A DNA stretch of 54,853 nucleotides from an uncultured Planctomycetales bacterium (GTDB lineage Bacteria > Planctomycetota > Phycisphaerae > UBA1845 > PWPN01), in NCBI GenBank assembly GCA_964617025.1, contig CAZTVU010000002.1:1-54853 (forward strand), read 5' to 3'. This document shows positions 1 through 54,853 of this stretch, one piece after another. The position numbers were made by a program, and so were the translations under genes. Each line of letters opens with the position of its first letter. Positions within the stretch are counted from its first letter, which is position 1. The notes below the pieces were generated by a model. It did no database searches and was not told the origin of the DNA. It worked only from the letters and a program-made list of their open reading frames with translations.

Positions 1-14
1 CCGGGCTTGGATGC

Positions 15-2918
15 TCATCGCTCGGCGTATCGCAGCGTTACCGGCCCAAGAAGGCCCGACTCGAGCAGCGGCATATCCTTTTTGAACTTCTTAACGTTCG
101 TCTTCGTCAGCCTTTGGCCGGGGGGCAGGGCGGCGTCCCCGATCAGGCGATTCGGCCACAAGTTGACCACGGCGATTTGCAGGGCGTTGTCGGTGGGCCG
201 AAGGGCCTCGGTGATGTTGACGTGCCACGGGGCCGTCCATATGACCCCGAGGTCTTTGCCGTTCAAAGTGACCTGCGCCACGTTCTTGACCCTGCCCAGA
301 TCCAGATAGACTTCCCTGCCGAGCCGGGCTGGCGGCGCCGGCAGATAGAACCGCTTCTCATAAACGGCCTTGCCCGAGTAGTACTTGATGCCGGGCTCGG
401 ATCGGCCGGTCCAGTCCTCAAGCCGTTCGAACACGATGGACTCGGGTCCGCCCCAGCGCGGATCGAACTTCACCGTCCACGCCCCGCGCAGTTCGCTGGC
501 CGTAGTGAGCACGGGTACGTTTGGTGCCGTCGAATCGCCTGCGCCATCCGCCAGCCCGCGAAAGACCACGAACCAGGACTGTCGAGGGGCGAATGCCAGC
601 GGAAGGGCAGTTCGGCCGTTTTCTTGTCGGAACCGGCGGGCATCCCGTCGCTCGCCGGTAACGGCGTCCCAGAGTTCCGGCTGCTTGTCCGCCACGCGAA
701 AGACGCAATCGGCCCGTTCCTCGCGGTCCCGCTGATTGGAGACGAAGTAGATCTGCACGTCGCCGGCTGCGCGGTGAATGAAGTCCAGCCGGGCATCCGG
801 GCCGGTCGCGTGGTACTCGAAGTCCGGCGGAACCCCGTCGGCGGCAAGCACCTCCGAGAGCGACTTGCCCCAGATGATGCGCCCCAGGCCCACCTTTCGC
901 TCGGTCACCGTGCGACCGTTCACGTCGCCCCACAACGCATCCGCCAGACGCCGCACCTCGGCATCGCACTCGGGGTAACCGGACAGCCCCGGTGCCCGTT
1001 TGGCCTTGGGGCCGATGACCGTCGCACCGGCCTCGACGAGCTCTCGGACCTTCCGCAGGATCCTCGGAGACATGGCCCTGCGTTCCGGGAGCACGAGCAA
1101 CCGGTAGCTCATTCCGTCCGGCAGCGTGAGGCGCCCCGCCTTCGCCTGCAGTCGATTCAGGAGCACATCGGCGTTTGCCACGTCGCAGTCGTAGCCCGCA
1201 GGTAACGCGGGTTTCATGTACTCCCGGGCGGGTACGTAGTTCGGCACGTCCTCGCCGTAGAAGTACAGCAGATCGGCCACGAACAGCCCCTGCCGAAGCA
1301 TGTACTGGCAGCGACTCAGGTATCGCATCCAGCCGTGGCTGAGGCCCCACCACGTCACGTGCCGGTCGAAATGTGTGCCTGCGGCCTCCCATTGGTAGCC
1401 GGGGAGGGCGTCGGCGTCGCCTTGATGCACATAGAAGCACAGCACGTTTCGCGTGAGGCCGGCGCAGAACGCCCGGTCGCCGATATCCTTCAGGTCGAAG
1501 AAGTCCTCCTCCCAGTTGGGTCCCATCGAAGTGAACGCCTCGGCCTGGCACACCGGCTTGCCGTAGATATGTGCGGCGGAGGCCGCCTGGCGCACGGTGT
1601 CGCAGATCCGGTAATTGTCCGGATCCGCCCATATGACCTTGCCGTCGGGCCTTTCCGGCACCCGCTTCCAGAACTCGCCCATCGGGATGTCGTTGGTACC
1701 GACGAGGTCGAGCGCATCGATGCATGGCCAGAACGGTCCGCCCGATTCGGGGTGCGTGCCGAGCCCGTGCCGTGCGGCCAATTCGCGCATGCGACGATAG
1801 TGCCCCGCCGCAAAGAGGTCTCCGATCGTCCGCCGATAGTCCCACAGGAACCGGTTCGACACCCCGCGACTGCCCACGATCCTGCCGGCAAGCACCGGCA
1901 GGTAGGGAAGCAGGTCGTAGCCGCGCCGAGCCTTGAACTCCTCCCGAAACGCGGGCGTCCAGTTCATCTGCAGGCCGTTGGGTCCGCACACCTCGTAGCT
2001 GTCGTCGTGGACGTACCTGAGCGTCTTGCCGGCCAGGGTGCCGGCTTCGGCGATCAGCCTGGCCCCTGTCTCCGCCCAATGGGCATCCATGGCCGCCGTG
2101 CTGAAGAAGTCGATCTCGAGTCCCTGCGAACCCGGACTCACGCACTTGGTTTTCGCCCCCAGCAGGGTGTAGCCGAATCGCAGAACGGTCCAGGCTCCGT
2201 TGGGCGCATCCCATGTCAGGCGGCCGGCGGAATCCATGTGCGCTGACAGATCAACGACGTCGCTCGGATCGCAATCTCGCTCGCCGGGCGTCTCCGGTTC
2301 TTCCTCGTGCAACCGGTCCGGAGGCATATTCAGCCACGCACGGGCGGCCTTGACATCCCAGTGCTTTAAAGGCTTGGCGTTCGCCGGGCGAGTTCCGGTT
2401 GGATACGCCACGACGGCGACATCGCGATAGTACCCCTCGCGGCACTCGGGCCGGGGCAATTCCCGTCGCACGGCCTCCGGTCCCTTCACGTCGATTGCCG
2501 ACCAGACGAGCGTTTTCGCCGCGTGTTCGGGCGTCACCCACGTGCCGCCCGCATTCCACCCGCTGCAGAGGTTCACACCGACCTCGATTTCCAATCGGGC
2601 GGCCTCGCGCAACGCGTGCCGATACAGGTCGAGCCACGCCGGGCTCATGAATACAGGCCCCTTCGGTGCGTCCGGACCGCCCTCGCCGGCGTCGAACAGC
2701 AGCACACCGCCGAGGCCCTGTCGCTTCATTTCCTCCAGATCCATTGTGATGCCCGCAGGCGTCGCGTAACCGTCGAGCCACCACCAGTATGCCCAGGGTC
2801 TGGCGGATTGGGGCGGCGCGGCAAACCCCGCTTCGAGATCGGCGGCACCCCCAAGCGCGGGAACCTGGACAACGAGAAGAAGTGCCGTCGCCGAACCTGC
2901 CAACGAGTGGTTTATCAT
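15..2918 (-). CDS. Large secreted glycoside hydrolase, GH106-like (alpha-L-rhamnosidase-type) with a C-terminal galactose-binding-like domain
   Basis: 967-aa ORF with a hydrophobic N-terminus (SATALLLVVQVPALGGAA). The motif RPWAYWWWLDGYATPAGITMDLEEMKRQGLGGVLLFD and the C-terminal VYLDLGRVKNVAQVTLNGKDLGV...NLWPNRLIGD match a class of ~950-aa bacterial glycosidases. The family name is recalled from memory and needs an HMM check. Confidence 0.75.
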   Translation of the reverse strand: MINHSLAGSATALLLVVQVPALGGAADLEAGFAAPPQSARPWAYWWWLDGYATPAGITMDLEEMKRQGLGGVLLFDAGEGGPDAPKGPVFMSPAWLDLYRHALREAARLEIEVGVNLCSGWNAGGTWVTPEHAAKTLVWSAIDVKGPEAVRRELPRPECREGYYRDVAVVAYPTGTRPANAKPLKHWDVKAARAWLNMPPDRLHEEEPETPGERDCDPSDVVDLSAHMDSAGRLTWDAPNGAWTVLRFGYTLLGAKTKCVSPGSQGLEIDFFSTAAMDAHWAETGARLIAEAGTLAGKTLRYVHDDSYEVCGPNGLQMNWTPAFREEFKARRGYDLLPYLPVLAGRIVGSRGVSNRFLWDYRRTIGDLFAAGHYRRMRELAARHGLGTHPESGGPFWPCIDALDLVGTNDIPMGEFWKRVPERPDGKVIWADPDNYRICDTVRQAASAAHIYGKPVCQAEAFTSMGPNWEEDFFDLKDIGDRAFCAGLTRNVLCFYVHQGDADALPGYQWEAAGTHFDRHVTWWGLSHGWMRYLSRCQYMLRQGLFVADLLYFYGEDVPNYVPAREYMKPALPAGYDCDVANADVLLNRLQAKAGRLTLPDGMSYRLLVLPERRAMSPRILRKVRELVEAGATVIGPKAKRAPGLSGYPECDAEVRRLADALWGDVNGRTVTERKVGLGRIIWGKSLSEVLAADGVPPDFEYHATGPDARLDFIHRAAGDVQIYFVSNQRDREERADCVFRVADKQPELWDAVTGERRDARRFRQENGRTALPLAFAPRQSWFVVFRGLADGAGDSTAPNVPVLTTASELRGAWTVKFDPRWGGPESIVFERLEDWTGRSEPGIKYYSGKAVYEKRFYLPAPPARLGREVYLDLGRVKNVAQVTLNGKDLGVIWTAPWHVNITEALRPTDNALQIAVVNLWPNRLIGDAALPPGQRLTKTNVKKFKKDMPLLESGLLGPVTLRYAER

Positions 2919-3256
2919 TACCGGGCCTCGCTATTCCGCCTCGGGCGGCTATCTTGCGAAAGCCGTGCGGCGGGCGTCAGCCGTTGTATTGAACCGCATG
3001 GCCAATCCCGCATAGAGTACCCCTACGCGGGCACGCGATCCACTGCGGATGCCCGCGCGGGGCTGCAAGTGTTCATTACCCCAAAATGGGGCAGTGCCAA
3101 GCCGCGACATCCACTTGTTGAGGCACGGCGACTAAAAAAGTTTAGTTTTCTTTCGTCACCATTACTGTCGTTATAAGATCTTGTGAATACGATAGTTGTG
3201 ATCATTCGCGAGACCCCGTCGGTTCAGGAGTGCGATTGGAAAAGGCGAATCTTGTG

Positions 3257-3285
3257 TTGACAGCTAAAGGACACGCCGGTAGTAT
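3257..3285 (+). promoter_or_regulatory. Sigma70-like promoter candidate: TTGACA-17 nt-TAGTAT
   Basis: Perfect -35 at 3257-3262, a 17-nt spacer, and TAGTAT at 3280-3285. It sits in an AT-richer intergenic region about 170 nt upstream of the 3453 start. Confidence 0.4.
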
Positions 3286-3452
3286 GGGGAGACATGGAAG
3301 GGGTTCGGTGAATTCTTCCGGATAATCCAGGGAGGTGGGTGCAGGGAGAGCGTCGACGTGCCGGCGGAGCGGTGCCACATGCCAGATGTGGCTTCATAAT
3401 GTTTAGGGCGAAGAGGTTTGGTGCAAGTCCCTTTTTGATGAAGGAGCGAAGC

Positions 3453-4109
3453 ATGTTGCGAGTTACGTTTGTTGGTATGGCCTTGCTGGGACTCAGCGTC
3501 TCGGCGGCGATGGCGGCACCGGGCGATTCGTGGATTCTGCCGATTCACCATCGTGACGGCGGCGGCTGGACTGAACTGCCTGGGGCCGGTTATGGCGGGT
3601 CAAGTGCCTGGCAGGCGAGCGGGGCGGACGGCGTCCGCCGCGTGTACTGGGAGCTCGACGGCCCGGGCGTTCCCACAACCACCGAGCTGTACACGATTCA
3701 GGCCTTCGCGCCGACGGCGGGACCGGGCAACTGGCAGCCGATCGAATCCCAGTTCAAAGGCGTCAACGGCGAGACCTATCCCATTGAGCCGCTGATTCCC
3801 TGGGTGGGCGCTTTCGGCACGAACCACCAGTACATCGGCAGCGACTTTGGTGACGCCGAGCGCGGGACATTCGACGCCACCGGCCCCGGGCCGCACACAC
3901 CCGATAGCGCTGACTACAATGCCGGCGCCGGCGGCACGTACATGTGGCTGACCAAGGGTTCGTGGCTGTACGCCAAGTGGGACTTCCCTTGGTCCATCGA
4001 CCGTGCATGGAGCGCTCTGAAGCTGACGCAGGTCACGCCGGAGCCGACGAGCATGATCCTGCTGGCTCTTGGCGGCGCGGCGGTGCTGCGTCGCAAGAGC
4101 CGTGTCTGA
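3453..4109 (+). CDS. Secreted PEP-CTERM domain protein (exosortase-sorted type), function unknown
   Basis: ATG at 3453 preceded by AAGGAG (3441-3446). Signal peptide MLRVTFVGMALLGLSVSAAMA. C-terminal VTPEPTSMILLALGGAAVLRRKSRV gives PEP, a TM helix and a basic tail. The longer ORF-track start (3339) lacks these features. Confidence 0.8.
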   Translation: MLRVTFVGMALLGLSVSAAMAAPGDSWILPIHHRDGGGWTELPGAGYGGSSAWQASGADGVRRVYWELDGPGVPTTTELYTIQAFAPTAGPGNWQPIESQFKGVNGETYPIEPLIPWVGAFGTNHQYIGSDFGDAERGTFDATGPGPHTPDSADYNAGAGGTYMWLTKGSWLYAKWDFPWSIDRAWSALKLTQVTPEPTSMILLALGGAAVLRRKSRV

Positions 4110-4213
4110 TGCGGGCGTAGCGGAACGCTGCAAGTGAGGAAACGGAAACTGGCAGAGCAGGGACGCGCGGCGTGCCTGCCCTGCCAATCCTTTGCGCGGA
4201 TGAGGAGGATCGC

Positions 4214-5254
4214 ATGGCGATGCGAAGCTTGGCGATCGGAATCGTGATGTTGGTGGCAGGGGGGTCGGCCGCGGGCGCCGTGGTCTTCTACGACGGCTTC
4301 GAAACGGGTATGTCCAACTGGAGCGCATGGCAGGATCTGAGTTGGGTCAGCGGGACGGCCGGATGCAACAGGGAATCCAACTGTTGGGGGCCGTTCCAGC
4401 TGTTTCAGTCCGATAATCACCCGCGGACGGGGTCCAAGTGCGCCCGCCAGGAGCAGGCGCAGCCGTGGTGGTACGGAAGCCGGATCGCCACCCCACTGAT
4501 CCTTCCGCCGGACAAGACGGTTCGGCTGAGCGTATGGCAGTTCGAGGACGCCAACCCCATGTTCCGGCAGCCGGCGACGAATCCGCCCGCGCCCGGCGAT
4601 CCGCGCCAATACCACGACCACGACCAGGTCCAAGGGTGGGTCTGTCTGATGGGCGGCGAGGGCGGTGAGGAGGAGACGGAGTTCTTCGCCATCGGCGTGC
4701 ATGCGCACTGGGCCAGCCCGGAGCCCGTCCTGGACTGGTGGCGGAACCTGTCCTGGTCGACGGGATGGGACTCCTGGCACACGACGTCCTTCGCCCGCGC
4801 GCAGGGGTTTCGCCACCTGGAGATCTGGGTCCATCCGTACACCGGCGGGCCGGCCGACGTGCAGTTCTTCATCAACGGCGAGAAGGTCGGCGAGGCCCCC
4901 CGTTTGCCCGGATCGACCTCCACCGGCGTGCCCGTTCGGTGGATTGCTCTTGGGGCCAACCCGACCTATATGGCCGAGGACTACATCGCCAACACGTATG
5001 AGTTCTTCTGGTACGACGACGTGAAGGTGACGGTCGGCGCCCTCGGCGATTACGACGACGACGGCGACGCGGACCTCGCGGACTTCTCGCACTTCCAGAC
5101 CTGTTTCAACGGCCCCAATCGGCCCGCGGCCGATCCGGTCGCCTGCCTGGATGCGGACATGGACAGCGACGGCGACGTGGACCTGGCGGACTTCGGCGTG
5201 TTCCAGGCCTGTTTCAACGGGCCGAACAATCCGGTGCCGGCCGCCTGCCGCTAG
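4214..5254 (+). CDS. Secreted protein with an unknown N-terminal domain and a C-terminal Cys-containing tandem dockerin-like (EF-hand) module
   Basis: ATG at 4214 preceded by GAGGAGGA. Signal-like MAMRSLAIGIVMLVAGGSAAGA. The C-terminus is DYDDDGDADLADFSHFQTCFNGPNR...DADMDSDGDVDLADFGVFQACFNGPNNPVPAACR. Confidence 0.8.
   Translation: MAMRSLAIGIVMLVAGGSAAGAVVFYDGFETGMSNWSAWQDLSWVSGTAGCNRESNCWGPFQLFQSDNHPRTGSKCARQEQAQPWWYGSRIATPLILPPDKTVRLSVWQFEDANPMFRQPATNPPAPGDPRQYHDHDQVQGWVCLMGGEGGEEETEFFAIGVHAHWASPEPVLDWWRNLSWSTGWDSWHTTSFARAQGFRHLEIWVHPYTGGPADVQFFINGEKVGEAPRLPGSTSTGVPVRWIALGANPTYMAEDYIANTYEFFWYDDVKVTVGALGDYDDDGDADLADFSHFQTCFNGPNRPAADPVACLDADMDSDGDVDLADFGVFQACFNGPNNPVPAACR
5045..5251 (+). repeat. 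Coding tandem repeat: two dockerin-like Dx(D/N)xDxD-V-DL-x-DF-xxF-xx-CFNGPN units (copy set 1 of 3 in the window)
   Basis: Two about 25-codon units in one frame. The same module recurs at 27681-27890 and 32081-32278. Confidence 0.85.
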
Positions 5255-5302
5255 AATGACGGGAGACGGCACCTCGTCCTCGCGCAGGTCGTCCGGACTC
5301 CG

Positions 5303-5331
5303 TTGACGCATGTTATGCGTTCGCGTAATCT
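5303..5331 (+). promoter_or_regulatory. Sigma70-like promoter candidate: TTGACG-17 nt-TAATCT
   Basis: -35 at 5303-5308 and -10 at 5326-5331, about 40 nt upstream of the 5373 start. Confidence 0.35.
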
Positions 5332-5372
5332 GCGTCGGTCATCCGCAGGCGCGATGCGAGGGAAGGTGCCGC

Positions 5373-6200
5373 ATGTCCGACTCCGCCGCCGTATGCTCTG
5401 TGTGTCGATTGGTTTTGCGCTTGGTCGTTCCGCTCGTCATGCTGTCCGGCTGCGCGTACGAGCGGGAAATTGCGGATCGGCGGTTCGCGGCCATGAGCGT
5501 CGAAACGCCTGAAGCGCCGCCCGATGCGGCAGCCCTGGAGGAGGAACGGGTGCCGCCGGCGATGAGCGCGGCTTTGGGCAGGCCGGCCGCGGACGCGGCG
5601 AACGCGGGCCGCATGGAACTCGCGAGCTACTCGCCCGAGGAGGCGGCAGCGACGGCCCCGGCCCGGCGGATGCTCGTCTACAACGCGCGACTTGGCATCT
5701 CCGTCGCCGATGTGGACTCGGCGATGAAGCGGGCCGAAGCGTTGGCCGCCGAGTTCGAGGGCTACGTGCAGAAGGCGTCGGCCCGCGAGGTCACGCTGCG
5801 GATACCGGCGGCGAAGTTTCGGGACGCCGTGGAGAAGCTGTGCGCCTTGGGCGCCGTCACCGACAAGAACATCGAGGCCATGGACATCACTGAGGAGTTC
5901 ATGGACCTCGAACTGCGGCTGGCGAACGCCCGGGCCTTGCGAAAGCGCCTGGAGGAGCTCCTCAAGCGGGCCGAGACCGTCAAGGAGACGATCGAGGTCG
6001 AGCGCGAGTTGAACCGCATCCGCGAGGAGGTCGAACGGCTCGAAGGCCGCATCCGTTACCTGTCCAGCCAGATCGCCTTCAGCACGATCATCGTAACCTG
6101 GAGGCCCATTGAGCAGCGTGTGACGCGGGGCCGGCGTCCGGCGTTGCCGTTCGCGTGGCTGCGGGAACTGGGCGTTGAGCAGTTGATCGGTCGGCCGTGA
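5373..6200 (+). CDS. DUF4349-type lipoprotein (coiled-coil periplasmic protein)
   Basis: Lipobox VMLSGC after the ATG at 5373. The body (MLVYNARLGISVADVDSAMKRAEALAAEFEGYVQKA...DITEEFMDLELRLANARALRKRLEELL...LEGRIRYLSSQIAFSTIIVTW) matches the DUF4349 pattern as I recall it. Confidence 0.75.
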   Translation: MSDSAAVCSVCRLVLRLVVPLVMLSGCAYEREIADRRFAAMSVETPEAPPDAAALEEERVPPAMSAALGRPAADAANAGRMELASYSPEEAAATAPARRMLVYNARLGISVADVDSAMKRAEALAAEFEGYVQKASAREVTLRIPAAKFRDAVEKLCALGAVTDKNIEAMDITEEFMDLELRLANARALRKRLEELLKRAETVKETIEVERELNRIREEVERLEGRIRYLSSQIAFSTIIVTWRPIEQRVTRGRRPALPFAWLRELGVEQLIGRP

Positions 6201-6235
6201 GGCCTGCGGTGCACGTGCACGCAAGGAGAGCGGTC

Positions 6236-6691
6236 ATGAAGAGGTGCGTGGTACTGCTGGCGGCCGGTGCGGCGGCCGCTCTTTTCGGCTGCGACGCCAT
6301 GCCGACGCCCAAGGGTTTCGTCCGTGTCGACCCGCCGCAAAGTTACACCTATCGGGCGGTTTCGGCCGACGGCGCCGTCCTGTCGGTGCGCACGGAGGAG
6401 AACCCGCGCGACGGCACGCTCGAGTTCTGGTCCAGGGCAATCGGCAACGAGTTGATCGATGCCCGCGGCTACAAGCTTGATGCCCGCCGCGATGTCAAGA
6501 GCCTGGGCGGCACGCCGGGCGTCGAGATGCTCATGAAGTCACAACTCCAGGGCGTCGACTACTTGTATCTGCTGACCGTTTTCGTGAAATCCGAGCGAGT
6601 GATCGTCTTTGAGGCGGCCGGGCCGGTGTCCACCCTGGAATCGGACGTGGACGCCATCCGCGAGGCCGTTCGGGCGTCGAAGCTACTGTGA
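6236..6691 (+). CDS. Small lipoprotein, function unknown
   Basis: ATG at 6236 preceded by AAGGAGAG. Signal and lipobox MKRCVVLLAAGAAAALFGC. It lies immediately downstream of the DUF4349 gene. Confidence 0.7.
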   Translation: MKRCVVLLAAGAAAALFGCDAMPTPKGFVRVDPPQSYTYRAVSADGAVLSVRTEENPRDGTLEFWSRAIGNELIDARGYKLDARRDVKSLGGTPGVEMLMKSQLQGVDYLYLLTVFVKSERVIVFEAAGPVSTLESDVDAIREAVRASKLL

Positions 6692-6757
6692 ACGGGCTTC
6701 GGCCTTCGCAAGGCACTTCATCGACCCCCGCAGGGCGATCGGTCGAGGGCCGCGACC

Positions 6758-6786
6758 TTGACGCGTTCGGGGCATCCGCCTATCCT
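6758..6786 (+). promoter_or_regulatory. Sigma70-like promoter candidate: TTGACG-17 nt-TATCCT
   Basis: -35 at 6758-6763 and -10 at 6781-6786, about 58 nt upstream of the pheA ATG at 6844. Confidence 0.35.
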
Positions 6787-6843
6787 TCAAGTTTCCCGAC
6801 CTGTGATCAGGCGGGATTCCCTTTGCGTAACCGGTTGTCCGCC

Positions 6844-7914
6844 ATGGCGTTAGAGGATCTCCGCAAACAGATTGACGCCCTCGACGAGCAGATCGTCGAC
6901 CTGTTGAATCAGCGCGCAAGGATCGTCATCGAGATCGGCAAGATCAAGAACGCTCAGGGGACGCCCGTCTATTCTCCGGATCGCGAGAAGGCCGTTCTGG
7001 AAAAGGTGCGGAATGCGAACCGCGGCCCGCTTCCGAACGGCACGATCGAGGCGATTTACCGGGAGTTGATGAGCGGTTCTTTTGCGCTCGAGAAGCCGCT
7101 TCGCATCGCCTTCCTCGGCCCCGAGGGCAGTTACTCCCACCTGGCCGCCATGGGCAAGTTCGGGGCTTCGGTCGAGTACGAGGCCGTCACCGACATCCGG
7201 GGGGTCTTCGAGGAGGTGATGAAGGCTCACGCCGACTTTGCCATTGTTCCAATCGAGAACTCCACCGGCGGCGGGGTCATCGATACGCTCGATGCGCTGG
7301 TCGACTCGGATGTCCGCATCTGTGCGGAAATCAACCGGTTCATCCACCATAACCTGATGGCGAACTGCCCGCTTGAGGCCATCGAACGCGTGTACTCGAA
7401 GCCTGAGGTCTTCTCGCAGTGCCAGCGCTGGCTCTCGGAGACGGGCCTGATGACCAAGACGATCGCCGTGGCCAGCACCAGCAAGGCGGCCGAACTGGCC
7501 CGCAGCGAGCCCAGTGCGGCGGCGATCGGCAGCTCGCTGGCCGCGGAGCTCTACGGTCTCAAACTGGTCTGTGCCAACATCGAGGATAATCCGCACAACG
7601 TCACCCGTTTCTTCGTGATCGGCAAGGAGAGCGCCAAGCCGACGGGCGACGACAAGACGTCCGTCATGTTTATCACGGCGGACAAGCCGGGCGCCCTGGT
7701 GGACGTCCTGGAGGCCTTTCGCAGCGAGAACGTCAACCTGTCGTTCATCCAGTCGCGGCCGAGCAAGAAGCGGAACTGGGAGTACTACTTCTTCGCCGAC
7801 GCCAAGGGTCATGTACAGGATGAGAACGTGCGGCGAGCGCTGGCGAAGGCGGCGGACCACTGCCTGCGGCTGAACGTTCTGGGCTCGTACCCGCAGGCGC
7901 CCGAGCCGACGTAG
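6844..7914 (+). CDS. pheA: Bifunctional chorismate mutase / prephenate dehydratase (P-protein)
   Basis: N-terminal CM motif MALEDLRKQIDALDEQIVDLLNQRARIVIEIGKIK. PDT domain IAFLGPEGSYSH...IVPIENSTGG...TRF. C-terminal ACT-like region (TSVMFITADKPGALVDVLEAF...SFIQSRP). Confidence 0.93.
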   Translation: MALEDLRKQIDALDEQIVDLLNQRARIVIEIGKIKNAQGTPVYSPDREKAVLEKVRNANRGPLPNGTIEAIYRELMSGSFALEKPLRIAFLGPEGSYSHLAAMGKFGASVEYEAVTDIRGVFEEVMKAHADFAIVPIENSTGGGVIDTLDALVDSDVRICAEINRFIHHNLMANCPLEAIERVYSKPEVFSQCQRWLSETGLMTKTIAVASTSKAAELARSEPSAAAIGSSLAAELYGLKLVCANIEDNPHNVTRFFVIGKESAKPTGDDKTSVMFITADKPGALVDVLEAFRSENVNLSFIQSRPSKKRNWEYYFFADAKGHVQDENVRRALAKAADHCLRLNVLGSYPQAPEPT

Positions 7915-7930
7915 CCGGGGTCGGGAGTCC

Positions 7931-7970
7931 GGGGTTCAGGGTTTAGGGTTCAGGGTTTGGGGTTTGGGGG
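7931..7970 (+). repeat. G-quadruplex-forming, telomere-like G-tract repeat (GGGG TTCA GGG TTTA GGG TTCA GGG TTT GGGG TTT GGGGG)
   Basis: Six G3-5 tracts separated by 3-4 nt T-rich loops, starting 17 nt after the pheA stop on the sense strand. It includes TTTAGGG/TTCAGGG heptamers. Confidence 0.85.
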
Positions 7971-7995
7971 CGCAGCCCGAGCGACCGAGCAGAAA

Positions 7996-8196
7996 AGAAC
8001 GATGAACGAAGAACGATGAATGATGAACGGACGGACTGCGAACCAACGATTTCGCGATTAGCCGACCAAGCGACAAGCGACTATCCGGAATAACGGGCTA
8101 ACGGAATGACGATTTCCCGAGTAACCGAGTAACTGAGGAACCGAGTAACCTCTCGCCGAAATAACGGGCAGGCGGAGGAACCGAATCACCGAGTGA
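7996..8196 (+). repeat. AT-richer intergenic spacer packed with short direct repeats
   Basis: AGAACGATGAA occurs twice (7996-8006, 8010-8020) and GATGAA(C/T) three times. CCGAGTAAC occurs three times (8117-8125, 8125-8133, 8141-8149). GAGGAACCGA occurs twice (8135-8144, 8176-8185). CCG(G/A)AATAACGGGC occurs twice (8085-8098, 8156-8169). Confidence 0.8.
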
Positions 8197-8207
8197 TGGA
8201 GCTTTCG

Positions 8208-8975
8208 ATGCGACGACCATTTGTGGCGGCGAACTGGAAGATGAACCTGACCCTGGCGGAGGCAAAGGCCCTCGTCGCCGGTCTGCGGGAGAGAGTACCG
8301 TCGGGCGCACCGATCGATCTGGCCGTGTGCCCCTCGTTTCACCTGCTGTTCCCGATCGGTAAGGAGATCGAGGGCTCGCCGTTCAAACTGGGGGCGCAGA
8401 ACGTGTACTTCCAGGAGAAGGGGGCGTTTACGGGCGAGATCGCTCCATTCATGCTCAAGGATGCGGGGTGTGCGTACGTGATTATCGGACATAGCGAGCG
8501 TCGGCATATCCTCGGCGAGACGGGCGACCTCCTCGCCAGGAAACTGCGGGCGGCCCAGAAGGCCGGCCTGCATGTCATCTACTGCGTGGGCGAGAAGCTG
8601 GACGAGCGGCAGGCGGGGCAGACGGAGGCCGTTCTTGACCGGCAGATTGCGGAGGTTTTCGGGCCGGATGTCGAACTGACGGGCGTCACGATCGCGTACG
8701 AGCCCGTGTGGGCCATCGGCACGGGTCAGACCGCGACCCCGGTCCAGGCCCAGGAGGCGCATGCATTCATTCGCAACAGGATGGCCTCCATGTATAATAC
8801 GGGGCTCGCCGCCTCCCTGCGGATTCAGTACGGCGGCAGCGTGACGGCCGCCAACGCGAAGGAGCTGATGTCGCAGCCGGACGTGGACGGGGCATTGGTC
8901 GGGGGGGCGAGCCTGAAGGCCGACGACTTCGCCCGGATCATCGAGGGCACGATCGAGGCCAAGGGGCTCCGCTGA
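8208..8975 (+). CDS. tpiA: Triosephosphate isomerase
   Basis: MRRPFVAANWKMN... is a typical TPI N-terminus, with IGHSERR and AYEPVWAIGTG motifs. GGAG lies 6 nt before the ATG at 8208. In-frame GTG 8193 and ATG 8196 are alternative starts. Confidence 0.93.
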   Translation: MRRPFVAANWKMNLTLAEAKALVAGLRERVPSGAPIDLAVCPSFHLLFPIGKEIEGSPFKLGAQNVYFQEKGAFTGEIAPFMLKDAGCAYVIIGHSERRHILGETGDLLARKLRAAQKAGLHVIYCVGEKLDERQAGQTEAVLDRQIAEVFGPDVELTGVTIAYEPVWAIGTGQTATPVQAQEAHAFIRNRMASMYNTGLAASLRIQYGGSVTAANAKELMSQPDVDGALVGGASLKADDFARIIEGTIEAKGLR

Positions 8976-9020
8976 TGCGTGGATAACGGGCGCATGGCCC
9001 GGTGAAACGAGGATTGACGG

Positions 9021-9332
9021 ATGGACATTCTCGGAATGAGTGTATGGCATTACGTGACGGCGACGCTGTTCGCATTGATCTGCCTCCTGCTGATCCTGGT
9101 GATCCTGATCCAGAAAGGCCGGGGCGGCGGGTTGAGCGGGGCGTTCGGCGGCGTGGGCGGTCACAGCGCCTTCGGAGCGAAGACGGGTGACGTCTTCACG
9201 TGGATTACGGTCGGGTTGGCGAGCGCGTTTCTGGTGATGGCGGTGATTCTGAACTTCGTTTTCGTGAAGCTGCCCGCCTCGACCGGAAAGACGGCCCCCG
9301 TGAACACCGTCACGACGCAGCCCGCGGCATGA
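9021..9332 (+). CDS. secG: Preprotein translocase subunit SecG
   Basis: 103 aa with two TM segments and the [22 protein letters not shown] motif. GAGGA lies 7 nt upstream. Shows the classic tpiA-secG adjacency. Confidence 0.88.
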
Positions 9333-10207
9333 TTCTCTCGATGACCGGATATGGCGATGCCGAGCTTGCGGAAGACGGGGTGAGCTACGCGCTCGAGGTC
9401 CGCAGCGTCAACAACCGATACCTCAAGGCCTCCATCAAGCTGCCGGAGCACCTGCAGTTCCTGGAGCCCGAGGTGGACAAGCTCGTGCGTCGCCGGCTCG
9501 TCCGCGGCACGCTGAACTACAGCCTCCGCGTCCGCGATACCAGTGCGCAGGCCGCCTACGAGATCAACACGGCCGCTCTCCAGGCCTACCTCACCCAATT
9601 GAGCGCGGTGCAGCACAGCGGCCCGGTCTCCGTGGATCTGGCGACGATTCTGGCGTTGCCCGGGGTTTGTCAGCCGCCGGAGATGGACGAGGCCCGGCGC
9701 GAGCACCAGTTGCGAATCGTCACGACGCTCACGAACGCGGCGCTCGACAAACTGATCGCGATGCGGGCGGACGAGGGGCGGGCGCTGCGGGCCGACCTGC
9801 TGAAGCACACGGCGATGATCCGGACGGAGCTGGCGGCCATCGCGGAGCGGTGTCCGCAGGTCGTGGCGGAGTACCACAAGCGCCTGGCCCAGCGGGTCGG
9901 GGAGCTGATGGCGCAGGCGAAGTTGCATCTGGAGCAGCAGGATCTGGCCAAGGAGGTGGCGCTGTTCGCCGAGCGCTGCGACGTGAGCGAGGAGATCGCG
10001 CGGCTGCGAAGCCATCTCGAGCAGTTCGACCGGTTGTGCGACAGCAAGCAGCACGCGGGGCGGAAGCTGGACTTCCTGGCCCAGGAGATGCTGCGGGAGG
10101 CGAACACCATCGGCAGCAAGTCGAACGACGGCGAGATCGCCCGGCATATTGTCGAGATCAAGGCGCTGATCGATCGGCTGAAGGAACAGGTGCAGAACGT
10201 CGAATGA
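9329..10207 (+). CDS. yicC: YicC/YloC family stress-induced protein (endoribonuclease-type)
   Basis: MILSMTGYG...SVNNRYL...TIGSKSND...[17 protein letters not shown]. The ATG at 9329 overlaps the secG TGA (ATGA). Confidence 0.88.
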
Positions 10208-10797
10208 AGGCGGGCGTACTGGTTTGCATCAGCGGACCGAGCGGCGTCGGCAAGAGCACGATCTGCCGACGGCTGGTAGACCGCCTGGGCGCGTTCCTCA
10301 GCGTTTCGGCAACGACGCGCCCGCGGCGCGAGCACGAGGTCGACGGCCGGGACTACTACTTCATCACCCGCGAGGAGTTCGAGCGGCGCGTGGCCGCGGG
10401 CGAGATGTTGGAATATGCCCGGGTGTACGGCGGGCAGTACTACGGCACGCCGGCGGCGCCCGTTCGCGAGGCCCTCGCGGCGGGGCGGGCGGTCATCCTC
10501 GAGATCGAGATCGAAGGCACGATCCAGGTCGTGCGGCAGTTCCCCGACGCGGTGACGATCTACGTGCTGGCGCCGACGCCCGGCGAGCAGCAGGTCCGCC
10601 TCGTCGGGCGGGCCGCCGACAGCGAAGCGGCCATTCAGGAACGGTTGTCCAAGGCGGACGGCGAGGTGCGGTACGCCAAGGACTGCGGGGTCTACAAGTA
10701 CTTTGTCGTGAATGCGGTGCTGGACGAGACGGTGGAACGGATCGCGTCGATCGTCGAGGCGCACGCGCGGGGCGACAAGGAGAGTATCGGCGTATGA
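10204..10797 (+). CDS. gmk: Guanylate kinase
   Basis: P-loop ISGPSGVGKST, plus SATTRPRREHEVDGRDYYF and EYARVYGGQYYGTP. The ATG at 10204 overlaps the yicC TGA (ATGA). Confidence 0.93.
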   Translation: MKAGVLVCISGPSGVGKSTICRRLVDRLGAFLSVSATTRPRREHEVDGRDYYFITREEFERRVAAGEMLEYARVYGGQYYGTPAAPVREALAAGRAVILEIEIEGTIQVVRQFPDAVTIYVLAPTPGEQQVRLVGRAADSEAAIQERLSKADGEVRYAKDCGVYKYFVVNAVLDETVERIASIVEAHARGDKESIGV

Positions 10798-11021
10798 TCG
10801 AAGCGTTGAAGAGCGACGAAATCATCAACAAGGTGGGGGGGCGGTTCAAGCTGACGGCGCTGATGCAGAAGCGCTATTTGGAGCTGATGCAGGGCGCGCG
10901 GCCGATGGTCGAGCCCGAGGGGAAGACTACGCTGGAGATCATTGCTCAGGAGATCCTCGAGGACAAGATCGGGATCGACTACGAGCACAGCGATATCGAC
11001 CCGAATATCGGAAAGCCCTAG
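10794..11021 (+). CDS. rpoZ: DNA-directed RNA polymerase subunit omega
   Basis: 75-aa protein (NKVGGRFKLTALMQKRYLELMQG). Shows the conserved gmk-rpoZ order. The ATG at 10794 overlaps the gmk TGA. Confidence 0.85.
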   Translation: MIEALKSDEIINKVGGRFKLTALMQKRYLELMQGARPMVEPEGKTTLEIIAQEILEDKIGIDYEHSDIDPNIGKP

Positions 11022-11034
11022 AGGCGGCCGCGCC

Positions 11035-11655
11035 ATGAGCGACACGAAGGCACCGGAGCCGGGCGTGGGGGAGGGCCGCGAGAGCCTTGCGGGCTACGAG
11101 GTGGTCGTGGCCGTCTGCGGCGGCATCGCGGCGTACAAGGTGTGTCACGTGGTGTCGATGCTCGTGCAGCGCGGCGCCGGCGTGACCGTGGCGATGACGG
11201 AGGCGGCCACGCGGTTCGTCGGCGTCCAGACGTTCCAGGCCCTCACCGCGCGGCAGGTCTTCACCAGCCTTTGGACGGCCGAGGCGTATCACGACCCCCA
11301 GCACATTCGATTGACCGAGTCCGCGGACCTGTTTCTCATCGCGCCGGCGACGGCGAACATCATCGGGAAGATCGCCGCGGGCATCGCGGACGACCTCGTC
11401 AGCACGCTGGTCCTGAGCGCGGACTGCCCGGTGATCGTCGCGCCGGCCATGAACACGCGAATGTGGCAGAACCCGGTCGTGCGGGAGAACGTGGCCCGCC
11501 TGAAGACCTACGGCTACCGGTTCATCGAGCCGGCCGCGGGGTGGCTGGCGTGTCGCGCCGTGGGGCCCGGCCGCCTGGCGGAGCCCGACGCCATTTTCGC
11601 GGAGGTTGTGGACCGTCTCCGCGCGAGGCCGCCGAAGGCAAAAGGCTCCCGGTAG
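11035..11655 (+). CDS. coaC: Phosphopantothenoylcysteine decarboxylase (flavoprotein half of CoaBC)
   Basis: VVVAVCGGIAAYKVCHVVSML...IAPATANIIGKIAAGIADDL...VAPAMNTRMWQNP...GWLACRAVGPGRLAEP. It ends at a TAG at 11653-11655. Confidence 0.9.
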   Translation: MSDTKAPEPGVGEGRESLAGYEVVVAVCGGIAAYKVCHVVSMLVQRGAGVTVAMTEAATRFVGVQTFQALTARQVFTSLWTAEAYHDPQHIRLTESADLFLIAPATANIIGKIAAGIADDLVSTLVLSADCPVIVAPAMNTRMWQNPVVRENVARLKTYGYRFIEPAAGWLACRAVGPGRLAEPDAIFAEVVDRLRARPPKAKGSR

Positions 11656-11671
11656 CGAAGAGGCCGCCGCC

Positions 11672-12316
11672 GTGCGCATTCTCATCACCGCCGGGCCGAC
11701 TCGCGAGTACTTTGATACCGTCCGGTTCGTCTCGAATCCTTCGAGCGGCAAGATGGGGTATGCGCTGGCGGAGGCGGCGGTGGCGCGAGGGCATGAGGTG
11801 ATCCTCATCTCCGGGCCGGTTTCCATTGGGCCGCCGCGCGGTGTTCGCTGCATACCGGTTGTGACGGCGTCGGAGATGGCGGCCGCCGCGCGTCGGGCCT
11901 TCGACGGGGCGGACGCCGCCATCATGACGGCCGCCGTATGCGACTATCGACCGCGCCGCCGCCTGACGCACAAGCACAAAAAGGGGGCGCGTCCCCTGCG
12001 GATCACGCTTGTGCCCACGGAGGATATCGCGGCTTCGCTCGGCCGGCGCAAGGGACGCCGCGTGATGATCGCCTTTGCCATGGAGGACCATGATCATCGG
12101 CCGCACGCCGAGGCCAAGCTGGTACGCAAACGCTGCGATGCCATCGTCCTCAACGGTCCCGAGAACATCGGTGCGGACCGTGCCACCGTCGAGGTGCTCG
12201 TGGCGGGCGAGGGCTGGAGCGGCCCGTGGCGGGGCACGAAGACTCAGGTGGCCCGGCGGATTCTGCGTCTCCTGGAACGTCTTGTGTGCCGGAAGGCTCC
12301 CGTAGCGAGCCGGTAG
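11672..12316 (+). CDS. coaB: Phosphopantothenate-cysteine ligase (DFP/CoaB half of CoaBC)
   Basis: The GTG at 11672 gives VRILITAGPTREYFDTVRFVSNPSSGKMGYALAEAA. AAGAGG lies about 9 nt upstream. It is in a different frame from coaC (see finding). Confidence 0.85.
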   Translation: MRILITAGPTREYFDTVRFVSNPSSGKMGYALAEAAVARGHEVILISGPVSIGPPRGVRCIPVVTASEMAAAARRAFDGADAAIMTAAVCDYRPRRRLTHKHKKGARPLRITLVPTEDIAASLGRRKGRRVMIAFAMEDHDHRPHAEAKLVRKRCDAIVLNGPENIGADRATVEVLVAGEGWSGPWRGTKTQVARRILRLLERLVCRKAPVASR

Positions 12317-12373
12317 GCGTTTTCGGCCCGAACCCTGTGATTTCGCTTTGCGACCCCGTCGGAGTGCCGACCC

Positions 12374-13066
12374 ATGACCACAGACCCATGGTCGGACGCG
12401 GCGAGCAGCGCGGATGATCGTCGCCGGATGGTTCTCGAGCAGCTCCGCGCCCGGGGGCTGAAGGACGAGCGGGTCCTGGCCGTCATGGAGCAGATCCCCC
12501 GTGAGCGCTTCGTCGGCCCGGAGGCGGCCGCCGCGGCCTATGAGGATCGCGCCCTGTCCATTGCAGGGGGTCAGACGATTTCGCAGCCCTACATGGTCGC
12601 GGCCATGACCGAATACCTGCGGGTCGCGCCGACGCACCGCGTCCTGGAGGTCGGCACGGGCTCCGGCTACCAGACGGCCGTCCTGGCCCGACTTGCATCG
12701 AAGGTCTACACGATCGAGCGGCTCGCGGACCTGTCGCGTTCGGCCCGCGCGAGGCTCGAGGCCTTGGCGATCACGAATGTTGAGTATCGCGTGGGGGATG
12801 GCACGCTCGGCTGGCCGGAGGCCGCGCCGTTCGACCGAATCATCGTGACCGCCGGCGCGCCTCGCATTCCCGCCCCGCTCGTGGATCAGCTCGTGGATCG
12901 GGGACGGCTCGTCGTGCCGGTCGGCGCATCGGACCTCCAGAGTCTGATCGTGGTCGAGCGGGTCGGCGGGCGAACGATCGAGCGTGCGGTCATGGGTTGC
13001 CGCTTCGTGCCGCTGATCGGCGAACAGGGATGGGCGGCCGGGAGCGTGCCCGACGCAGAGGCGTGA
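12374..13066 (+). CDS. pcm: Protein-L-isoaspartate O-methyltransferase
   Basis: GQTISQPYMVAAMTE and the SAM motif VLEVGTGSGYQTAVLA, plus RIIVTAGAP. The exact start is uncertain. Confidence 0.9.
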   Translation: MTTDPWSDAASSADDRRRMVLEQLRARGLKDERVLAVMEQIPRERFVGPEAAAAAYEDRALSIAGGQTISQPYMVAAMTEYLRVAPTHRVLEVGTGSGYQTAVLARLASKVYTIERLADLSRSARARLEALAITNVEYRVGDGTLGWPEAAPFDRIIVTAGAPRIPAPLVDQLVDRGRLVVPVGASDLQSLIVVERVGGRTIERAVMGCRFVPLIGEQGWAAGSVPDAEA

Positions 13067-13069
13067 GCG

Positions 13070-13085
13070 CGCGAGGGCCCTCGCG
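13070..13085. terminator. Perfect 16-bp GC palindrome between convergent pcm and czcA (possible bidirectional hairpin, no U-tract)
   Basis: CGCGAGGGCCCTCGCG equals its own reverse complement. It sits in the 29-nt convergent gap. Confidence 0.3.
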
Positions 13086-13095
13086 GGCCACGGCC

Positions 13096-16000
13096 TCACG
13101 CCGCCGGCGACGGGAGGGGCTGCGATTCTTCGCCCGGGCGATTCGGCGCGAACCAGCCGTAGATCACGGGCAGCACGATCAGCGTCAGTAGCGTGCTGCT
13201 GATGATGCCGCCGATGACGACCGTCGCGAGCGGGCGCTGCACTTCCGCGCCGGTTCGCGTCGCCAGGGCCATCGGGACGAATCCGAACGCGGCCACGAGC
13301 GCCGTCATCAGGACCGGCCGCAAGCGGGTGAGGCTTCCCTCAAGGATCGCCTCGCGGAGCGGCCGGCCCTGGCGCCGCAGGCCGTCGATGAACGTGACCA
13401 TTACCAGGCCGTTCAACACGGCGACGCCGGAGAGGGCGATGAAGCCCACACCGGCGGCGATCGAGAACGGCATTCCCCGGAGCCAGAGCGACAGGACGCC
13501 GCCCGTCAGCGCCAGCGGCACGCCCGTGAACACCAGCAGGGCCAGCTGAACCGATCGGAGCGAGGCGATCAGCAGGAGAAGGATCAACCCCAGCGCCAGC
13601 GGCACGGCCACGGCGAGGCGTCGGCGTGCGGCGATCAGATGCTCGAACTGCCCGCCCCAACCGAGCCAGTAGCCTTCCGGCAGGCGGCCGAGCCGCCGCT
13701 CGACCCGCGCCTGTGCGTCGGCGACGAAACCGCCGAGGTCGCGTCCCCGCACGTTGCACTGCACGACGACGCGCCGCTTGCCGTCCTCGCGCCGGATCTG
13801 CCGGGCGTCCTCAACGACCTCCACCTTCGCCACGGCCGTCAACGGGACATAGCCGACGCGCGCGGGGCCCGGCTCGCCCGTGTAGTGGCGAGCTTCCTCC
13901 CGTCCCTCGCCGAGGCGAGGCAACGGGACCGGCAGGTTCCGAATCGCGTCCAGGTTTGCCCGCAAGGTCTCCGGCATGCGGACGACGAGCTCGAAGCGAC
14001 GGTCCCCCTCCAGCACGTGCCCGGCCGAGGCCCCGGCGAGGGCGATTTCGACCACATCCTGCACGTCGCGGACGTTCAGGCCGTAGCGGGCCGCTGCGGA
14101 CCGGTCGACGTCGATCGTCAGCATCGGCATGCCGGCCACCTGTTCCGTGCGAATGTCCGCCGCGCCGGGAATATCGGCCAGCGTCGCCGCAACGTCGCCG
14201 GCGTAGCGAAGCATGGTCTCCAGATCGTCGCCGTAGATCTTCACCGCCACATCGCTTCGCACGCCCGAGACCAGCTCATTCATGCGCAGCTCGATCGGCT
14301 GGCTGAACTCGTAGTTCTGCCCCGGCAACTGCCGGACCGCTTGCTCCATGGCGGCCACGAGCTCCTGCTGCGTCCGCGCCCGCCGCCACTGCTCGCGCGG
14401 TTTGAGGGTGATGTAGGTGTCGGACACCTCGGGACCGCAGACGTCGGTGACGACCTCCGACGTGCCGGTCCGGGCAAAGATGCATTCAATCTCGTCGGGA
14501 AACTCGCGGAGCAGCAGTTGCTCCACCTTCATTTGCATGTCTGCGCTGGCGCTCAGCGAAATGCTGGGCATGCGTGCGGGCTGCAGGGCGATCGCCTCTT
14601 CGTCGAGCCGGGGGATGAACTCGCTGCCCAGGCGCGTCGCCAGCAGGCCGGCGACGGCGAGAACAGCCGCGGCGCCGACGACGACCGCCGCCCGAAAACG
14701 CAGGACGGCATGCAGGATCCTCGCGTAGGCCGTCTTGGCCCATCGGATCAGGAAGACCTCACGCTCGGCGATTCGACGGGTCATCAGGAGGGCGATCAGG
14801 GCCGGCATGACCGTGAACGTCAGGACCATGGATCCGGCCAGCGCCAGCAGCAGGACCTGCGCCATCGGCCGGAACATCTTTCCCTCCACGCCGCCGAGCG
14901 CCAGGACCGGCAGGAATACGATGGCCGTGATCATCTCGCCGAAGAGCGCCGGCCGGCGCACCTCGGCGGCCGCGTCGCGAATCAGATCGAACCTTTCCGT
15001 GCGTGTCAGGATTCGCCCCAGCTCGCGCTGCCGACGCGCGAGGCGCCGGACGACGTTCTCGACCATCACCACGGTGCCGTCGACGATCAGGCCGAAATCG
15101 ATCGCGCCGAGGCTCATGAGGTTTCCGCTGATGCGGTTCTCGACCATCCCGACGATGGCGAACAGCATCGAAAGCGGAATGGCCATTGCGACGATGATTG
15201 CCGCGCGGACGTTGCCGAGCAGCAGAAAGAGTACCCCGATGACCAGCAGCGCGCCCTCCAGCAGGTTGTTTCGCACCGTGTTCAGGACGGCGTCGACCAG
15301 GCGCGTCCGGTCGTAGAGGGTGGTAATGCGCACGTTCTCGGGCAGGCTCTTGCGGGCCTGCTCGATCCGGGCATCGACGCGTTGAGATACGGTCCGGCTG
15401 TTCTCGCCGTAGAGAAGGATGGCCGTGCCGACGACGGCTTCGCGGCCGTTGGCCGTGCCGACCCCCGTGCGAAGCTCGTGGCCCACGGCGACGTCGGCGA
15501 CGTCGCCGAGGTGGAACGGCACGCCGTCGTGCGTCCCAAGCCGGATGTTTCGGATATCTTCGAGGTCCCGTATGCGGCCGGTCGAGCGGATGGTGTACTG
15601 CTCGCCGCGGTGCTCGATGTAGCCGCCGCCGACGTCGGCGTTGTTCGCGGCCACGGCCTCGAGCACGTCGCGAAAGCCGATGCCGTACGCGACGAGCTTC
15701 ATGGGGTCGGGCTTGACGTGATACTGCTTCACGTGACCGCCGATCGTGTTGATCTCCGTGACGCCCGGCACGCCGCGAAGCTGCGGCTTGATGACCCACT
15801 CCTGGAGGGTTCGCAGATCCATCGGGGAGTACGGCGTGCCGTCGGGCTTGGGGCCGACGGCGTCGACGCTCCAGAAGTAGATCTCGCCGAGACCCGTCCA
15901 GATCGGCCCCAGAAGCGGCGTGGCGGCGCCGGCGGGGAGACCCTCGCGGGCCTCGGCCAGCCGTTCCGCGACCAGTTGCCGCGCCCGGTAGATGTCCGTG

Positions 16001-16299
16001 CCGTCCTGGAAGATCACGGTGACCTGCGAGACGCCGTAGAAGGAGATCGAGCGGACCTGTTCGACCCCGGGGATCCCCTGCATGGCCCATTCGATCGGAA
16101 AGGTGATTTGCTTTTCGATTTCGACCGGCGAGAGCCCCGTAACCGCGGTGTTGATCTGCACCTGCTCGTTCGTGATGTCGGGGACCGCGTCGATGGGCAG
16201 TCGGGTGAAATCCCAGATACCGCGTACGACCAGCCCGACTGCCAGCGCCAGCACAAGCCACCGCTGCCGGATCGAAAACGCGAGGATGTGATTGAGCAT
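13096..16299 (-). CDS. CusA/CzcA-family heavy-metal efflux RND transporter
   Basis: 1067 aa with 12-TM RND architecture. N-terminus MLNHILAFSIRQRWLVLALAV...DAVPDITNEQVQINT, and the overall pattern is typical of the HME-RND family. Confidence 0.92.
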   Translation of the reverse strand: MLNHILAFSIRQRWLVLALAVGLVVRGIWDFTRLPIDAVPDITNEQVQINTAVTGLSPVEIEKQITFPIEWAMQGIPGVEQVRSISFYGVSQVTVIFQDGTDIYRARQLVAERLAEAREGLPAGAATPLLGPIWTGLGEIYFWSVDAVGPKPDGTPYSPMDLRTLQEWVIKPQLRGVPGVTEINTIGGHVKQYHVKPDPMKLVAYGIGFRDVLEAVAANNADVGGGYIEHRGEQYTIRSTGRIRDLEDIRNIRLGTHDGVPFHLGDVADVAVGHELRTGVGTANGREAVVGTAILLYGENSRTVSQRVDARIEQARKSLPENVRITTLYDRTRLVDAVLNTVRNNLLEGALLVIGVLFLLLGNVRAAIIVAMAIPLSMLFAIVGMVENRISGNLMSLGAIDFGLIVDGTVVMVENVVRRLARRQRELGRILTRTERFDLIRDAAAEVRRPALFGEMITAIVFLPVLALGGVEGKMFRPMAQVLLLALAGSMVLTFTVMPALIALLMTRRIAEREVFLIRWAKTAYARILHAVLRFRAAVVVGAAAVLAVAGLLATRLGSEFIPRLDEEAIALQPARMPSISLSASADMQMKVEQLLLREFPDEIECIFARTGTSEVVTDVCGPEVSDTYITLKPREQWRRARTQQELVAAMEQAVRQLPGQNYEFSQPIELRMNELVSGVRSDVAVKIYGDDLETMLRYAGDVAATLADIPGAADIRTEQVAGMPMLTIDVDRSAAARYGLNVRDVQDVVEIALAGASAGHVLEGDRRFELVVRMPETLRANLDAIRNLPVPLPRLGEGREEARHYTGEPGPARVGYVPLTAVAKVEVVEDARQIRREDGKRRVVVQCNVRGRDLGGFVADAQARVERRLGRLPEGYWLGWGGQFEHLIAARRRLAVAVPLALGLILLLLIASLRSVQLALLVFTGVPLALTGGVLSLWLRGMPFSIAAGVGFIALSGVAVLNGLVMVTFIDGLRRQGRPLREAILEGSLTRLRPVLMTALVAAFGFVPMALATRTGAEVQRPLATVVIGGIISSTLLTLIVLPVIYGWFAPNRPGEESQPLPSPAA

Positions 16300-16315
16300 G
16301 GCGCGAAGCTCCGAA

Positions 16316-17536
16316 TCAGTGCTCGTGGGCGGCCTCGCCCTTGCTCATTTCGGCCTTCACGATGAACGCGTTCCGTGCCACATAGCGGCGGCCCGGCTCC
16401 AGACCCGCAACGATCTCGGTGTGCGTCGCATCGGACCGCCCGGTGGTGACGGGCAGGGGTTCGAAGCCGTCATCGGCAGCCGCGAATACGACGGGCGTGC
16501 GATCGATGAGTTGGACGGCGTCGTTCGGCACCAGCACCCGCACCGTCGCGCGGGCAATCGTGATCGACGCATCGGCAAACATGCCGGGCTTCCATCGCCG
16601 GTCGCCGTTGGGGAGGACGGCGCGGGCGGTGGCCGTGCGCGTGGCCTCGGAGACCGACGGACTGACGTAGGAGATCTCCGTTTCCGCATCGAGACCGACG
16701 GCGGTCACGCGGACCTTCTGGCCCACGGCGACGCGGGACATGTCCTGGGGATAGACGGTGATCAACACCCAGACGGTGGACAGGTCCGCCAGCACAAAGC
16801 ATTGCCGCTGATCGGTGACGTACTCGCCCAGCGCACACCGCTTCTCGACGATTGTCCCCGCGAAGGGGGCCCGCAATTCGCATAGGGCGAGGTTCGGCTC
16901 GTCCCGGGAGAGCCGGGCGCACTGATCGTGCGGCAACCCAAGCCCGTGCAGGCGGTATTCGGCCGTGTCCAGCTCCAGTTGGGCCTCGGCGAGGGCCTTT
17001 CGCACGGAGAGGAACTCCAGATCGGGCATGATCTGCTTTGCATGGAGTTCCTCGGCGCTCTTGACCCTTGCCCGGGCGAGGGACAGCCGCTGCTGTGCCG
17101 CCAGAAAAACTCCCTTGGCCTCCGCCAGCTCGCGGCTTTCGAGGACCATCAACACGTCGTTTGCCTGAACGTCGTCGCCCAGACACTTGTCCACTCGGCG
17201 GACGAGGCCGGAGACGCGCGGCACGATGTGGGCCACCTTGTCGAGGTCAAGACCGATCTCGGCGGGCAGCCGAAGGGTCTCCTCGATCACGCCCCCGGCC
17301 GCAATCGCCGTTTCAATGCCGGATTCGCGAACGGCTCGTGTGGCCAGGACGACCCGGGCCGGGTGACCGTGATCATGGTCGTGCGCGTCGTCCTCGCAGC
17401 CCTCGCGCTCGTGCCCGGCGTGGCCGTTTCCGTAGGAGGCGGCCGTTCGGCTGCCGTAGGTGGATACCCAGTACACGCCCGCCGCGCCGCAGGCGGCACC
17501 CACGGCGAAGCCTGCCATCACCGCATAGAATCTCAT
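16316..17536 (-). CDS. Efflux RND periplasmic adaptor (CzcB/CusB-like) with a His/Asp-rich N-terminal metal-binding tract
   Basis: 406 aa with an N-terminal TM and the tract GHAGHEREGCEDDAHDHDHGHP. It has membrane-fusion-protein coiled-coil and beta-barrel segments and lies 17 nt upstream of the RND pump. Confidence 0.88.
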   Translation of the reverse strand: MRFYAVMAGFAVGAACGAAGVYWVSTYGSRTAASYGNGHAGHEREGCEDDAHDHDHGHPARVVLATRAVRESGIETAIAAGGVIEETLRLPAEIGLDLDKVAHIVPRVSGLVRRVDKCLGDDVQANDVLMVLESRELAEAKGVFLAAQQRLSLARARVKSAEELHAKQIMPDLEFLSVRKALAEAQLELDTAEYRLHGLGLPHDQCARLSRDEPNLALCELRAPFAGTIVEKRCALGEYVTDQRQCFVLADLSTVWVLITVYPQDMSRVAVGQKVRVTAVGLDAETEISYVSPSVSEATRTATARAVLPNGDRRWKPGMFADASITIARATVRVLVPNDAVQLIDRTPVVFAAADDGFEPLPVTTGRSDATHTEIVAGLEPGRRYVARNAFIVKAEMSKGEAAHEH

Positions 17537-17608
17537 TTGGCACCTATGCCCATACTCGCAAAGAAGCCGCTGAACAGAGTCGAAGGTGGACCGTCGGACG
17601 GTTGCGAC

Positions 17609-17956
17609 TCAGAGCTGCAGCGGAAGCGAGACGCCGAGGGATGTCGCGTCGTGCCGCTCGGGTCCTTCCGTGCGATGTGCTGCGTGAGGGCACGTCATCG
17701 GATCCGACCGTACGGACGGCATCCAGGCCCACGTGGGCGCCTCAGTTGGAGCCCGGTCGCACCGCTTCGCGGCATGCGGCTCGGCGACGAGCGCTGCTCC
17801 TGTCGGGTCGCACGGGTCCCGGGGGCAGTCGGCGCAGTGATGCGAGGTTTGTGGATGGTCGCACTCCTGGCCGAATGGAATGAGGCCGCCCATGCACAGA
17901 AGCGGACCGGCCAGGACCGCCAGGGCAGACAGAAAGACGACGATTGAATCCGACAT
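17609..17956 (-). CDS. Hypothetical small membrane-anchored Cys/His-rich protein (candidate metal-binding accessory protein)
   Basis: 115-aa sub-ORF from the ATG at 17956: MSDSIVVFLSALAVLAGPLLCMGG (TM), then ECDHPQTSHHCADCPRDPCD...CPHAAH. Third-position GC looks coding. There is no clear SD. It lies 72 nt upstream of czcB on the same strand. Confidence 0.4.
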   Translation of the reverse strand: MSDSIVVFLSALAVLAGPLLCMGGLIPFGQECDHPQTSHHCADCPRDPCDPTGAALVAEPHAAKRCDRAPTEAPTWAWMPSVRSDPMTCPHAAHRTEGPERHDATSLGVSLPLQL

Positions 17957-18047
17957 CGATACCGAATCATAGTCGGCCCGGCCGAGCGGGGCAACGCGGG
18001 CGTGTTTCGGTCGCGGTTTCGCATTCACCCGTCCCGACGGCCCGGTC

Positions 18048-20069
18048 TTACGCCCGCCCATAGTGACGCAGCTTCCACGCCCGGTGCCGTTCGTGGCGGC
18101 TGCGTGCGGCCGCCGCCAGTCTGTGGATTCGCCGCCAGTGGTCCTTCCAGTTCGACGCATCCCGGCCCCAGCCCGACAGGAAGAGCTTGAGGAAGCGGAC
18201 CCGGTCGCTTTGCGTGACCGTGAGGCAGCCGTCGAGGCTCGCCTCCAGCCGGGCGATTGCCCGGATCGCCGCGGGCGTGGGCGGTCTTGCGGTCCCCCGC
18301 GTAAGGCGCAGCCCGTCGAGATCGACGAGGCACAGTTTGGGCGGTGTCGACCATCCCTCATCCCACTGCACCAGGATGTTGGATGCCTTGAAATCCCGAT
18401 GGACAAAGCCTCTGGCATCCAGGCGTTTGACCAGATCCGAGAGCCGATCAATCAGGAGATCCTTGGCTCTCCTCTGTGCCCTTGGCGAAAGACGCGAGAG
18501 GTCGGCAGAGAGCACCACGTCGAGGTCTCGCGCGTTCGGCAGGGCCTCCGTGATGAGGATGCTGTCAGTGCGTAATCCGAATCGCCGCCGTTCCAGAACC
18601 GCCAGCGGTCTGGCCGTTGCGAGTTCGCGATTGATCAGCGCATAGCCGCGTCGCCAGGTCCGAAAGTTGCGTGATTCGCGGAGCAGGAGGGAAAGCCGGC
18701 GCTTTAAGTTACGCGCCCTTGGCCGCTTACAGACGATTGCCAGCGGCTCCGGCTCTGTGGGCAGAAGAAGCCGACAAATTATAGCGGAATGTGAATTCTT
18801 CAGAACGCTTCCCTGCCCGTCCGCACGAACCCAACGGAGCGGATCGGCCAACCAACTCTCCCATTGCCGGCGACTGAATACGGTGGTCGAGGCCCGCGAG
18901 CCGGCGACCGGATGCTTGGCGCACAGGAAGACATGTCCTCGCCAGCCGCCGGGGATGCGGATGCGGGCAAAATACTTGTTGGTTCGCGTGGTTCGGCGGT
19001 CGCGCTGCGCGTAAAGCTCGCAGGCGTGGGCACGGGCGCGCTCATCAAGGGCCGCGACGAGCTCGCGAAAGCTCAAGCCGAGCGAGCGTGCATATGGCGA
19101 GCTGGTTCGCATTGCGGCCCGCGTCTCCATGTAGCGGTGGAGGAAGCGGATCCGGTGCGTGATGCCGGCGTGGCGACGGAACCACTGATTGAGCTGCGCA
19201 AGATTGCGGACGACGGCGATGTCGGAAACGGCTCGCCCGATGCGGACGCCGTGAAGATCCACGAATACGACGCGAGGCGGCCTTGCCGCGTCGTCATCAA
19301 CCACCAGCAGATTGCCCGCGTGGAGGTCCACGTGATGGAAGCCTGCCTGATGGGCTGTGGCGATCAGATCGGCCACCGCATTGATGATCGCGCTCGCGGC
19401 CCGGCGCCGTTGGGCATCCTCGGCAAGGCGGCAGAGGCTGTTCCAATACTCGTTGAGAGGAACGGCATTGGGAATGGCCGACGTGATCAGCAGGCAGTCG
19501 GCGCCGCCCCACGGAAGACGTCGATACGAACACGCGATGGGTTCGACGGTTGGGAGGTCGTGTTCTCTCGCATACGACGCGACACGCCACTCGGCCAGGC
19601 AGGCGGGCCCGCGGACCCAGCGTTTCGCGTTGGCCAGTAGACCCTTCGCCGTGTAGACCTTCGCGAAGACCTCGCCCGCCGGCGTGCGGATTTGCCAGAC
19701 CTGTCGGCCGTCGTTTTCCTTGATCAGCGTTGCTCCGGGAACCCGCGAGAGGGAGAGCCACGCATCGGGCTTCAATTCATCGAGGATGGCCAGAAAATCG
19801 TCGCGTACGTGCCACATCCAGTCGCCCACGGACCGTCGGATGACGGTGCGCATCCACACGGGGCAAGAGCCGGAGGAGGGGATGGCGCGGGGTTTTTCCG
19901 ATGCGGCATGCGCCTGTGCCAGTGTCTCGGACGCATACGTGGCATGGAGCAGCTTCATTGCGGTGTTTCGGTACTTCGGCGTCTTGGGAGCCGGATCGCC
20001 GGATATCGAAATAGTCTCGTCGAATACTACCGCATACCGAGTGTGCCGGCAAGCCGGGATTGCGGACAT
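18048..20069 (-). CDS. Tandem lipopolysaccharide-kinase (Kdo/WaaP)-family protein-kinase-like protein
   Basis: Two kinase-like halves with catalytic-loop motifs FHHVDLHAGNLLV...FVDLHG and FVHRDFKASNILV...LVDLDG. The start codon is uncertain (20069 or 19958). Confidence 0.8.
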   Translation of the reverse strand: MSAIPACRHTRYAVVFDETISISGDPAPKTPKYRNTAMKLLHATYASETLAQAHAASEKPRAIPSSGSCPVWMRTVIRRSVGDWMWHVRDDFLAILDELKPDAWLSLSRVPGATLIKENDGRQVWQIRTPAGEVFAKVYTAKGLLANAKRWVRGPACLAEWRVASYAREHDLPTVEPIACSYRRLPWGGADCLLITSAIPNAVPLNEYWNSLCRLAEDAQRRRAASAIINAVADLIATAHQAGFHHVDLHAGNLLVVDDDAARPPRVVFVDLHGVRIGRAVSDIAVVRNLAQLNQWFRRHAGITHRIRFLHRYMETRAAMRTSSPYARSLGLSFRELVAALDERARAHACELYAQRDRRTTRTNKYFARIRIPGGWRGHVFLCAKHPVAGSRASTTVFSRRQWESWLADPLRWVRADGQGSVLKNSHSAIICRLLLPTEPEPLAIVCKRPRARNLKRRLSLLLRESRNFRTWRRGYALINRELATARPLAVLERRRFGLRTDSILITEALPNARDLDVVLSADLSRLSPRAQRRAKDLLIDRLSDLVKRLDARGFVHRDFKASNILVQWDEGWSTPPKLCLVDLDGLRLTRGTARPPTPAAIRAIARLEASLDGCLTVTQSDRVRFLKLFLSGWGRDASNWKDHWRRIHRLAAAARSRHERHRAWKLRHYGRA

Positions 20070-20105
20070 TCGTTGCGGCTTTATGGCGGGTGGGCGTTAC
20101 GAGCA

Positions 20106-20134
20106 TTGACGGGCCGGCTCATAGCGGCTAGGGT
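20106..20134 (+). promoter_or_regulatory. Promoter candidate TTGACG-17 nt-TAGGGT ending 8 nt before the ATG (possible leaderless transcript)
   Basis: -35 at 20106-20111, -10 at 20129-20134, ATG at 20143, and no SD in between. Confidence 0.3.
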
Positions 20135-20142
20135 TCGCGGGC

Positions 20143-21429
20143 ATGCGGAGCAGGCTGCAAAGCATCGTTTTGTGGATACTCGCGGCGATTGTGACGGCCG
20201 CGGTTGGGCTTGCCCTCTTTGCCTACGTAAGTAAGCCGCTGCTGCTGGCCGGGCCGATGGTACAACTCGTTGGCGAAGACGGCTTCTCCGTCGTCTGGTG
20301 GGTAAGCCGGCGGGGGCCGGCCGTGCTCGAGGTCGATGTGCCGGGAAGGGGAACGACGCGCGTCAACGCCGAGTGGTCCGGCCCGAACGGGCGGGTCGTC
20401 GGCCGCCTGACGCGTCTGGAGCGCAACGCGACAGCCTTGGCGTACCGTTGCGTTCAATACTCATCGCTCGGCATTCGCCATGTGGTCGGGACGGGTCGGA
20501 CCTTACTGGCACCCAAGCCCAGCGAAGCGCTTCGGTTTGTCGCTATCGGCGACACCGGGTCGGGCAAGCCGCCGCAGTATGACGTGGCGGAAATGGTCGT
20601 GGCGGCACGGCCTCAACTGGTGATCCATACGGGCGATGTGGTGTATCCTTCGGGCAGTTGGCCGGACTACATGCCGAAGTTCTTCATCCCATACGAGTCG
20701 CTGCTGCGGGATATCCCGATGTACCCGTCCCTCGGGAATCATGACATGAACACCGAGGCCGGCAAGCCCTATCTGGAGGCGTTCGAACTGCCGGACAACG
20801 GGCCGGCCGGCCTTCCGCGCGGTGCGAACTATTGGTTCGATTTCGGCCCGGCGCGGTTCGCGGCGATTGACACCAACGCGGGCGAAGAGGTCCTGGCGGG
20901 CCGGGTGGCGCCGTGGCTTGGTCGCGTCATGGCCGAGGCTCCGACGACCTGGCGTTTCGTCTTTTTTCACCACCCGCCTTATACGAATGGAAAGAACCAT
21001 AAGCCTGATGACCGCGTCCGACGGGTTCTGGTCCCGGTGCTCGAGCGAACCGGGGTGGATGTCGTCTTCAACGGCCACAATCACCTGTTCGAGCGGACGA
21101 AGTCGATTCGGGAGGGACGGGTCGTGCCGGACGGCGAAGGGGTCTTCTACGTCGTGACCGGCGCGGGGGGCCACAGCCTTTACGCAGAACTTGAGAACCC
21201 GCCCGAGTACATTGCGGCGTTCAACGATCAGGTCTTCAGCTTCACGACGGTCGAGGTGTCGGGGGAAACGCTTCGGCTGCGTCAGATCGATCGCGCTGGA
21301 GAGGTACTTCACGAGTGGACGTACGTCCGGCCGCCGACTCGCTCGGTCGGTGCCGCGAGCCGGCCGTCGGCGCCCGCGACCGCTCCCGCTTCGGGTCCGG
21401 TCGCGATTATGGCCGGGCACGGTTCGTAA
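20143..21429 (+). CDS. Membrane-anchored metallophosphoesterase (purple-acid-phosphatase-like)
   Basis: N-terminal TM (IVLWILAAIVTAAVGLALFAYV). Calcineurin-like motifs GDTGSG, HTGDVVYPSG, GNHD, FFHHPPY and NGHNHLFER. Confidence 0.88.
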   Translation: MRSRLQSIVLWILAAIVTAAVGLALFAYVSKPLLLAGPMVQLVGEDGFSVVWWVSRRGPAVLEVDVPGRGTTRVNAEWSGPNGRVVGRLTRLERNATALAYRCVQYSSLGIRHVVGTGRTLLAPKPSEALRFVAIGDTGSGKPPQYDVAEMVVAARPQLVIHTGDVVYPSGSWPDYMPKFFIPYESLLRDIPMYPSLGNHDMNTEAGKPYLEAFELPDNGPAGLPRGANYWFDFGPARFAAIDTNAGEEVLAGRVAPWLGRVMAEAPTTWRFVFFHHPPYTNGKNHKPDDRVRRVLVPVLERTGVDVVFNGHNHLFERTKSIREGRVVPDGEGVFYVVTGAGGHSLYAELENPPEYIAAFNDQVFSFTTVEVSGETLRLRQIDRAGEVLHEWTYVRPPTRSVGAASRPSAPATAPASGPVAIMAGHGS

Positions 21430-21627
21430 GGCATCGCGGCGTCGCGCATCGCAAGTCTGGAAAGCGGAAAAACGAAAAAGCGAGAAGCCCCAGGGCAGCT
21501 CTTGGCCGCAACCGAAAGATGCATCCTTCCTGCGTGCCGGTTGCGCCAAAAGCGTCTGCACCGACCTCGACTCGAGCAGCGGTTGCCGCGCCCGTTTTGT
21601 ACGGCGCGGCCCGCGCGTTTTGCACTG

Positions 21628-21649
21628 CGGCGGCCGTGACGCCGTTTTT
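21628..21649 (+). terminator. Weak Rho-independent-like terminator (CGGCG-7 nt-CGCCG followed by TTTTT)
   Basis: The stem is 21628-21632/21640-21644 and the T5 tract is 21645-21649. An 8-bp GC hairpin (21585-21592/21603-21610) lies just upstream. It is about 200 nt past the phosphoesterase stop. Confidence 0.3.
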
Positions 21650-21721
21650 CCTGGGGCGTGCTGTGACGTGCCGGCGTGCGGCGCGAGGGTGTCGGGCTGG
21701 CAGCCCGGTCGTCAAGGGAGT

Positions 21722-23812
21722 TCAGCGTTCCTGCGGCACGGGGTGCGTTGGGGTGGCCGATGCGTCTCGCCCGTCCACTCGGATGTCCGCGCTTCGATCG
21801 CCCCCGATGCGCAGGGCGCCCGGCTCGCCGAGATTCGGCCGGAAGTCGCCGATCGTTGCCCCCCGAACGTTGTGCAGGGTCAGGACGGGGCGCGTTGTTG
21901 ATCCGATGGAGACGCGTCGCAGTGTGAGGCCCTGCGTCTCGGTGCATGTGATACCCGTCCGTCCAAAGGCCGTGATATCTTCGAGCGTCACGCCTTCGAA
22001 GGGCTGTTCCGGAAGGCCGGCGATGCGGACGGCCTCCTTCGCGTCTTCGCAGGTCGCGCGGCGGATGTGGATGTTTCGGAACAGCGGCGGCCGGCCCCGG
22101 TCGGAGCCGAACCAGGCGCGATAGTCCGTATGCAGGCAGATCGCCTGCGTCGGGATCGTGCCCATTTCGATGTCCTCGTACCAGACATCCTCCACGACGC
22201 CCCCGCGCCCCCGCGTCGACTTGAGGCGAATGCCGATGAGCGAGCCGGAGAAGTCGCAGTCGTGGACGAAGACGTTCCGCACGCCGCCCGACATGTCGCT
22301 GCCGATCACGACGCCGCCGTGCCCTCGCTTCATGCGGCAGTGGCGGACGACGATATTCTCGGACGGGCGACCCACGCGCCAGCCGTCCTCATTGAGGCCG
22401 GACTTGATCGCGACACTGTCGTCGCCCGTCGCAAACGTGCAGCGTTCGATCACGATGTTGCGCGACGAGTCGGCGTTGATGCCGTCGTTGTTGGGGCCGT
22501 CGTTGATGATGGTCACGCCCTGCACGAGCACGTTCTCGCAGTAGACGAACTGCACCGTCCAGAACGGGCCGGCCGTGATGGTGACCCCCTCGAGGTGCAC
22601 GTTGCGGCAGTTGATCGGTTGAAAGAGCTGTGGCCGGAGCGGGTTGTCGGTGTTACCGTATACGCGGTTGCCGACGGGTACGCCTTCGAGGATGCGGCCA
22701 TAAAGCGCTCGGGCCACGCGGTCCTGCTCCTTCACCCAGCCCCACCACGGCCGGCCCTGCCCTTCGATCCGGCCGGGGCCGGTGACGGCGATGTTCTCAC
22801 AGCCGTTGGCATAGATGAGCGGTGAATAGTTGTAGCACTCGAAGCCGCCCCAGCGGACGAACACCGGCGGCAGGTAGTCGCGCGGGTCGGTGCTGAAGCG
22901 AAGCTCGGCCCCTTCCGCAAGATGCAGTTCGACATTGCTGCGGAGGTGTATGGCGCCCGTCAGCCACGTCCCCGGGGGGATGAACACGCGCCCGCCGCCG
23001 GCTGCGGCACAGGCGGCAATCGCGTCGGCGATCGCGCGGTTGGCGGGCGACCGGCCGTCGGCGACGGCCCCGAAGGAGCGGACATCGAACGTGCGACCGG
23101 GGAACCGGGGCGCCCGTACGTCCGGCATCGGGAAGGGCGGCTCGGGATTGTGGAGTTCGCTCAAGATGCAGCGGGCCACGCGCTCGGCCAGGAAGCGGTA
23201 GCCTTCCCGGGTGAAGTGCACGTTTCGAGGTTGTTGCAGGTCGGCCAGCCGGGGCCGTATGTATGTATGCAGGTCGTTCACGCGGACGCCGTGGGCATCC
23301 ATAACGGTGCGTGCGATGCGGTTGAAGGCCGCCTCCTGCCCCGCGAGTCGGCCGGCGGCGCCATCGGGGATTGGGGTGGTGCTTGCCCAGATGAGTCGGG
23401 CCCCGGTGGCCTTGAGCCGCTTCACGAGCGCGTCCAGATTGCGCTCGTACTCCTCGGCCGTGGACACGCGTTTGCCGCCGATGTCGAGCCGGGTGCCGTT
23501 GAGGTGCTTCAGGTCGTGGAGGCCCCAGTTGAAGTGGATGACGTCCCACTTCGTATCGCCGAGCCAGGCATCGAGCTCACGAAGACCTTTCCATGTATCA
23601 CCCCCGTTCGTGGGGATGCGGCGCGTTTCGGCCTTTCCGCTCAGGATTTTCGCGACCGGGTCGGTGTAGCCGATCGAGATCGAGTCGCCGATGATCAGGA
23701 CGCGCGGCAGCGGTCCGGGCTGCGTTCGCGGCGGAGCCGCGGCGGCCGGCGCGGCAGCCAGCGTGAAGACTACGATCGACGCCTGGCGCACGGGATACAG
23801 CGGGTTCGACAT
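21722..23812 (-). CDS. Secreted bifunctional SGNH/GDSL esterase + GH28 glycoside hydrolase (polygalacturonase/rhamnogalacturonase-type)
   Basis: The N-terminal half has VLIIGDSISIGYT (GDS block) and NWGLHDL. The C-terminal half has GH28 motifs NDGINADSS, ATGDDSVAIKSG and KRGHGGVVIGS on a parallel beta-helix pattern. Confidence 0.88.
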   Translation of the reverse strand: MSNPLYPVRQASIVVFTLAAAPAAAAPPRTQPGPLPRVLIIGDSISIGYTDPVAKILSGKAETRRIPTNGGDTWKGLRELDAWLGDTKWDVIHFNWGLHDLKHLNGTRLDIGGKRVSTAEEYERNLDALVKRLKATGARLIWASTTPIPDGAAGRLAGQEAAFNRIARTVMDAHGVRVNDLHTYIRPRLADLQQPRNVHFTREGYRFLAERVARCILSELHNPEPPFPMPDVRAPRFPGRTFDVRSFGAVADGRSPANRAIADAIAACAAAGGGRVFIPPGTWLTGAIHLRSNVELHLAEGAELRFSTDPRDYLPPVFVRWGGFECYNYSPLIYANGCENIAVTGPGRIEGQGRPWWGWVKEQDRVARALYGRILEGVPVGNRVYGNTDNPLRPQLFQPINCRNVHLEGVTITAGPFWTVQFVYCENVLVQGVTIINDGPNNDGINADSSRNIVIERCTFATGDDSVAIKSGLNEDGWRVGRPSENIVVRHCRMKRGHGGVVIGSDMSGGVRNVFVHDCDFSGSLIGIRLKSTRGRGGVVEDVWYEDIEMGTIPTQAICLHTDYRAWFGSDRGRPPLFRNIHIRRATCEDAKEAVRIAGLPEQPFEGVTLEDITAFGRTGITCTETQGLTLRRVSIGSTTRPVLTLHNVRGATIGDFRPNLGEPGALRIGGDRSADIRVDGRDASATPTHPVPQER

Positions 23813-23950
23813 GGGCGTCTCCGGGAAAGGCCTGTCCTCGTTTCACGACCATGATACCCGATGGCGTTGCCTCGACCAGCCGGGGGCGCGCAACGTGGCA
23901 ACTCGGGGCGGTGCCCGATAGACTGGCGGTGCTTCTTGCGGAGGAATTCG

Positions 23951-25141
23951 ATGACATCACGCGAACGGACGCAGCGCGCCATGAACCTCGATGTTCCGGA
24001 CCGCGTGCCGGTAATGTGTCAACTTGCGCTGGGGCACTACTTTCTGCACGCGGGTCTGAGCCCGTTTGAGATCTGGTTCACCAGCGAGGGCTTCGCGGAG
24101 GCCCTCGTTCGCCTGCAGCGGCGATATCGGTTTGACGGCATCCTCATCAACCTCCCCGGCCGGCCGCCGGACATCGAGCGATACGTTCAGCGCATCGATC
24201 GCGGCGAGAGCGAAGACGTCGTGCGATGGACCAACGGCGGTTTCGCGCGACTTCCGCATGATGACAACGCCCACTATGTCACGCCCTCCGGCGAGCCGCC
24301 GTTTCCGCAGTTCTCCGCAGTCGACCCTGACAGGCTTTATTATGTCGAGGCGTGGGATGCGACCGGGATCAAATACCCCCACGTGTGGGATTTCGAGCCG
24401 GCGCCTCGGCCGCCCGAGGACTTCTTCCCGCCGTACCATCTCGATACCATCCGAGCCGTGCTTCGCCGCGTGCGCGGCGAGGTGAGCGTGCATTCCGAGA
24501 TCTTCTCGCCGTTCTCGCAGTTGCTCGAGCTGCTGGGCTACGAGGCGGGCCTTCTTGCGATGGTGGACGATCCGGCCAAGGTGCATGCGTGCCTCGAGCG
24601 ACTGACCGCCGGGGCGATCGATTTGGGCCGTCGCCAGGCCGACTGCGGCGTCGACGCCGTGCTCATCTCCTCGGCGTTCGCCGGCGGCGGGTTCATCGGC
24701 CGCGAGCACTACGCCGAGTTCGTGTTGCCCTACGAGCGCCGGGTCGTCGAGGGGATCCGGTCGCACCGCGCGGTGCCGGTGTACACGCACACGTGCGGGG
24801 CGATCGGCGACCGGCTCGACCTGATGCTGGAGACCGGCACAACCGGCATCGACACGCTGGATCCGCCGCCGCTGGGGACCGTGGAGCTGGACGAGGCGAA
24901 GCGGGTCCTCGCCGGGCGGGCGTTCATCAAAGGCAACATCGACTCCGTCAATACGCTGCTGAACGGCACGGATGAACGATTTCGCGCGGACGTCCGTTGG
25001 CGGCTGGAGGTCGGCAAGCCCGGTGGCGGATATGTGCTCAGCTCGGCGTGTTCGGTGGCACCGCGGGTCGCACCGGAGCGTTTGATGCTCCTGGTTGAGA
25101 TGGCGGAGGCATATGGGAAAACTTGGGAATCAGGCGTGTGA
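23951..25141 (+). CDS. Uroporphyrinogen decarboxylase (URO-D) family protein (MtaA/CmuA-like, non-HemE)
   Basis: ATG at 23951 after GGAGGA. 396 aa with MTSRERTQRAMNLDVPDRVPVMCQ... and a C-terminal ...GGGYVLSSACSV pattern typical of URO-D-fold proteins. The family call is from memory. Confidence 0.65.
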   Translation: MTSRERTQRAMNLDVPDRVPVMCQLALGHYFLHAGLSPFEIWFTSEGFAEALVRLQRRYRFDGILINLPGRPPDIERYVQRIDRGESEDVVRWTNGGFARLPHDDNAHYVTPSGEPPFPQFSAVDPDRLYYVEAWDATGIKYPHVWDFEPAPRPPEDFFPPYHLDTIRAVLRRVRGEVSVHSEIFSPFSQLLELLGYEAGLLAMVDDPAKVHACLERLTAGAIDLGRRQADCGVDAVLISSAFAGGGFIGREHYAEFVLPYERRVVEGIRSHRAVPVYTHTCGAIGDRLDLMLETGTTGIDTLDPPPLGTVELDEAKRVLAGRAFIKGNIDSVNTLLNGTDERFRADVRWRLEVGKPGGGYVLSSACSVAPRVAPERLMLLVEMAEAYGKTWESGV

Positions 25142-25297
25142 AAGGAACGAGGTGGCGCGAACCGGGTATCGTTTCCCGGGGCGGCTCGGGTCTTTTCGCC
25201 ATGGGGAGCTGTGCTTGCGTCCGGTGGTGCTGTTACGGCGCGAGCTCGGGAAAGCATCTGGGTCCGTGCCCGAACGTCATTGCCGAATATGTCGAAC

Positions 25298-25326
25298 TTG
25301 ACGACGGACCTCAGACGGCGTATGCT
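25298..25326 (+). promoter_or_regulatory. Promoter candidate for tRNA-Glu: TTGACG-17 nt-TATGCT
   Basis: -35 at 25298-25303 and -10 at 25321-25326. The tRNA 5' end lies 22 nt downstream. Confidence 0.45.
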
Positions 25327-25348
25327 CCTGAAAACTTCCGGCTAGGTC

Positions 25349-25421
25349 GCCCCCATCGTCTAGTGGCCTAGGATATCAGGTTCTCATCCTGGAGACAGGG
25401 GTTCGAATCCCCTTGGGGGTA
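25349..25421 (+). tRNA. tRNA-Glu (anticodon CTC)
   Basis: Manual fold: acceptor GCCCCCA/TGGGGGT (G1-U72 wobble), D-arm GTCTAGTGGCCTAGGAT, anticodon stem CAGG(T)/CCTG with loop TTCTCAT (CTC at 25383-25385). T-arm AGGGGTTCGAATCCCCT, discriminator A. CCA is not encoded. Confidence 0.9.
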
Positions 25422-25599
25422 TCCGAAATATCGGAAATAGCCGGTAAACGTTTGTAAGTGCTTGTAATAGCGGGCTTTGCTTCGGCGTCTGTAAGTCCGC
25501 ATTTCCTGTGAATTCCTGCGTGTGCCGGCACATATCGGGCTGAACTCCACGCCGCCTTGCTTGCGAAGCCCTGAGAGTACGTGGACGCGCGGTTTTCGC

Positions 25600-25628
25600 T
25601 TGACACACGCGGTTACGCCTCGTAAAAA
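25600..25628 (+). promoter_or_regulatory. Sigma70-like promoter candidate: TTGACA-17 nt-TAAAAA
   Basis: -35 at 25600-25605 and -10 at 25623-25628, about 210 nt upstream of the 25836 start. Confidence 0.35.
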
Positions 25629-25835
25629 GAGCATGTTGACGGGAGATTGGGGCTGGGACATCGTCGTGCGTCCCGAGCGCCTCGGCAACATTCTGACGGA
25701 CGCCATCGATCGGCGTGGACGCGGAGGCGTTTCACATCAGGAGGCGTTGTGTGAGTGGGAAGAGCAGCCCAGCGGGCGCGCGCCCTTGGGTCGTGAGGAA
25801 TGCCGCCAGCGCCTTGGTGCGCGGGGAGAATGCCG

Positions 25836-27893
25836 ATGAGAAGGTCACAACGAATGCTCCTGGTGCCGGTCGTTTGCGCGGTTGCCGCGACAGCAGTCGT
25901 GGGCGCCGTTGTTTTCGACGGGATGATCGACTTCGACCCGGGCGGAGAGTGGGAGGGCCGTTTCGGGGCGTTGCAGGACAATTACACCCAGTTCGGCAAC
26001 CAGATCCTGGGTGGCTACTCCGGCTCCGAGATCGATGAGCTTTATGTGCAAACCGACGGCACGTTTCTTTACGTCGGCGTCACGGGAAACCTGGAGGAGA
26101 ACGGCAACAGCCAGATTATCCTTTTGGACGTCAGGCCCGGCGGGCAGCAGATACTCGCGACGGAGATCGCACCAATCGTGGCCGAACTGCCCTGTTCCGG
26201 CAATGGACCGCCCTACGCCGTGCAGAACCTCGGACAGGCACTCACCAACGACGCCGGTACACCGCCGCAGACCATTCGCGACGCCGCGACGACCGGTACG
26301 ATCCTGGATCCGGGCTTCGAACCGGACTACGCCATTGCGGTGGACACCTTCGGGCATGTCGTTCACGTGACGCAATACGATCTCTACGCGGTGTCGCAGG
26401 GCACATGGGACGACCCGGGTACCAATGATGGCACGCCCTGCGGACCGCCCAACGAAGCCCTCGCTTACTTCGCCACGCGGACCTATCGCGGCCAGACGGA
26501 CGTTGACAGCGGGACCGGCGTGCTGGTCAACGGCAATAACCCCAACGGATCGGAGTTCGCCTACAACAACACGGGATACAACGGAGTCACGGGCAACACG
26601 GTAGCGGCGCCTGGTTCCAGCCTGCCGGGCGACCCCCGAACACAAACCACCGGCCTTGAGGCGAAGATCGCGCTGGCGGACCTCGGCATTGCCGTGCCGC
26701 TGACGGGGGAGTTGACGATCCGAATTGCCGTCGTACTCACATCGGGCGGCGGGAGGGTCAGCAGCCAGACCTTGCCGGGAATCGGCGGCCCGAACCCGCC
26801 GGCCGACATCGGCCTACGACCGGACTTCGCGGCGATCCCCGGCAACCAGTTCGCCAGCGTGACGCGGGTCCCGACGCTCGATGCTCCGGTGATCGACGGG
26901 CTGAACATCCCGGCGGAATTCGGCGTGAGCGATCTCGTCGCCAGTCAGGACACACCGACCAGCTTTGGCGACCATCCGCAGAATCCGGACCTCAACACGG
27001 CGGGGTCGGAGCTCGACCAGTTGTTCGCCGGGAGCGATCGCAGCCTGGAGATCGCGATTACCGGCAATCTCGAACCCAACGGCAATAACCTGGTCATCTT
27101 CCTCGACACGTTGCCGGAGCAGGGCGAGGGCCTGACGAACGCGCTGGATGCCAACGCGGGGCGAATCAGCGGCCTGGCCACGGACAAGATCCCGCTCGAC
27201 GCCGACTACGCCTTAGTCATCAACAACTGGCAGGGGACCATCTATGTCGATCTAATAGATCTTATCAACAACACGTCGACGTACATCGGGGCGAACGGCA
27301 CCAATACCGGCGAAGGCATCCTGGAAAACGGCGGACCGGTCGTTGGGTGGGAGGTCGCCCTGAACAACACGAACGTGGTGGGCGTCGACGACGACGGGTT
27401 CAACGACCCAATCATTCAGCAGGCCAACGCGGCAACGGCCACGACGGGATTCGAGATCAAGATCCCGCTTTCGGCCATCGGTGCGCCCGCGGATGCATCG
27501 ACCGTCTGCCTCTTCGCCGTGATCACGGGGGGCGGGTATCTGTCCAACCAGTTTCTGCCTGCGGGGGTCGGCGGCGGCTGGTCCAACTTCGGCAATCCGC
27601 CGGTCGACCTGACCGCCTACGGCTACTCGTGTCTGCCGGTCGTCATCCACAACCCGCCGCCCTGCAACGCGCCGCCTCAGGACACGGACGGCGACGGCGA
27701 CGTCGACCTGGGCGACTTCGGCCAGTTCTCGGCGTGTTTCAACGGACCGAACCGCGCCTGGTCCGGGCCGCCTGCGGACCAGAATGTCTGCCGTTGCGTG
27801 GACGCCGACGGCGACCTGGATGTGGATCTTACTGATTTCAGCACGTTCAGCGGGTGTTTCAACGGGCCGAACCGGCCGCCGGTCTGCGGCTGA
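25836..27893 (+). CDS. Large secreted protein with an internally duplicated beta-sandwich/CBM-like domain and a C-terminal Cys-containing tandem dockerin-like module
   Basis: Signal or anchor MRRSQRMLLVPVVCAVAATAVVGAVV. Duplicated motifs are SEIDELYVQ..VGVTGNLEENGNSQIILLDV versus SELDQLFAG..IAITGNLEPNGNNLVIFLDT, and TGLEAKIALADLG versus TGFEIKIPLSAIG. The C-terminus is DTDGDGDVDLGDFGQFSACFNGPNR...DADGDLDVDLTDFSTFSGCFNGPNRPPVCG. ATG 25830 is an alternative start. Confidence 0.8.
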   Translation: MRRSQRMLLVPVVCAVAATAVVGAVVFDGMIDFDPGGEWEGRFGALQDNYTQFGNQILGGYSGSEIDELYVQTDGTFLYVGVTGNLEENGNSQIILLDVRPGGQQILATEIAPIVAELPCSGNGPPYAVQNLGQALTNDAGTPPQTIRDAATTGTILDPGFEPDYAIAVDTFGHVVHVTQYDLYAVSQGTWDDPGTNDGTPCGPPNEALAYFATRTYRGQTDVDSGTGVLVNGNNPNGSEFAYNNTGYNGVTGNTVAAPGSSLPGDPRTQTTGLEAKIALADLGIAVPLTGELTIRIAVVLTSGGGRVSSQTLPGIGGPNPPADIGLRPDFAAIPGNQFASVTRVPTLDAPVIDGLNIPAEFGVSDLVASQDTPTSFGDHPQNPDLNTAGSELDQLFAGSDRSLEIAITGNLEPNGNNLVIFLDTLPEQGEGLTNALDANAGRISGLATDKIPLDADYALVINNWQGTIYVDLIDLINNTSTYIGANGTNTGEGILENGGPVVGWEVALNNTNVVGVDDDGFNDPIIQQANAATATTGFEIKIPLSAIGAPADASTVCLFAVITGGGYLSNQFLPAGVGGGWSNFGNPPVDLTAYGYSCLPVVIHNPPPCNAPPQDTDGDGDVDLGDFGQFSACFNGPNRAWSGPPADQNVCRCVDADGDLDVDLTDFSTFSGCFNGPNRPPVCG
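27681..27890 (+). repeat. Coding tandem dockerin-like repeat module (copy set 2 of 3)
   Basis: Two D-x-D-x-D-x-D-V-D-L-x-D-F-x-x-F-x-x-C-F-N-G-P-N-R units with four conserved Cys. Confidence 0.85.
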
Positions 27894-28008
27894 CCAGCGG
27901 GCCCGGCCGCGGGATTATTGAGCGAAGCGAATCGGGTGGATCCGATTCGAAAAACCCGAAACGTAGCCCGGCTGAAGCCGTGGCGCTATTGCATCAGGAG
28001 GTCACGAA

Positions 28009-28680
28009 ATGCGAGCGATCATATTGACAGCCCTGTTTGCGACATTCGCCGCGCCCGTCTGGGGTGCGTACTACGTGGCGGGGGATTTCAACGGCTGGAA
28101 CGCCGCGGGAAACATCATGACGGACATGGGGGGCGGCGTGTGGCAGGTGGATCTGAGCAATGTCGGCGGGCGGCACGAGTTCAAGGTCACGATCGGTGAC
28201 TGGTCGCAGAGCTGGCCCGGCAGCGGAAACAGTTGGTTCTTCGGCGACGGCGCCGGCAACGTCACTCTGACGTTCAACGCCAACGACATACAGGACGGCT
28301 GGCGAGGCAACTGGGGCCGTATGGGCACCAGCACCGACCCCGGTACCTGGACCGCCGTGGGGGATTGGCAGGGCTGGAACAACGCCGGCAACGCCATGGT
28401 CGCGCAGGGCGGGGGCATCTATCGGTACGAACAGGTCTTGGCGCCCGGTTGGTACCAGTGGAAGGCGGTCGTCACCGGATCGTGGGATGCGATCGGGGAC
28501 GACTTCCGCAGCGTCAACGCAAACACCACCTGGTTCGAGGTGACCGCGGCGAATCCGATCGCGGTGTTTGAGGTGAACGCCCTGGCCGGCATCGAACGGG
28601 TCTACACGATCCCCGAGCCCGCGACACTGGGGCTGGTTGCCGTGGGCGTTTTGGGCATGGTTCGGCGCCGGGGGCGCTAA
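28009..28680 (+). CDS. PEP-CTERM-anchored protein with two starch/glycan-binding-type modules (CBM20/25/48-like pattern)
   Basis: AGGAGG lies before the ATG at 28009, with signal MRAIILTALFATFAAPVWGA. Module 1 is YYVAGDFNGWNAAGNIMTDMGGGVWQVDL...HEFKVTIGDWSQSWPG. Module 2 is WTAVGDWQGWNNAGNAMVAQGGGIYRYEQVLAPGWYQWKAVVTGSWDAIG. C-terminal IPEPATLGLVAVGVLGMVRRRGR is a PEP-CTERM. Confidence 0.8.
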   Translation: MRAIILTALFATFAAPVWGAYYVAGDFNGWNAAGNIMTDMGGGVWQVDLSNVGGRHEFKVTIGDWSQSWPGSGNSWFFGDGAGNVTLTFNANDIQDGWRGNWGRMGTSTDPGTWTAVGDWQGWNNAGNAMVAQGGGIYRYEQVLAPGWYQWKAVVTGSWDAIGDDFRSVNANTTWFEVTAANPIAVFEVNALAGIERVYTIPEPATLGLVAVGVLGMVRRRGR

Positions 28681-28718
28681 TTCGCTGCACCGCCCGTCGA
28701 CCGGCAGGCGAGCACGAA

Positions 28719-31430
28719 GTGCTCATCCGCCGGTCGATACAACGGGGATGGGCAGAGCCCCCTGGGGGCGATCCAAACCGTGCGGGGGAACCCTGCTTGC
28801 CCGCGAAGAGGTCCCCAGGTCGGTCGACGGTCTTATGCCTTGCGGCAGCCGTAGTGGTCTCCGCGCCGGCCGGCGCACAGACAACCGTCGTCACGCTCCA
28901 ATGGTTCGAGACCTCATGGCGAACCATGGAAGACCGGACGGCGGACGCGTTCATGGCCGGATACGGGCGAGTCTGGACTCCGCCGCCGAGCAAGGGAGAA
29001 AACGGGACCGCATCCATCGGGTACAACGTCTTCGACCGATTTGACCTCGGCAGCCCGACTGCACGCACTCGATACGGGACTCGGGACGAGCTTCAGGCGG
29101 TCGTCGCGGAGCAGGACAAGGCCGGGATCTCCACCTTCATCGACCTGGTTCTGAATCACAACTCGACGAGTGACGCCGGCACCCCGGGCTTCGCGGCGGC
29201 GGGCGGTTATCCCGGCTTCGTGCTGAGCTGGGGCGTTGATTCTTTCGGGGACTTCCACGACCCTGGGGAGACGGACGTCATCCGGATGCGGCTTGCCGGC
29301 CTCATCGATGTCGCCCAAGAAAAGAACTATACCTTCTACCGGCACCCGATCACCCCGGGCGATCCCCACAACATCCCGGCCGGCACCGTCCGCAACCGGC
29401 CCGATCCGAACAACCGGCAGTATTACCCCGATGCACAACTGCCGGCCAACAGCATCGGGATTCATCCGTTCAACCCCGCCGATCCGCTCGCCGGCGACCC
29501 CTACCTGGAGAACGCCACCGGACTGCTCCTGCGGCACGTGCAGTGGATGCTCGAGGTCATCGGGGTGGACGGCTTTCGCATCGACGCCGCCAAGCACATG
29601 CCCGACTGGTTCTTGCGGGACTTCTACGACCGCCAGGTCTGGCAACGCGGTCCGCGGGATCTGAGTGGGAACGCCACCACGCCCTTCAGCTTCATGGAGA
29701 TCTTCGACGGCAGCCTCGGCTGGCATTCCGGCTACGTCTGCAAGGGGGGCAACGGCAACTGCAACACCTCCGGGGGCGTGCAAGGCAATCGCGATACGCT
29801 CGACTTTCCGCTTTACTTCGCGATGGCGAGTAACCTCGGCGGCAACGGGCTGGGGTCCTGGGAAAACATCATCCACGCGAGCGTGGATGCGATTCTCGAC
29901 GGCGACGCGAATGACGGCGACTTCGGCGTGCAGTTCGTGCAGAGCCACGACCAGTACGCCCCCGGCGACGACAACCTTGCCTACGCATACATCCTCACCC
30001 GGACGGGCTCGCCGATCGTCTATTTCCAGGCGGGGGAGTTCGGCTCCGTGAGCTTCCCCAAGCCGGGGCGAGGCGACGCCCTGGGCGGTCCGTACGGCGA
30101 TCTGCTTACGCGGCTCGTGGACATCCACAACGAGTACGCCCGCTGGGGCTGGTGGGCGCGGCGCGATCCGGGCAACTCGAGCTTCGACGACGTCCTGGTT
30201 TTCGAGCGGTACAACAGTCTGCTCGTCGGTATCAACGACCGTCACGACGGCGGCTACGATCAGCGCACCGTGCAGACCGCATTCGCGGCGGGGCAGCGGC
30301 TTCGCGAACTGACCGGGAACGCGGCCGACCCGCTTGTCGACCCGAACGACGACCTCGGCGACGTCGTCACCGTCGGATCCGGCGGGTGGGTCACTCTTCG
30401 CATCCCGCGAAACCGAAACGCGCAAGGCGTGGCGCACAACCGCGGCTACGTGATGTACGGCCCCGCGAACCCGGATGGCGACCTCGTTGTCACACCCGTT
30501 GCGTCAACGATTCCCGCAGACCCGGAAGGCACGCCGAACGCCACGCGGCGACTGACCGAGATGAAGGTCATCACGGCCGACTCGTTCGAGGTCCGCCTGG
30601 AAACCGTCGATGCCGATCCGCTCGACCCCGACGAGGACGACCTTGCACTGCTCAAGATGGATGCGGGCATGGACCTCAACGGGAACGGAGCCATTGATTT
30701 CGTCGACCCGGGCTTCGTCGGGTACGGGTTCGAGGACTTCCTGACGCAGGCCGTATCGCTCGAGAGCGGCGGCGTCAACATCAGCGGGACGCCAAAGGGC
30801 CTGTACCGCCAGACGATTGACGCCACGAAGCTGTCCGAAGGGCGCCACTACCTGACGGTCATTGCCTTCCGCCGCCGCCCCGCCGGCACCCCGCCCGTCT
30901 TTGAGACCTGGCGGCAGGTGCTCTACGTCGATCGGCAGCCGGCGGCCGTCGCGAAGACGGCGCCGGGCAGCGGTGAGACCATCATCGCAACAACCTACAA
31001 GTTCAGCGTCCGGTCGACCGACGGTACGGTCAGCGCCGCGAGCTTTTTCCTCGATATGCCGCCGGGGACGGACCTCGTGTCACTCGCCCGCAGCGGACAG
31101 GGCGCGGCCGCGCAGGATGATCGCTATCTATTTGGCAGGAGCTTCACCGGCCTGATCAGCGGAAACCATCGCCTGGATGTGGTCGTTTTCGAGGAGTCCG
31201 GGCGAGCCGCCGTGTGCTCGTTCCCCGGCATCCGCGTCGTGATCGCCGGCCGGAGCGGGCTTGGTGACTTCAACGGCGACGGCCTGGTCAACAACTTCGA
31301 CATCAAGGGCTTCGCCGCCGTGCTGAATGCCAACGGTTTCGATCCGCGCGCGGATCTCAACGGCGACGGCATCGTGGATGCGACCGACCGTGCGCAGTTT
31401 GTCGCGATGCTGACGGGAGGTGGGGGATGA
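28719..31430 (+). CDS. Secreted GH13 alpha-amylase-family enzyme with a long C-terminal extension and a canonical tandem dockerin
   Basis: GH13 regions DLVLNHNS, GFRIDAAKHMP, FMEIFDG and FVQSHDQ. Signal LCLAAAVVVSAPAGAQ. The C-terminus is GDFNGDGLVNNFDIKGFAAVL...DLNGDGIVDATDRAQFVAML. The probable true start is TTG 28797 (a GGGGGAA SD-like element lies upstream); 28719 is the ORF-track GTG. Confidence 0.88.
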   Translation: MLIRRSIQRGWAEPPGGDPNRAGEPCLPAKRSPGRSTVLCLAAAVVVSAPAGAQTTVVTLQWFETSWRTMEDRTADAFMAGYGRVWTPPPSKGENGTASIGYNVFDRFDLGSPTARTRYGTRDELQAVVAEQDKAGISTFIDLVLNHNSTSDAGTPGFAAAGGYPGFVLSWGVDSFGDFHDPGETDVIRMRLAGLIDVAQEKNYTFYRHPITPGDPHNIPAGTVRNRPDPNNRQYYPDAQLPANSIGIHPFNPADPLAGDPYLENATGLLLRHVQWMLEVIGVDGFRIDAAKHMPDWFLRDFYDRQVWQRGPRDLSGNATTPFSFMEIFDGSLGWHSGYVCKGGNGNCNTSGGVQGNRDTLDFPLYFAMASNLGGNGLGSWENIIHASVDAILDGDANDGDFGVQFVQSHDQYAPGDDNLAYAYILTRTGSPIVYFQAGEFGSVSFPKPGRGDALGGPYGDLLTRLVDIHNEYARWGWWARRDPGNSSFDDVLVFERYNSLLVGINDRHDGGYDQRTVQTAFAAGQRLRELTGNAADPLVDPNDDLGDVVTVGSGGWVTLRIPRNRNAQGVAHNRGYVMYGPANPDGDLVVTPVASTIPADPEGTPNATRRLTEMKVITADSFEVRLETVDADPLDPDEDDLALLKMDAGMDLNGNGAIDFVDPGFVGYGFEDFLTQAVSLESGGVNISGTPKGLYRQTIDATKLSEGRHYLTVIAFRRRPAGTPPVFETWRQVLYVDRQPAAVAKTAPGSGETIIATTYKFSVRSTDGTVSAASFFLDMPPGTDLVSLARSGQGAAAQDDRYLFGRSFTGLISGNHRLDVVVFEESGRAAVCSFPGIRVVIAGRSGLGDFNGDGLVNNFDIKGFAAVLNANGFDPRADLNGDGIVDATDRAQFVAMLTGGGG
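31266..31427 (+). repeat. Canonical (Cys-free) type-I-like dockerin duplicated F-hand at the amylase C-terminus
   Basis: DFNGDGLVNNFD...DLNGDGIVDATD are two 12-residue Ca-loop motifs, each followed by a helix. Confidence 0.75.
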
Positions 31431-32281
31431 CGCGGTCACTTCCGCTTCGCGTTTCGCGGTTTGCACGGCTGGTTCATGTCGTGGCCGTCGCGATGTTTGC
31501 CGGCACGGGTACGGCGACCGCACAGAACTGTATCTGGCTGAATCAGAACCCGGATGACGGCGGACTGTTCGCGACGAAGAACCCTGCGCCGGGCGTCGTC
31601 GTCGGGCATTCGACCGAGCTGTATATCTGGATCAGCAAGAACACGGCGATCGCCGGCTACGACGGAATCAGCCTGGACGTCCACGTGGAGAGCCCGGACG
31701 GCGGTCAAGTGGACACGGAAATCGCCGTCGACAACGAAGGCGCCCGCTGGGACGCGGTGTACGGCGGCACTCCGCTGCCGGGCACCGGCGGGACCGGCAT
31801 CGACAACGCCAACGCCATCGACCTGACAAACACCGACACCACCGGGACCGATCCGTTCCGGTTCGCTCGGCTCACGTTCACCGGCCGGCAGGTCGGGACG
31901 GTCCGCGTCTTCCTCGGGATCGGCGACAAGGGCGTTGCGGACAACGGGACGGTCCCTTCGTTTTACATCGGTATGATCGCAGAGGGCACTACGCCGGAGT
32001 CGCCCGCCGTGTCCGGTGGCAACTACGGCGCGACGTCGAGCATTCCTGAGGCCGTCATCACCGTGTTGTCGGGCCCGGTAGGGGACTACGATGACGATTC
32101 GGATGTGGACCTGGCGGACTTCGCCGTCTTCGGCTCGTGTTTCAACGGCCCCAACCGCCTGCCGGCGCAGCCCGGGTGCGCAGGCGTGGACGCGGACGGC
32201 GACAGCGACGTGGACCTCACAGACTTCGCGCAGTTCCAAGCCTGTTTCAACGGTCCGAACCGCAAGCCGGCGTGCGGCTGA
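31427..32281 (+). CDS. Secreted protein with a cohesin-like N-terminal beta-sandwich (hypothesis) and a C-terminal Cys-containing tandem dockerin-like module
   Basis: The ATG at 31427 overlaps the amylase TGA (ATGA). Signal RFARLVHVVAVAMFAGTGTATAQ. The body (ELYIWISKNTAIAGYDGISLDVHVES...DPFRFARLTFTGRQVGTVRVFLGIGDKGVADNG) resembles cohesin strand patterning. The C-terminus is DYDDDSDVDLADFAVFGSCFNGPNR...DADGDSDVDLTDFAQFQACFNGPNRKPACG. Confidence 0.8.
   Translation: MTRSLPLRVSRFARLVHVVAVAMFAGTGTATAQNCIWLNQNPDDGGLFATKNPAPGVVVGHSTELYIWISKNTAIAGYDGISLDVHVESPDGGQVDTEIAVDNEGARWDAVYGGTPLPGTGGTGIDNANAIDLTNTDTTGTDPFRFARLTFTGRQVGTVRVFLGIGDKGVADNGTVPSFYIGMIAEGTTPESPAVSGGNYGATSSIPEAVITVLSGPVGDYDDDSDVDLADFAVFGSCFNGPNRLPAQPGCAGVDADGDSDVDLTDFAQFQACFNGPNRKPACG
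32081..32278 (+). repeat. Coding tandem dockerin-like repeat module (copy set 3 of 3)
   Basis: Same two-unit CFNGPN module as at 5045-5251 and 27681-27890. Confidence 0.85.
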
Positions 32282-32516
32282 CGGCACGCACGGCGATCCG
32301 CTCGGCATGGGCGGCGCTGTCCGGCGACGATAGGGGGTCCGTGTGCCGTGGACGACCGGCCGCTCCGGTTTCTTCCATTATCGTGAAAGGGCGAATCCGC
32401 CGGGGTGTGCCCTGCGAGGGGAGTGAAGGGGCAATACGAACGTTGAAGATGGGAGGGGCCTCGCACGGATGTCCTGGCGCAAACCGATGCGCGGGCGCCA
32501 AGACACGGCCACAAGA

Positions 32517-32552
32517 AAAGCACCGAGTGCGGTATTGATCACTCGGTGCTTT
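32517..32552. terminator. Bidirectional Rho-independent terminator between the convergent 31427 gene and nrdJ
   Basis: A perfect 11-bp stem AGCACCGAGTG/CACTCGGTGCT (32519-32529 / 32540-32550) with a 10-nt loop. It is flanked by AAAA 5' and TTT 3', so each strand reads hairpin plus U-tract. Confidence 0.7.
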
Positions 32553-32605
32553 CCGGAGGGGAAAGAAGCCGGTAGCGATCACGCCTCCGGTTATGAATCA
32601 GGCCT

Positions 32606-35284
32606 TCAGCAGGCGGCGTACCCGCAGTGAACGCAGGTGCGGCACCCTTCCGCAAGATGCAGGGTCTGGCCGCAATCGGGGCATTTCACCTTGAAGGCGT
32701 TTGCGCGCAAGGAAGCGTCCGCGTCCCCGGTCGGCACGGACGATCCGCTTTGGGAGATAGTAATGGCTGCCTTGGCGTGGCGCACTTCCAAGTGGCGGCC
32801 GTTTCCACCGCTGCGACTGCCCCCGTTTCCGTTGCCGTTCCTTCTCCCGGGGACAACGGACGATGAACAGGCATGGGTCGTGCCCGAGTACGGCGGGCGA
32901 TCGAGCTGTGACAGATCGACTTCACCCAACAGCAGGTCATGCAGGCCGAACAGCTCCTTGGCCCGCTGGTATTTCATCAGGGCCCTCGCCAGGCCGTCGC
33001 CGAGGCTCATGATCCGGCCGTCCTTGGTGGGCGTCTGGAGGCTGGATCCGATATCCTTAAGCTGCTGGATCACATGAACCAAGCGGCCGCCGGAGCGCAG
33101 CCAGAGCGAGATCAGGCGGCACATGGCCTCGAGATCGCTGCCGGCCACGTCGCCGCCCTTGCCGAGCTGGGCGAAGACCTCGAGTTCCCGCTCGCTCTTG
33201 GGATCGACGGTGATCTTCACGTGCATGTTGCCGAACGGCGTAAGCTGCCGAATGCGGAAGCCGCTGACGATCTCCGGCAGGTCCCGCGGTTCGAGCTCGG
33301 GGATGTCGGCCGCCGGGATGTCGGATGGTTCTTTGCGTTCCGCCTCGTGCTTCTTGTCGGAGTCGGCAAGCGCCATGGGTTGGCCGGCACGGCAGCCGTC
33401 CCGGTAGACGGTGATGCCTTTGCAGCGGAGTTCGTACGCCATCCGGTATATCGTGTCGACGTCGTCGACGGTGGCGTGGTTCGGAAAGTTGATCGTCTTC
33501 GAGATCGAGGCGTCGCAGTGCTTCTGGAATGCGGCCTGCATGCGAACGTGCCACTCCGGCGAGACATCGTGAGCGCACACGAAGACGCGCTTGACGTCCT
33601 CCGGAACTTCGTCAATAGCAGCGAGGGTGCCCTCCGTGGCAATCCGTTCCATGAGGCCCTCGCTGTAAAAACCTCTCGTCTTCGCCACATGTTCGAAGAC
33701 GTCATTGATCTCGACCATCGGGGTCTTGCCTTCGTCCTGCCCCTTGAGCACGTTGCGGAAGAACGCGAGGCTGAAAAGGGGTTCGATGCCGGCCGAGCAG
33801 TTGGCCAGGATGCTGATCGTCCCGGTGGGTGCTACGGTCGTCACGGCGGCGTTGCGCATCGGGCGGCGTTGCACCGTGTCCCAGGTGCTTCCCTTCCAGT
33901 TCGGGAAGCAGCCTCGCTCGATGGCAAGCTGCTCGCTGGCATCATGTGCCGTGTCGTTGACGAAGCGCATGAACCGCTCGGCCCATTCGAGGCCCTCGTC
34001 ATCACAGTAACGGACGTTCAGCTTGAACAGGGCATCGGCAAAGCCCATGACGCCCAGGCCGATCTTGCGGTTCGCATGGCAGACCTGCGAGATCTCGGGC
34101 AGCGGGTAGTTGTTGGCGTCGATGACGTTGTCCAGGAAGCGGACGCTGACTCGCACCGTGTTTCGCAGAGACTCCCAGTCGACTCTCGCGTTGTCCGAGC
34201 ACGGGTCCGTCACGAAACGGCCGAGATTGATGCTGCCCAGATTGCACGCCTCGTAGGGCAGCAACGGTTGCTCGCCGCACGGATTGGTGGCTTCGATACG
34301 CCCTACGTGGGGCGTCGGGTTGAACTCGTTGATCCGGTCGATGAAGACCACGCCGGGCTCGCCCGTCTGCCAGGCGTGACGGACGATGATCTCCCAGATG
34401 TCTCGCTTGGTGTACACCGCGACCGGTGACCCGTTCACCTCGACTCGGACCGCGCCATCCTGACGAGTCAGCGGCTGCGGGTCACTGGTCACGGGAATCA
34501 ATGACCGAATGTCGTACTTCTGGATGTCCACGTCGCGGGGGATGTAGAACTCCTGCTGGTTTCGCGGATTGCGCACCCGGTGGGGCGAATCGGGGTCGGT
34601 CCGGAACGACTCCATCCACTCGTCCGTGATCTTGACCGAGATGTTGTAGTTCGTGAACTGGGTGAGATCCTGCTTGGCGTAGAGGAACTTGAGGATGTCC
34701 GGGTGATGGACGTACATCATGCCCATATTCGCCCCGCGGCGGAACGCACCCTGCTGAATCGCGTTCGTCGCCTCGCTGAAGGCCCGCCAGAAGCTGATCG
34801 GCCCGCTGGTCGTGCCGCCGCTGCTGCGGATGTAGTCCCCGGTCGGGCGCAACTCGTCGAACGCGAACCCCGTGCCGCCGCCGGCCTTCTGAATGAGCGC
34901 CGTGTTCTTGATGGAGTCGAAGATGTCGTTGATGCTGTCCTTGACCGGCAGGACGAAACAGGCGCTAAGCATGCCCATCTCGCGCCCGGCGTTCATCAGC
35001 GTCGGGCTGTTGGGCATGAATCGCCCGCTGACCATCAGATCGTAGAACTCATCCTCCCAATACTGTCGGTGTTGCGCATCGGCCCCGTAGTTCGTTTCGA
35101 TGTTCGCGATGGTTGCGGCCACGCGCCGGAAGAGATCCTCGGGCTTCTCAGTGGGACGGCCCTGCTCGTCTTTCTTGAGGTAGCGGGCCCGGAGGACGCG
35201 CAGCGCATTGGGCGTCCAGGTGCCGAAGGCGCCTTCCTTGGCGGTTCGGGTTTCAGCACGTCGATCCGTGACGATGGCTGACAT
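32606..35284 (-). CDS. nrdJ: Class II (adenosylcobalamin-dependent) ribonucleotide reductase
   Basis: Motifs RFMPNSPTLMNAG, NPCGEQPLLPYEACNLGSINL and TVAPTGTISILANCSAGIEP. C-terminal Zn-ribbon CPDCGQTLHLAEGCRTCVHCGYAAC. The ATG at 35284 is 9 nt after AAGGAG; the track GTG at 35290 is too close to the SD. Confidence 0.92.
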   Translation of the reverse strand: MSAIVTDRRAETRTAKEGAFGTWTPNALRVLRARYLKKDEQGRPTEKPEDLFRRVAATIANIETNYGADAQHRQYWEDEFYDLMVSGRFMPNSPTLMNAGREMGMLSACFVLPVKDSINDIFDSIKNTALIQKAGGGTGFAFDELRPTGDYIRSSGGTTSGPISFWRAFSEATNAIQQGAFRRGANMGMMYVHHPDILKFLYAKQDLTQFTNYNISVKITDEWMESFRTDPDSPHRVRNPRNQQEFYIPRDVDIQKYDIRSLIPVTSDPQPLTRQDGAVRVEVNGSPVAVYTKRDIWEIIVRHAWQTGEPGVVFIDRINEFNPTPHVGRIEATNPCGEQPLLPYEACNLGSINLGRFVTDPCSDNARVDWESLRNTVRVSVRFLDNVIDANNYPLPEISQVCHANRKIGLGVMGFADALFKLNVRYCDDEGLEWAERFMRFVNDTAHDASEQLAIERGCFPNWKGSTWDTVQRRPMRNAAVTTVAPTGTISILANCSAGIEPLFSLAFFRNVLKGQDEGKTPMVEINDVFEHVAKTRGFYSEGLMERIATEGTLAAIDEVPEDVKRVFVCAHDVSPEWHVRMQAAFQKHCDASISKTINFPNHATVDDVDTIYRMAYELRCKGITVYRDGCRAGQPMALADSDKKHEAERKEPSDIPAADIPELEPRDLPEIVSGFRIRQLTPFGNMHVKITVDPKSERELEVFAQLGKGGDVAGSDLEAMCRLISLWLRSGGRLVHVIQQLKDIGSSLQTPTKDGRIMSLGDGLARALMKYQRAKELFGLHDLLLGEVDLSQLDRPPYSGTTHACSSSVVPGRRNGNGNGGSRSGGNGRHLEVRHAKAAITISQSGSSVPTGDADASLRANAFKVKCPDCGQTLHLAEGCRTCVHCGYAAC

Positions 35285-35491
35285 TGCCACTCACTCCTTT
35301 ACACAAATGGCGGCGGCGAATACGATCACACCGTTACGGGACGGTCGCCGGTAAATATTACACGTTTCGTCGTGAAGGCAGCGCGCACCGCAACCGTCCG
35401 AGGCCGACAGCCACCTCCACGCAAGCCCAAGCACCAAACCGCGGTGCGTTTCTATCGGACGGGCCTCTACAACATCTTGAGGGCAATCCTA

Positions 35492-35520
35492 TATATACCC
35501 CAACAAATTGGGTCTGTCAA
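35492..35520 (-). promoter_or_regulatory. Promoter candidate for nrdJ: TTGACA-17 nt-TATATA (within a TATATATA palindrome)
   Basis: Minus-strand -35 at 35520-35515 and -10 at 35497-35492. It lies in an AT-richer region and implies a leader of about 200 nt. Confidence 0.4.
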
Positions 35521-35780
35521 CTCGGTTCGGCGTTTTTTTTGAATCGCTTCTAAGCTATTCTGCTCAATAAGTTTCAGGGGCCTCATCGACCGATTATGGG
35601 CCTGCGGCGATAACCCCATCCACACAAAACGTTCGCCGATCGTTGACATTTGTCGGGTGCCGGTTTGAGCAAATCGGCGGTTGCGGTATGCCTGAAATCG
35701 CGCCGAGGTCGTGGAACCCGCCTTTCGGCCGAGGTATTGCGGATAGGGCTTGGCATGGATTGATTCCAAGGCCGAGCTGC

Positions 35781-35809
35781 TTGCGAAGAGGTGTCGCCCC
35801 CCGTACTAT
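35781..35809 (+). promoter_or_regulatory. Promoter candidate: TTGCGA-17 nt-TACTAT
   Basis: -35 at 35781-35786 and -10 at 35804-35809, about 100 nt upstream of the small ORF at 35908. Confidence 0.35.
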
Positions 35810-35907
35810 CGGCTGCCGGTGCCCCGGTGCGTGGCCCGGGTTTGCGTTGGCGGGGTTACGCAGTCGAAGGCGTGTTTGTATGACGCCCGTTGAGGAGACA
35901 TACCGCT

Positions 35908-36114
35908 ATGGCATGTGAATTGACCCTGTGGGATAGCACGCGGAAGACGAAGACCACGGTTGTATGCGACGAGGAGAACGCGGCGAAGGTCATCGCCGAT
36001 GAGCACGCGGCCAAGGCGTCTGGGCAATATGTCGACGTCGAAGGCAAGACTTTCTCCGCGGACTGGACGACCTGTCGGCTCATCCGCTTCAACCGCACAC
36101 GGGCGGAGAATTGA
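35908..36114 (+). CDS. Hypothetical small protein (68 aa)
   Basis: The ATG at 35908 is 10 nt after GAGGAG. MACELTLWDSTRKTKTTVVCDEENAAKVIADEHAAKASGQYVDVEGKTFSADWTTCRLIRF. GC-rich third positions and non-shadow-like amino-acid composition. I recognise no homolog. Confidence 0.5.
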   Translation: MACELTLWDSTRKTKTTVVCDEENAAKVIADEHAAKASGQYVDVEGKTFSADWTTCRLIRFNRTRAEN

Positions 36115-36122
36115 GGCGGACG

Positions 36123-36920
36123 CTAAAAGCGGTAGCGGTAGACCGTCACGCGGCGGGCCGGTTTCTTCCATACGGGCGCTGTCTTGAGCAAGCCCGCATA
36201 CCGCATTGCGACTAGCGAGGTACCCCCGACCAGGAAACCGCCGGCGTGAGCCCACCAGGCGACGCCGGCGGCGGTTCCCGAGAGGCTGCCCTGGATGAAC
36301 TGAAGGACGAACCAGACGCCGAGAAAGACGTAAGCCGGCAGGATGACGATCTCCAAGATGAACACCAGGGGCACCAGCGTGACCACGTACGCCCTGGGGT
36401 ATAGGAGAAAGTAGGCCCCCATCACGCCCGCGATGGCGCCGCTGGCTCCGATCGTGGGGACCACGGATTGGGGATCGGTGGCCCAGTGGATCAGGCTGGC
36501 GCCGGCGCCGCTGATGAGGTAGAAGAGGAGATACAGGGCGTGGCCGAGGCGATCCTCGACGTTGTCGCCGAAGATGAAGAGAAACCAGCCGTTGCCGATC
36601 AGGTGCATCCAGCCGCCGTGGAGGACGATGCAGGTCAACAGGGTGTACCACGGGTGAAACGGCGGGGCCGCGAGTTCGCGCTGCCCGATCGTCTGGCGAA
36701 TGACTCCGGCTCGCGTGCGAATGTCTCGGGTGACCGTGATCCATACGGGGGCGTCCGGGTGCGTGATGCGTGCGGGGACCATGCCGTAGCGCTCGACGAG
36801 CAGGTTCCCATCCTCTCCCGCCGACAACTGCACGAGGAACACGAAGACGTTCGCGCCGATGATCAAATAGTTGACAACCGGAGGGGAGCGCGAGGGGACG
36901 TTGTCTCGCAGGGGGATCAC
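36123..36920 (-). CDS. Rhomboid-family intramembrane serine protease
   Basis: The GTG at 36920 overlaps the upstream TGA (GTGA). Motifs HGGWMHLIGNGWFLFIFG and GASGAIAGVMGAY, with about 6 TM segments. Confidence 0.85.
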   Translation of the reverse strand: MIPLRDNVPSRSPPVVNYLIIGANVFVFLVQLSAGEDGNLLVERYGMVPARITHPDAPVWITVTRDIRTRAGVIRQTIGQRELAAPPFHPWYTLLTCIVLHGGWMHLIGNGWFLFIFGDNVEDRLGHALYLLFYLISGAGASLIHWATDPQSVVPTIGASGAIAGVMGAYFLLYPRAYVVTLVPLVFILEIVILPAYVFLGVWFVLQFIQGSLSGTAAGVAWWAHAGGFLVGGTSLVAMRYAGLLKTAPVWKKPARRVTVYRYRF

Positions 36921-37582
36921 TTCGCGAGCCTCAGGACTTCGGCGACAAGCTTGCGTATGCCCTCGAACACGTCCGCAGGGCCCCGGCCGAGCATGTAGGC
37001 GGGCGTGGTGACGATTCGATGCCGTTCGTCCACGACGAAGTCGCCTACGGGGCAGTCGCAGTGAGTGCATCCCATTCGGCGGATGGCATCGGCGGTATTC
37101 GCGTCGGTGCCGATTGTCACGCGAGCCGCCACGCCCCTTCGCCCCAGGATGCGGGCGAGCAGGGCGGGGGCGATGCAGATGGCGCCGATCGGTTTGCCGG
37201 CGGCGAGGCATTCGCCGGCGAGTCGCTCGACCTCGGGATGCACCGTGCAGTCGGGGCCCTTCTCGGCGAAATCACAGAGGTTCCTGGCCGCGCCGAAGCC
37301 GCCGGGAAAGATGATCGCGTCGATGTCGGCTGCCGCCACGGTGGCGATGTCGCGGATGTTCCCGCGGGCGATTCGCGCGGATTCGGTGAGAATGTTTCGG
37401 CGCTCGTCCGGCGCAGGCGTCCGCGTGCGGTGGTCGATGACGACGGCCTGCGGGGCGTCGGGGGCGCAGCAGATGATGTCGGCCCCGGCCTGATCGAGCG
37501 CGAGGAGCGTCAGGACGGCTTCGTGGATCTCGGTTCCATCGAAGACGCCGCAGCCGGACAGACAGACGGCGACGCGCGACAT
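36917..37582 (-). CDS. elbB: ElbB-like DJ-1/PfpI-family protein (glyoxalase III-type)
   Basis: The ATG at 37582 is 8 nt after GGAGG. MSRVAVCLSGCGVFDGTEIHEAVLTLLALDQAGA...IIFPGGFGAARNLCDF...KPIGAICIAP. Confidence 0.85.
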   Translation of the reverse strand: MSRVAVCLSGCGVFDGTEIHEAVLTLLALDQAGADIICCAPDAPQAVVIDHRTRTPAPDERRNILTESARIARGNIRDIATVAAADIDAIIFPGGFGAARNLCDFAEKGPDCTVHPEVERLAGECLAAGKPIGAICIAPALLARILGRRGVAARVTIGTDANTADAIRRMGCTHCDCPVGDFVVDERHRIVTTPAYMLGRGPADVFEGIRKLVAEVLRLAK

Positions 37583-37695
37583 ACGCAAGTCCTCCAAACC
37601 GGTTTCGTCGCCGGATTGTACGCCCGCGGTTCGAAGGCATCCAGCCCGGGCCCGCCGGCGTTCGGCGGGAGTCGATGCCGCGCCGGTCGCGCGGC

Positions 37696-37724
37696 TTGCC
37701 CGCATTCTGCGCGGGAAATAGAAT
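37696..37724 (+). promoter_or_regulatory. Promoter candidate for leuS: TTGCCC-17 nt-TAGAAT, with an embedded 7-bp inverted repeat GCATTCT/AGAATGC
   Basis: -35 at 37696-37701 and -10 at 37719-37724. The inverted repeat arms are 37702-37708 and 37720-37726. The leuS ATG is 50 nt downstream. Confidence 0.4.
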
Positions 37725-37773
37725 GCGGCCGGTCCTGCATGCAGCGCGGAGAGTTCTTCCGCAGGAGCAGCCG

Positions 37774-40700
37774 ATGAGCAGCGGAGCGAGCACGTACGAC
37801 ACCGGCGCGATTGAGGCGAAGTGGCAGCGGTACTGGGAGGAGCACGCGACGTTTCGGACCCCCAACCCCGGCGAGCCCGGGTTCGACCCCGGACGACCGA
37901 AGCTGTACGTGCTGGACATGTTTCCGTATCCGTCCGGCGTGGGGCTTCATGTGGGGCACCCGCTGGGCTACATCGCGACGGACATTTTCGCCCGATACAA
38001 GCGGATGCGGGGGTTCAATGTCCTGCACCCGATGGGGTACGACGCGTTCGGGCTGCCGGCCGAGCAGTACGCCGTCGAGCACGGCGAGCATCCGCGTACG
38101 GTGACCGAGCGCAACATCGCGAACATCCGGGCCCAATTGCGGCGGCTGGGTCTCGGATACGACTGGCGGCGCGAACTTGCCACGACCGACGTGGGCTACT
38201 ATCGGTGGACGCAGTGGATCTTTCTGAAGATGTACAACAGCTGGTACGACCGCGTGGAGGGCCGCGCCCGCCCGATCGCCGAACTGATCCACGAGCTGGA
38301 GAGCGAACGCTACCACATCTCGTTCGACGGGAACCTTGTGCACGCCGGCGCGGCGGCCGGGCTGGAGGCGCTGGAGGGCGGACCGAGCGGCGCCCGGGTG
38401 TGGAGCGACCTGACGCCGCAGGAGCAGCGGGAGTTCATCGATTCGCGCCGACTGGCGTTTCTGGATGAGGTGCCGGTGAACTGGTGTCCAGCGCTCGGCA
38501 CGGTGCTGGCCAATGAGGAAGTGACCAACGAGGGCCGCAGCGAGCGCGGCAATCATCCCGTCTTTCGGCGGCCGCTGCGGCAGTGGATGCTTCGAATCAC
38601 AGAGTACGCCGACCGTCTGGAGGACGACCTCGATCTGGTGGACTGGCCGGAATCCGTGAAGCTGATGCAGCGCAACTGGATCGGCCGTTCGGAAGGGGCG
38701 GAGGTCGAGTTCGCCGTGGATCGTCCGACGGGGGCGGGGACGACGTACGGCGAGGAGGAGGATTCGGAGGCGGACGGCGACCTGACCATCACGGTCTACA
38801 CGACGCGGCCGGACACGCTGTTCGGCGCGACATACATGGTCCTCGCCCCGGAGCATGAGCTCGTCGATCGGATCGTCACTCCCGAGCAGCGCGCGGCCGT
38901 GGAGGCCTACGTGGAGGGTGCCCGAAACAAGAGCGACCTGGAGCGAACCGCCGACACGAAGACCAAGACGGGCGTGTTCACCGGTGCGTATGCGATCAAC
39001 CCGGTGAACAACGCGCGGATTCCGATCTGGGTGGCCGACTACGTGCTGCCGGGCTACGGAACCGGGGCGATCATGGCGGTGCCGGCGCACGACACCCGCG
39101 ACCTCGAGTTCGCGCGGACATTCGGGCTGCCCATCGTCCAGGTGGTGCAGCCGCCGCCCGGCGTGGACTGGCAGGGGTTCGTGGACGACGGGGTGGCGGT
39201 CAATTCGCCGCCGACGGTCGGCGACGGGACCGTGGGGCTGCCGGAGGACGTCTGCGAGCTCAACGGCCTCCCCACGCCGGAGGCCAAGCGGAAGATCACG
39301 GACTGGCTGGAGGCGAAGGATCTCGGCCGCGCGAAGGTGAACTACAAGCTTCGCGACTGGCTCTTCAGCCGCCAGCGATACTGGGGCGAGCCGTTCCCGA
39401 TCGTCCATGACGTCGAGACGGGCCTGGTGTACGCCCTCGATGAGACGGAACTTCCGGTCGAACTGCCGGAACTGGACGACTTCACCCCGGCCGCGTCGGA
39501 CGATCCCGAGGCGCCGCCGCAGCCGCCGCTGGGGCGGGCGGGCGAGTGGGTCCATGTCGAAGGCTATGTCAGCGAGAACGGCGCGGTGAGGCTCGTAAGG
39601 CCGGATCGGCCCGCACCGCCGCATGTCGAGGTCCGCCGATTTCGGCGCGAGCTGAACACGATGCCGCAGTGGGCGGGTTCGTGCTGGTACTATCTGCGGT
39701 ATCTGGACAACGGGAACGAGGAGGCATTCGTCGGCCCGGCGGCCGAGCGCTACTGGATGGCGCCGCCGACGTCCGCGGCGGGCGGCCGGGGCGATTCGGC
39801 CTCGGCACGCAGCGGCGGCGTCGACCTCTACGTCGGCGGCGTGGAGCACGCCGTCCTGCACCTGCTCTACTCCCGGTTCTGGCACAAGGTGCTGCACGAC
39901 CTCGGGTACGTCAGCACGCCGGAGCCGTTCGCGCGGCTGTTCAACCAGGGTTACATCCAGGCGTACGCCTATCAGGATTCGCGCGGGATCTACGTCGATG
40001 TCCGCCAGGTGGAAGAGCGCGTCGAGGGCGGGCAGATCGTCTGCGTTCACAAGTCGACCGGTGAGCGCCTGACGCGCACGCTCGGGAAGATGGGCAAGAG
40101 CCTGAAGAACGCGGTGGCGCCGGACGACATCATCGCCGAGCACGGGGCCGATACGCTTCGCACCTATGAGCTGTACATGGGGCCGTTGGAGGCGAGCAAG
40201 CCGTGGAGCACGCGCGATATCGTGGGTATGAGCCGCTTCCTCAACGGCGTATGGCGGAAGTTCGTCGCGCCGGACGGTTCGCTCCGCGTGACGGACGACG
40301 CGCCGGATGCGGCCCTGCTGCGTCTGACGCACAAGACCATCCGGCGGGTCGGCGAGATGATGGACGGGCTGCGCTTCAACACGGCCATCGCCGCGCTGAT
40401 CGAGCTGAACAACGCCATCAAGGGGGATGTCGTGCCCCGGTCCGTCGCCGTGCCGCTGGTGCTGATGCTCGCTCCGTTTGCCCCGCACCTGTGCGAGGAA
40501 CTCTGGCAGCGGCTTCAGGGGGCGCATTGGCGGGATTCCGTGGCGACGGAGGCGTGGCCGGTCTTCGACCCCGGACTTGCGAGGGACGAGGAGATCGAGA
40601 TCCCCGTGCAGGTGCGCGGCAGGCTTCGTTCCCGCGTGGTCGTGCCGGCGGAAGCGAGCGAAGAGCAGATGAAGGCCGCCGCGCTGGCGGACGAGAAGAT

Positions 40701-40779
40701 CCGGGCCGAAACGGCCGGCAAGGAGATTGTGAAGGTCATCTGCGTGCCGGGCCGGCTGGTCAATATCGTCACGAAGTGA
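37774..40779 (+). CDS. leuS: Leucyl-tRNA synthetase
   Basis: ATG at 37774 after AGGAG. HIGH-type motif PYPSGVGLHVGH, KMSKS-type KMGKSLKN, and the bacterial LeuRS pattern throughout. Confidence 0.95.
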   Translation: MSSGASTYDTGAIEAKWQRYWEEHATFRTPNPGEPGFDPGRPKLYVLDMFPYPSGVGLHVGHPLGYIATDIFARYKRMRGFNVLHPMGYDAFGLPAEQYAVEHGEHPRTVTERNIANIRAQLRRLGLGYDWRRELATTDVGYYRWTQWIFLKMYNSWYDRVEGRARPIAELIHELESERYHISFDGNLVHAGAAAGLEALEGGPSGARVWSDLTPQEQREFIDSRRLAFLDEVPVNWCPALGTVLANEEVTNEGRSERGNHPVFRRPLRQWMLRITEYADRLEDDLDLVDWPESVKLMQRNWIGRSEGAEVEFAVDRPTGAGTTYGEEEDSEADGDLTITVYTTRPDTLFGATYMVLAPEHELVDRIVTPEQRAAVEAYVEGARNKSDLERTADTKTKTGVFTGAYAINPVNNARIPIWVADYVLPGYGTGAIMAVPAHDTRDLEFARTFGLPIVQVVQPPPGVDWQGFVDDGVAVNSPPTVGDGTVGLPEDVCELNGLPTPEAKRKITDWLEAKDLGRAKVNYKLRDWLFSRQRYWGEPFPIVHDVETGLVYALDETELPVELPELDDFTPAASDDPEAPPQPPLGRAGEWVHVEGYVSENGAVRLVRPDRPAPPHVEVRRFRRELNTMPQWAGSCWYYLRYLDNGNEEAFVGPAAERYWMAPPTSAAGGRGDSASARSGGVDLYVGGVEHAVLHLLYSRFWHKVLHDLGYVSTPEPFARLFNQGYIQAYAYQDSRGIYVDVRQVEERVEGGQIVCVHKSTGERLTRTLGKMGKSLKNAVAPDDIIAEHGADTLRTYELYMGPLEASKPWSTRDIVGMSRFLNGVWRKFVAPDGSLRVTDDAPDAALLRLTHKTIRRVGEMMDGLRFNTAIAALIELNNAIKGDVVPRSVAVPLVLMLAPFAPHLCEELWQRLQGAHWRDSVATEAWPVFDPGLARDEEIEIPVQVRGRLRSRVVVPAEASEEQMKAAALADEKIRAETAGKEIVKVICVPGRLVNIVTK

Positions 40780-40787
40780 TCGCGCGC

Positions 40788-41357
40788 ATGGCGCAGGAGA
40801 TCGAAGGCAAGTTTCGCGTGGCGTCGCACGAGACCGTGCGCATCCGTCTTCGCGAGGCCGGCGCCGAGCGACTCGGGCTTGTGGTGGAGACGAACCACAT
40901 CTTCGATGATGCCGCGCGGTCGATGCTGGCGAGCGATTGCGGGCTGCGGGTTCGCGCCCTGGAGGTGCTTGACGGCGTGGCGCGGCCCTCGACGGTGACG
41001 TACAAGGGGCGCCGAACGGGCGGGGCATTCAAGCGTCGCGAGGAGATCGAGACGACCGTCGGCGACCCGTCGGCGATGTGCGCCCTGCTGGCGCGCCTCG
41101 GGTTCGTCGAGGCCCTCTGCTACCAGAAGCGGCGCGAATCCTGGCGCCTGGATCGGTGCGAGGTGGATCTGGACGACCTGCCGCATCTGGGCCTCTTCGT
41201 GGAGATCGAGGGGCCGGACGAGGCGGCCATTGAAGCGGCGCGGCTTGCGCTGGGCTTGACGGGCGAACCGGTCATCCACGCGAGCTACATCGCTCTGCTG
41301 ATTGCGCATTGCCGCGAGCGGGGCCTGGACACGACGCGGATCCTGCTCGGGCGGTGA
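40788..41357 (+). CDS. CYTH-domain protein (CyaB-like class IV adenylate cyclase / triphosphatase family)
   Basis: MAQEIEGKFRV (ExExK motif) ...LRVR...TVTYKG...RREEIET...VDLDDLPHLGLFVEIE. It starts 8 nt after the leuS stop. Confidence 0.8.
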   Translation: MAQEIEGKFRVASHETVRIRLREAGAERLGLVVETNHIFDDAARSMLASDCGLRVRALEVLDGVARPSTVTYKGRRTGGAFKRREEIETTVGDPSAMCALLARLGFVEALCYQKRRESWRLDRCEVDLDDLPHLGLFVEIEGPDEAAIEAARLALGLTGEPVIHASYIALLIAHCRERGLDTTRILLGR

Positions 41358-41400
41358 ACGCGGGACGGTTCGCGCCGGCCCGACGACGCCGTCTCGCGGC

Positions 41401-41429
41401 TTGGAAAGTCCGCTGCACGGGGATATATT
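41401..41429 (+). promoter_or_regulatory. Promoter candidate TTGGAA-17 nt-TATATT ending 6 nt before the ATG (possible leaderless transcript)
   Basis: -35 at 41401-41406, -10 at 41424-41429, ATG at 41436, with no room for an SD. Confidence 0.3.
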
Positions 41430-41435
41430 CCCGGG

Positions 41436-43602
41436 ATGTTGATCCCCCAGAATGAGCCGCCGACCGGGCTGAGCAGCCTTCAATCGCTGCGGCAGTTCCA
41501 GCGCGTGCTGGGCTACGTCTGGCCGCACAAGCGGTATCTGGCGGTGCTCGTCGTCGCCCTGGTGGGCATGGCGTTCACCTACTCGCTGAGCATCGGCTCG
41601 ATCCTGCCGGTGCTGACGGTGATCGTTCGGCCGGAGGGGATCCACGGCTGGATCGATCGCCACGTCGTGGAGCAGCGATTGAAGGTGACGCTGGCCGCGT
41701 ACGATCCGCAGCGCGATACGCCGGTGAAAGGGGTCGAGCCGGGCACGGTCGTCGTGGTCGACCTGGAGGCGGCGTCGCCGCTGGCGGCGGCGGGCGTACA
41801 CCGCGGGGACTTCATCGAGGCGGTCAACGGCCGGCGGGGCGCGCTGGGGACACTGTGCGCCGTACTGGCGGACCTCCCGACGGACGCGGAGACGCGATTG
41901 TCCGTTCTGCGGCCGACCGATCCCCCCGCGCGGCCGGAGCTGAACGCGCGAGCGGGCGAGCACTCGCGGAACTGGGCGATCGGCCGCTACCTGGTCTCGT
42001 ATCTTCCGGGGGGCTTGCGGCCGGAGGACCGGCTGCGGACGCTCCAGTACGTGATGCTCGGCCTGCTGATCGTTCTTCTGGTGAACAACGCGTGTCAGTT
42101 CGTCGGCAAATACCTGACGGACCTGGTCTGCGCCCGGGCGGCGATGGACATCCGGCGGCACCTGTACGCCCACGTCTTGAACCTGCCCATGTCGCGGTTC
42201 ACACAGAACACGTCGGACATGATGAGCCGGTTCGTGCAGGATGTGCAGGCAATCTTTCGGGGCGTGACCAACTTTTTCGAGAAGGCGATCGCCGAGCCGC
42301 TCAAGGCGATCGGCGTCACGGTGGTGGCGCTGTGGATCCAGCCCAAGGTGACGCTGGTCGTGTTGATCGCCGCGCCCGTCGCGGGACTGATCTTCTGGCA
42401 GATCGGCCAGCGGATGCGAAAGGCGAACAAGCGGCTGCTCGAGGCCTACGGCCAGATGCTGGGCGCGCTGGAGAGCACGCTCAACGGGATGCGGGTTGTC
42501 AAGGGCTACACGCGGGAGAACTACGAGCGTCGACGGCTCTTCCGGATCGATCGCCGTCTGCTGCGGCAGCAGGTCAAGCTCGCGTTCGCCGAGGCGCTGA
42601 TCTCGCCGGTGATCGAGCTGCTTGCGTTCGTCTGCGCGGCGGGGATCGTGGTTTGCCTCCCAGGTCGTGCACGGTTCGCTGGGGGTCGAGGGCTTTCTCA
42701 CGATGATTCTCTGCTTCGCGGCCATCTTCCAGCCGGTGCAGAAGCTCAGCAAGGTGTACCCGCGGATCCAGGAGGCGTCGGCCGCGGGGGAGCGGCTGTT
42801 CGAGGTCATCGACAGCCCGGGCGAATACATCCGCGACGGGGCGGCGCCGGCGCTACCGCCGATCCGCGAGTCGATCGAGTACCGCGGCGTGACGTTCACC
42901 TATCCCGGCGCGAGCCGTCCCGCCCTGAGGAACGTGAACCTCAAGGTGCGCCGCGGGGAAATCCTCGCCCTCGTCGGCCCCAACGGCTGCGGCAAGACGA
43001 CGCTGGCCAGTCTGTTGCTGCGTTTTTTCGAGCCGGACAAGGGGGAGATTCTGATCGACGGCCGGCCGATCCGCGACGTGAAGCTGCGTTCGCTGCGCGG
43101 GCAGATCAGCCTGATCACGCAGGAAACGGTGATCTTCTCGGATACGGTGGCGAACAACATCCTCTACGGTCGTCCCGATGCCACGAAGGATGAGGTCATC
43201 TCGGCGGCCCGACGGGCGTTTGCCGACGAATTCATCCGGCAGTTGCCGGAGGGCTACGAGACGGTGATCGGCGAACACGGGGCGACGCTTTCGGGCGGCC
43301 AGCGGCAGCGGCTGGCGATCGCGCGGGCCATCCTGCGAGACGCACCAATCCTCGTGTTCGACGAGGCGACGAGCCAGATCGACCCCGAGTCGGAGCTCAA
43401 GATCCACGAGGCGCTGGACGCGTTCCTCGCGGGGCGCACCGCCTTCATGATCGCTCACCGGTACAGCACGATCAGCGAGGCCGACCGCATCGCCGTGCTC
43501 GACGGCGGCCAGATCATCGCGTCCGGCACACACGAGTCCCTGCTGGAGTCCTGTATACTCTATCGGCGGCTCGTCGAGACGCAGTTCCGCGAAGGGGATT
43601 GA
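41436..43602 (+). pseudogene. MsbA-like ABC exporter (TMD+NBD) with a PDZ-like periplasmic insert, reading frame broken inside TM6 near 42641-42655
   Basis: Frame 0 encodes TM1, a 138-aa loop, and TM2 to TM6 up to ...LLAFVCAAGIVV. Frame +1 continues WFASQVVHGSLGVEGFLTMILCF... into a complete NBD (GPNGCGKTT, LSGGQRQRLAIARA, LVFDEATS, MIAHR). The break coincides with a GGGG run at 42641-42644. Confidence 0.7.
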
Positions 43603-43693
43603 CCGGGCGGGCGTGGTGAATGTCCCGACGCCCGCGCGTCAACGTGTTGCGCGGCCGGCACCGACGGTGCTCCACGCGCCGGGGAGGCATCGC

Positions 43694-46600
43694 ATGTCAA
43701 TGGGTTCACGCGGCAGATTCGACGTCGGCGTCCTAGCGGCCCTGTGGGCGATTCTGCCGGCAGCGCTCGTCGCTGCGGCCGGTGCCGGCGGCGGCGATGA
43801 GGTCGTCGCGCGGTGGACGTTTGACACCGCCGCGGACGCGGATGCGTGGAACGCGGCAAACCACTGCGAGAAGCTGGGCGTCAAGGGCGGCGCGCTGCAA
43901 CTCCGGCTAACGGGCATCGACGCCTTCGTCATTGCCCCGCCGGTCCGAGCGCCGCTCGACGGCTGCGCGGTCCGCATCCGGATGCGGACGAACAACGGCA
44001 ACACGACGCAGCTCTACTGGTCCACGGACCGGCAGCCCGGGTTCGCCGAGGCCCGGATGATCTGGTGCCACACGCCGTCGACCGTAGACTTCCGCACATA
44101 CGACCTGGTGTTGCCCACGATGCCCGGCGCCGGCGACCACATGACCGCATTTCGCATCGACCCGTGCAACGGCATCACGGACGGGCTCGTCGAGATCGAC
44201 TCAGTGGAGGTCGTCCGGCTTGCCCCGGTCTTCGAAGTGGCATTTCACGCGACGGACGCCGTGGTTCGCCGCGAGACCGTTACGCTGCGGCTCTCCGTCC
44301 GGCAGACGGGCGGACGGGCGGCGGGAGGTGATTGCACGGCTGTCATCGGCGGCGGTCCGGCCCTCTCACGCAGGCTGGCGGGGGTCGGGCAGGAGTGGAT
44401 TGAGGAGGCGCCGGCGCGTGCCGATTTGCCCGGGTATCATCGCTTCGCCGCGAAGGTGTCGGCAGGGGGCGTGACCTACGAATTGGAGACCGGAGTCTCA
44501 CGTCTGGAGGACGACGGGGCTTCGCGGCGGGCGTTGGTGGCCGGCGAACGGCTGCGATTGGACTTGATTCCGGACGCCGGTGCGAGCGACCGCTCTTCCG
44601 CCGCGCGGCTCCGGCTGGCCGACGGCATGGGCGGCTGGATCGAGGCGGGTTTGGTACAGCCCCTCATGGCGATGATGGCGCGCGACGGCGACATCGTGCG
44701 GTCACGCGTTGTCGCGTTCACCATAGACGATTCGACGGGCATGTCCGGAGATCTCAGGGCCGGTGAGGGCGATTGCTCGGCTGCCTTCCGAGCTCGCATC
44801 GGCCACTGCGGGGGTCTGGAGTTTCTGGATGTGCGTGCCTCCGTCCGGGCACGGAGCCGCGTCGAGTTGCTCAAGTTAGCCTCCCCGACCGTCCTGATCG
44901 GCTGGCCCGGCGCCGCCGTCACCGATCGCTACGGGCTCTTCCCCGGTTTGGAGTTCCTCGAGCCCGGTTGGGAGAGTTCGAGCTCGCGGGCCGTCGGCGA
45001 GAAGTTCGCGAAGCGCTGGGCGCCGCATCCGCACAAGATCACCGTCCCACTGATGGCGATCGAGCAGAAGGGGGTGACCGTCGGCGTCCTATGGCAGCCG
45101 CTCGAGGCGTGGATGCCGGGCGAAGGCCGCGACCGGCCCGCCGCGACGTTCGCATCCCCGAACTTCCTGCACGGGCAGCCGAACTACCTGCTGGAGCTGT
45201 CGGTACCGGGCGTCGGCGAGCACCGGGATGAGAACCGGTCCTATGCGAGGGCTCCGCTGCCTGTCGCCGCCGGCGAAGAGGTCCGGCTGCGCAGTGCGAT
45301 CGTCGCCGCGCGGGACCTGCCGGTGGCGTGGTTTGCCCGCATCTGGTACGAGATTCTCGGAACCCCCGAGGCCCCGCCGGCGCCGCACGCGCCCGCGCGG
45401 ATGTTCGACATCTGTGCACAGAATTACGGCGAGACCGTCTACTGGCCGGAACAGAAGGGCTGGCGGCATCACATGTACCTCGGCGAGGAGTCGCGGTTCA
45501 TTCCCGAGAAGGCCGCCGTCCTCCTCAGCCATGCCGCCCGGACGGGCAATGACCGATGGGTCCGGTCGACGGGCATCGCCGGCCGCACGATTGTCGACGT
45601 GCTCGGGCCCCTCGCAAACCGACTGGACGCCGTGCCTCCGCACGTGCGAGGGGCAATCGATTCGCAGCGACCGGATGGCACCTGGGCGTTCCGGAACAGT
45701 CCGGAGATGATCGCGCAGGCCCGGAAGTTCTCCGGCGGCAAGTACGCGGACCTCGGCGAGGAAGGTTCAACAAGCCTGGGCACTACCGTGATGCCGGCCC
45801 TGTCGGTCCTGAACCACGCGCTGATCACCGGGGACGCCGCGTGTGCGAAGTCCGGCGTGCGGGCGCTGGAGGCGATGCGTCGGTTTCGCGTGCCTCGCGG
45901 GGCTCAGGTGTGGGAGGTCCATCAGCTCATCCCTGATGTCCGTGCGGCTGCGCTGGCGGTTGAGGCGTATCGGTTCGGCTACCAACTCACCGGCGATGCC
46001 CGATACTTGGACGAGGCGCACTACTGGGCATGGGCGGGTGTGCCGTTCCACTATGCGTGGAAGGTGCCGATCGACGGCATGCCGGCGCAGATCCAGGTCT
46101 CGCGTAGCAAGACCGACTGGAGCGACCGCCGGATGATGCCCGCCTCGGAAGGCTACGAGAATCCCCGGCGGCAGGTGATGCCGTACGCCACGATCCCGGT
46201 TTTCGGCACGACGTTTTACGTGATCAGTTGGTTCGGCACGGTCGTGCAGTGGTGCGGGCTTGAGTGGGCTTACCAGGTGCTCGATCTGCTCGAGTTTCGG
46301 CCGGACCCGCTGCTTCGGCGGATTGCCGAGGGCGTCGTGCGCTCGGGCGAGCAGCAGATGCTCGACCGCCCGCCGTGGGTGGGGCTCTATCCGGACGTGT
46401 GGGACCTCGGTTCGAACAGCGCCGTCGGCGCGTACATCTCGGCAATGCTGCCGCTGGAGTGCCTGCGGGCTTTGAGCGAGGCGCCGGCGGATACGAAGAT
46501 CTGGAGTCGGGTGTTCGACCGCCCGGGCGGGCGTATGCACGTTTCGGGCTGGGGCCGTCCGGTGAAGGCGGGGTGGAAGGGCAAGGTGCTGAGTGTGGTC

Positions 46601-46795
46601 GTCGACTTTGCCCCGGGCCAACCCAATGAGTTGTTGATCGTCAACGCGGATCGGCCGGCTTCCGTGAATGTGGCGGGACAGGCGATATCGGAGGGCGAGG
46701 AAGAGGGGCGATGGCAGTATCGCGCGGACCGGCGTGCGGTCGCACTGCGTTTTCGAAGTCCGGCGGCAGCGACCGATCTGTGCGTGGGCTGGTAG
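43694..46795 (+). CDS. Large (1033 aa) secreted/anchored hypothetical protein; N-terminal jelly-roll-like module, C-terminal region possibly alpha/alpha-toroid-like
   Basis: The ATG at 43694 follows GGGGAGG, with signal or anchor VGVLAALWAILPAALVAAAGAG. I recognise no family. The domain guesses rest only on sequence texture (ARWTFD...LQLRLTG...VEIDSVEVV; later helical W/Y-rich repeats). Confidence 0.7.
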   Translation: MSMGSRGRFDVGVLAALWAILPAALVAAAGAGGGDEVVARWTFDTAADADAWNAANHCEKLGVKGGALQLRLTGIDAFVIAPPVRAPLDGCAVRIRMRTNNGNTTQLYWSTDRQPGFAEARMIWCHTPSTVDFRTYDLVLPTMPGAGDHMTAFRIDPCNGITDGLVEIDSVEVVRLAPVFEVAFHATDAVVRRETVTLRLSVRQTGGRAAGGDCTAVIGGGPALSRRLAGVGQEWIEEAPARADLPGYHRFAAKVSAGGVTYELETGVSRLEDDGASRRALVAGERLRLDLIPDAGASDRSSAARLRLADGMGGWIEAGLVQPLMAMMARDGDIVRSRVVAFTIDDSTGMSGDLRAGEGDCSAAFRARIGHCGGLEFLDVRASVRARSRVELLKLASPTVLIGWPGAAVTDRYGLFPGLEFLEPGWESSSSRAVGEKFAKRWAPHPHKITVPLMAIEQKGVTVGVLWQPLEAWMPGEGRDRPAATFASPNFLHGQPNYLLELSVPGVGEHRDENRSYARAPLPVAAGEEVRLRSAIVAARDLPVAWFARIWYEILGTPEAPPAPHAPARMFDICAQNYGETVYWPEQKGWRHHMYLGEESRFIPEKAAVLLSHAARTGNDRWVRSTGIAGRTIVDVLGPLANRLDAVPPHVRGAIDSQRPDGTWAFRNSPEMIAQARKFSGGKYADLGEEGSTSLGTTVMPALSVLNHALITGDAACAKSGVRALEAMRRFRVPRGAQVWEVHQLIPDVRAAALAVEAYRFGYQLTGDARYLDEAHYWAWAGVPFHYAWKVPIDGMPAQIQVSRSKTDWSDRRMMPASEGYENPRRQVMPYATIPVFGTTFYVISWFGTVVQWCGLEWAYQVLDLLEFRPDPLLRRIAEGVVRSGEQQMLDRPPWVGLYPDVWDLGSNSAVGAYISAMLPLECLRALSEAPADTKIWSRVFDRPGGRMHVSGWGRPVKAGWKGKVLSVVVDFAPGQPNELLIVNADRPASVNVAGQAISEGEEEGRWQYRADRRAVALRFRSPAAATDLCVGW

Positions 46796-46815
46796 ACCGA
46801 CGAACGTTCGGGCCG

Positions 46816-47871
46816 TCAATTGGCGCTCGCGAGGCTTCGGCGGATGAGCTCGGCGCGGGCGATACTTCGCTGTTCGCCGTCCAGGATCGTTCCGTGCAGT
46901 TTCTGGAGGTGGCCCGGCTGCGTCTGGAGGAAGAGGCGGTTGACCGTGTCCAGCTTGAGCCGGTCGATCCGGCCGAGGCTGACGCCCATCCGCAGCGCCG
47001 AGAGCAGGAAGAGCGTCTCCTCGCTGCTGACGGCCCTTGCGTTCTCGAGCACGCCGAACGCTCGCCAGATCTTGTCGTCGAGCGCGATGGGCTTCTCTCG
47101 CACGAGCGTCTCCCGGGCCAGGGTCTCGTACTCGACGATTCTTGGGATCACGCGGTCCTTGAACTCCTCGATGATCTCCTCCTCCGTCTTGCCGAGCGTG
47201 GTCTGATTGGAGATCTGGTAGAAGTCGCCCAGCGCCTCAGTGCCCTCGCCGTACAGCCCCCGGACGGCGAGGTGCATGTCGCGGGCCGCCCGCAGGACCT
47301 TCTCGAGTTCGTTGGTGAGCTTCAGCGCGGGCAAATGCAGCATGACGGAGACGCGGATACCCGTTCCCACGTTCGTGGGGCAGGCGGTCAGGTAGCCGTA
47401 CTTCGGGTGAAAGGCGAATTCGATGCGATCCCCCAGGGCATCGTCGATGGCGGCGATCTGGGCCCACGCCTGCTCGAGCTGGAAGCCGCCGCGGAGCACC
47501 TGCATGCGGAGGTGGTCTTCTTCGTTGATCATCAGCGCCAGTTGCTCGCTCGTGGACAGGACCACGCCGCGGCAGCCGTCGGCCTCGGCGTGCTGGCGGC
47601 TGATGAGGTGGCGCTCGACGAGTACCTGCCGGTCCAGTTCGGACGTCTTCGCGATGTCGATGTAGAAAACCTCATGCCCTAGGTTCGCGCTGCTGATCCT
47701 TGACCCCAGCGTCCTCTCGATCTCCGCGCGCTGGGCATCCGAAGCCTTGCTGAGGAAAGGATAGCCCGCGATGTTTCGGGCCAGCCGGATGCGCGAAGAG
47801 ACGACGATCTCGGACAGCGGCCCGCCGCTCAGCCATTCGCCCGCCCGATGAGTCAGTTCATCGATGGTCAT
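46816..47871 (-). CDS. mcsB: Protein arginine kinase (ATP:guanido phosphotransferase)
   Basis: SSRIRLARNIAGYPF, EEDHLRMQV and LTACPTNVGTGIRVSVMLHLPAL. The ATG at 47871 overlaps the mcsA TGA (ATGA). Confidence 0.9.
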   Translation of the reverse strand: MTIDELTHRAGEWLSGGPLSEIVVSSRIRLARNIAGYPFLSKASDAQRAEIERTLGSRISSANLGHEVFYIDIAKTSELDRQVLVERHLISRQHAEADGCRGVVLSTSEQLALMINEEDHLRMQVLRGGFQLEQAWAQIAAIDDALGDRIEFAFHPKYGYLTACPTNVGTGIRVSVMLHLPALKLTNELEKVLRAARDMHLAVRGLYGEGTEALGDFYQISNQTTLGKTEEEIIEEFKDRVIPRIVEYETLARETLVREKPIALDDKIWRAFGVLENARAVSSEETLFLLSALRMGVSLGRIDRLKLDTVNRLFLQTQPGHLQKLHGTILDGEQRSIARAELIRRSLASAN

Positions 47872-48353
47872 TGCGATTCCAGGGCCTGTATCTTGTCGCG
47901 GATCTCCGCGGCCCGCTCGTAATCCTCTCGCTGCACGGCCGCGTTGAGCTCGCGACGAAGCCGCATCAGGTCGGCCTGCCGATTCCCCGTCGCCGCGCGG
48001 CGTTTGGGAGAGCGGCCGACGTGTTGCGTGCCGCCCTCGTGTGCGTGCTGGATCATCGGGCCGAGCGCCTTTTCGAACACGTCGTAGTCGCTCGGGCATC
48101 CCAGCAGGCCGTGATTGCGATACTCGACGAACGTCATGCCGCAGTCGGGGCAGCTCAGGTGGGCCAGTTCCTGCAGGCCCGACTGGGCGTTGAGGAAGTT
48201 CACCAGCAGCTCATTGAGCGGGACGTGCTGCTTCACGGTGATGCCTTCCTCGGCCGCGCATTTCTCGCACAGGTGCTTCTCCCGCTTCTCCGATTTGACG
48301 ATCTCGGTCAGGTGGACCGTGGCCGAGTGCTTCTTGCAGCGCTGACACAGCAT
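47868..48353 (-). CDS. mcsA: McsA-like protein arginine kinase activator (Zn-finger + UVR domain)
   Basis: MLCQRCKKHSATVHLTE...HLCEKCA...CPDCG...GCPSDY, and a C-terminal UVR motif LNAAVQREDYERAAEIRDKIQALE. AGAGGA lies upstream. Confidence 0.85.
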   Translation of the reverse strand: MLCQRCKKHSATVHLTEIVKSEKREKHLCEKCAAEEGITVKQHVPLNELLVNFLNAQSGLQELAHLSCPDCGMTFVEYRNHGLLGCPSDYDVFEKALGPMIQHAHEGGTQHVGRSPKRRAATGNRQADLMRLRRELNAAVQREDYERAAEIRDKIQALESQ

Positions 48354-48391
48354 TCTCGTAATCCTCTCATGCCGACATCGCCTGCCTCGAA

Positions 48392-48420
48392 ATCGTATGA
48401 CCGCCCTTCTCTGACGTCAA
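48392..48420 (-). promoter_or_regulatory. Promoter candidate for mcsAB: TTGACG-17 nt-TACGAT (the -35 lies within the TGACGTCA palindrome)
   Basis: Minus-strand -35 at 48420-48415 and -10 at 48397-48392, about 40 nt upstream of the mcsA ATG. Confidence 0.4.
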
Positions 48421-48498
48421 GCGACGGGTCTCCGTGCTTGCCCGTGCGCGTCAGGCGGCTTGTGGCGGGGCGGGGGCCGTGGTACAACTCGGCTCGCT

Positions 48499-49035
48499 AT
48501 GCCCGAGTTTTACCACGCGCTCATGGCTCCCTGGCGAATGGCCTACATCCGCTCGCTCTCGCCCGCGGGTGGCGACGGGGAGTGTTTCCTCTGCAAGTAC
48601 TGGTCGTCACCGGACCGGGATCGGCCGAATCACGTCCTGTGGCGGGGGGCCGGATGTTTCGTGGCCTTCAACCGTTTCCCGTACAGCAACGGGCATCTCC
48701 TGATCGCGCCCGGGCGGCACGTGCCGACGCTGGCGGAGCTGACCGACGACGAACTGAATGAACTCATCCGCCGAATCCGCGATGCTCAGATCCTGCTCAC
48801 CGAAACCCTGCGCCCGCAGGGCTACAACGTCGGGATGAACATCGGCCGCTGTGCCGGGGCCGGCCTGCCGGACCACGTCCACGCGCATGTGGTGCCCCGC
48901 TGGGACGGCGACACGAGCTTCATGAGCGTCGTGGGCGACGCCCGCGTCATCCCCCAGGACATGGATGAATTGTACGCGTGCTGTGCGGAGGCGGCCGCTC
49001 GGGTCGGCCTGCCGCCCCTCGCCGGACTGTCATGA
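48499..49035 (+). CDS. HIT-family nucleotide hydrolase/transferase (Ap4A phosphorylase-like)
   Basis: ECFLC...NRFPYSNGHLLIAPGRHV...GAGLPDHVHAHVVPRW (HxHxH histidine triad). The start is uncertain (48499 versus 48523), with no clear SD. Confidence 0.8.
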   Translation: MPEFYHALMAPWRMAYIRSLSPAGGDGECFLCKYWSSPDRDRPNHVLWRGAGCFVAFNRFPYSNGHLLIAPGRHVPTLAELTDDELNELIRRIRDAQILLTETLRPQGYNVGMNIGRCAGAGLPDHVHAHVVPRWDGDTSFMSVVGDARVIPQDMDELYACCAEAAARVGLPPLAGLS

Positions 49036-50165
49036 GTGAGGCGTCTCTGCGACCGTACGCCATTGCCCCGCACCAGTCTCGCGGGCGGCGGCATCCGGAA
49101 GGCGGCGGCGACATCGCCGAGCGGACCGATCCGTTCGCAGTCGATCGGCAGCGGGTCATTCATTCCGCGGCGTTCCGGAGATTGCAGTACAAGACGCAGG
49201 TATTCGTCACGCACGAGCACGACCACTTCCGCACGCGGCTTACGCACACGCTGGAGGTGGCCGATATTGCGCGGCGGCTGGCCGGGCGCCTGGGCGTGAA
49301 CGGCGTCGTGGCGGAAACGATCGCCCTCGCCCATGACCTCGGTCATCCGCCGTTCGGTCATGCCGGAGAGCAGGCGCTGGCGGCGCGGATGGCCGACCAC
49401 GGGGGGTTCGAGCACAACGTGCAGTCGTTGCGGATCGTCGAGTATCTGGAGCATCCCTATCCGCCGTTCCGCGGCCTGAACCTGACGCACGAGGTACGAG
49501 AAGGACTGGCCAAGCACGAGACGAGGTATGACCGGCCGGCGTGGCACGAACTGGTCGACGGTACGCGAGGGCCCCTCGAGGCGCAGATCGCGTCCCTGGC
49601 CGACCGAATCGCCTGCGATTGTCACGACCTTGAGGACGCGATTGGGGCCGGGTTCGTGCAGGAGCCGGAACTGGAGCAGGTCTCGCTCTGGCGTGCGTGT
49701 GCGGAGGCGATACGCAGGCAATTCGGCAAGTGCCCGCTGCCGGCCGTTCGTCGCCCGATCCTGGACGCGATCGAGGGCGCGATCCTGGACGACGCCGTTG
49801 CGGAGAGCCGTCGGCGGATTGCCGGCGCCGCCGTCGCAGGGGTGGACGATGTCCGGCGATGCGAGCGCGATCTGGTCGGCCTCTCGGACGCGATGGGCGG
49901 GCAGGTGGATGAATTGGAGCGGTTTCTGCTGGAGAGGCTTTACCGCCATCACCGGCTGATTCGCATGGACGACAAGGCGCGGCGCTTCATCTACCGGCTC
50001 TTCGATGCGTATCTGGAAACGCCCGGGCTGCTGGAGCCGCGCTTCGCCGCCCGGATCGAGGAGCAGGGGGCCCACCGGGTGATCTGCGACTACATTGCCG
50101 GCATGACCGATCGGTTCTGCCAGGACGAGTACAAGCGGCTGTTCGAGCCGTTCGAGCGGGTTTGA
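49032..50165 (+). CDS. dgt: dGTP triphosphohydrolase-like HD-domain protein
   Basis: DRQRVIHSAAFRRLQYKTQVF...DHFRTRLTHTLEV...LAHDLGHPPFGH...DYIAGMTD. The ATG at 49032 overlaps the HIT gene TGA. Confidence 0.88.
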   Translation: MSEASLRPYAIAPHQSRGRRHPEGGGDIAERTDPFAVDRQRVIHSAAFRRLQYKTQVFVTHEHDHFRTRLTHTLEVADIARRLAGRLGVNGVVAETIALAHDLGHPPFGHAGEQALAARMADHGGFEHNVQSLRIVEYLEHPYPPFRGLNLTHEVREGLAKHETRYDRPAWHELVDGTRGPLEAQIASLADRIACDCHDLEDAIGAGFVQEPELEQVSLWRACAEAIRRQFGKCPLPAVRRPILDAIEGAILDDAVAESRRRIAGAAVAGVDDVRRCERDLVGLSDAMGGQVDELERFLLERLYRHHRLIRMDDKARRFIYRLFDAYLETPGLLEPRFAARIEEQGAHRVICDYIAGMTDRFCQDEYKRLFEPFERV

Positions 50166-50177
50166 CCGTGCCGGGCG

Positions 50178-50489
50178 CTACGTCCCGCGGGCGAGCAGAG
50201 ATGCGGCAATCGCCTCGATCCGCCCGGCCAGATCGATGTCGCGCGCGGTGATTCCGCCGGCTTCGTGCATCGTGAGGTCGATCCGCACGCGGCTGTAGAC
50301 GTTCGACCATTCCGGGTGGTGGTTGCGCGACTCCGCCAGCAGCGCGACCTGCGTCATGAAGCCGAACGCCTCCACAAACGACCTGAACCTGTAATTGCGA
50401 TGGAGCTTGCCGTCCTGCAGCGACCAATCGGGCAGCGAGCTCAGGGCTGCCCGTATCTCGGCGTCAGTGAGTCGCTTCGGTGTTTCCAT
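50178..50489 (-). CDS. phhB: 4a-hydroxytetrahydrobiopterin (pterin-4a-carbinolamine) dehydratase
   Basis: [58 protein letters not shown]. The ATG at 50489 is 5 nt after GGAGG. Confidence 0.88.
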
Positions 50490-50585
50490 GGGGCCTCCGG
50501 TTGTCACGCGCCGGCGCCGTCGGCTGCGCCCGCGTCAGGCGAGCGTAGGCACCCTATTCGAGCCGGGCAAGCCGGCCGGGTGGAC

Positions 50586-51746
50586 TCAGTCGGACGTCGG
50601 CGTGCCGCCCGGGGGCGACCCGAGTTGCAGGGACAGCCCGGCCTTATGCGTGCGCTGCGTGTGTCGCCGTACGACTTCCGCGTCGAGGGTGACGCCCAGG
50701 CCGGGCCCGTGGGGCACATGAATAACGCCGTCCGTGCAGCGGATCGGCGGGGTGGTGACATCGGAAGGAAACCAGCGATCGCTGGCCTCGACGTCGGTGG
50801 GATAGCAGACGTTGGCCAGCGTGGCGAGATGGACGGCTGCCCATCCCCCGACGGCGAGTTCAGGCATCGTGCCGATCCAGCAGCCGACGCCGGCGGCGGC
50901 GGTGTCGCGCAGGATCTCGACGGCGGCGGTGAAGCCGGCGACGCGCTGAAGCTTGATGTTGATGATTTGTGCCGCCCCGCACGCGATCGCGGCCCGGACG
51001 GTGGCGGAATCCGCGGCGGACTCGTCAAGGCAGATGGGCGTCCGGCACGATCGTGCGAGCGCGGCGTGGCCCTCAAGGTCGTCGGCGGGCAGAGGCTGCT
51101 CGATCATCATCAGGCCGAAACGGTCCCAGGCGGCGAGTTGCTCGATGTTCGCCCGTCGGTAGGAGGCGTTGGCGTCGACCATGAGCGGCACGTTTGGAAA
51201 GGCATCCCGGACGGCCGCCAGCGGTTCGACGTCCCAGCCGGGCTGGACCTTGATCTTCACGCGACGGTAGCCGTCGCGCTCGAGGTGGCCGCGGATCCGG
51301 CGTACAAGCGTGTCCGTGCGGTCGTAGATGCCGACGGCAAGGCCGGATTCGACCACCGCGTCACCGCGGCCGCCCAGAAACCGGTACAGCGGGGTTCGTT
51401 GCGCCTTCGCGAGGAGATCGCACATGGCCGTCTCGATTCCGCATCGGGCGTACGGATCTTTGATGGATGCGGTGGCTTCCAGGAACTCGCGAGGTGTTGT
51501 GCGGGCCGTCCGTTGCAGCGCGGGAAGCAGACACTGTGTGAGGTCGTCCCAGCATGCCTCCGGCGTGTGGCGGCTGTAGAAGGTGCCGGCCATGGGCGAG
51601 GCCTCGCCGAGCCCGGTCAAACCGTCGCCGAGCAACTCGATCAGGACGGCGTCCTTCTCGGCCACGGCGCCGCTGCTGATGACGAACGGTTCGTGCAGGG
51701 GCAGGCGTACGTGCGTGAGGCGGATTTCGTCGACGCGGACGGTCAT
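50586..51746 (-). CDS. Enolase-superfamily enzyme (o-succinylbenzoate synthase / N-acylamino-acid racemase-like, MR/MLE family)
   Basis: The N-terminal capping pattern IRLTHVRLPLHEPFVISSGAV...GLGEASP, then KIKVQPGWD, MVDANASY and MIEQPL, which are typical metal-ligand strands. Confidence 0.8.
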   Translation of the reverse strand: MTVRVDEIRLTHVRLPLHEPFVISSGAVAEKDAVLIELLGDGLTGLGEASPMAGTFYSRHTPEACWDDLTQCLLPALQRTARTTPREFLEATASIKDPYARCGIETAMCDLLAKAQRTPLYRFLGGRGDAVVESGLAVGIYDRTDTLVRRIRGHLERDGYRRVKIKVQPGWDVEPLAAVRDAFPNVPLMVDANASYRRANIEQLAAWDRFGLMMIEQPLPADDLEGHAALARSCRTPICLDESAADSATVRAAIACGAAQIINIKLQRVAGFTAAVEILRDTAAAGVGCWIGTMPELAVGGWAAVHLATLANVCYPTDVEASDRWFPSDVTTPPIRCTDGVIHVPHGPGLGVTLDAEVVRRHTQRTHKAGLSLQLGSPPGGTPTSD

Positions 51747-51780
51747 TCCGCCGCCGAGGGTACCACACCGAGGCGGGTGA

Positions 51781-51789
51781 TGCTACAAT
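51781..51789 (+). promoter_or_regulatory. Extended -10 promoter candidate TGcTACAAT for folE
   Basis: TG at 51781-51782 and TACAAT at 51784-51789, about 38 nt upstream of the folE ATG. There is no good -35. Confidence 0.35.
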
Positions 51790-51826
51790 GCGCGGCGGTC
51801 GCGGGGGCAATTGGAGGCGTTTGCCC

Positions 51827-52411
51827 ATGGCAGCGGGAGAACCGAACACGTCGAGGGTGGACCGGGCACGCATCGCGGCGGCGGTGCGCGAGATCCTGAT
51901 CGCCGTCGGCGAGGATCCGGATCGCGAGGGGCTGCGGCAGACGCCGGACCGGGTGGCTCGCATGTATGAGGAGATGTTCTCCGGCCTGCGCGACGATCCC
52001 GGTCGGCACCTCAGCGTGCTGTTCACCGAGCAGTACGACGAGATGGTCGTGCTTCGCAGCATCCCGTTCAACTCGGTGTGCGAGCACCACCTGATGCCGT
52101 TCGAGGGCGAGGCGGACGTGGCCTATCTGCCCAACGGAAAGGTGGTCGGGATCTCCAAGCTGGCCCGCGTCGTCGAGGCGTACTCCCGCCGGCCGCAGGT
52201 GCAGGAGCGGCTCACGAGCCAGATCGCCGATCTGCTGATGAGCGCGCTCGCCGCCAAGGGCGTGGCGGTCGTGATGCGGGCGACGCATACCTGCATGACG
52301 TGCCGCGGCGTGCGGAAGCCGGGCACCGTGATGATCACCTCCGCCATCCGGGGCACCTGCCGCAGCGACGCCCGCACGCGAAGCGAAGTGATGGCCCTGC
52401 TGCACCCGTAG
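51827..52411 (+). CDS. folE: GTP cyclohydrolase I
   Basis: GEDPDREGLRQTPDRVARMYEE, SVCEHHLMPF, GISKLARVVE...RPQVQERLT and HTCMTCRGV. The ATG at 51827 follows GGAGG. Confidence 0.93.
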   Translation: MAAGEPNTSRVDRARIAAAVREILIAVGEDPDREGLRQTPDRVARMYEEMFSGLRDDPGRHLSVLFTEQYDEMVVLRSIPFNSVCEHHLMPFEGEADVAYLPNGKVVGISKLARVVEAYSRRPQVQERLTSQIADLLMSALAAKGVAVVMRATHTCMTCRGVRKPGTVMITSAIRGTCRSDARTRSEVMALLHP

Positions 52412-52475
52412 GTCCGCGCGCCCTGGTCGCCACGGCGTGGCGGATGGAAAGCGCGTCCGGTATACTCCGCCCGTC

Positions 52476-54548
52476 ATGGACCTGAAGCAGGTACGCAACA
52501 TCGGGATCGCCGCGCACATCGACGCCGGCAAGACCACGACCACCGAGCGGATCCTCTACTATGCCGGTCGCACGTACCGAATGGGCGAGGTGGACGACGG
52601 CACGACCGTGACCGATTTCGACACGGAGGAGCAGGAGCGGGGCATCACGATCTACTCGGCAGCGGTCAGCTTCGAGTGGCGCAACCACACGGTCAATCTG
52701 ATCGATACGCCGGGGCACGTGGATTTCACTGCGGAGGTGGAGCGTTCGCTTCGCGTGCTGGACGGCGCGGTCGTGGTGTTCGACGCCAAGGAAGGGGCCG
52801 AGGCCCAGTCGGAAACCGTTTGGCGGCAGGCGACCAAGTACCACGTACCGCGGATCTGCTTCATCAACAAGATGGACAAGACGGGGGCGGACTTCTTCGG
52901 GTCGGTGGAGTCTCTGCGCGAACGCCTCGGGGCCCATCCCGTGGTTCTGCAGATTCCCATCGGCGCCGAGGAATCCTTTTGCGGCATGGTGGACCTGGTT
53001 CGGCTCAAGGCGTTCCGGTTCGTGCCCGAGGATCAGGACATGCGGATCGAGGAATGCCCCATTCCGGACGACCTCGCCGGGCCGGTGAAGCACTGGCGTC
53101 ACGAGCTGGAGGAGGCCGTCGCCGAGACCGCCGACGCGCTGATGGAGAAGTACGTTCAGGGCGAACCGATGGGCGAGGAGGAGATTCGCTCGGCCCTTCG
53201 TGCTGCGACGGTGTCGAACCGGCTGCACCCGGTGTTCTGCGGCTCCGCGAGGAACAAGATCGGCACGCGCTTTCTCCTGAACGGCGTGGTCGATTACCTG
53301 CCGAGCCCGCTCGATATTCCTCCCATCGAGGGGGAACTGCCCGACCGGCCGGGCGAGAAGGTGAAGCGGGCATGCGATCCGACGGCGCCGCTGACGGCGT
53401 ATGTGTTCAAGGTCGTCGCGGACAAACCGATGGACCTGTATTTCGTGCGCGTTTATTCGGGCGTGCTCAAGGCGGGGTCCCGCGTCCTGAACGTGTCGCG
53501 CAACCAGAAGGAGAACATCAGCCGCATCTACCGGGTCTTCGCCAAGCGCCGCGAGCAGCTCAACGAGGCGGTGGCAGGCGACATCGTGGCCGTCCTCGGG
53601 CCGAAGGACGCTCTGACCGGAGACACGTTGTGCGATCCGCGGCATCCGATCGTCCTGGAGAAGATCGAGTTTCCGGAGACCGTCATCGCGATGGCGATCG
53701 AGCCGAAGTCCAGCGCGGATCGCGACAAGCTGGGCGAGGCGCTTCACGCGCTCGCGAGGCAGGATCCTACGTTCCGCGCGCACGTGGACGCGGAGACCGG
53801 TCAGACGCTCATCAGCGGCATGGGCGAGCTGCACCTGGAGGTGCTGACCCATCGGCTGCTGCGGGACATGAACGTCCAGGTGACCGTCGGCAAGCCGCGC
53901 GTCTCGTACCGCGAGACGGTGACCGCCCGCGGCGAGGCCGAGGGGCGATTCATCCGGCAGACCGGCGGGCACGGCCAGTACGCCGTGGTGAGGCTTGTCG
54001 TTGAGCCTTTTGAGCCGGAGCCCGGGATGCCGCAGGTGGTCTTTGAGAATCGCATCACCGGGGGGGCGATCCCCCGGGAATACATCCCCGCCGTTGAGAC
54101 GGGGGTTCGCGACGCGGCTCGCAGCGGGGTGTTGGTCGGTTTTCCCGTGATCCATGTGAAGGTGTCTCTGGTGGATGGGCAGTGGCACGAGGAGGACAGC
54201 TCGGAGCTCGCGTTCGAGAACGCCGGGCGCATCGCCTTTGAGGAGGCCGTGCGGAAGGCTCGGCCCGCTTTGATGGAGCCGATCATGCGGCTGGAGCTGA
54301 GCGCCCCCGATGCCTATTTCGGGCAGATAACGGGAGACTTGAATGCCAGGCGTGCGATCATCACGCATACGGAGATTCGCGGGGACCGCCGGGTGATTCA
54401 AGCGCAAGTGCCTTTGCGAGAAATGGTTGGGTACGCTACGGTGCTGCGGAGCCTGACGCAGGGTCGGGCGAGCTGGTCGATGGAGCCGTTGCGTTATGTC
54501 GTTGCGCCGCCGAGTGTTGCGGCGGAAATCGAGGCGACGGCGTATTGA
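52476..54548 (+). CDS. fusA: Elongation factor G
   Basis: RNIGIAAHIDAGKTTTTERILYY, DTPGHVDF and NKMD, plus domains II-V. ATG at 52476; an in-frame GTG at 52437 is an alternative start. Confidence 0.93.
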   Translation: MDLKQVRNIGIAAHIDAGKTTTTERILYYAGRTYRMGEVDDGTTVTDFDTEEQERGITIYSAAVSFEWRNHTVNLIDTPGHVDFTAEVERSLRVLDGAVVVFDAKEGAEAQSETVWRQATKYHVPRICFINKMDKTGADFFGSVESLRERLGAHPVVLQIPIGAEESFCGMVDLVRLKAFRFVPEDQDMRIEECPIPDDLAGPVKHWRHELEEAVAETADALMEKYVQGEPMGEEEIRSALRAATVSNRLHPVFCGSARNKIGTRFLLNGVVDYLPSPLDIPPIEGELPDRPGEKVKRACDPTAPLTAYVFKVVADKPMDLYFVRVYSGVLKAGSRVLNVSRNQKENISRIYRVFAKRREQLNEAVAGDIVAVLGPKDALTGDTLCDPRHPIVLEKIEFPETVIAMAIEPKSSADRDKLGEALHALARQDPTFRAHVDAETGQTLISGMGELHLEVLTHRLLRDMNVQVTVGKPRVSYRETVTARGEAEGRFIRQTGGHGQYAVVRLVVEPFEPEPGMPQVVFENRITGGAIPREYIPAVETGVRDAARSGVLVGFPVIHVKVSLVDGQWHEEDSSELAFENAGRIAFEEAVRKARPALMEPIMRLELSAPDAYFGQITGDLNARRAIITHTEIRGDRRVIQAQVPLREMVGYATVLRSLTQGRASWSMEPLRYVVAPPSVAAEIEATAY

Positions 54549-54620
54549 ACGGGACGCCGCCGCCCTGGGGAGCGATCGAGTCCTGGGTGCGCCGGCAGAA
54601 AATTGTCTCCAAACACCCCC

Positions 54621-54648
54621 TTGACAATTCCTCCGGGATTGGTAACCT
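54621..54648 (+). promoter_or_regulatory. Promoter candidate for the S10 operon: TTGACA-16 nt-TAACCT
   Basis: -35 at 54621-54626 and -10 at 54643-54648, about 65 nt upstream of the rpsJ GTG. Confidence 0.35.
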
Positions 54649-54713
54649 AGTGGGTCTCGGCATGCGACGCCGTAAGTAGTTCCCTTACGTGTGGTTGCGA
54701 TAGCGAGGTCTTT

Positions 54714-54853
54714 GTGCAAGGCGAACGGATACGTATTCGGATGGAGGCGTACGATCACCGGGCTCTCGATGCGTCCGCGCGGGAGATCGTCGATCATGCG
54801 AAGCGGACCAATGCCCGCGTGTGCGGGCCGATCCCGCTGCCGACGCGGATCGA
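54714..54853 (+). CDS. rpsJ: 30S ribosomal protein S10 (5' part, truncated by the window end)
   Basis: Not in the ORF track. The GTG at 54714 follows GAGG and translates to [46 protein letters not shown], matching the conserved S10 N-terminus (..QRIRIRLKAFDH..AKRTGA.V.GPIPLPT). Confidence 0.85.

Follow-up and report, generated by a model that had tools for sequence, protein, structure and literature searches.

A four-cysteine dockerin subtype, mostly C-terminal, on proteins with unrelated bodies in uncultured Phycisphaerae

Three secreted proteins encoded on one contig of an uncultured Planctomycetales bacterium were found to end in the same module of about 65 residues. When an HMM made from these three copies was run against all six-frame open reading frames (ORFs) of the genome, the full module was observed in 149 ORFs, so the likeness of the three tails is not a matter of chance. 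The module is a lineage-specific 'CFNGPN' subtype belonging to one family of uncultured Phycisphaerae and a new variant of the known dockerin type. Structure prediction indicates that it is a genuine dockerin-fold domain composed of duplicated segments, each with a Ca2+ loop and a helix. As to its role, we lean towards a non-catalytic tag by which proteins would be docked or retained at the cell surface, with a putative shared receptor as the partner. The genome is a 5.14-Mb assembly of 372 contigs (87% complete), and the window below means contig C2, the whole stretch of 54,853 nucleotides that was analysed.

Three copies in the window and their host proteins

The three copies, their host proteins and the neighbouring genes are all on the forward strand:

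3453-4109 (also given as 3339-4109), + strand: PEP-CTERM protein directly upstream of host protein 1, in the same orientation; ends in ...VTPEPTSMILLALGGAAVLRRKSRV
4214-5254, + strand: host protein 1, with the signal peptide MAMRSLAIGIVMLVAGGSAAGA; ...FFWYDDVKV precedes the module
5048-5251, + strand: four-Cys dockerin module, copy 1 (DYDDDGDADL...PVPAACR), at the ORF end; stop codon at 5252-5254
25800-27893, + strand: host protein 2 (697 aa), with a signal peptide and a large body
27663-27890, + strand: six-Cys module subtype, copy 2 (DTDGDGDVDL...NVCRCVDADGD...PPVCG), with an upstream Cys in PPPCNAPPQ; stop codon at 27891-27893
28009-28680, + strand: PEP-CTERM protein directly downstream of host protein 2, in the same orientation; ends in ...IPEPATLGLVAVGVLGMVRRRGR
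31260-31397, + strand: ordinary Cys-free dockerin of the amylase (28719-31430); 25.7-29.5 bits against Pfam Dockerin_1, above the cut-off
31427-32281, + strand: host protein 3 (284 aa), with a signal peptide and a small body
32084-32278, + strand: four-Cys dockerin module, copy 3 (DYDDDSDVDL...RKPACG); stop codon at 32279-32281

The preliminary description had quoted the tail peptides at 5045-5251, 27681-27890 and 32081-32278. Translation reproduced all three peptides; the first and third ranges start one codon early, on a Gly. As had been claimed, the tails end three secreted proteins, since each closes a long ORF, up to its stop codon, and these ORFs begin with a stretch resembling a signal peptide (4172/4214-5254, 25800-27893 and 31427-32281; 4172 is an alternative GTG start of host protein 1). 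Four Cys, formerly counted in every copy, are present in copies 1 and 3, whereas the copy of 25800-27893 has six. The last Cys, which had been placed 2-3 residues from the C-terminus, is followed by a single residue in each of the three tails. The pairwise identity of the tails was 59-65%, with 35 invariant columns that include the Asp ladder, CFNGPN twice, and the Cys. Against the three-copy HMM, copies 1 and 3 scored 123.5 and 125.5 bits, respectively.

No Pfam family was matched by the body of host protein 1 or by the large body of host protein 2. Homologues of the former were detected in the related genomes G002 (59% identity) and G007 (35%), each carrying its own genome's version of the tail. 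When the full 697-aa host protein 2 was used as the query, tail matches swamped the search and no body orthologue emerged. The start of host protein 3 overlaps the stop codon of the amylase (ATGA). A homologue of its body was sought in five related genomes and none was found.

Fold of the module and its relation to known dockerins

Copy 3 was modelled with AlphaFold2 using an alignment with 41 paralogues. The model had a pLDDT of 95.6 with helices at residues 11-20 and 46-55, and the predicted structure has the dockerin architecture, defined by two tandem segments of ~22 residues, each consisting of a 12-residue EF-hand-like Ca2+ loop and a helix. When the model was compared with the PDB by Foldseek, the best matches were almost all dockerins (2y3n_B with a TM of 0.68/0.74, 3kcp, 2vn5, 5m0y, and 6kgd; TM 0.5-0.74 overall), with weak E-values (0.08-1) as expected for a 66-residue domain. 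The Pfam model Dockerin_1 (PF00404) was matched at E<0.1 by all 41 copies tested, the best of which reached 5e-9, and its gathering cut-off of 22.9 bits was passed by about 50 of the approximately 150 copies in the genome. The three window copies stayed below this cut-off, at 12.5-19.3 bits (copy 1, 12.5-15.9 bits). The cut-off of the Pfam EF-hand pair (PF13499, 30 bits) was not reached by the module, the best score being 19.1. The module had first been called merely dockerin-like; its predicted fold, and in roughly one third of the copies also the Pfam score, show it to be a true dockerin. Its distinction from the dockerin of the neighbouring amylase stands, the amylase tail being Cys-free and passing the Pfam cut-off at 25.7 bits.

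A close counterpart is NCBIfam NF041540, 'dockerin_GC' (GC-type dockerin domain-anchored protein). It is likewise a C-terminal, Cys-bracketed, dockerin-like module of about 60 residues that ends in Cys plus zero or one residue, it is a tag on many unrelated secreted proteins in Phycisphaerae, and the DF..FQ helix motif is common to both. However, its curated cut-off of 29 bits was reached by none of the copies in the genome (best score, 26.1 bits), the window copies gave 13.5-18.2 bits or no match, and the Cys pattern differs; membership in NF041540 was therefore rejected. The GC-type reads C[PR]AD...FDFLAFQN.F.AGC(x), with one Cys 2 residues before loop 1 and another at the C-terminus, and has neither CFNGPN nor a post-helix Cys. 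The module described here reads ...FQxCFNGPNRP...C...FQxCFNGPNRPPACx. Since its two Cys bracket the module, the GC-type has a single clasp joining the N- and C-termini, whereas the Cys of the present module are predicted to pair inside each repeat. The sub-threshold scores and the different Cys bracket place the module as a sister subtype to NF041540, outside all curated models. Genuine members of NF041540 come from a different genus of the class, where each genome yields more than 200 candidates, and NCBI lists them under 'Phycisphaera sp.' and 'Phycisphaerales bacterium'. In the paper collection that was searched, the name 'GC-type dockerin' did not occur.

With the type I dockerins of clostridial and ruminococcal cellulosomes (PF00404; 2vn5, 1ohz, 4fl4, and 2y3n), the module shares the duplicated F-hand and the fold (TM 0.5-0.74), the C-terminal position on many unrelated enzymes, near-symmetric repeats, and species-specific versions. 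Type I dockerins differ in that they have no conserved Cys, belong to Gram-positive hosts, and have defined cohesin partners. The module here has 4-6 Cys and a two-membrane host, most of its copies fall under the Pfam cut-off, and most of the genomes are without a recognisable cohesin. In R. flavefaciens, dockerins far outnumber cohesins.

Distribution and cysteine pattern of the module

The module lies within 11 residues of the stop codon in 135 of the 149 ORFs, and 97 of these 135 terminal copies end in Cys and exactly one variable residue. The four Cys were kept in 147, 135, 144, and 131 of the 149 copies, respectively. The six Asp of each loop (positions 1, 3, 5, 7, 9, and 12) were kept in 139-149 of the copies in both repeats, which bears out the two EF-hand-type loops of the preliminary description, and the post-helix CFNGPNRP was nearly invariant in both repeats. 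The C-terminal position claimed there was likewise confirmed, but not its strictness. About 10 copies are internal and are followed by 125-1,500 residues of further domains, others stand in tandem, two or three together, and one small protein carries the module and then PEP-CTERM. About nine proteins end in a single repeat, and in one protein the two repeats are separated by 350 residues. Some metagenomic relatives have two to six modules, or consist of little beyond a signal peptide and modules.

All 24 genomes of the same family that were searched contained module matches, ranging from 10 to more than 147 per genome, where the upper figure is a lower bound; 0 to 96 matches were obtained in other families of the same order. 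The exact motif [FL]QxCFNGPN was found only in four other species genomes, namely 'Phycisphaerae bacterium Zod_Metabat.304' and three 'uncultured Planctomycetales' MAGs. A profile search of 1.84 billion representative proteins gave 15,387 matches at E<=1e-3 and 3,265 at E<=1e-10. Nearly all public homologues are named 'hypothetical protein' or after their body, and about 12 of 114 have a precomputed Pfam dockerin match. Standard annotation overlooks the module, and a dedicated model would label thousands of proteins. The preliminary description had proposed such an HMM scan of the genome and its relatives, and had named a lack of Cys conservation and a random position in proteins as outcomes that would speak against the module; both were checked and neither was seen.

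Two disulfides had also been proposed, and they are plausible. The four Cys are conserved in approximately 150 paralogues and across the genomes of the family. The pairing was derived by comparison of sequences, not read from coordinates. The tails with a single repeat (about nine proteins) have exactly one Cys pair each. Where Cys are truly missing in the genome, it is mostly both members of a pair in one repeat that have been lost (C11, C7, and C52/C249); two of the losses are single. In the related genome G034, the first Cys pair is kept and the second repeat is Cys-free. Pairing of C1 with C2 and of C3 with C4 is supported by these single-repeat tails, by the pairwise losses, and by the relatives that keep only pair 1. 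A separate disulfide probably closes each of the repeats. The Cys at the helix end would be paired with one located 10-13 residues further on, and in the second repeat this partner is the penultimate residue of the protein. In other genera, the tails end in ...PGC-stop or ...ADPxC(x).

Copy 2 belongs to the six-Cys subtype. One of its extra Cys is located 6 residues before the first loop and the other in the linker, forming CxC. A Cys at most 12 residues upstream was present in 32 of the 34 copies with a CxC linker as against 16 of the 101 others (Fisher p = 9e-17, the paralogues not being independent). This subtype, which is conserved with its body across genera, probably adds a third bond, predicted from the upstream Cys to the extra linker Cys. 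In classical dockerins, non-covalent clasps hold the termini and matter for stability and cohesin binding (PMC3821032). By analogy, the Cys pairs look like covalent equivalents of these clasps. Since VKOR-thioredoxin fusions are encoded in the genome, oxidation in the periplasm is plausible.

Possible function, PEP-CTERM proteins and candidate receptors

The three host proteins had been described as otherwise unrelated, and the bodies of the module proteins are diverse throughout the genome. Sixty sampled module proteins matched 62 Pfam families, none of them in more than four members; the bodies include S8 and S15 peptidases, alkaline and purple acid phosphatases, GH123, apiosidase-like, CBM6/35, LTD, PKD, and BACON. 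When 147 bodies were clustered by BLAST, 74 clusters were obtained, of which 63 were singletons. A signal-peptide heuristic, although crude, was positive in 95 of 137 complete module ORFs compared with 66 of 300 control ORFs. If the tail is a docking or retention tag as we suppose, the module proteins would leave the cytoplasm via Sec, and the tail would be oxidised in the periplasm by the VKOR-thioredoxin enzymes and fold upon Ca2+ binding. By means of the tail, some 150 different proteins (hydrolases, phosphatases, peptidases, and binding proteins) would then be held on a common receptor at the cell surface.

The genome also encodes 64 PEP-CTERM-like ORFs and four exosortases; the exosortases belong to the PEP-CTERM system. 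A PEP-CTERM gene was found within 300 bp of 22 of the 149 module genes, whereas 6.6 +/- 2.4 were expected from random ORF sets, and 21 of the 22 neighbours were co-oriented with the module gene. Both window loci have this adjacency (3453-4109 and 28009-28680), and the pair of host protein 1 and its upstream PEP-CTERM gene was also observed in the related MAG L087. The bodies of host protein 1 and the PEP-CTERM protein at 3453-4109 were compared and are not homologous. Elsewhere, bodies homologous to those of module proteins were found in 19 PEP-CTERM proteins; for five of these, the homologous module protein is encoded by the neighbouring gene. In these adjacent paralogue pairs, the bodies align end to end with 43-57% identity, and the sequences separate at a common position, as in '...WFDDVKLYEVPEP-TM-RRR' versus '...FFDEVTLIKIARPDFDADLDVDL...'. 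Because the paralogue bodies switch tails at the same junction, PEP-CTERM and the dockerin tail are interchangeable address modules. PEP-CTERM is in this sense an alternative C-terminal tag on the same kinds of secreted bodies in the genome. It is, however, a short motif with a transmembrane helix and a basic cluster that is processed by a dedicated enzyme, whereas the module is a folded soluble Ca2+-loop domain without a transmembrane segment.

Homologous bodies in other genera carry the tail of their own genome, as was observed for G040 and C20 (56% over 469 aa) and further for G027 and C25, G007 and C43, G010 and C133, and host protein 1 and G007. Such genome-specific tails resemble the species specificity of cohesin-dockerin pairs and argue for one common partner or machinery per genome. 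They could also be the outcome of recent expansion or gene conversion, not of partner co-evolution.

A C-terminal sorting or secretion signal, which a dedicated machinery would recognise in order to carry the protein over or onto the outer membrane before cutting off the tail, as in PEP-CTERM/exosortase or the T9SS CTD, seems unlikely to us. It would agree with the location of 91% of the copies at the extreme C-terminus and their conserved penultimate Cys, with the tail swap on adjacent paralogues and the enrichment of co-oriented PEP-CTERM neighbours described above, with the genome-specific tail versions, and with the finding of no conserved cohesin partner. However, the existence of internal, tandem, and half copies makes a cleaved signal less likely. 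The module is neither exclusively C-terminal nor present as one copy per protein, as a cleaved tag would be, and the split copy and the proteins composed of a signal peptide and modules only point in the same direction. The dockerin fold is moreover complete and confidently predicted, the junction of body and tail has no conserved cleavage motif, and no candidate processing enzyme was found. Of the 'sorting or attachment tag' of the preliminary description, attachment is the best reading and sorting the weaker one.

The tail might instead be partnerless, either a stabilising or solubilising cap that depends on Ca2+ and disulfides, or a folding timer that acts until a Ca2+-rich oxidising compartment is reached. 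Its extremely acidic loops, with six Asp each, would suit such a cap, as would the dependence of dockerin folding on Ca2+ and a terminal clasp (PMC3821032), and the searches have so far found no receptor. We nevertheless give this explanation a low probability. L10 and Q17 in the helix and FNGPNR after it are nearly invariant in both repeats of the 149 paralogues, whereas neighbouring positions vary, and the tail version varies between genera, even where the bodies are homologous, although all tails within one genome are alike. Furthermore, tandem copies suggest avidity, and most exported proteins of the genome have no tail.

We then consider which protein could serve as the receptor in the docking reading that we favour. 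The genome yielded two Pfam cohesins (PF00963; 51.5 and 42.5 bits). They share one protein, an S8 peptidase of 2103 aa with the module at its own C-terminus, and iterated HMM searches found no further cohesins in the genome. Pfam cohesins were absent from 18 of the 24 same-family genomes, each of which has 10 to more than 147 module matches; the cohesin-less relatives include three congeners (90-98% completeness) and G006, G009, and G015 (91 to more than 147 matches). A homologue of the cohesin pair was sought in five relatives and none was found, while similar cohesin proteins of roughly 2,100 aa are present in G007 and G022. Because they are scarce in the genome and absent from most of its module-rich relatives, classical cohesins were rejected as the general receptor. 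The PEP-CTERM neighbours were also rejected as a single receptor family, since 42 of the 64 PEP-CTERM-like proteins are BLAST singletons and the window neighbour is unrelated to host protein 1.

Andrei et al. (2019) proposed for freshwater Phycisphaerae (Nemodlikiaceae) a cohesin/dockerin 'planctosome', a non-cellulolytic surface complex with its modules on peptidases (PMC6461901). The two-cohesin S8 peptidase resembles its components, but that model is based on a few proteins with Pfam cohesins and includes neither a Cys-stapled subtype, nor an expansion to 100-plus members, nor a link with PEP-CTERM (PMC6461901). A classical cohesin-dockerin system of this kind, in which Pfam cohesins would be carried by scaffoldin-like proteins (the 2103-aa S8 peptidase and its counterparts in G007 and G022, for example), is the explanation to which we give the least credence, because two cohesins face 149 dockerins, most module-rich genomes of the family have no Pfam cohesin, and the cohesin pair has no homologue in the three congeners.

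A lead is a family of approximately 240 aa (alignment A4) that matched no Pfam family. It occurs in three arrangements: as three tandem genes on C135, each encoding a signal peptide, the domain, and PEP-CTERM; as a signal peptide, the domain, and the module on C103; and as a C-terminal domain after an internal six-Cys module (C30, C324, C41, and C155). These arrangements mirror, by analogy, those of anchoring and adaptor scaffoldins. The family was modelled with a pLDDT of 89.4, and the best PDB matches of the model were cohesins (5lxv_A with an E-value of 6e-5 and a probability of 0.99, 2zf9, 6kgf_C, and 2vo8), with a low TM of 0.24-0.49. Profile comparison gave no similarity to the body of host protein 3, to Pfam cohesins, or to other cohesin-like candidates. 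Full-length matches were obtained in some genera only, and the family was not found in the module-rich genomes G007, G010, G015, and G040. Owing to this patchy occurrence and the weak cohesin likeness, it is not supported as a universal receptor and is kept as a lead. The best candidates for the receptor are divergent cohesin-like beta-sandwich proteins, some of them PEP-CTERM-anchored.

A more speculative form of the docking reading, to which we attach little confidence, would regard the Cys-stapled dockerins as the plug side of a cellulosome-like display in a two-membrane bacterium. The sockets would be divergent cohesin-like beta-sandwich proteins, of which some would be fixed by PEP-CTERM/exosortase (the 240-aa family on C135) and others would be dockerin-bearing adaptors. 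If this were true, about 150 enzymes and lectins per cell would be displayed on exosortase-anchored receptors, and the frequent operons that combine PEP-CTERM and dockerin genes would encode an anchored protein together with the docked one that fits it.

A docking domain that is small, covalently stapled, and dependent on Ca2+ could be a robust part for designer enzyme assemblies. For the organism itself, the tail is present on about 3-4% of its genes by a rough estimate based on genome size, and likewise across this family of uncultured Phycisphaerae. It thereby defines most of the surface and secreted enzyme repertoire, including glycosidases, phosphatases, peptidases, and lectin-like modules. 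Were the receptor identified, it would reveal how planctomycetes manage extracellular degradation in the absence of classical cellulosomes.

PEP-CTERM and Cys-dockerin tails

Neighbouring paralogues of the source genome were found to carry either the Cys-dockerin, the C-terminal CFNGPN module with two Ca loops, or PEP-CTERM, the alternative tag of the exosortase system.

C1:57170-58906, neighbouring paralogue pair in the same orientation; further such pairs on contigs C28, C90, C9, and C127
Window 28009-28680, PEP-CTERM protein flanked by host protein 2 and the amylase
C7, small protein (168-aa ORF)

The bodies of the paired proteins were homologous over nearly their full length. One copy ended in PEP-CTERM and the other in a Cys-dockerin; the junction at which the tails of the adjacent paralogues switch was identical. 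In the window, the PEP-CTERM protein contained tandem Trp- and Gly-rich repeats (YYVAGDFNGWN...), which, judged from the sequence, look like a carbohydrate-binding module. The small C7 protein combined both elements, in the order of a signal peptide, one Cys-dockerin lacking the second Cys pair, and a PEP-CTERM anchor.

Single and separated dockerin repeats

C18, 1376-aa ORF, with about nine ORFs forming the half-dockerin and split-repeat set

Some proteins of the genome ended in a half-dockerin, that is, a single repeat of Ca loop, helix, and CFNGPNRPPAC. In one protein of the set, approximately 350 residues separated the two dockerin repeats, and the same Ig-like domain occurred once before each repeat.

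Cohesins and a possible cohesin-like fold

C125:375-6683, outside the window, S8 subtilase with cohesins (2103 aa)
C135 (three tandem genes), C103, C30, C324, C41, and C155, unannotated beta-sandwich family of about 240 aa

The only two Pfam cohesins of the genome were both located in the 2103-aa protein. This protein contained an S8 subtilase, a region resembling a beta-helix, FN3/IPT-like domains, the first cohesin, a dockerin-like segment of the ordinary type, the second cohesin, and a four-Cys dockerin at the C-terminus. Proteins close to it in size were present in two related genomes, G007 and G022. The top PDB fold matches of the beta-sandwich family were also cohesins, with weak TM scores; its members were followed by a PEP-CTERM or Cys-dockerin tail, or were located C-terminal to an internal six-Cys dockerin.

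Putative disulfide-forming enzymes

C37:17059-18282, VKOR-thioredoxin fusion gene
C40:454-1707, VKOR-thioredoxin fusion gene

A third VKOR fragment was observed at the end of C40. Together with the two fusions, it suggests that periplasmic disulfides in this bacterium are formed by a DsbB-independent system.

Follow-up and report, generated by a model that had tools for sequence, protein, structure and literature searches.

Cohesin/dockerin-based assemblies have already been proposed in the Phycisphaerae. The 'planctosome', an extracellular enzyme assembly of this kind, has been hypothesised for the Nemodlikiaceae (Andrei et al. 2019, PMC6461901), and a protein with two cohesins has been noted in Limihaloglobus (PMC11557425). 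An earlier note on the DNA analysed here was not aware of such an assembly in a Gram-negative lineage that uses PEP-CTERM/exosortase; because the hypothesis already exists for Phycisphaerae, this claim of no precedent is only partly right. Like the system considered here, the planctosome is a cohesin/dockerin-based assembly proposed from the genome sequences of uncultured Phycisphaerae alone. However, the planctosome cohesins are Pfam-detectable and located on giant proteins, its targets are peptides (M12B and M14 peptidases), its tether is a lamin-tail domain, and it involves no amylase, PEP-CTERM or Cys-dockerin (PMC6461901).

The Ruminococcus bromii amylosome is similar in other respects. 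The two share (Ze et al. 2015, as cited in PMC11557425) a GH13 amylase with a dockerin, a cell-surface location (a proposed one in the present case), dockerin-carrying binders and a cohesin module whose carrier protein bears a dockerin of its own; accessory starch binders made of tandem X25 modules are common to both as well, Sas20d2 and Sca5 being the R. bromii examples (PMC9112005). In contrast to the Firmicute R. bromii, the host here is a diderm planctomycete, the cohesin-like module is always single and undetectable with PF00963, and a scaffoldin with several cohesins is missing. PEP-CTERM would anchor the X25 protein, for which R. bromii relies on a dockerin or sortase; the second class of dockerin has conserved cysteines, and the system as a whole is a predicted one. 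The adaptor and anchoring scaffoldins of cellulosomes (type I / type II; C. thermocellum CipA-SdbA, 3kcp) follow the same hierarchy, in which the enzyme dockerin binds a cohesin and the protein carrying that cohesin is attached in turn through its own dockerin, which belongs to another class, but the adaptor here would have one cohesin where CipA has nine, the substrate is starch, and there is no S-layer-homology or sortase anchor. The Bacteroides Sus system likewise displays an amylase and non-catalytic X25 binders (SusE/SusF, SusG) on a diderm from one regulated locus, yet the SusC/SusD pair and lipoprotein anchors have no counterpart here, where attachment would be of the PEP-CTERM and dockerin type.

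The locus lies in a window of 55 kb (the whole stretch of DNA analysed, 54,853 nucleotides from an uncultured Planctomycetales bacterium) and consists of four co-oriented secreted-protein genes, encoding P1, P2, an amylase and P4, with a tRNA-Glu on one side and a hairpin on the other:

25349..25421, + strand: tRNA-Glu (CTC), upstream boundary of the locus (ARAGORN; Rfam tRNA, 58.2 bits)
25836..27893, + strand: P1, secreted, 685 aa; signal peptide, two unclassified ~290-aa beta-rich modules, Cys-type double dockerin
25920..26870, + strand: P1 module copy 1, residues 29-345 (BLASTP against copy 2)
26871..27665, + strand: P1 module copy 2, residues 346-610 (BLASTP against copy 1)
27666..27890, + strand: P1 Cys-type dockerin, long-linker subtype (motif scan, profile matches to solved dockerins)
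28009..28680, + strand: P2; signal peptide, tandem X25 modules predicted to bind starch, PEP-CTERM anchor
28066..28350, + strand: P2 X25-like module 1, GDFNGWN (Pfam X25_BaPul_like, internal repeat)
28351..28605, + strand: P2 X25-like module 2, GDWQGWN (Pfam X25_BaPul_like, internal repeat)
28606..28677, + strand: P2 PEP-CTERM sorting tail, IPEPATLGLVAVGVLGMVRRRGR (Pfam, TIGR02595, motif)
28719..31430, + strand: GH13 alpha-amylase (predicted) with C-terminal Cys-free dockerin (NCBIfam, Pfam and PDB matches, orthologue alignment)
28884..30413, + strand: amylase catalytic (beta/alpha)8 and C domain, residues 56-565 (profile matches, orthologue alignment)
30414..31253, + strand: amylase middle region, residues 566-845, beta-rich, holding the Ca-loop-like motif DLNGNGAIDFVD
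31254..31427, + strand: amylase dockerin, two repeats of EF-hand loop and helix (GDFNGDGLVNNFDIKGF ... ADLNGDGIVDATDRAQF)
31415..31430, + strand: translational-coupling junction, SD-like GGGAGGTG within the amylase GGGG codons, then ATGA stop/start overlap
31427..32281, + strand: P4; signal peptide, cohesin-fold module (predicted), Cys-type double dockerin
31520..32071, + strand: P4 cohesin-like beta-sandwich, residues 32-215 (AF2 model, Foldseek)
32072..32278, + strand: P4 Cys-type dockerin, short-linker subtype, 4 Cys (profile matches to solved dockerins)
32518..32552, no strand assigned: hairpin with a 13-bp stem (dG -23.1 kcal/mol, z -3.3)

The four genes, the tRNA-Glu and the terminator that the earlier note had described were all found where it placed them, and the four genes all show the GC3 bias typical of real genes. 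The hairpin separates the P4 gene from a ribonucleotide reductase gene that converges on it, is followed 3′ by a short T run only, and is a probable bidirectional terminator. The note had also proposed to check the conservation of the gene neighbourhood, and the order P1-P2-amylase-P4 is indeed kept in relatives; because it recurs there, the arrangement is not a chance juxtaposition. In these relatives, the same four genes are flanked by a LacI regulator, located upstream, a GH13 protein with CBM48/X25, and a GH15 protein that ends in a Cys-dockerin.

Our preferred reading, to which we give a probability of roughly 55%, is that of a conserved secreted starch-utilisation operon whose products are displayed at the surface in three ways, with the amylase dockerin bound to P4. 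P2 would be a tandem-X25 alpha-glucan binder attached through PEP-CTERM and exosortase, as the known role of PEP-CTERM suggests. The N-terminal domain of P4 would be the receptor of the amylase dockerin, giving a 1:1 enzyme-adaptor complex, a pairing suggested by its predicted cohesin-type fold together with the gene coupling. P4 and P1, as well as the GH15 glucoamylase in relatives, would be held at the cell surface by their Cys-dockerin via a partner. In this way, starch binding and endo-amylase, plus glucoamylase in relatives, would be kept close to each other on the outside of a diderm cell, and the system would function much as a minimal amylosome or Sus-like surface system does.

P2 matches X25_BaPul_like (PF22058) over two stretches (E 1.2e-8, 35.4 bits against a cut-off of 27), with an internal repeat at E 4e-7 and the tryptophans of the G[DW]..GWN motif present; by the PF22058 criterion it carries X25 modules, for which starch binding is predicted. 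The PEP-CTERM criteria are a C-terminal PEP motif, a hydrophobic span, a basic cluster and a cognate exosortase in the genome. The P2 tail scores 26.4 bits (E 6.6e-6) against Pfam PEP-CTERM, where the cut-off is 20.7, and 19.1 bits against TIGR02595, where it is 16; no exosortase gene was found within the 55-kb window. Both parts of the earlier description of P2, two starch-binding-type modules and a PEP-CTERM tail, pass the Pfam cut-offs.

The two halves of P1 are 29% identical (E 2e-17, BLASTP of copy 1 against copy 2), and its tail contains two EF-hand-type loops with the pattern D.D.D.DVDL.DF..F..CFNGPN, in agreement with the earlier view of two duplicated domains followed by a Cys-type dockerin-like tail. 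Among the 69 homologues of P1, the module of other Phycisphaerales proteins is fused to GH13 amylases or found alongside X25. The AF2 model (pLDDT 82.4) has R. bromii Sas6 as its closest PDB fold, a weak match (E 2e-3, probability 0.72), and P1 is a putative starch binder. The linker of its tail carries CxC, with an additional Cys upstream.

Cys-type tails are carried by P1, P4 and the GH15 glucoamylase of relatives, in two subtypes. They fall under the Pfam cut-off for Dockerin_1, with 13.2 bits for P1 and 16 bits for P4; Dockerin_1 is found in 10 of the 21 members of the P4 family, with a best E of 7.8e-14 that may come from members with a classical Cys-free dockerin-like insert. Their family profiles nevertheless retrieve solved dockerins at E 4e-4 to 5e-3 (8x39 at 4e-4 and 2vn5_B at 1.6e-3 for the P4 tail; 0.003-0.06 for the P1 tail family), and they are probably disulfide-stabilised. 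Cys-dockerins occur on ~40 proteins of Phycisphaerae whose remaining parts are unrelated (Ig, BACON, Kelch, SUMF1, subtilisin), a distribution by which the domain is widespread in Phycisphaerae as a predicted modular surface domain. They recall the NCBIfam 'GC-type dockerin domain-anchored protein' (NF041540), a Cys-containing C-terminal dockerin variant also found on diverse secreted proteins. As GC-type dockerins they were rejected: P4 scores 14.2 bits against a cut-off of 29 (model positions 8-64 of 67), and neither the P1 tail nor the other Cys-dockerin proteins match. With repeats of the form F..CFNGPN....C, the Cys-dockerin here is, by motif and profile, a distinct subtype.

How the Cys-dockerin attaches bears on the second tier of the preferred reading. 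It is possible, though we would not call it probable, that this domain is itself an anchoring or sorting domain that binds no cohesin, the second tier then being cell-wall attachment, through binding to an envelope component (glycan, peptidoglycan or outer-membrane protein) or through recognition by dedicated machinery. Its location at the extreme C-terminus in nearly all carriers, with the final Cys 0-3 residues from the end, speaks for such a role, as does its presence at the very place taken by PEP-CTERM in homologues of P4. Neither the 55-kb window nor the loci of relatives yielded a receptor of the Cys-dockerin. The absence of a second family of cohesin-like proteins near any locus points the same way; the relationship to NF041540 is a further, weak argument, tempered by its sub-threshold score. 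On the other hand, two SUMF1-family proteins carry the Cys-dockerin at their N-terminus (residues 49-93), and it is therefore not strictly a C-terminal sorting signal, while both EF-hand loops and both dockerin helices are intact.

The first tier, i.e., the pairing of amylase and P4, faces an alternative that we consider rather unlikely: an ordinary starch operon without cohesin-dockerin pairing. In it, the dockerin-like repeats would serve as generic tails for Ca binding, stabilisation or surface retention, and the P4 N-domain would be an accessory beta-sandwich that happens to co-occur with the amylase, be it a binder of carbohydrate or a matrix protein like PepA. 'Orphan' dockerins are many in Planctomycetes, and all the other accessory proteins of the locus are predicted glucan binders, as this alternative would have it. 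The dockerin of the amylase points in the other direction. Translation of the amylase probably begins at a codon 3′ of the first GTG, and its signal peptide ends around ...APAGAQ (residue ~54). GH13 alpha-amylases are defined by a (beta/alpha)8 domain, conserved regions I-IV and an Asp/Glu/Asp triad; the protein matches NCBIfam alpha-amylase at E 5e-39, exceeds the Pfam cut-offs for Alpha-amylase and Alpha-amy_C_pro, matches PDB amylases down to E 7e-18 and contains regions I-IV (DLVLNHN, GFRIDAAKH, EIFD, FVQSHD), which are invariant among orthologues. By these domain criteria, the third gene encodes a GH13 alpha-amylase of predicted activity, and its middle region gives a weak Big_7 match in orthologues. 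A type I dockerin has two ~22-residue repeats, each an EF-hand Ca loop (D1, N/D3, D5, D/N9, D12) followed by a helix, and a score above the Pfam gathering threshold. The amylase dockerin has both loops intact and conserved among orthologues and reaches 25.7 bits against Dockerin_1 (PF00404; cut-off 22.9; profile positions 1-51 of 57), so that the GH13 amylase ending in a canonical Cys-free dockerin, as first reported, is upheld. This dockerin, found on just one enzyme of the window locus, is present in every orthologue, divergent clade included, with a mean pairwise identity of 75%, the same as that of the catalytic domain (75%); to judge from these values it is under the same constraint, which argues against a generic tail.

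The same holds for the junction between the two genes. The 4-nt overlap of amylase and P4 is also found in relatives (8 nt in L009), and the amylase gene is directly 5′ of P4 in all 11 distinct lineage variants with visible upstream DNA, across which P4 identity falls to 37%. The two proteins are, on this evidence of gene arrangement, made in conserved translational coupling. Because an amylase with a dockerin is co-translated with a protein of predicted cohesin fold, cellulosome-style docking may therefore exist in a double-membraned bacterium.

The cohesin fold, a nine-stranded flattened beta-sandwich (jelly roll) superimposable on solved cohesins, is predicted for the P4 N-domain from a model of moderate confidence and moderate TM-scores. 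The AF2 model, built on 10 sequences, has a pLDDT of 74.8 (core 80-88) and a pTM of 0.65; its most conserved loop (residues 113-126) is below 50. Cohesin chains make up 23 of its top 50 Foldseek PDB matches, at E 2.9e-6 (3kcp_A, the best match) to ~1e-3, with 5lxv_A also among the top cohesins; for chains with a single cohesin, the target-normalised TM is 0.46-0.61, the upper value being that of 6kge_A (probability 1.00). The search also returns non-cohesin beta-sandwiches, such as GH123 N-domains, pilins and AvmM, but it is dominated by cohesins and not by CBMs, contrary to what a carbohydrate-binding accessory module would lead one to expect. Sequence homology to cohesins is absent, which the no-pairing alternative can claim: PF00963 gives no match at E<=1 for P4 or any of 21 family members, a PDB sequence-profile search with the P4 family finds no cohesin, and hhalign of the family against a CipA cohesin alignment gives a probability <1%, with a narrow alignment (Neff 1.7). 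Of the 'cohesin-like body' first attributed to P4, the fold prediction thus stands with AF2 and Foldseek while every sequence method fails to support it; similarly, of the two Pfam matches the note had suggested looking for, the amylase passes PF00404, and neither P4 nor its family matches PF00963.

Taken as a whole, the P4-domain family comprises 17 clusters of 202-368 aa among 1.8 billion representatives. Most of its distant members have a PEP-CTERM tail where P4, which has no PEP-CTERM, has its Cys-dockerin; this bona fide tail is shared with P2 and with PEP-CTERM/exosortase cargo (TIGR02595; floc_PepA, NF033554). The PEP-CTERM members score 31-40 bits against floc_PepA (cut-off 80), and these sub-threshold matches reach into the body, which would suit a PepA-like matrix protein; however, the score comes mainly from the tail, and the body contributes ~10 bits only. 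At 4 of the 5 distant loci where sequence 5′ of the P4-domain gene is available, the gene just before it codes for a protein whose end combines a dockerin-like segment of two repeats with PEP-CTERM. None of these neighbour segments reaches Pfam Dockerin_1 at E<=0.01, but an HMM of the amylase dockerin gives 23-35 bits on three of the four (that of L022 fails) against 5-10 bits on Cys-dockerins. By this profile, the P4-domain family is genomically coupled to genes ending in the Cys-free subtype of the amylase. That it lies directly 3′ of a gene with a terminal dockerin, whether or not the context is one of starch, counts against mere co-occurrence in a starch operon, while three tandem P4-domain paralogues in an EPS-like locus that lacks a neighbouring dockerin (L020) count for it.

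The same neighbour makes it quite improbable that the P4 module binds the Cys-type dockerins of P1, GH15 and others within a larger heteromeric complex, and not the Cys-free one of the amylase: P1, P4 and GH15 do share one operon with Cys-dockerins of two subtypes, but the family-wide neighbour ends in the Cys-free subtype, and no Cys-dockerin protein stands beside the PEP-CTERM family members, whose contigs are short. A multi-enzyme amylosome or cellulosome, i.e., a scaffoldin with several cohesins assembling several dockerin-bearing enzymes, is ruled out in the P4 family, whose 17 representative clusters contain single-module proteins only and no multi-cohesin scaffoldin. The 'amylosome' of the earlier note was overstated in this respect, a 1:1 adaptor being the reading we retain, whereas the cohesin fold, as predicted, and the conserved gene order, whose absence the note had named among its grounds for refutation, both stand.

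The evidence points to a surface-displayed starch system, a reading to which we give a probability of about 0.55. The amylase would dock 1:1 onto P4, a cohesin-like adaptor, while a Cys-containing double dockerin (Cys-dockerin) would retain P4, P1 and, in relatives, a GH15 protein, and a PEP-CTERM tail, i.e., an exosortase-type C-terminal sorting tail, would retain P2. By analogy, such a system would do the work of a minimal amylosome or of an adaptor scaffoldin. The genes and their boundaries are:

25349-25421, tRNA-Glu(CTC), upstream edge of the four-ORF cluster
25836-27893, forward strand, P1
28009-28680, forward strand, P2
28719-31430, forward strand, amylase
31427-32281, forward strand, P4
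32518-32552, hairpin with a 13-bp stem, probable terminator, downstream edge of the four-ORF cluster

The earlier note's description of four co-oriented secreted-protein genes between a tRNA-Glu and a terminator is confirmed, since all four ORFs carry N-terminal signal peptides and a strong GC3 bias (the window has 66% G+C) and the hairpin is present. Because the neighbouring genes (URO-D-like, GH28/GDSL, class II ribonucleotide reductase, rhomboid and LeuRS) serve housekeeping or other, unrelated functions, the cluster is a self-contained operon. Judged by the database names of related proteins, the window belongs to uncultured Phycisphaerae/Planctomycetota. In the spacer of ~240 nt from the P4 stop codon to the hairpin (32282-32517), there is neither a GC3-biased ORF nor an Rfam match. 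Further genes for polysaccharide degradation are close by, namely a GH106 alpha-L-rhamnosidase (15-2918, reverse strand) and a GDSL-esterase/GH28 fusion (21722-23812, reverse strand), in neither of which Pfam detects a dockerin or PEP-CTERM tail. A strongly GC3-biased ORF of 1060 aa (43613-46795, forward strand) has no Pfam match at E<=1.

The P1-P2-amylase-P4 order is found again in every relative with sufficient sequence, and the amylase gene is directly upstream of the P4 gene in all 11 distinct variants, with P4 identity down to 37%; the conserved gene neighbourhood on which the earlier note had made its reading depend is thus observed. The amylase stop and P4 start codons overlap (ATGA in the window), and a Shine-Dalgarno-like GGGAGGTG sits within the terminal-glycine codons of the amylase. 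Relatives carry additional genes, upstream a divergent LacI regulator and a CBM48/X25 GH13, and downstream a ~1081-aa GH15 glucoamylase-like protein with a terminal Cys-dockerin (Pfam Glyco_hydro_15, 3.6e-5). The GH15 gene directly follows the P4 gene in these relatives' loci:

L001, 10964-14209
L007, 4055-7309
L008, 11024-14110
L011, 3654-6896
L025, 6240-9482

The window locus has no GH15 gene, and a convergent ribonucleotide reductase gene follows P4 instead. Since the genome scan yielded six loci and the metagenome scan two, the lineage carrying the locus is rare.

The starch-related parts of the earlier description largely hold. As claimed, P2 (223 aa) combines X25 modules in tandem with a PEP-CTERM tail, and each exceeds its Pfam threshold; in R. 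bromii, Sas20 and Sca5 bind starch at a clamshell site made of tandem X25 modules (PMC9112005). The third gene encodes, as described, a GH13 alpha-amylase ending in a Cys-free two-repeat dockerin (residues 846-903; 25.7 bits vs the Pfam gathering score of 22.9). All four GH13 signature regions are invariant among orthologues, all of which retain the dockerin, with a mean pairwise identity (75%) equal to that of the catalytic domain. One orthologue, at locus L014 (625-3336), is apparently broken by an in-frame stop, which may be a sequencing error or mark a pseudogene: tblastn aligns across it, and the ORF stops at 1716. P1 (685 aa) contains a beta-rich module of ~290 aa in two copies (29% identity, E 2e-17), and both the duplicated domains and the Cys-type dockerin-like tail noted earlier are there, but the CBM-like class is not upheld. 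The module has no Pfam or NCBIfam match, and P1 has no PDB sequence match outside its dockerin. Among its 69 homologues, some Phycisphaerales proteins have the module fused to GH13 amylases and others have it alongside X25, which identifies it as an alpha-glucan-associated module. The best fold match of the P1 AF2 model (pLDDT 82) is the R. bromii starch-adherence protein Sas6, a weak match (E 2e-3) with TM <0.2 in a whole-model fold search, the low value being due to the multi-domain model. Because no sequence family was found and the Sas6 match is weak, a CBM74 identity was not assigned and the module is left unclassified. P1 was also ruled out as a multi-cohesin scaffoldin, no cohesin being among its best 50 fold matches.

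The Cys-dockerin retains both EF-hand loops and helices, each helix ending in C-F-N-G-P-N followed by a second Cys, and matches between its family profiles and dockerins of solved structure have E-values from 4e-4 to 5e-3. The closest named family, NF041540 (dockerin_GC), was rejected for these tails (14.2 bits, below the cut-off of 29). The module is carried by some 40 Phycisphaerae proteins whose bodies are unrelated, in two subtypes, one with a short linker (P4, GH15) and one with a long linker and CxC (P1). Nearly all carriers have it at the very C-terminus, but two SUMF1-like proteins have it N-terminally, and it is therefore a folded module rather than a sorting signal that is cleaved off. 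The analysis found no receptor for it in the window or in the relatives' loci. That it might instead be a self-sufficient envelope anchor is possible, if somewhat doubtful, and would fit alongside the docking of the amylase onto P4, the first tier of the proposed system.

P4 (284 aa) joins an N-domain without a family (residues 32-215) to a double dockerin-like tail that contains Cys. An AF2 model built from 10 orthologues (pLDDT 74.8, pTM 0.65, beta core 80-88) was searched against the PDB, where its best fold match, at E 2.9e-6, is 3kcp_A, a chain of the CipA cohesin-X-dockerin/SdbA complex of C. thermocellum. Of the best 50 matches, 23 are cohesin chains, among them the single-module chains 6kge_A (TM 0.61 on target), 5lxv_A, 4ums, 1g1k, 1aoh and 1ohz, and other beta-sandwiches (GH123 N-domains, pilins) rank below them. 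Pfam finds no cohesin in the 21 family members (P4 and 20 relatives), nor does a PDB profile search, and hhalign against a CipA cohesin alignment, a narrow one since the homologue search gave only 10 close CipA relatives, returns a probability below 1%. Because sequence methods detect none, the cohesin-like body proposed earlier holds as a predicted fold only. The stretch of P4 that is most conserved (residues 119-138, window 31781-31840; GTGGxGIDNANAIDLTNTDT) varies little among orthologues and coincides in part with the loop that the model predicts with the least confidence (residues 113-126, pLDDT <50), a loop which may be functional or ligand-dependent.

When 1.8 billion representative proteins were searched exhaustively with a profile, the family of P4 N-domain homologues came to only 17 clusters, all single-module (202-368 aa). 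Distant members have a PEP-CTERM tail in place of the Cys-dockerin of P4. Among the five PEP-CTERM-type loci with upstream sequence, the preceding gene ends in a dockerin-like two-repeat segment and then a PEP-CTERM tail in four (L010, L017, L022 and L024); three of these four segments score 23-35 bits with the amylase-dockerin HMM, and Cys-dockerins score 5-10 bits. This family-wide succession of a dockerin-ending gene and a cohesin-fold gene is the strongest argument, albeit an indirect one, for interaction between the modules. At the fifth locus (L020, 5665-8753), three tandem cohesin-like PEP-CTERM paralogues lie in an EPS-like locus with no dockerin-bearing neighbour; they adjoin glycosyltransferases and an ABC exporter. 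Three distant homologues (P0120, P0121 and P0122) show sub-threshold matches to NCBIfam floc_PepA, a flocculation-associated PEP-CTERM protein, that are not confined to the tail and run on into the body, at scores of 31-40 bits vs a cut-off of 80; they reflect either a remote cohesin-like/PepA kinship or a composition artefact. These matches favour the unlikely alternative that there is no pairing and that P4 is a carbohydrate-binding or PepA-like beta-sandwich. Binding of P4 to Cys-dockerins is highly improbable.

The amylosome-like assembly of the earlier note survives in its predicted cohesin-fold and its dockerin components, but not as a multi-cohesin scaffold: true amylosome or cellulosome membership fails because the family contains no multi-cohesin scaffoldin (17/17 clusters single-module). 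The claimed lack of precedent is likewise only partly right. A cohesin/dockerin assembly for peptidases, the 'planctosome', was proposed from Phycisphaerae genomes (PMC6461901), whereas the window locus encodes a putative starch system, and Limihaloglobus has been noted to encode a protein with two cohesins (PMC11557425). In the literature searched, PEP-CTERM and dockerin were never combined, and no amylosome was described in planctomycetes, papers containing both terms being unrelated. Dockerins are abundant and recognisable cohesins rare in Planctomycetes, for which reason the role of the dockerins has been a puzzle ever since Peer et al. surveyed cohesin and dockerin modules outside cellulosomes (cited in PMC6461901). 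The locus offers a compact, testable pair, a dockerin-bearing amylase and a co-translated cohesin-fold protein, repeated in orthologues and distant paralogues; as a candidate from a rare uncultured lineage, it is concrete, experimentally tractable and entirely inferential. Should binding be confirmed, there would be a cohesin family unseen by current sequence profiles, diderm bacteria would use enzyme docking to capture starch, dockerin-based assembly would be tied to PEP-CTERM/exosortase surface anchoring, and protein engineering would gain new orthogonal cohesin-dockerin pairs. A broader proposal is tentative and somewhat short of even odds: the P4 N-domain would represent an unrecognised cohesin family missed by current profiles, the Planctomycetota-wide partner of a Cys-free dockerin subtype (GDxNxDGxVNNxDIxxF) encoded just upstream, anchored on the diderm surface through either PEP-CTERM/exosortase or a second class of dockerin that contains disulfides. 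This would make the starch operon the first example of amylosome-like enzyme docking in a Gram-negative-type bacterium, and would give the 'orphan' planctomycete dockerins, which number in the hundreds, a candidate class of receptor.

Another pair of neighbours of this kind, in which a Cys-dockerin protein follows a PEP-CTERM protein, lies in the window at 3339-5254 (forward strand):

3339-4109, forward strand, 256-aa PEP-CTERM protein with an unclassified body
4172-5254, forward strand, 360-aa protein whose unclassified body carries a Cys-type double dockerin

The first of these was rejected as a relative of the P4 domain, hhalign aligning the PEP-CTERM tail only. The pair mirrors the adjacency of P1 (Cys-dockerin) and P2 (PEP-CTERM), hence the idea that small PEP-CTERM proteins are putative Cys-dockerin receptors.

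Follow-up and report, generated by a model that had tools for sequence, protein, structure and literature searches.

In the window, a stretch of 54,853 nucleotides from an uncultured Planctomycetales bacterium, the gene directly downstream of a GH13 alpha-amylase gene on balance probably encodes a secreted monovalent adaptor scaffoldin for that amylase. The protein combines a signal peptide, one module with a predicted cohesin-like fold and one dockerin, of a class distinct from that of the amylase. To our knowledge, only for Gram-positive Firmicutes is it well established that enzymes degrading polysaccharides are assembled through cohesins and dockerins. Gut Firmicutes gather starch enzymes in a surface complex, the "amylosome", and planctomycetes have many orphan dockerins whose partners are largely unknown. 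The locus described here ties a candidate partner to one dockerin-bearing amylase, and fused and collapsed variants among relatives back that link. The features are the following.

25800..27893, + strand: secreted operon protein of 697 aa with an internal duplication and a C-terminal class-B dockerin (DocB, about 27681-27890; DocB HMM, 78.9 bits)
28009..28680, + strand: putative starch-binding surface protein of 223 aa with an X25 module and a PEP-CTERM sorting signal (Pfam)
28719..31430, + strand: GH13 alpha-amylase, 903 aa in the longest ORF (Pfam Alpha-amylase, NCBIfam PRK09441, Dockerin_1)
31260..31427, + strand: class-A dockerin (DocA) of the amylase, aa 848-903, GDFNGDGLVNNFDIKGF...DLNGDGIVDATDRAQFVAML (Pfam Dockerin_1)
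31416..31430, + strand: coupling junction, a GGAGG Shine-Dalgarno sequence within the last amylase codons followed by the ATGA start/stop overlap (read from the sequence)
31427..32281, + strand: target gene (ORF) for a 284-aa secreted protein with signal peptide, cohesin-like beta domain and class-B dockerin
31427..31522, + strand: signal peptide, aa 1-32, with an R-rich n-region, the hydrophobic core LVHVVAVAMFAG, an A-x-A site and predicted cleavage between ATA and QN
31523..32074, + strand: predicted cohesin-like beta-sandwich, aa 33-216 (AlphaFold domain model, Foldseek against the PDB)
31781..31840, + strand: most conserved motif of the family, aa 119-138 (ortholog conservation)
32075..32281, + strand: class-B dockerin (DocB) of the target, aa 217-284 plus the stop codon (two repeats, Dockerin_1, PDB dockerin matches)

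Amylase operon and gene overlap

The amylase was recognized by Pfam Alpha-amylase (E 3e-7) and NCBIfam PRK09441 (E 5e-39). Its start is ambiguous, and the database gene call (P0050) is 834 aa long, with a start that would delete the signal peptide. Upstream, the genes for the 223-aa protein (X25_BaPul_like E 1.2e-8 and PEP-CTERM E 6.6e-6, both Pfam) and for the 697-aa protein have the same positions in orthologous loci; outside its dockerin, the 697-aa protein had no Pfam, NCBIfam or PDB sequence match. GC3 of the target gene is 0.84, similar to that of neighbour genes.

An earlier note on this DNA had placed the target start inside the stop codon of a dockerin-bearing amylase, and both parts of that statement are confirmed. 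The amylase scored 25.7 bits against Dockerin_1 over aa 848-893 (cutoff 22.9). The target ATG (31427-31429) shares bases with the TGA (31428-31430) of the ORF 28719..31430, forming ATGA, and GGAGG (31416-31420) lies 6 nt 5' of this ATG. The 4-nt overlap, as ATGA or GTGA, is kept in the orthologous loci L001, L004, L006, L008, L018, L019 and L028, and it is not due to chance, since it persists although the encoded proteins share just 51-64% identity. The layout of GGAGGTGG plus ATGA/GTGA is retained in L001, L006 and L008, with GGAGGGCGGATCATGA in L004. The overlap is 8-11 nt in the more distant loci L009 and L010. Nine full-length orthologs of the target protein were found (53-64% identity), and more remote homologs are P0047 (41%) and P0048 (34%).

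Predicted fold of the beta domain

The signal peptide and the roughly 170 residues with beta patterning described in the earlier note are reproduced by AlphaFold, which predicts a helix at aa 11-26, in the signal-peptide region, and an all-beta domain at aa 34-214, followed by short helices at aa 229-238 and 264-273. Fused homologs lack the hydrophobic segment, and their domain begins precisely with the mature Q/S-x-F-W-L. A model of the domain alone is also all beta (pLDDT 79, pTM 0.81). The Foldseek comparison proposed in that note gave cohesins as all 11 of the best PDB matches of this model (E 8e-5 to 9e-4, probability 1.00), including 2vn5_A, 6kgf_A, 1g1k_A, 5nrm_A and 4uyq_A, with TM-scores of 0.50-0.63 on Foldseek target length and 0.35-0.51 on the query. 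For the full-length model, cohesins were most of the best 13 PDB matches, with TM on target of up to 0.61. Adaptor and scaffoldin cohesins whose structures were solved with their dockerins are among the matches. As modelled, the fold of the beta domain is nearest to solved cohesins.

AlphaFold has recovered cohesin families that sequence methods miss (PMC13463774). Cohesins are nine-stranded beta jelly-rolls, and the working criterion for this fold in that study was a TM-align score above 0.65 and better than that of CBM3; the 0.50-0.63 of our domain is below 0.65, a value that refers there to TM-align and not to Foldseek. With about 185 aa, the domain is some 45 residues longer than canonical cohesins. 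At the sequence level, none of 12 family members matched Pfam Cohesin (PF00963) at E<=10, a profile of the target family retrieved no cohesin from the PDB sequences at E<=10, and comparison of the family with three C. thermocellum cohesins by hhalign gave a probability of 1%. The likeness to cohesin motifs seen by eye in the earlier note did not hold, as no sequence similarity was found: hhalign pairs GIGDKGVADNG with the cohesin GIPSKGIANCD at 1%, and the two motifs are at non-equivalent positions within their domains.

The most conserved family motif, G-T-G-G-T-G-I-D-N-A-N-A-I-D-L-T-N-T-D-T, was the search pattern used to find the loci. Residues G121, G122, G124, I125, N129, L133, T134, T136 and D137 are invariant, and the motif may be a binding or Ca2+ site. 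pLDDT is 44-57 over aa 111-140, and the first half of the motif is a low-confidence loop.

The beta domain could instead bind glycans or starch as a non-catalytic module, with a function like that of SusE/F or of the Sas proteins of R. bromii, and be displayed by DocB beside the amylase, so that the linkage of the two genes would reflect a shared substrate and not contact with DocA. We consider this unlikely. Beta-sandwich folds are common to cohesins and CBMs, CBM3 being the look-alike control in PMC13463774, and the TM-scores are borderline. The invariant aromatic residues W37, W68, W108 and Y78 in the domain and the position of the gene in a starch-utilisation operon, with the X25/PEP-CTERM protein and other binding-type proteins, also fit such a role. 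However, neither CBM3 nor any other CBM was among the top 50 PDB structural matches of the target models in Foldseek, cohesins lead in two independent models, and no CBM family of Pfam matched the target family. The variants of the locus described below bear on the same question.

Two dockerin classes and variants of the locus

The C-terminal module of the target is a dockerin: its tandem segments are some 22 residues long, both consist of an EF-hand-like Ca2+ loop and a following helix, and the family matches Dockerin_1. The repeat, present twice, is D-x-D-x-D-x-D-V-D-L-x-D-F-x-x-F-x-x-C-F-N-G-P-N-R, and there are four conserved Cys. Dockerin_1 (PF00404) matches 11/11 full-length members of the target family (best E 1.6e-6), while the copy in the window, taken by itself, reaches 16 bits against a cutoff of 22.9. 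The family profile found dockerins among PDB sequences at E 4e-4 to 3e-3 (8x39, E 4e-4; 2vn5_B, E 1.6e-3), and the helices at aa 229-238 and 264-273 are predicted with pLDDT 84-94. The two repeats are nearly identical to each other. This duplicated dockerin-like module, aa 217-284, was overlooked in the earlier note, which had proposed a cohesin-like scaffold. Of that proposal, the predicted fold nearest to cohesins and the conserved, overlapping partnership with the amylase stand; the target is not a plain scaffold, since it has its own C-terminal dockerin of a second type, and its architecture is that of a monovalent adaptor.

The HMMs of the two classes gave no cross-matches, and for DocA the amylase was the sole match in each of 23 sequences (267 kb in total). 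DocB is found on the target, on the large protein encoded first in the operon and, in relatives, on the GH15 enzyme encoded downstream. Other proteins have it too, among them many secreted proteins of Phycisphaerae that are otherwise unrelated (Ig, BACON, SUMF1, kelch and subtilisin types). The DocA-like module is ancestral in this amylase family and common in it throughout Planctomycetota, where PEP-CTERM or another extension often comes after it. In many planctomycetes it occurs on the amylase without any cohesin-like neighbour gene, as in the sister-clade amylases L023-L025. DocA is therefore older and wider than the cohesin-like partner and has, or had, an independent role, which tempers the inference that the two are a pair.

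At 50% identity, the beta domain makes up only 3 clusters out of 1.84 billion representatives, and it was found in 7 of 185,579 GTDB species genomes, all 7 in Planctomycetota. It is single-copy per locus, without paralogs. In every locus with upstream sequence its gene is directly 3' of, and overlaps, the gene for a DocA-bearing amylase, and when metagenomes were scanned from the amylase side, the domain lay directly downstream in all four loci that reach far enough.

Three arrangements exist among relatives: two overlapping genes (the split form of the window), a fusion and a collapsed form. The fusion has the order amylase, DocA, linker, cohesin-like domain, DocB (P0057, P0064, P0066 and loci L014, L020, L021); the P0064/P0066 type is without the signal peptide of the domain, and the linker of P0057 is different. 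In the collapsed forms (P0072/L026 and P0074/L027), DocB is on the amylase exactly at the usual place of DocA, and the locus has no cohesin-like gene. P0072/L026 sits in the same X25 operon, and a neighbour-joining tree nests both collapsed forms among split forms. The dockerin type of the amylase and the beta domain thus co-occur, are fused together and are lost together. Their joint loss could be a single deletion in a fused ancestor, where the modules would adjoin, and need not mean selection on a binding pair.

Two of these observations agree with the starch-binding role considered above, namely the DocA-like modules of sister clades without a cohesin-like partner and the retention of DocA in fused proteins, in which the fusion itself makes a tether superfluous. 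On the other hand, the collapsed variants drop the domain together with DocA and still keep the starch operon, which would be odd for a module that binds starch.

It is quite improbable that the partners of the cohesin-like domain are class-B dockerins, on the same protein or on other operon proteins, giving homo- or hetero-oligomers, while the amylase DocA binds another receptor. The cohesin of R. bromii Amy4 does bind the dockerin of Amy4 itself (PMC4611034), the near-identical DocB repeats recall dockerins with a dual binding mode, and DocA is older than the domain in the amylase family. DocB, however, is on many unrelated secreted proteins, whereas the domain occurs once per genome and only beside this amylase; a general DocB receptor is unlikely to be single-copy, monovalent and placed in a starch operon, and collapsed forms join amylase and DocB without the domain. 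It is highly improbable that the target is an accessory factor specific to the amylase, such as an inhibitor or a helper in secretion or folding, unrelated to cohesin-dockerin biology and with a generic beta-sandwich by coincidence: strict 1:1 linkage with translational coupling is also typical of enzyme-chaperone and enzyme-inhibitor pairs and cohesin sequence homology is absent, but the target shares its DocB display module with other extracellular proteins of the operon, its fusion C-terminal to the amylase is tolerated and its structural matches are specifically cohesins.

Proposed adaptor model and comparison with known systems

In the adaptor model that we favour, both proteins would be made from one mRNA, presumably in similar amounts because the adaptor start codon overlaps the amylase stop codon. 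After Sec export, the N-terminal cohesin-like beta-sandwich of the adaptor would bind the C-terminal DocA of the amylase, a contact that may depend on Ca2+, and its C-terminal DocB would bring the pair to a putative receptor or surface recognising DocB. By this "type switching", an amylase with DocA would end up showing DocB. Together with the DocB proteins of the operon and the putative starch-binding X25/PEP-CTERM protein, it could then form an assembly like the amylosome on a diderm cell. The amylosome parts seen are a dockerin-bearing GH13 amylase and an X25 protein, with a candidate cohesin partner by predicted fold.

More tentatively, some Planctomycetota (Phycisphaerae-type MAGs) may have a two-tier dockerin system on the diderm surface. 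There, a sequence-orphan cohesin family would bind the classical dockerin of the amylase and convert it to the lineage-wide Cys-rich CFNGPNR dockerin, possibly a general display tag for dozens of secreted enzymes. If the model is true, it adds a new cohesin family invisible to sequence methods and an amylosome-like system in a diderm phylum, the first outside Firmicutes; the abundant Cys-rich dockerin of Phycisphaerae would be a tag for display in general, which would open the way to its receptor. The locus offers a concrete pair of small modules, and with split, fused and collapsed versions found in nature the pairing can be tested directly. Designer enzyme complexes, too, can make use of new orthogonal cohesin-dockerin pairs.

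The monovalent adaptor ScaC of Ruminococcus flavefaciens (PMC11557425) similarly has a signal peptide, one cohesin module and one C-terminal dockerin, and the proposed switch of dockerin type between enzyme and the rest of the complex is also shared. The ScaC cohesin 5lxv_A is the third-ranked match of the full-length model, and both models also matched a cohesin with the listing "third cohesin ScaC" (4uyq_A, 4uyp). Unlike ScaC, the target domain has no detectable sequence homology to any cohesin and is about 185 aa long versus about 140, its dockerin is a Cys-rich variant, its gene overlaps and seems dedicated to one enzyme gene, and the host is a diderm planctomycete and not a Gram-positive Firmicute.

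In the R. bromii amylosome (Amy4/Sca1, Sca2-4; PMC4611034), Amy4/Sca1 is a GH13 amylase with cohesin and dockerin and the scaffoldin Sca3 has X25 modules. Both systems have dockerins on GH13 amylases and X25 starch-binding modules. The order in Amy4 is GH13-Coh-Doc, and in the fused planctomycete relatives GH13-DocA-Coh-like-DocB. The systems differ in phylum and cell envelope, with PEP-CTERM/exosortase here and sortase in R. bromii, and here there is one cohesin-like module for one amylase and two dockerin classes. The cohesins of R. bromii are recognisable by sequence and their binding was shown by experiment, whereas the planctomycete pairing is proposed from gene linkage and predicted fold.

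The "planctosome", a hypothesis for freshwater Nemodlikiaceae planctomycetes (PMC6461901), is likewise an extracellular cohesin/dockerin complex proposed from planctomycete genomes alone, with an adaptor that has both cohesin and dockerin. It comprises Pfam-detectable cohesins, peptidases and an LTD-anchored protein of 2,210 aa, while the present system is amylolytic and operon-encoded, with a sequence-novel cohesin-like family.

Peer et al. (2009; ref. 52 of PMC6461901) reportedly described non-cellulosomal cohesin and dockerin modules across bacteria and archaea, with dockerin-like modules frequent outside cellulosome producers and often without an obvious cohesin partner. Compared with such dockerins in general, the candidate partner found here is genetically tied to one specific dockerin-bearing enzyme.

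The amylase-coupled target gene and its operon

The earlier note had proposed that the ORF at 31427-32281 starts inside the stop codon of the gene before it. This was borne out, since its ATG (31427-31429) shares TG with the TGA (31428-31430) of the ORF 28719-31430. A GGAGG lies 6 nt 5' of this ATG, within the terminal Gly codons of the upstream protein. The ORF, our target, encodes 284 aa. A signal peptide followed by about 170 beta residues had been described for it, and both parts are present in the AlphaFold model, but the last 68 residues, which had been overlooked, are a dockerin. We favour, with modest confidence, a target that acts as a translationally coupled, secreted monovalent adaptor for the amylase, in an amylosome-like assembly with other operon proteins. 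Its cohesin-like module would bind the dockerin of the amylase (class A, DocA), while its own dockerin (class B, DocB) would send the pair to the same putative receptor or surface as the other DocB proteins of the operon. Together with the X25/PEP-CTERM starch binder, the pair would form the assembly. The genes concerned are listed below.

Features of the operon region in the window
23861-25141, URO-D-like gene upstream of the operon
25800-27893, + strand, 697-aa secreted protein heading the operon, ending in DocB (27681-27893)
28719-31430, + strand, amylase ending in DocA
31427-32281, + strand, target, ending in DocB (32075-32281)
32606-35290, - strand, class II ribonucleotide reductase, convergent, next gene 3' of the target

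The protein upstream of the target is a divergent GH13 alpha-amylase. It matched Pfam Alpha-amylase (E 3e-7) and Alpha-amy_C_pro, NCBIfam PRK09441 (E 5e-39) and PDB amylases (E about 1e-17). Its C-terminal DocA (aa 848-893) scored 25.7 bits with Dockerin_1, against the Pfam cutoff of 22.9. Where the amylase gene begins is uncertain (28719-28925). The GTG at 28719 gives the longest ORF (903 aa), with about 35 residues ahead of the hydrophobic signal sequence; the database gene call (P0050) begins at MEDRTADAF and has 834 aa, so that the signal peptide would be lost, and orthologs such as that of locus L010 start shortly ahead of a TLQWFE motif. An extra EF-hand-like loop, DLNGNGAIDFVD, was found in the non-catalytic C-terminal region (aa about 652-664, window about 30672-30710), and its pattern D-x-N-G-N-G-x-x-D-x-x-D is invariant in seven orthologs.

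In relatives, the conserved operon comprises a divergent GH13 pullulanase-like gene with a LacI regulator, a large protein with DocB at its end, an X25/PEP-CTERM protein, the amylase and the target, followed in most related operons by a GH15-like glucoamylase of about 1030-1085 aa that also ends in DocB. The LacI regulator and the pullulanase-like gene are not adjacent to the operon of the window, and comparison of 32282-32605 with related loci L001 (10964-14209), L007, L008 and L011 showed that the GH15-like gene is absent after the target. The 697-aa protein contains an internal duplication (GSEIDELYV...GNLEENGN and GSELDQLFA...GNLEPNGN) and, outside its DocB tail, had no Pfam, NCBIfam or PDB sequence match. 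Its orthologs (644-1050 aa) keep their position in all related operons. Scans of 25100-32700 detected one promoter-like site, which equals chance expectation, and no convincing terminator 3' of 32281. The window has 66% GC and carries housekeeping genes (TIM, LeuRS, EF-G and class II RNR); it is a chromosomal stretch. The homologs come from Phycisphaerae/Planctomycetota MAGs.

Fold of the beta domain

The likeness of short motifs to cohesins, noticed earlier by eye, was not recovered by any sequence method. Pfam Cohesin did not match any of 12 family members at E<=10, Pfam and NCBIfam detected no cohesin on the window target, and a PDB sequence-profile search with the target family returned none. 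Comparison by hhalign with three C. thermocellum cohesins gave a probability of 1%, and the sole aligned stretch paired GIGDKGVADNG of the target with GIPSKGIANCD, from non-equivalent parts of the two domains. The motif resemblance is therefore no evidence, and sequence does not place the beta domain in the cohesin family.

The predicted structure leans the other way. The full-length AlphaFold model (10-sequence alignment, pLDDT 74.8) has a signal-peptide helix, an all-beta domain (aa 34-214) and short helices at aa 229-238 and 264-273. In a Foldseek search of the PDB, cohesins made up most of its top 13 matches (E 3e-6 to 9e-5), mainly from scaffoldins and adaptors (3kcp_A, 4fl4, 5lxv_A of ScaC, the 6kg* CaCohA2 entries and 4ums). 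With a domain-only model (12 sequences, pLDDT 79, pTM 0.81) the top 11 were all cohesins (2vn5_A, 6kgf_A, 1g1k_A, 5nrm_A, 4uyq_A and others, E 8e-5 to 9e-4), ranked above GH123 N-domains, pilins and DUF4466. Cohesins invisible to sequence searches have been recovered with AlphaFold, using TM-align values >0.65 and CBM3 as the negative control (PMC13463774). The Foldseek check proposed in the earlier note did return cohesins as best matches, but with TM values of 0.50-0.63 for the domain-only model (normalised on the cohesin), just under 0.65, a criterion that is for TM-align. For this reason we rate a cohesin fold, as modelled, no higher than likely. Compared with canonical cohesins the domain has about 45 extra residues, and part of its best-conserved motif, GGxGIDNANAIDLTNTDT, falls in a loop that the model places with low confidence. 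A CBM-like starch-binding surface protein encoded next to the amylase is an unlikely reading of the target, and CBM3 was absent from the top 50 Foldseek PDB matches of the domain-only model.

Two dockerin classes

The DocB of the target consists of two near-identical repeats, D-x-D-x-D-x-D-V-D-L-x-D-F-x-x-F-x-x-C-F-N-G-P-N-R, with four conserved Cys that may form two disulfide-locked loops. Pfam Dockerin_1 gave a sub-threshold 16 bits on the window target and matched 11/11 full-length relatives (best E 1.6e-6), and the target family profile matched the solved dockerins 8x39 (E 4e-4) and 2vn5_B of C. cellulolyticum (E 1.6e-3). There is no NCBIfam model for DocB, which mostly falls under the Dockerin_1 cutoff.

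HMMs of DocA and DocB did not cross-match. Among 23 sequences (267 kb), DocA was found only on the amylase, while DocB was carried by the target, the 697-aa protein, the GH15-like enzyme of relatives and others. DocB forms the C-termini of three proteins in the window, the third at about 5045-5254, and also occurs in loci L001, L004, L006-L008, L026 and L028. When 5.8 billion proteins were searched with the target, all matches past nine orthologs were to DocB alone. Because these proteins bear unrelated N-terminal domains (Ig, BACON, SUMF1, kelch and subtilisin types) and all named sources are Phycisphaerae, DocB looks, by sequence, like a lineage-wide C-terminal tag. FG-GAP and GH15 types also occur among secreted Phycisphaerae proteins ending in DocB. 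Three proteins with about 40% query coverage (P0012, P0014 and P0045) were rejected as sharers of the beta domain, the likeness being DocB only and the rest BLAST over-extension. The distribution of DocA rests on local HMM scans; a search of the same large set with the 74-aa amylase dockerin (4 candidates, 1 match) is uninformative on it, given the word index and short query.

The beta domain might bind DocB, which the target itself carries, and so drive oligomerisation. We consider this quite improbable. Neither the window nor any related locus examined held a beta-domain paralog that could serve as DocB receptor.

A second PEP-CTERM and DocB pair is present in the window. It consists of a 256-aa PEP-CTERM protein (3339-4109, +) followed directly by a 360-aa protein ending in DocB (4172-5254, +), the latter without a Pfam match. 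The pair resembles the X25/PEP-CTERM and DocB layout of the starch operon, which may hint that PEP-CTERM-anchored and DocB proteins work together.

Distribution and rearrangement of the amylase-target pair

The beta domain forms three clusters at 50% identity (1.84 billion representatives). Of 185,579 GTDB species genomes 7 contain it, and these are all MAGs of Planctomycetota. Each locus has a single copy, and paralogs are absent. Wherever a locus includes upstream sequence, the target lies directly 3' of a DocA-bearing amylase ortholog, overlapping it by 4 nt in the clade of the window and by 8-11 nt in a distant clade. A metagenome scan from the amylase side, with the family-specific C-terminal 345 aa as query, found the beta domain immediately downstream in 4/4 loci extending far enough.

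Besides this split arrangement, two others were detected. In loci L014, L020 and L021 and protein clusters P0064 and P0066, one ORF encodes amylase, DocA, an 18-aa linker, the cohesin-like domain and DocB; the hydrophobic signal peptide is gone and the first residue of the domain is that of the predicted mature protein. A fusion is likewise seen in P0057, with a different linker and a possible signal-peptide remnant; as P0057 is only 64% identical, its fusion may have arisen independently, or might be an artefact of assembly. In collapsed forms, P0072 (L026, same X25 operon) and P0074 (L027), whose amylases belong to the in-group and share 57-64% identity with that of the window, DocB stands exactly at the usual DocA position, and their loci (the larger, L026, of 18.7 kb) contain no cohesin-like gene. 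An NJ tree without bootstrap recovers the in-group as a single clade, in which fused forms appear twice and so do collapsed forms, in each case nested within split ones. In all three arrangements the amylase ends up with DocB, and across them the presence of DocA is matched by that of the cohesin-like module, as the adaptor model predicts. That the target is an amylase accessory factor unrelated to any cohesin-dockerin system is very improbable. A single event could also account for the joint loss in collapsed forms, namely recombination in a fused ancestor between the Ca2+ loop of DocA and its homologous counterpart in DocB.

Among the systems closest to the proposed adaptor in function and architecture are the ScaC-type monovalent adaptor scaffoldins of R. 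flavefaciens (PMC11557425) and the R. bromii amylosome (PMC4611034). The only planctomycete precedent is the 'planctosome' of Nemodlikiaceae, proposed on purely genomic grounds (PMC6461901), and no description of an amylase-linked cohesin system in Phycisphaerae was found in the literature. Judged from its model, the target resembles a cohesin-dockerin adaptor of a new kind, varied at the level of structure, and both its phylum and its envelope type are new for this theme.

The amylase family is much wider, and a limit of E<=1e-20 takes in 1,377 homologs. Throughout Planctomycetota almost all of its members have a DocA-like module at the same position (aa about 815-895), after which comes nothing, a PEP-CTERM anchor, FG-GAP/VCBS repeats, PKD domains or a second dockerin (P0086, P0088, P0092, P0104, P0119, P0128, P0142 and others). 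Whatever follows the amylase dockerin seems to be an exchangeable means of anchoring. In homologs from Sumerlaeota the dockerin is missing and lamin-tail domains are present. In the sister clade (L023-L025) the amylases measure about 835 aa and carry the DocA-like module without a cohesin-like neighbour; therefore DocA predates the target and works, or worked, without it.

The fused proteins keep DocA. By analogy with R. bromii Amy4, where the cohesin recognises the dockerin of Amy4 itself (PMC4611034), this is compatible with chaining between molecules, and equally so with another DocA partner. DocA of fused L020 and L021 scored 61-72 bits against the DocA HMM, compared with 82-83 bits for the unfused clade-2 DocA of L009 and L013, all four being outside the seed alignment. 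The first Ca2+ loop of DocA in the fused proteins is atypical, DMNNDNRTNNRD (DocA about aa 843-897 of the L020 ORF), and this loop and the lower score may reflect relaxed constraint after fusion.
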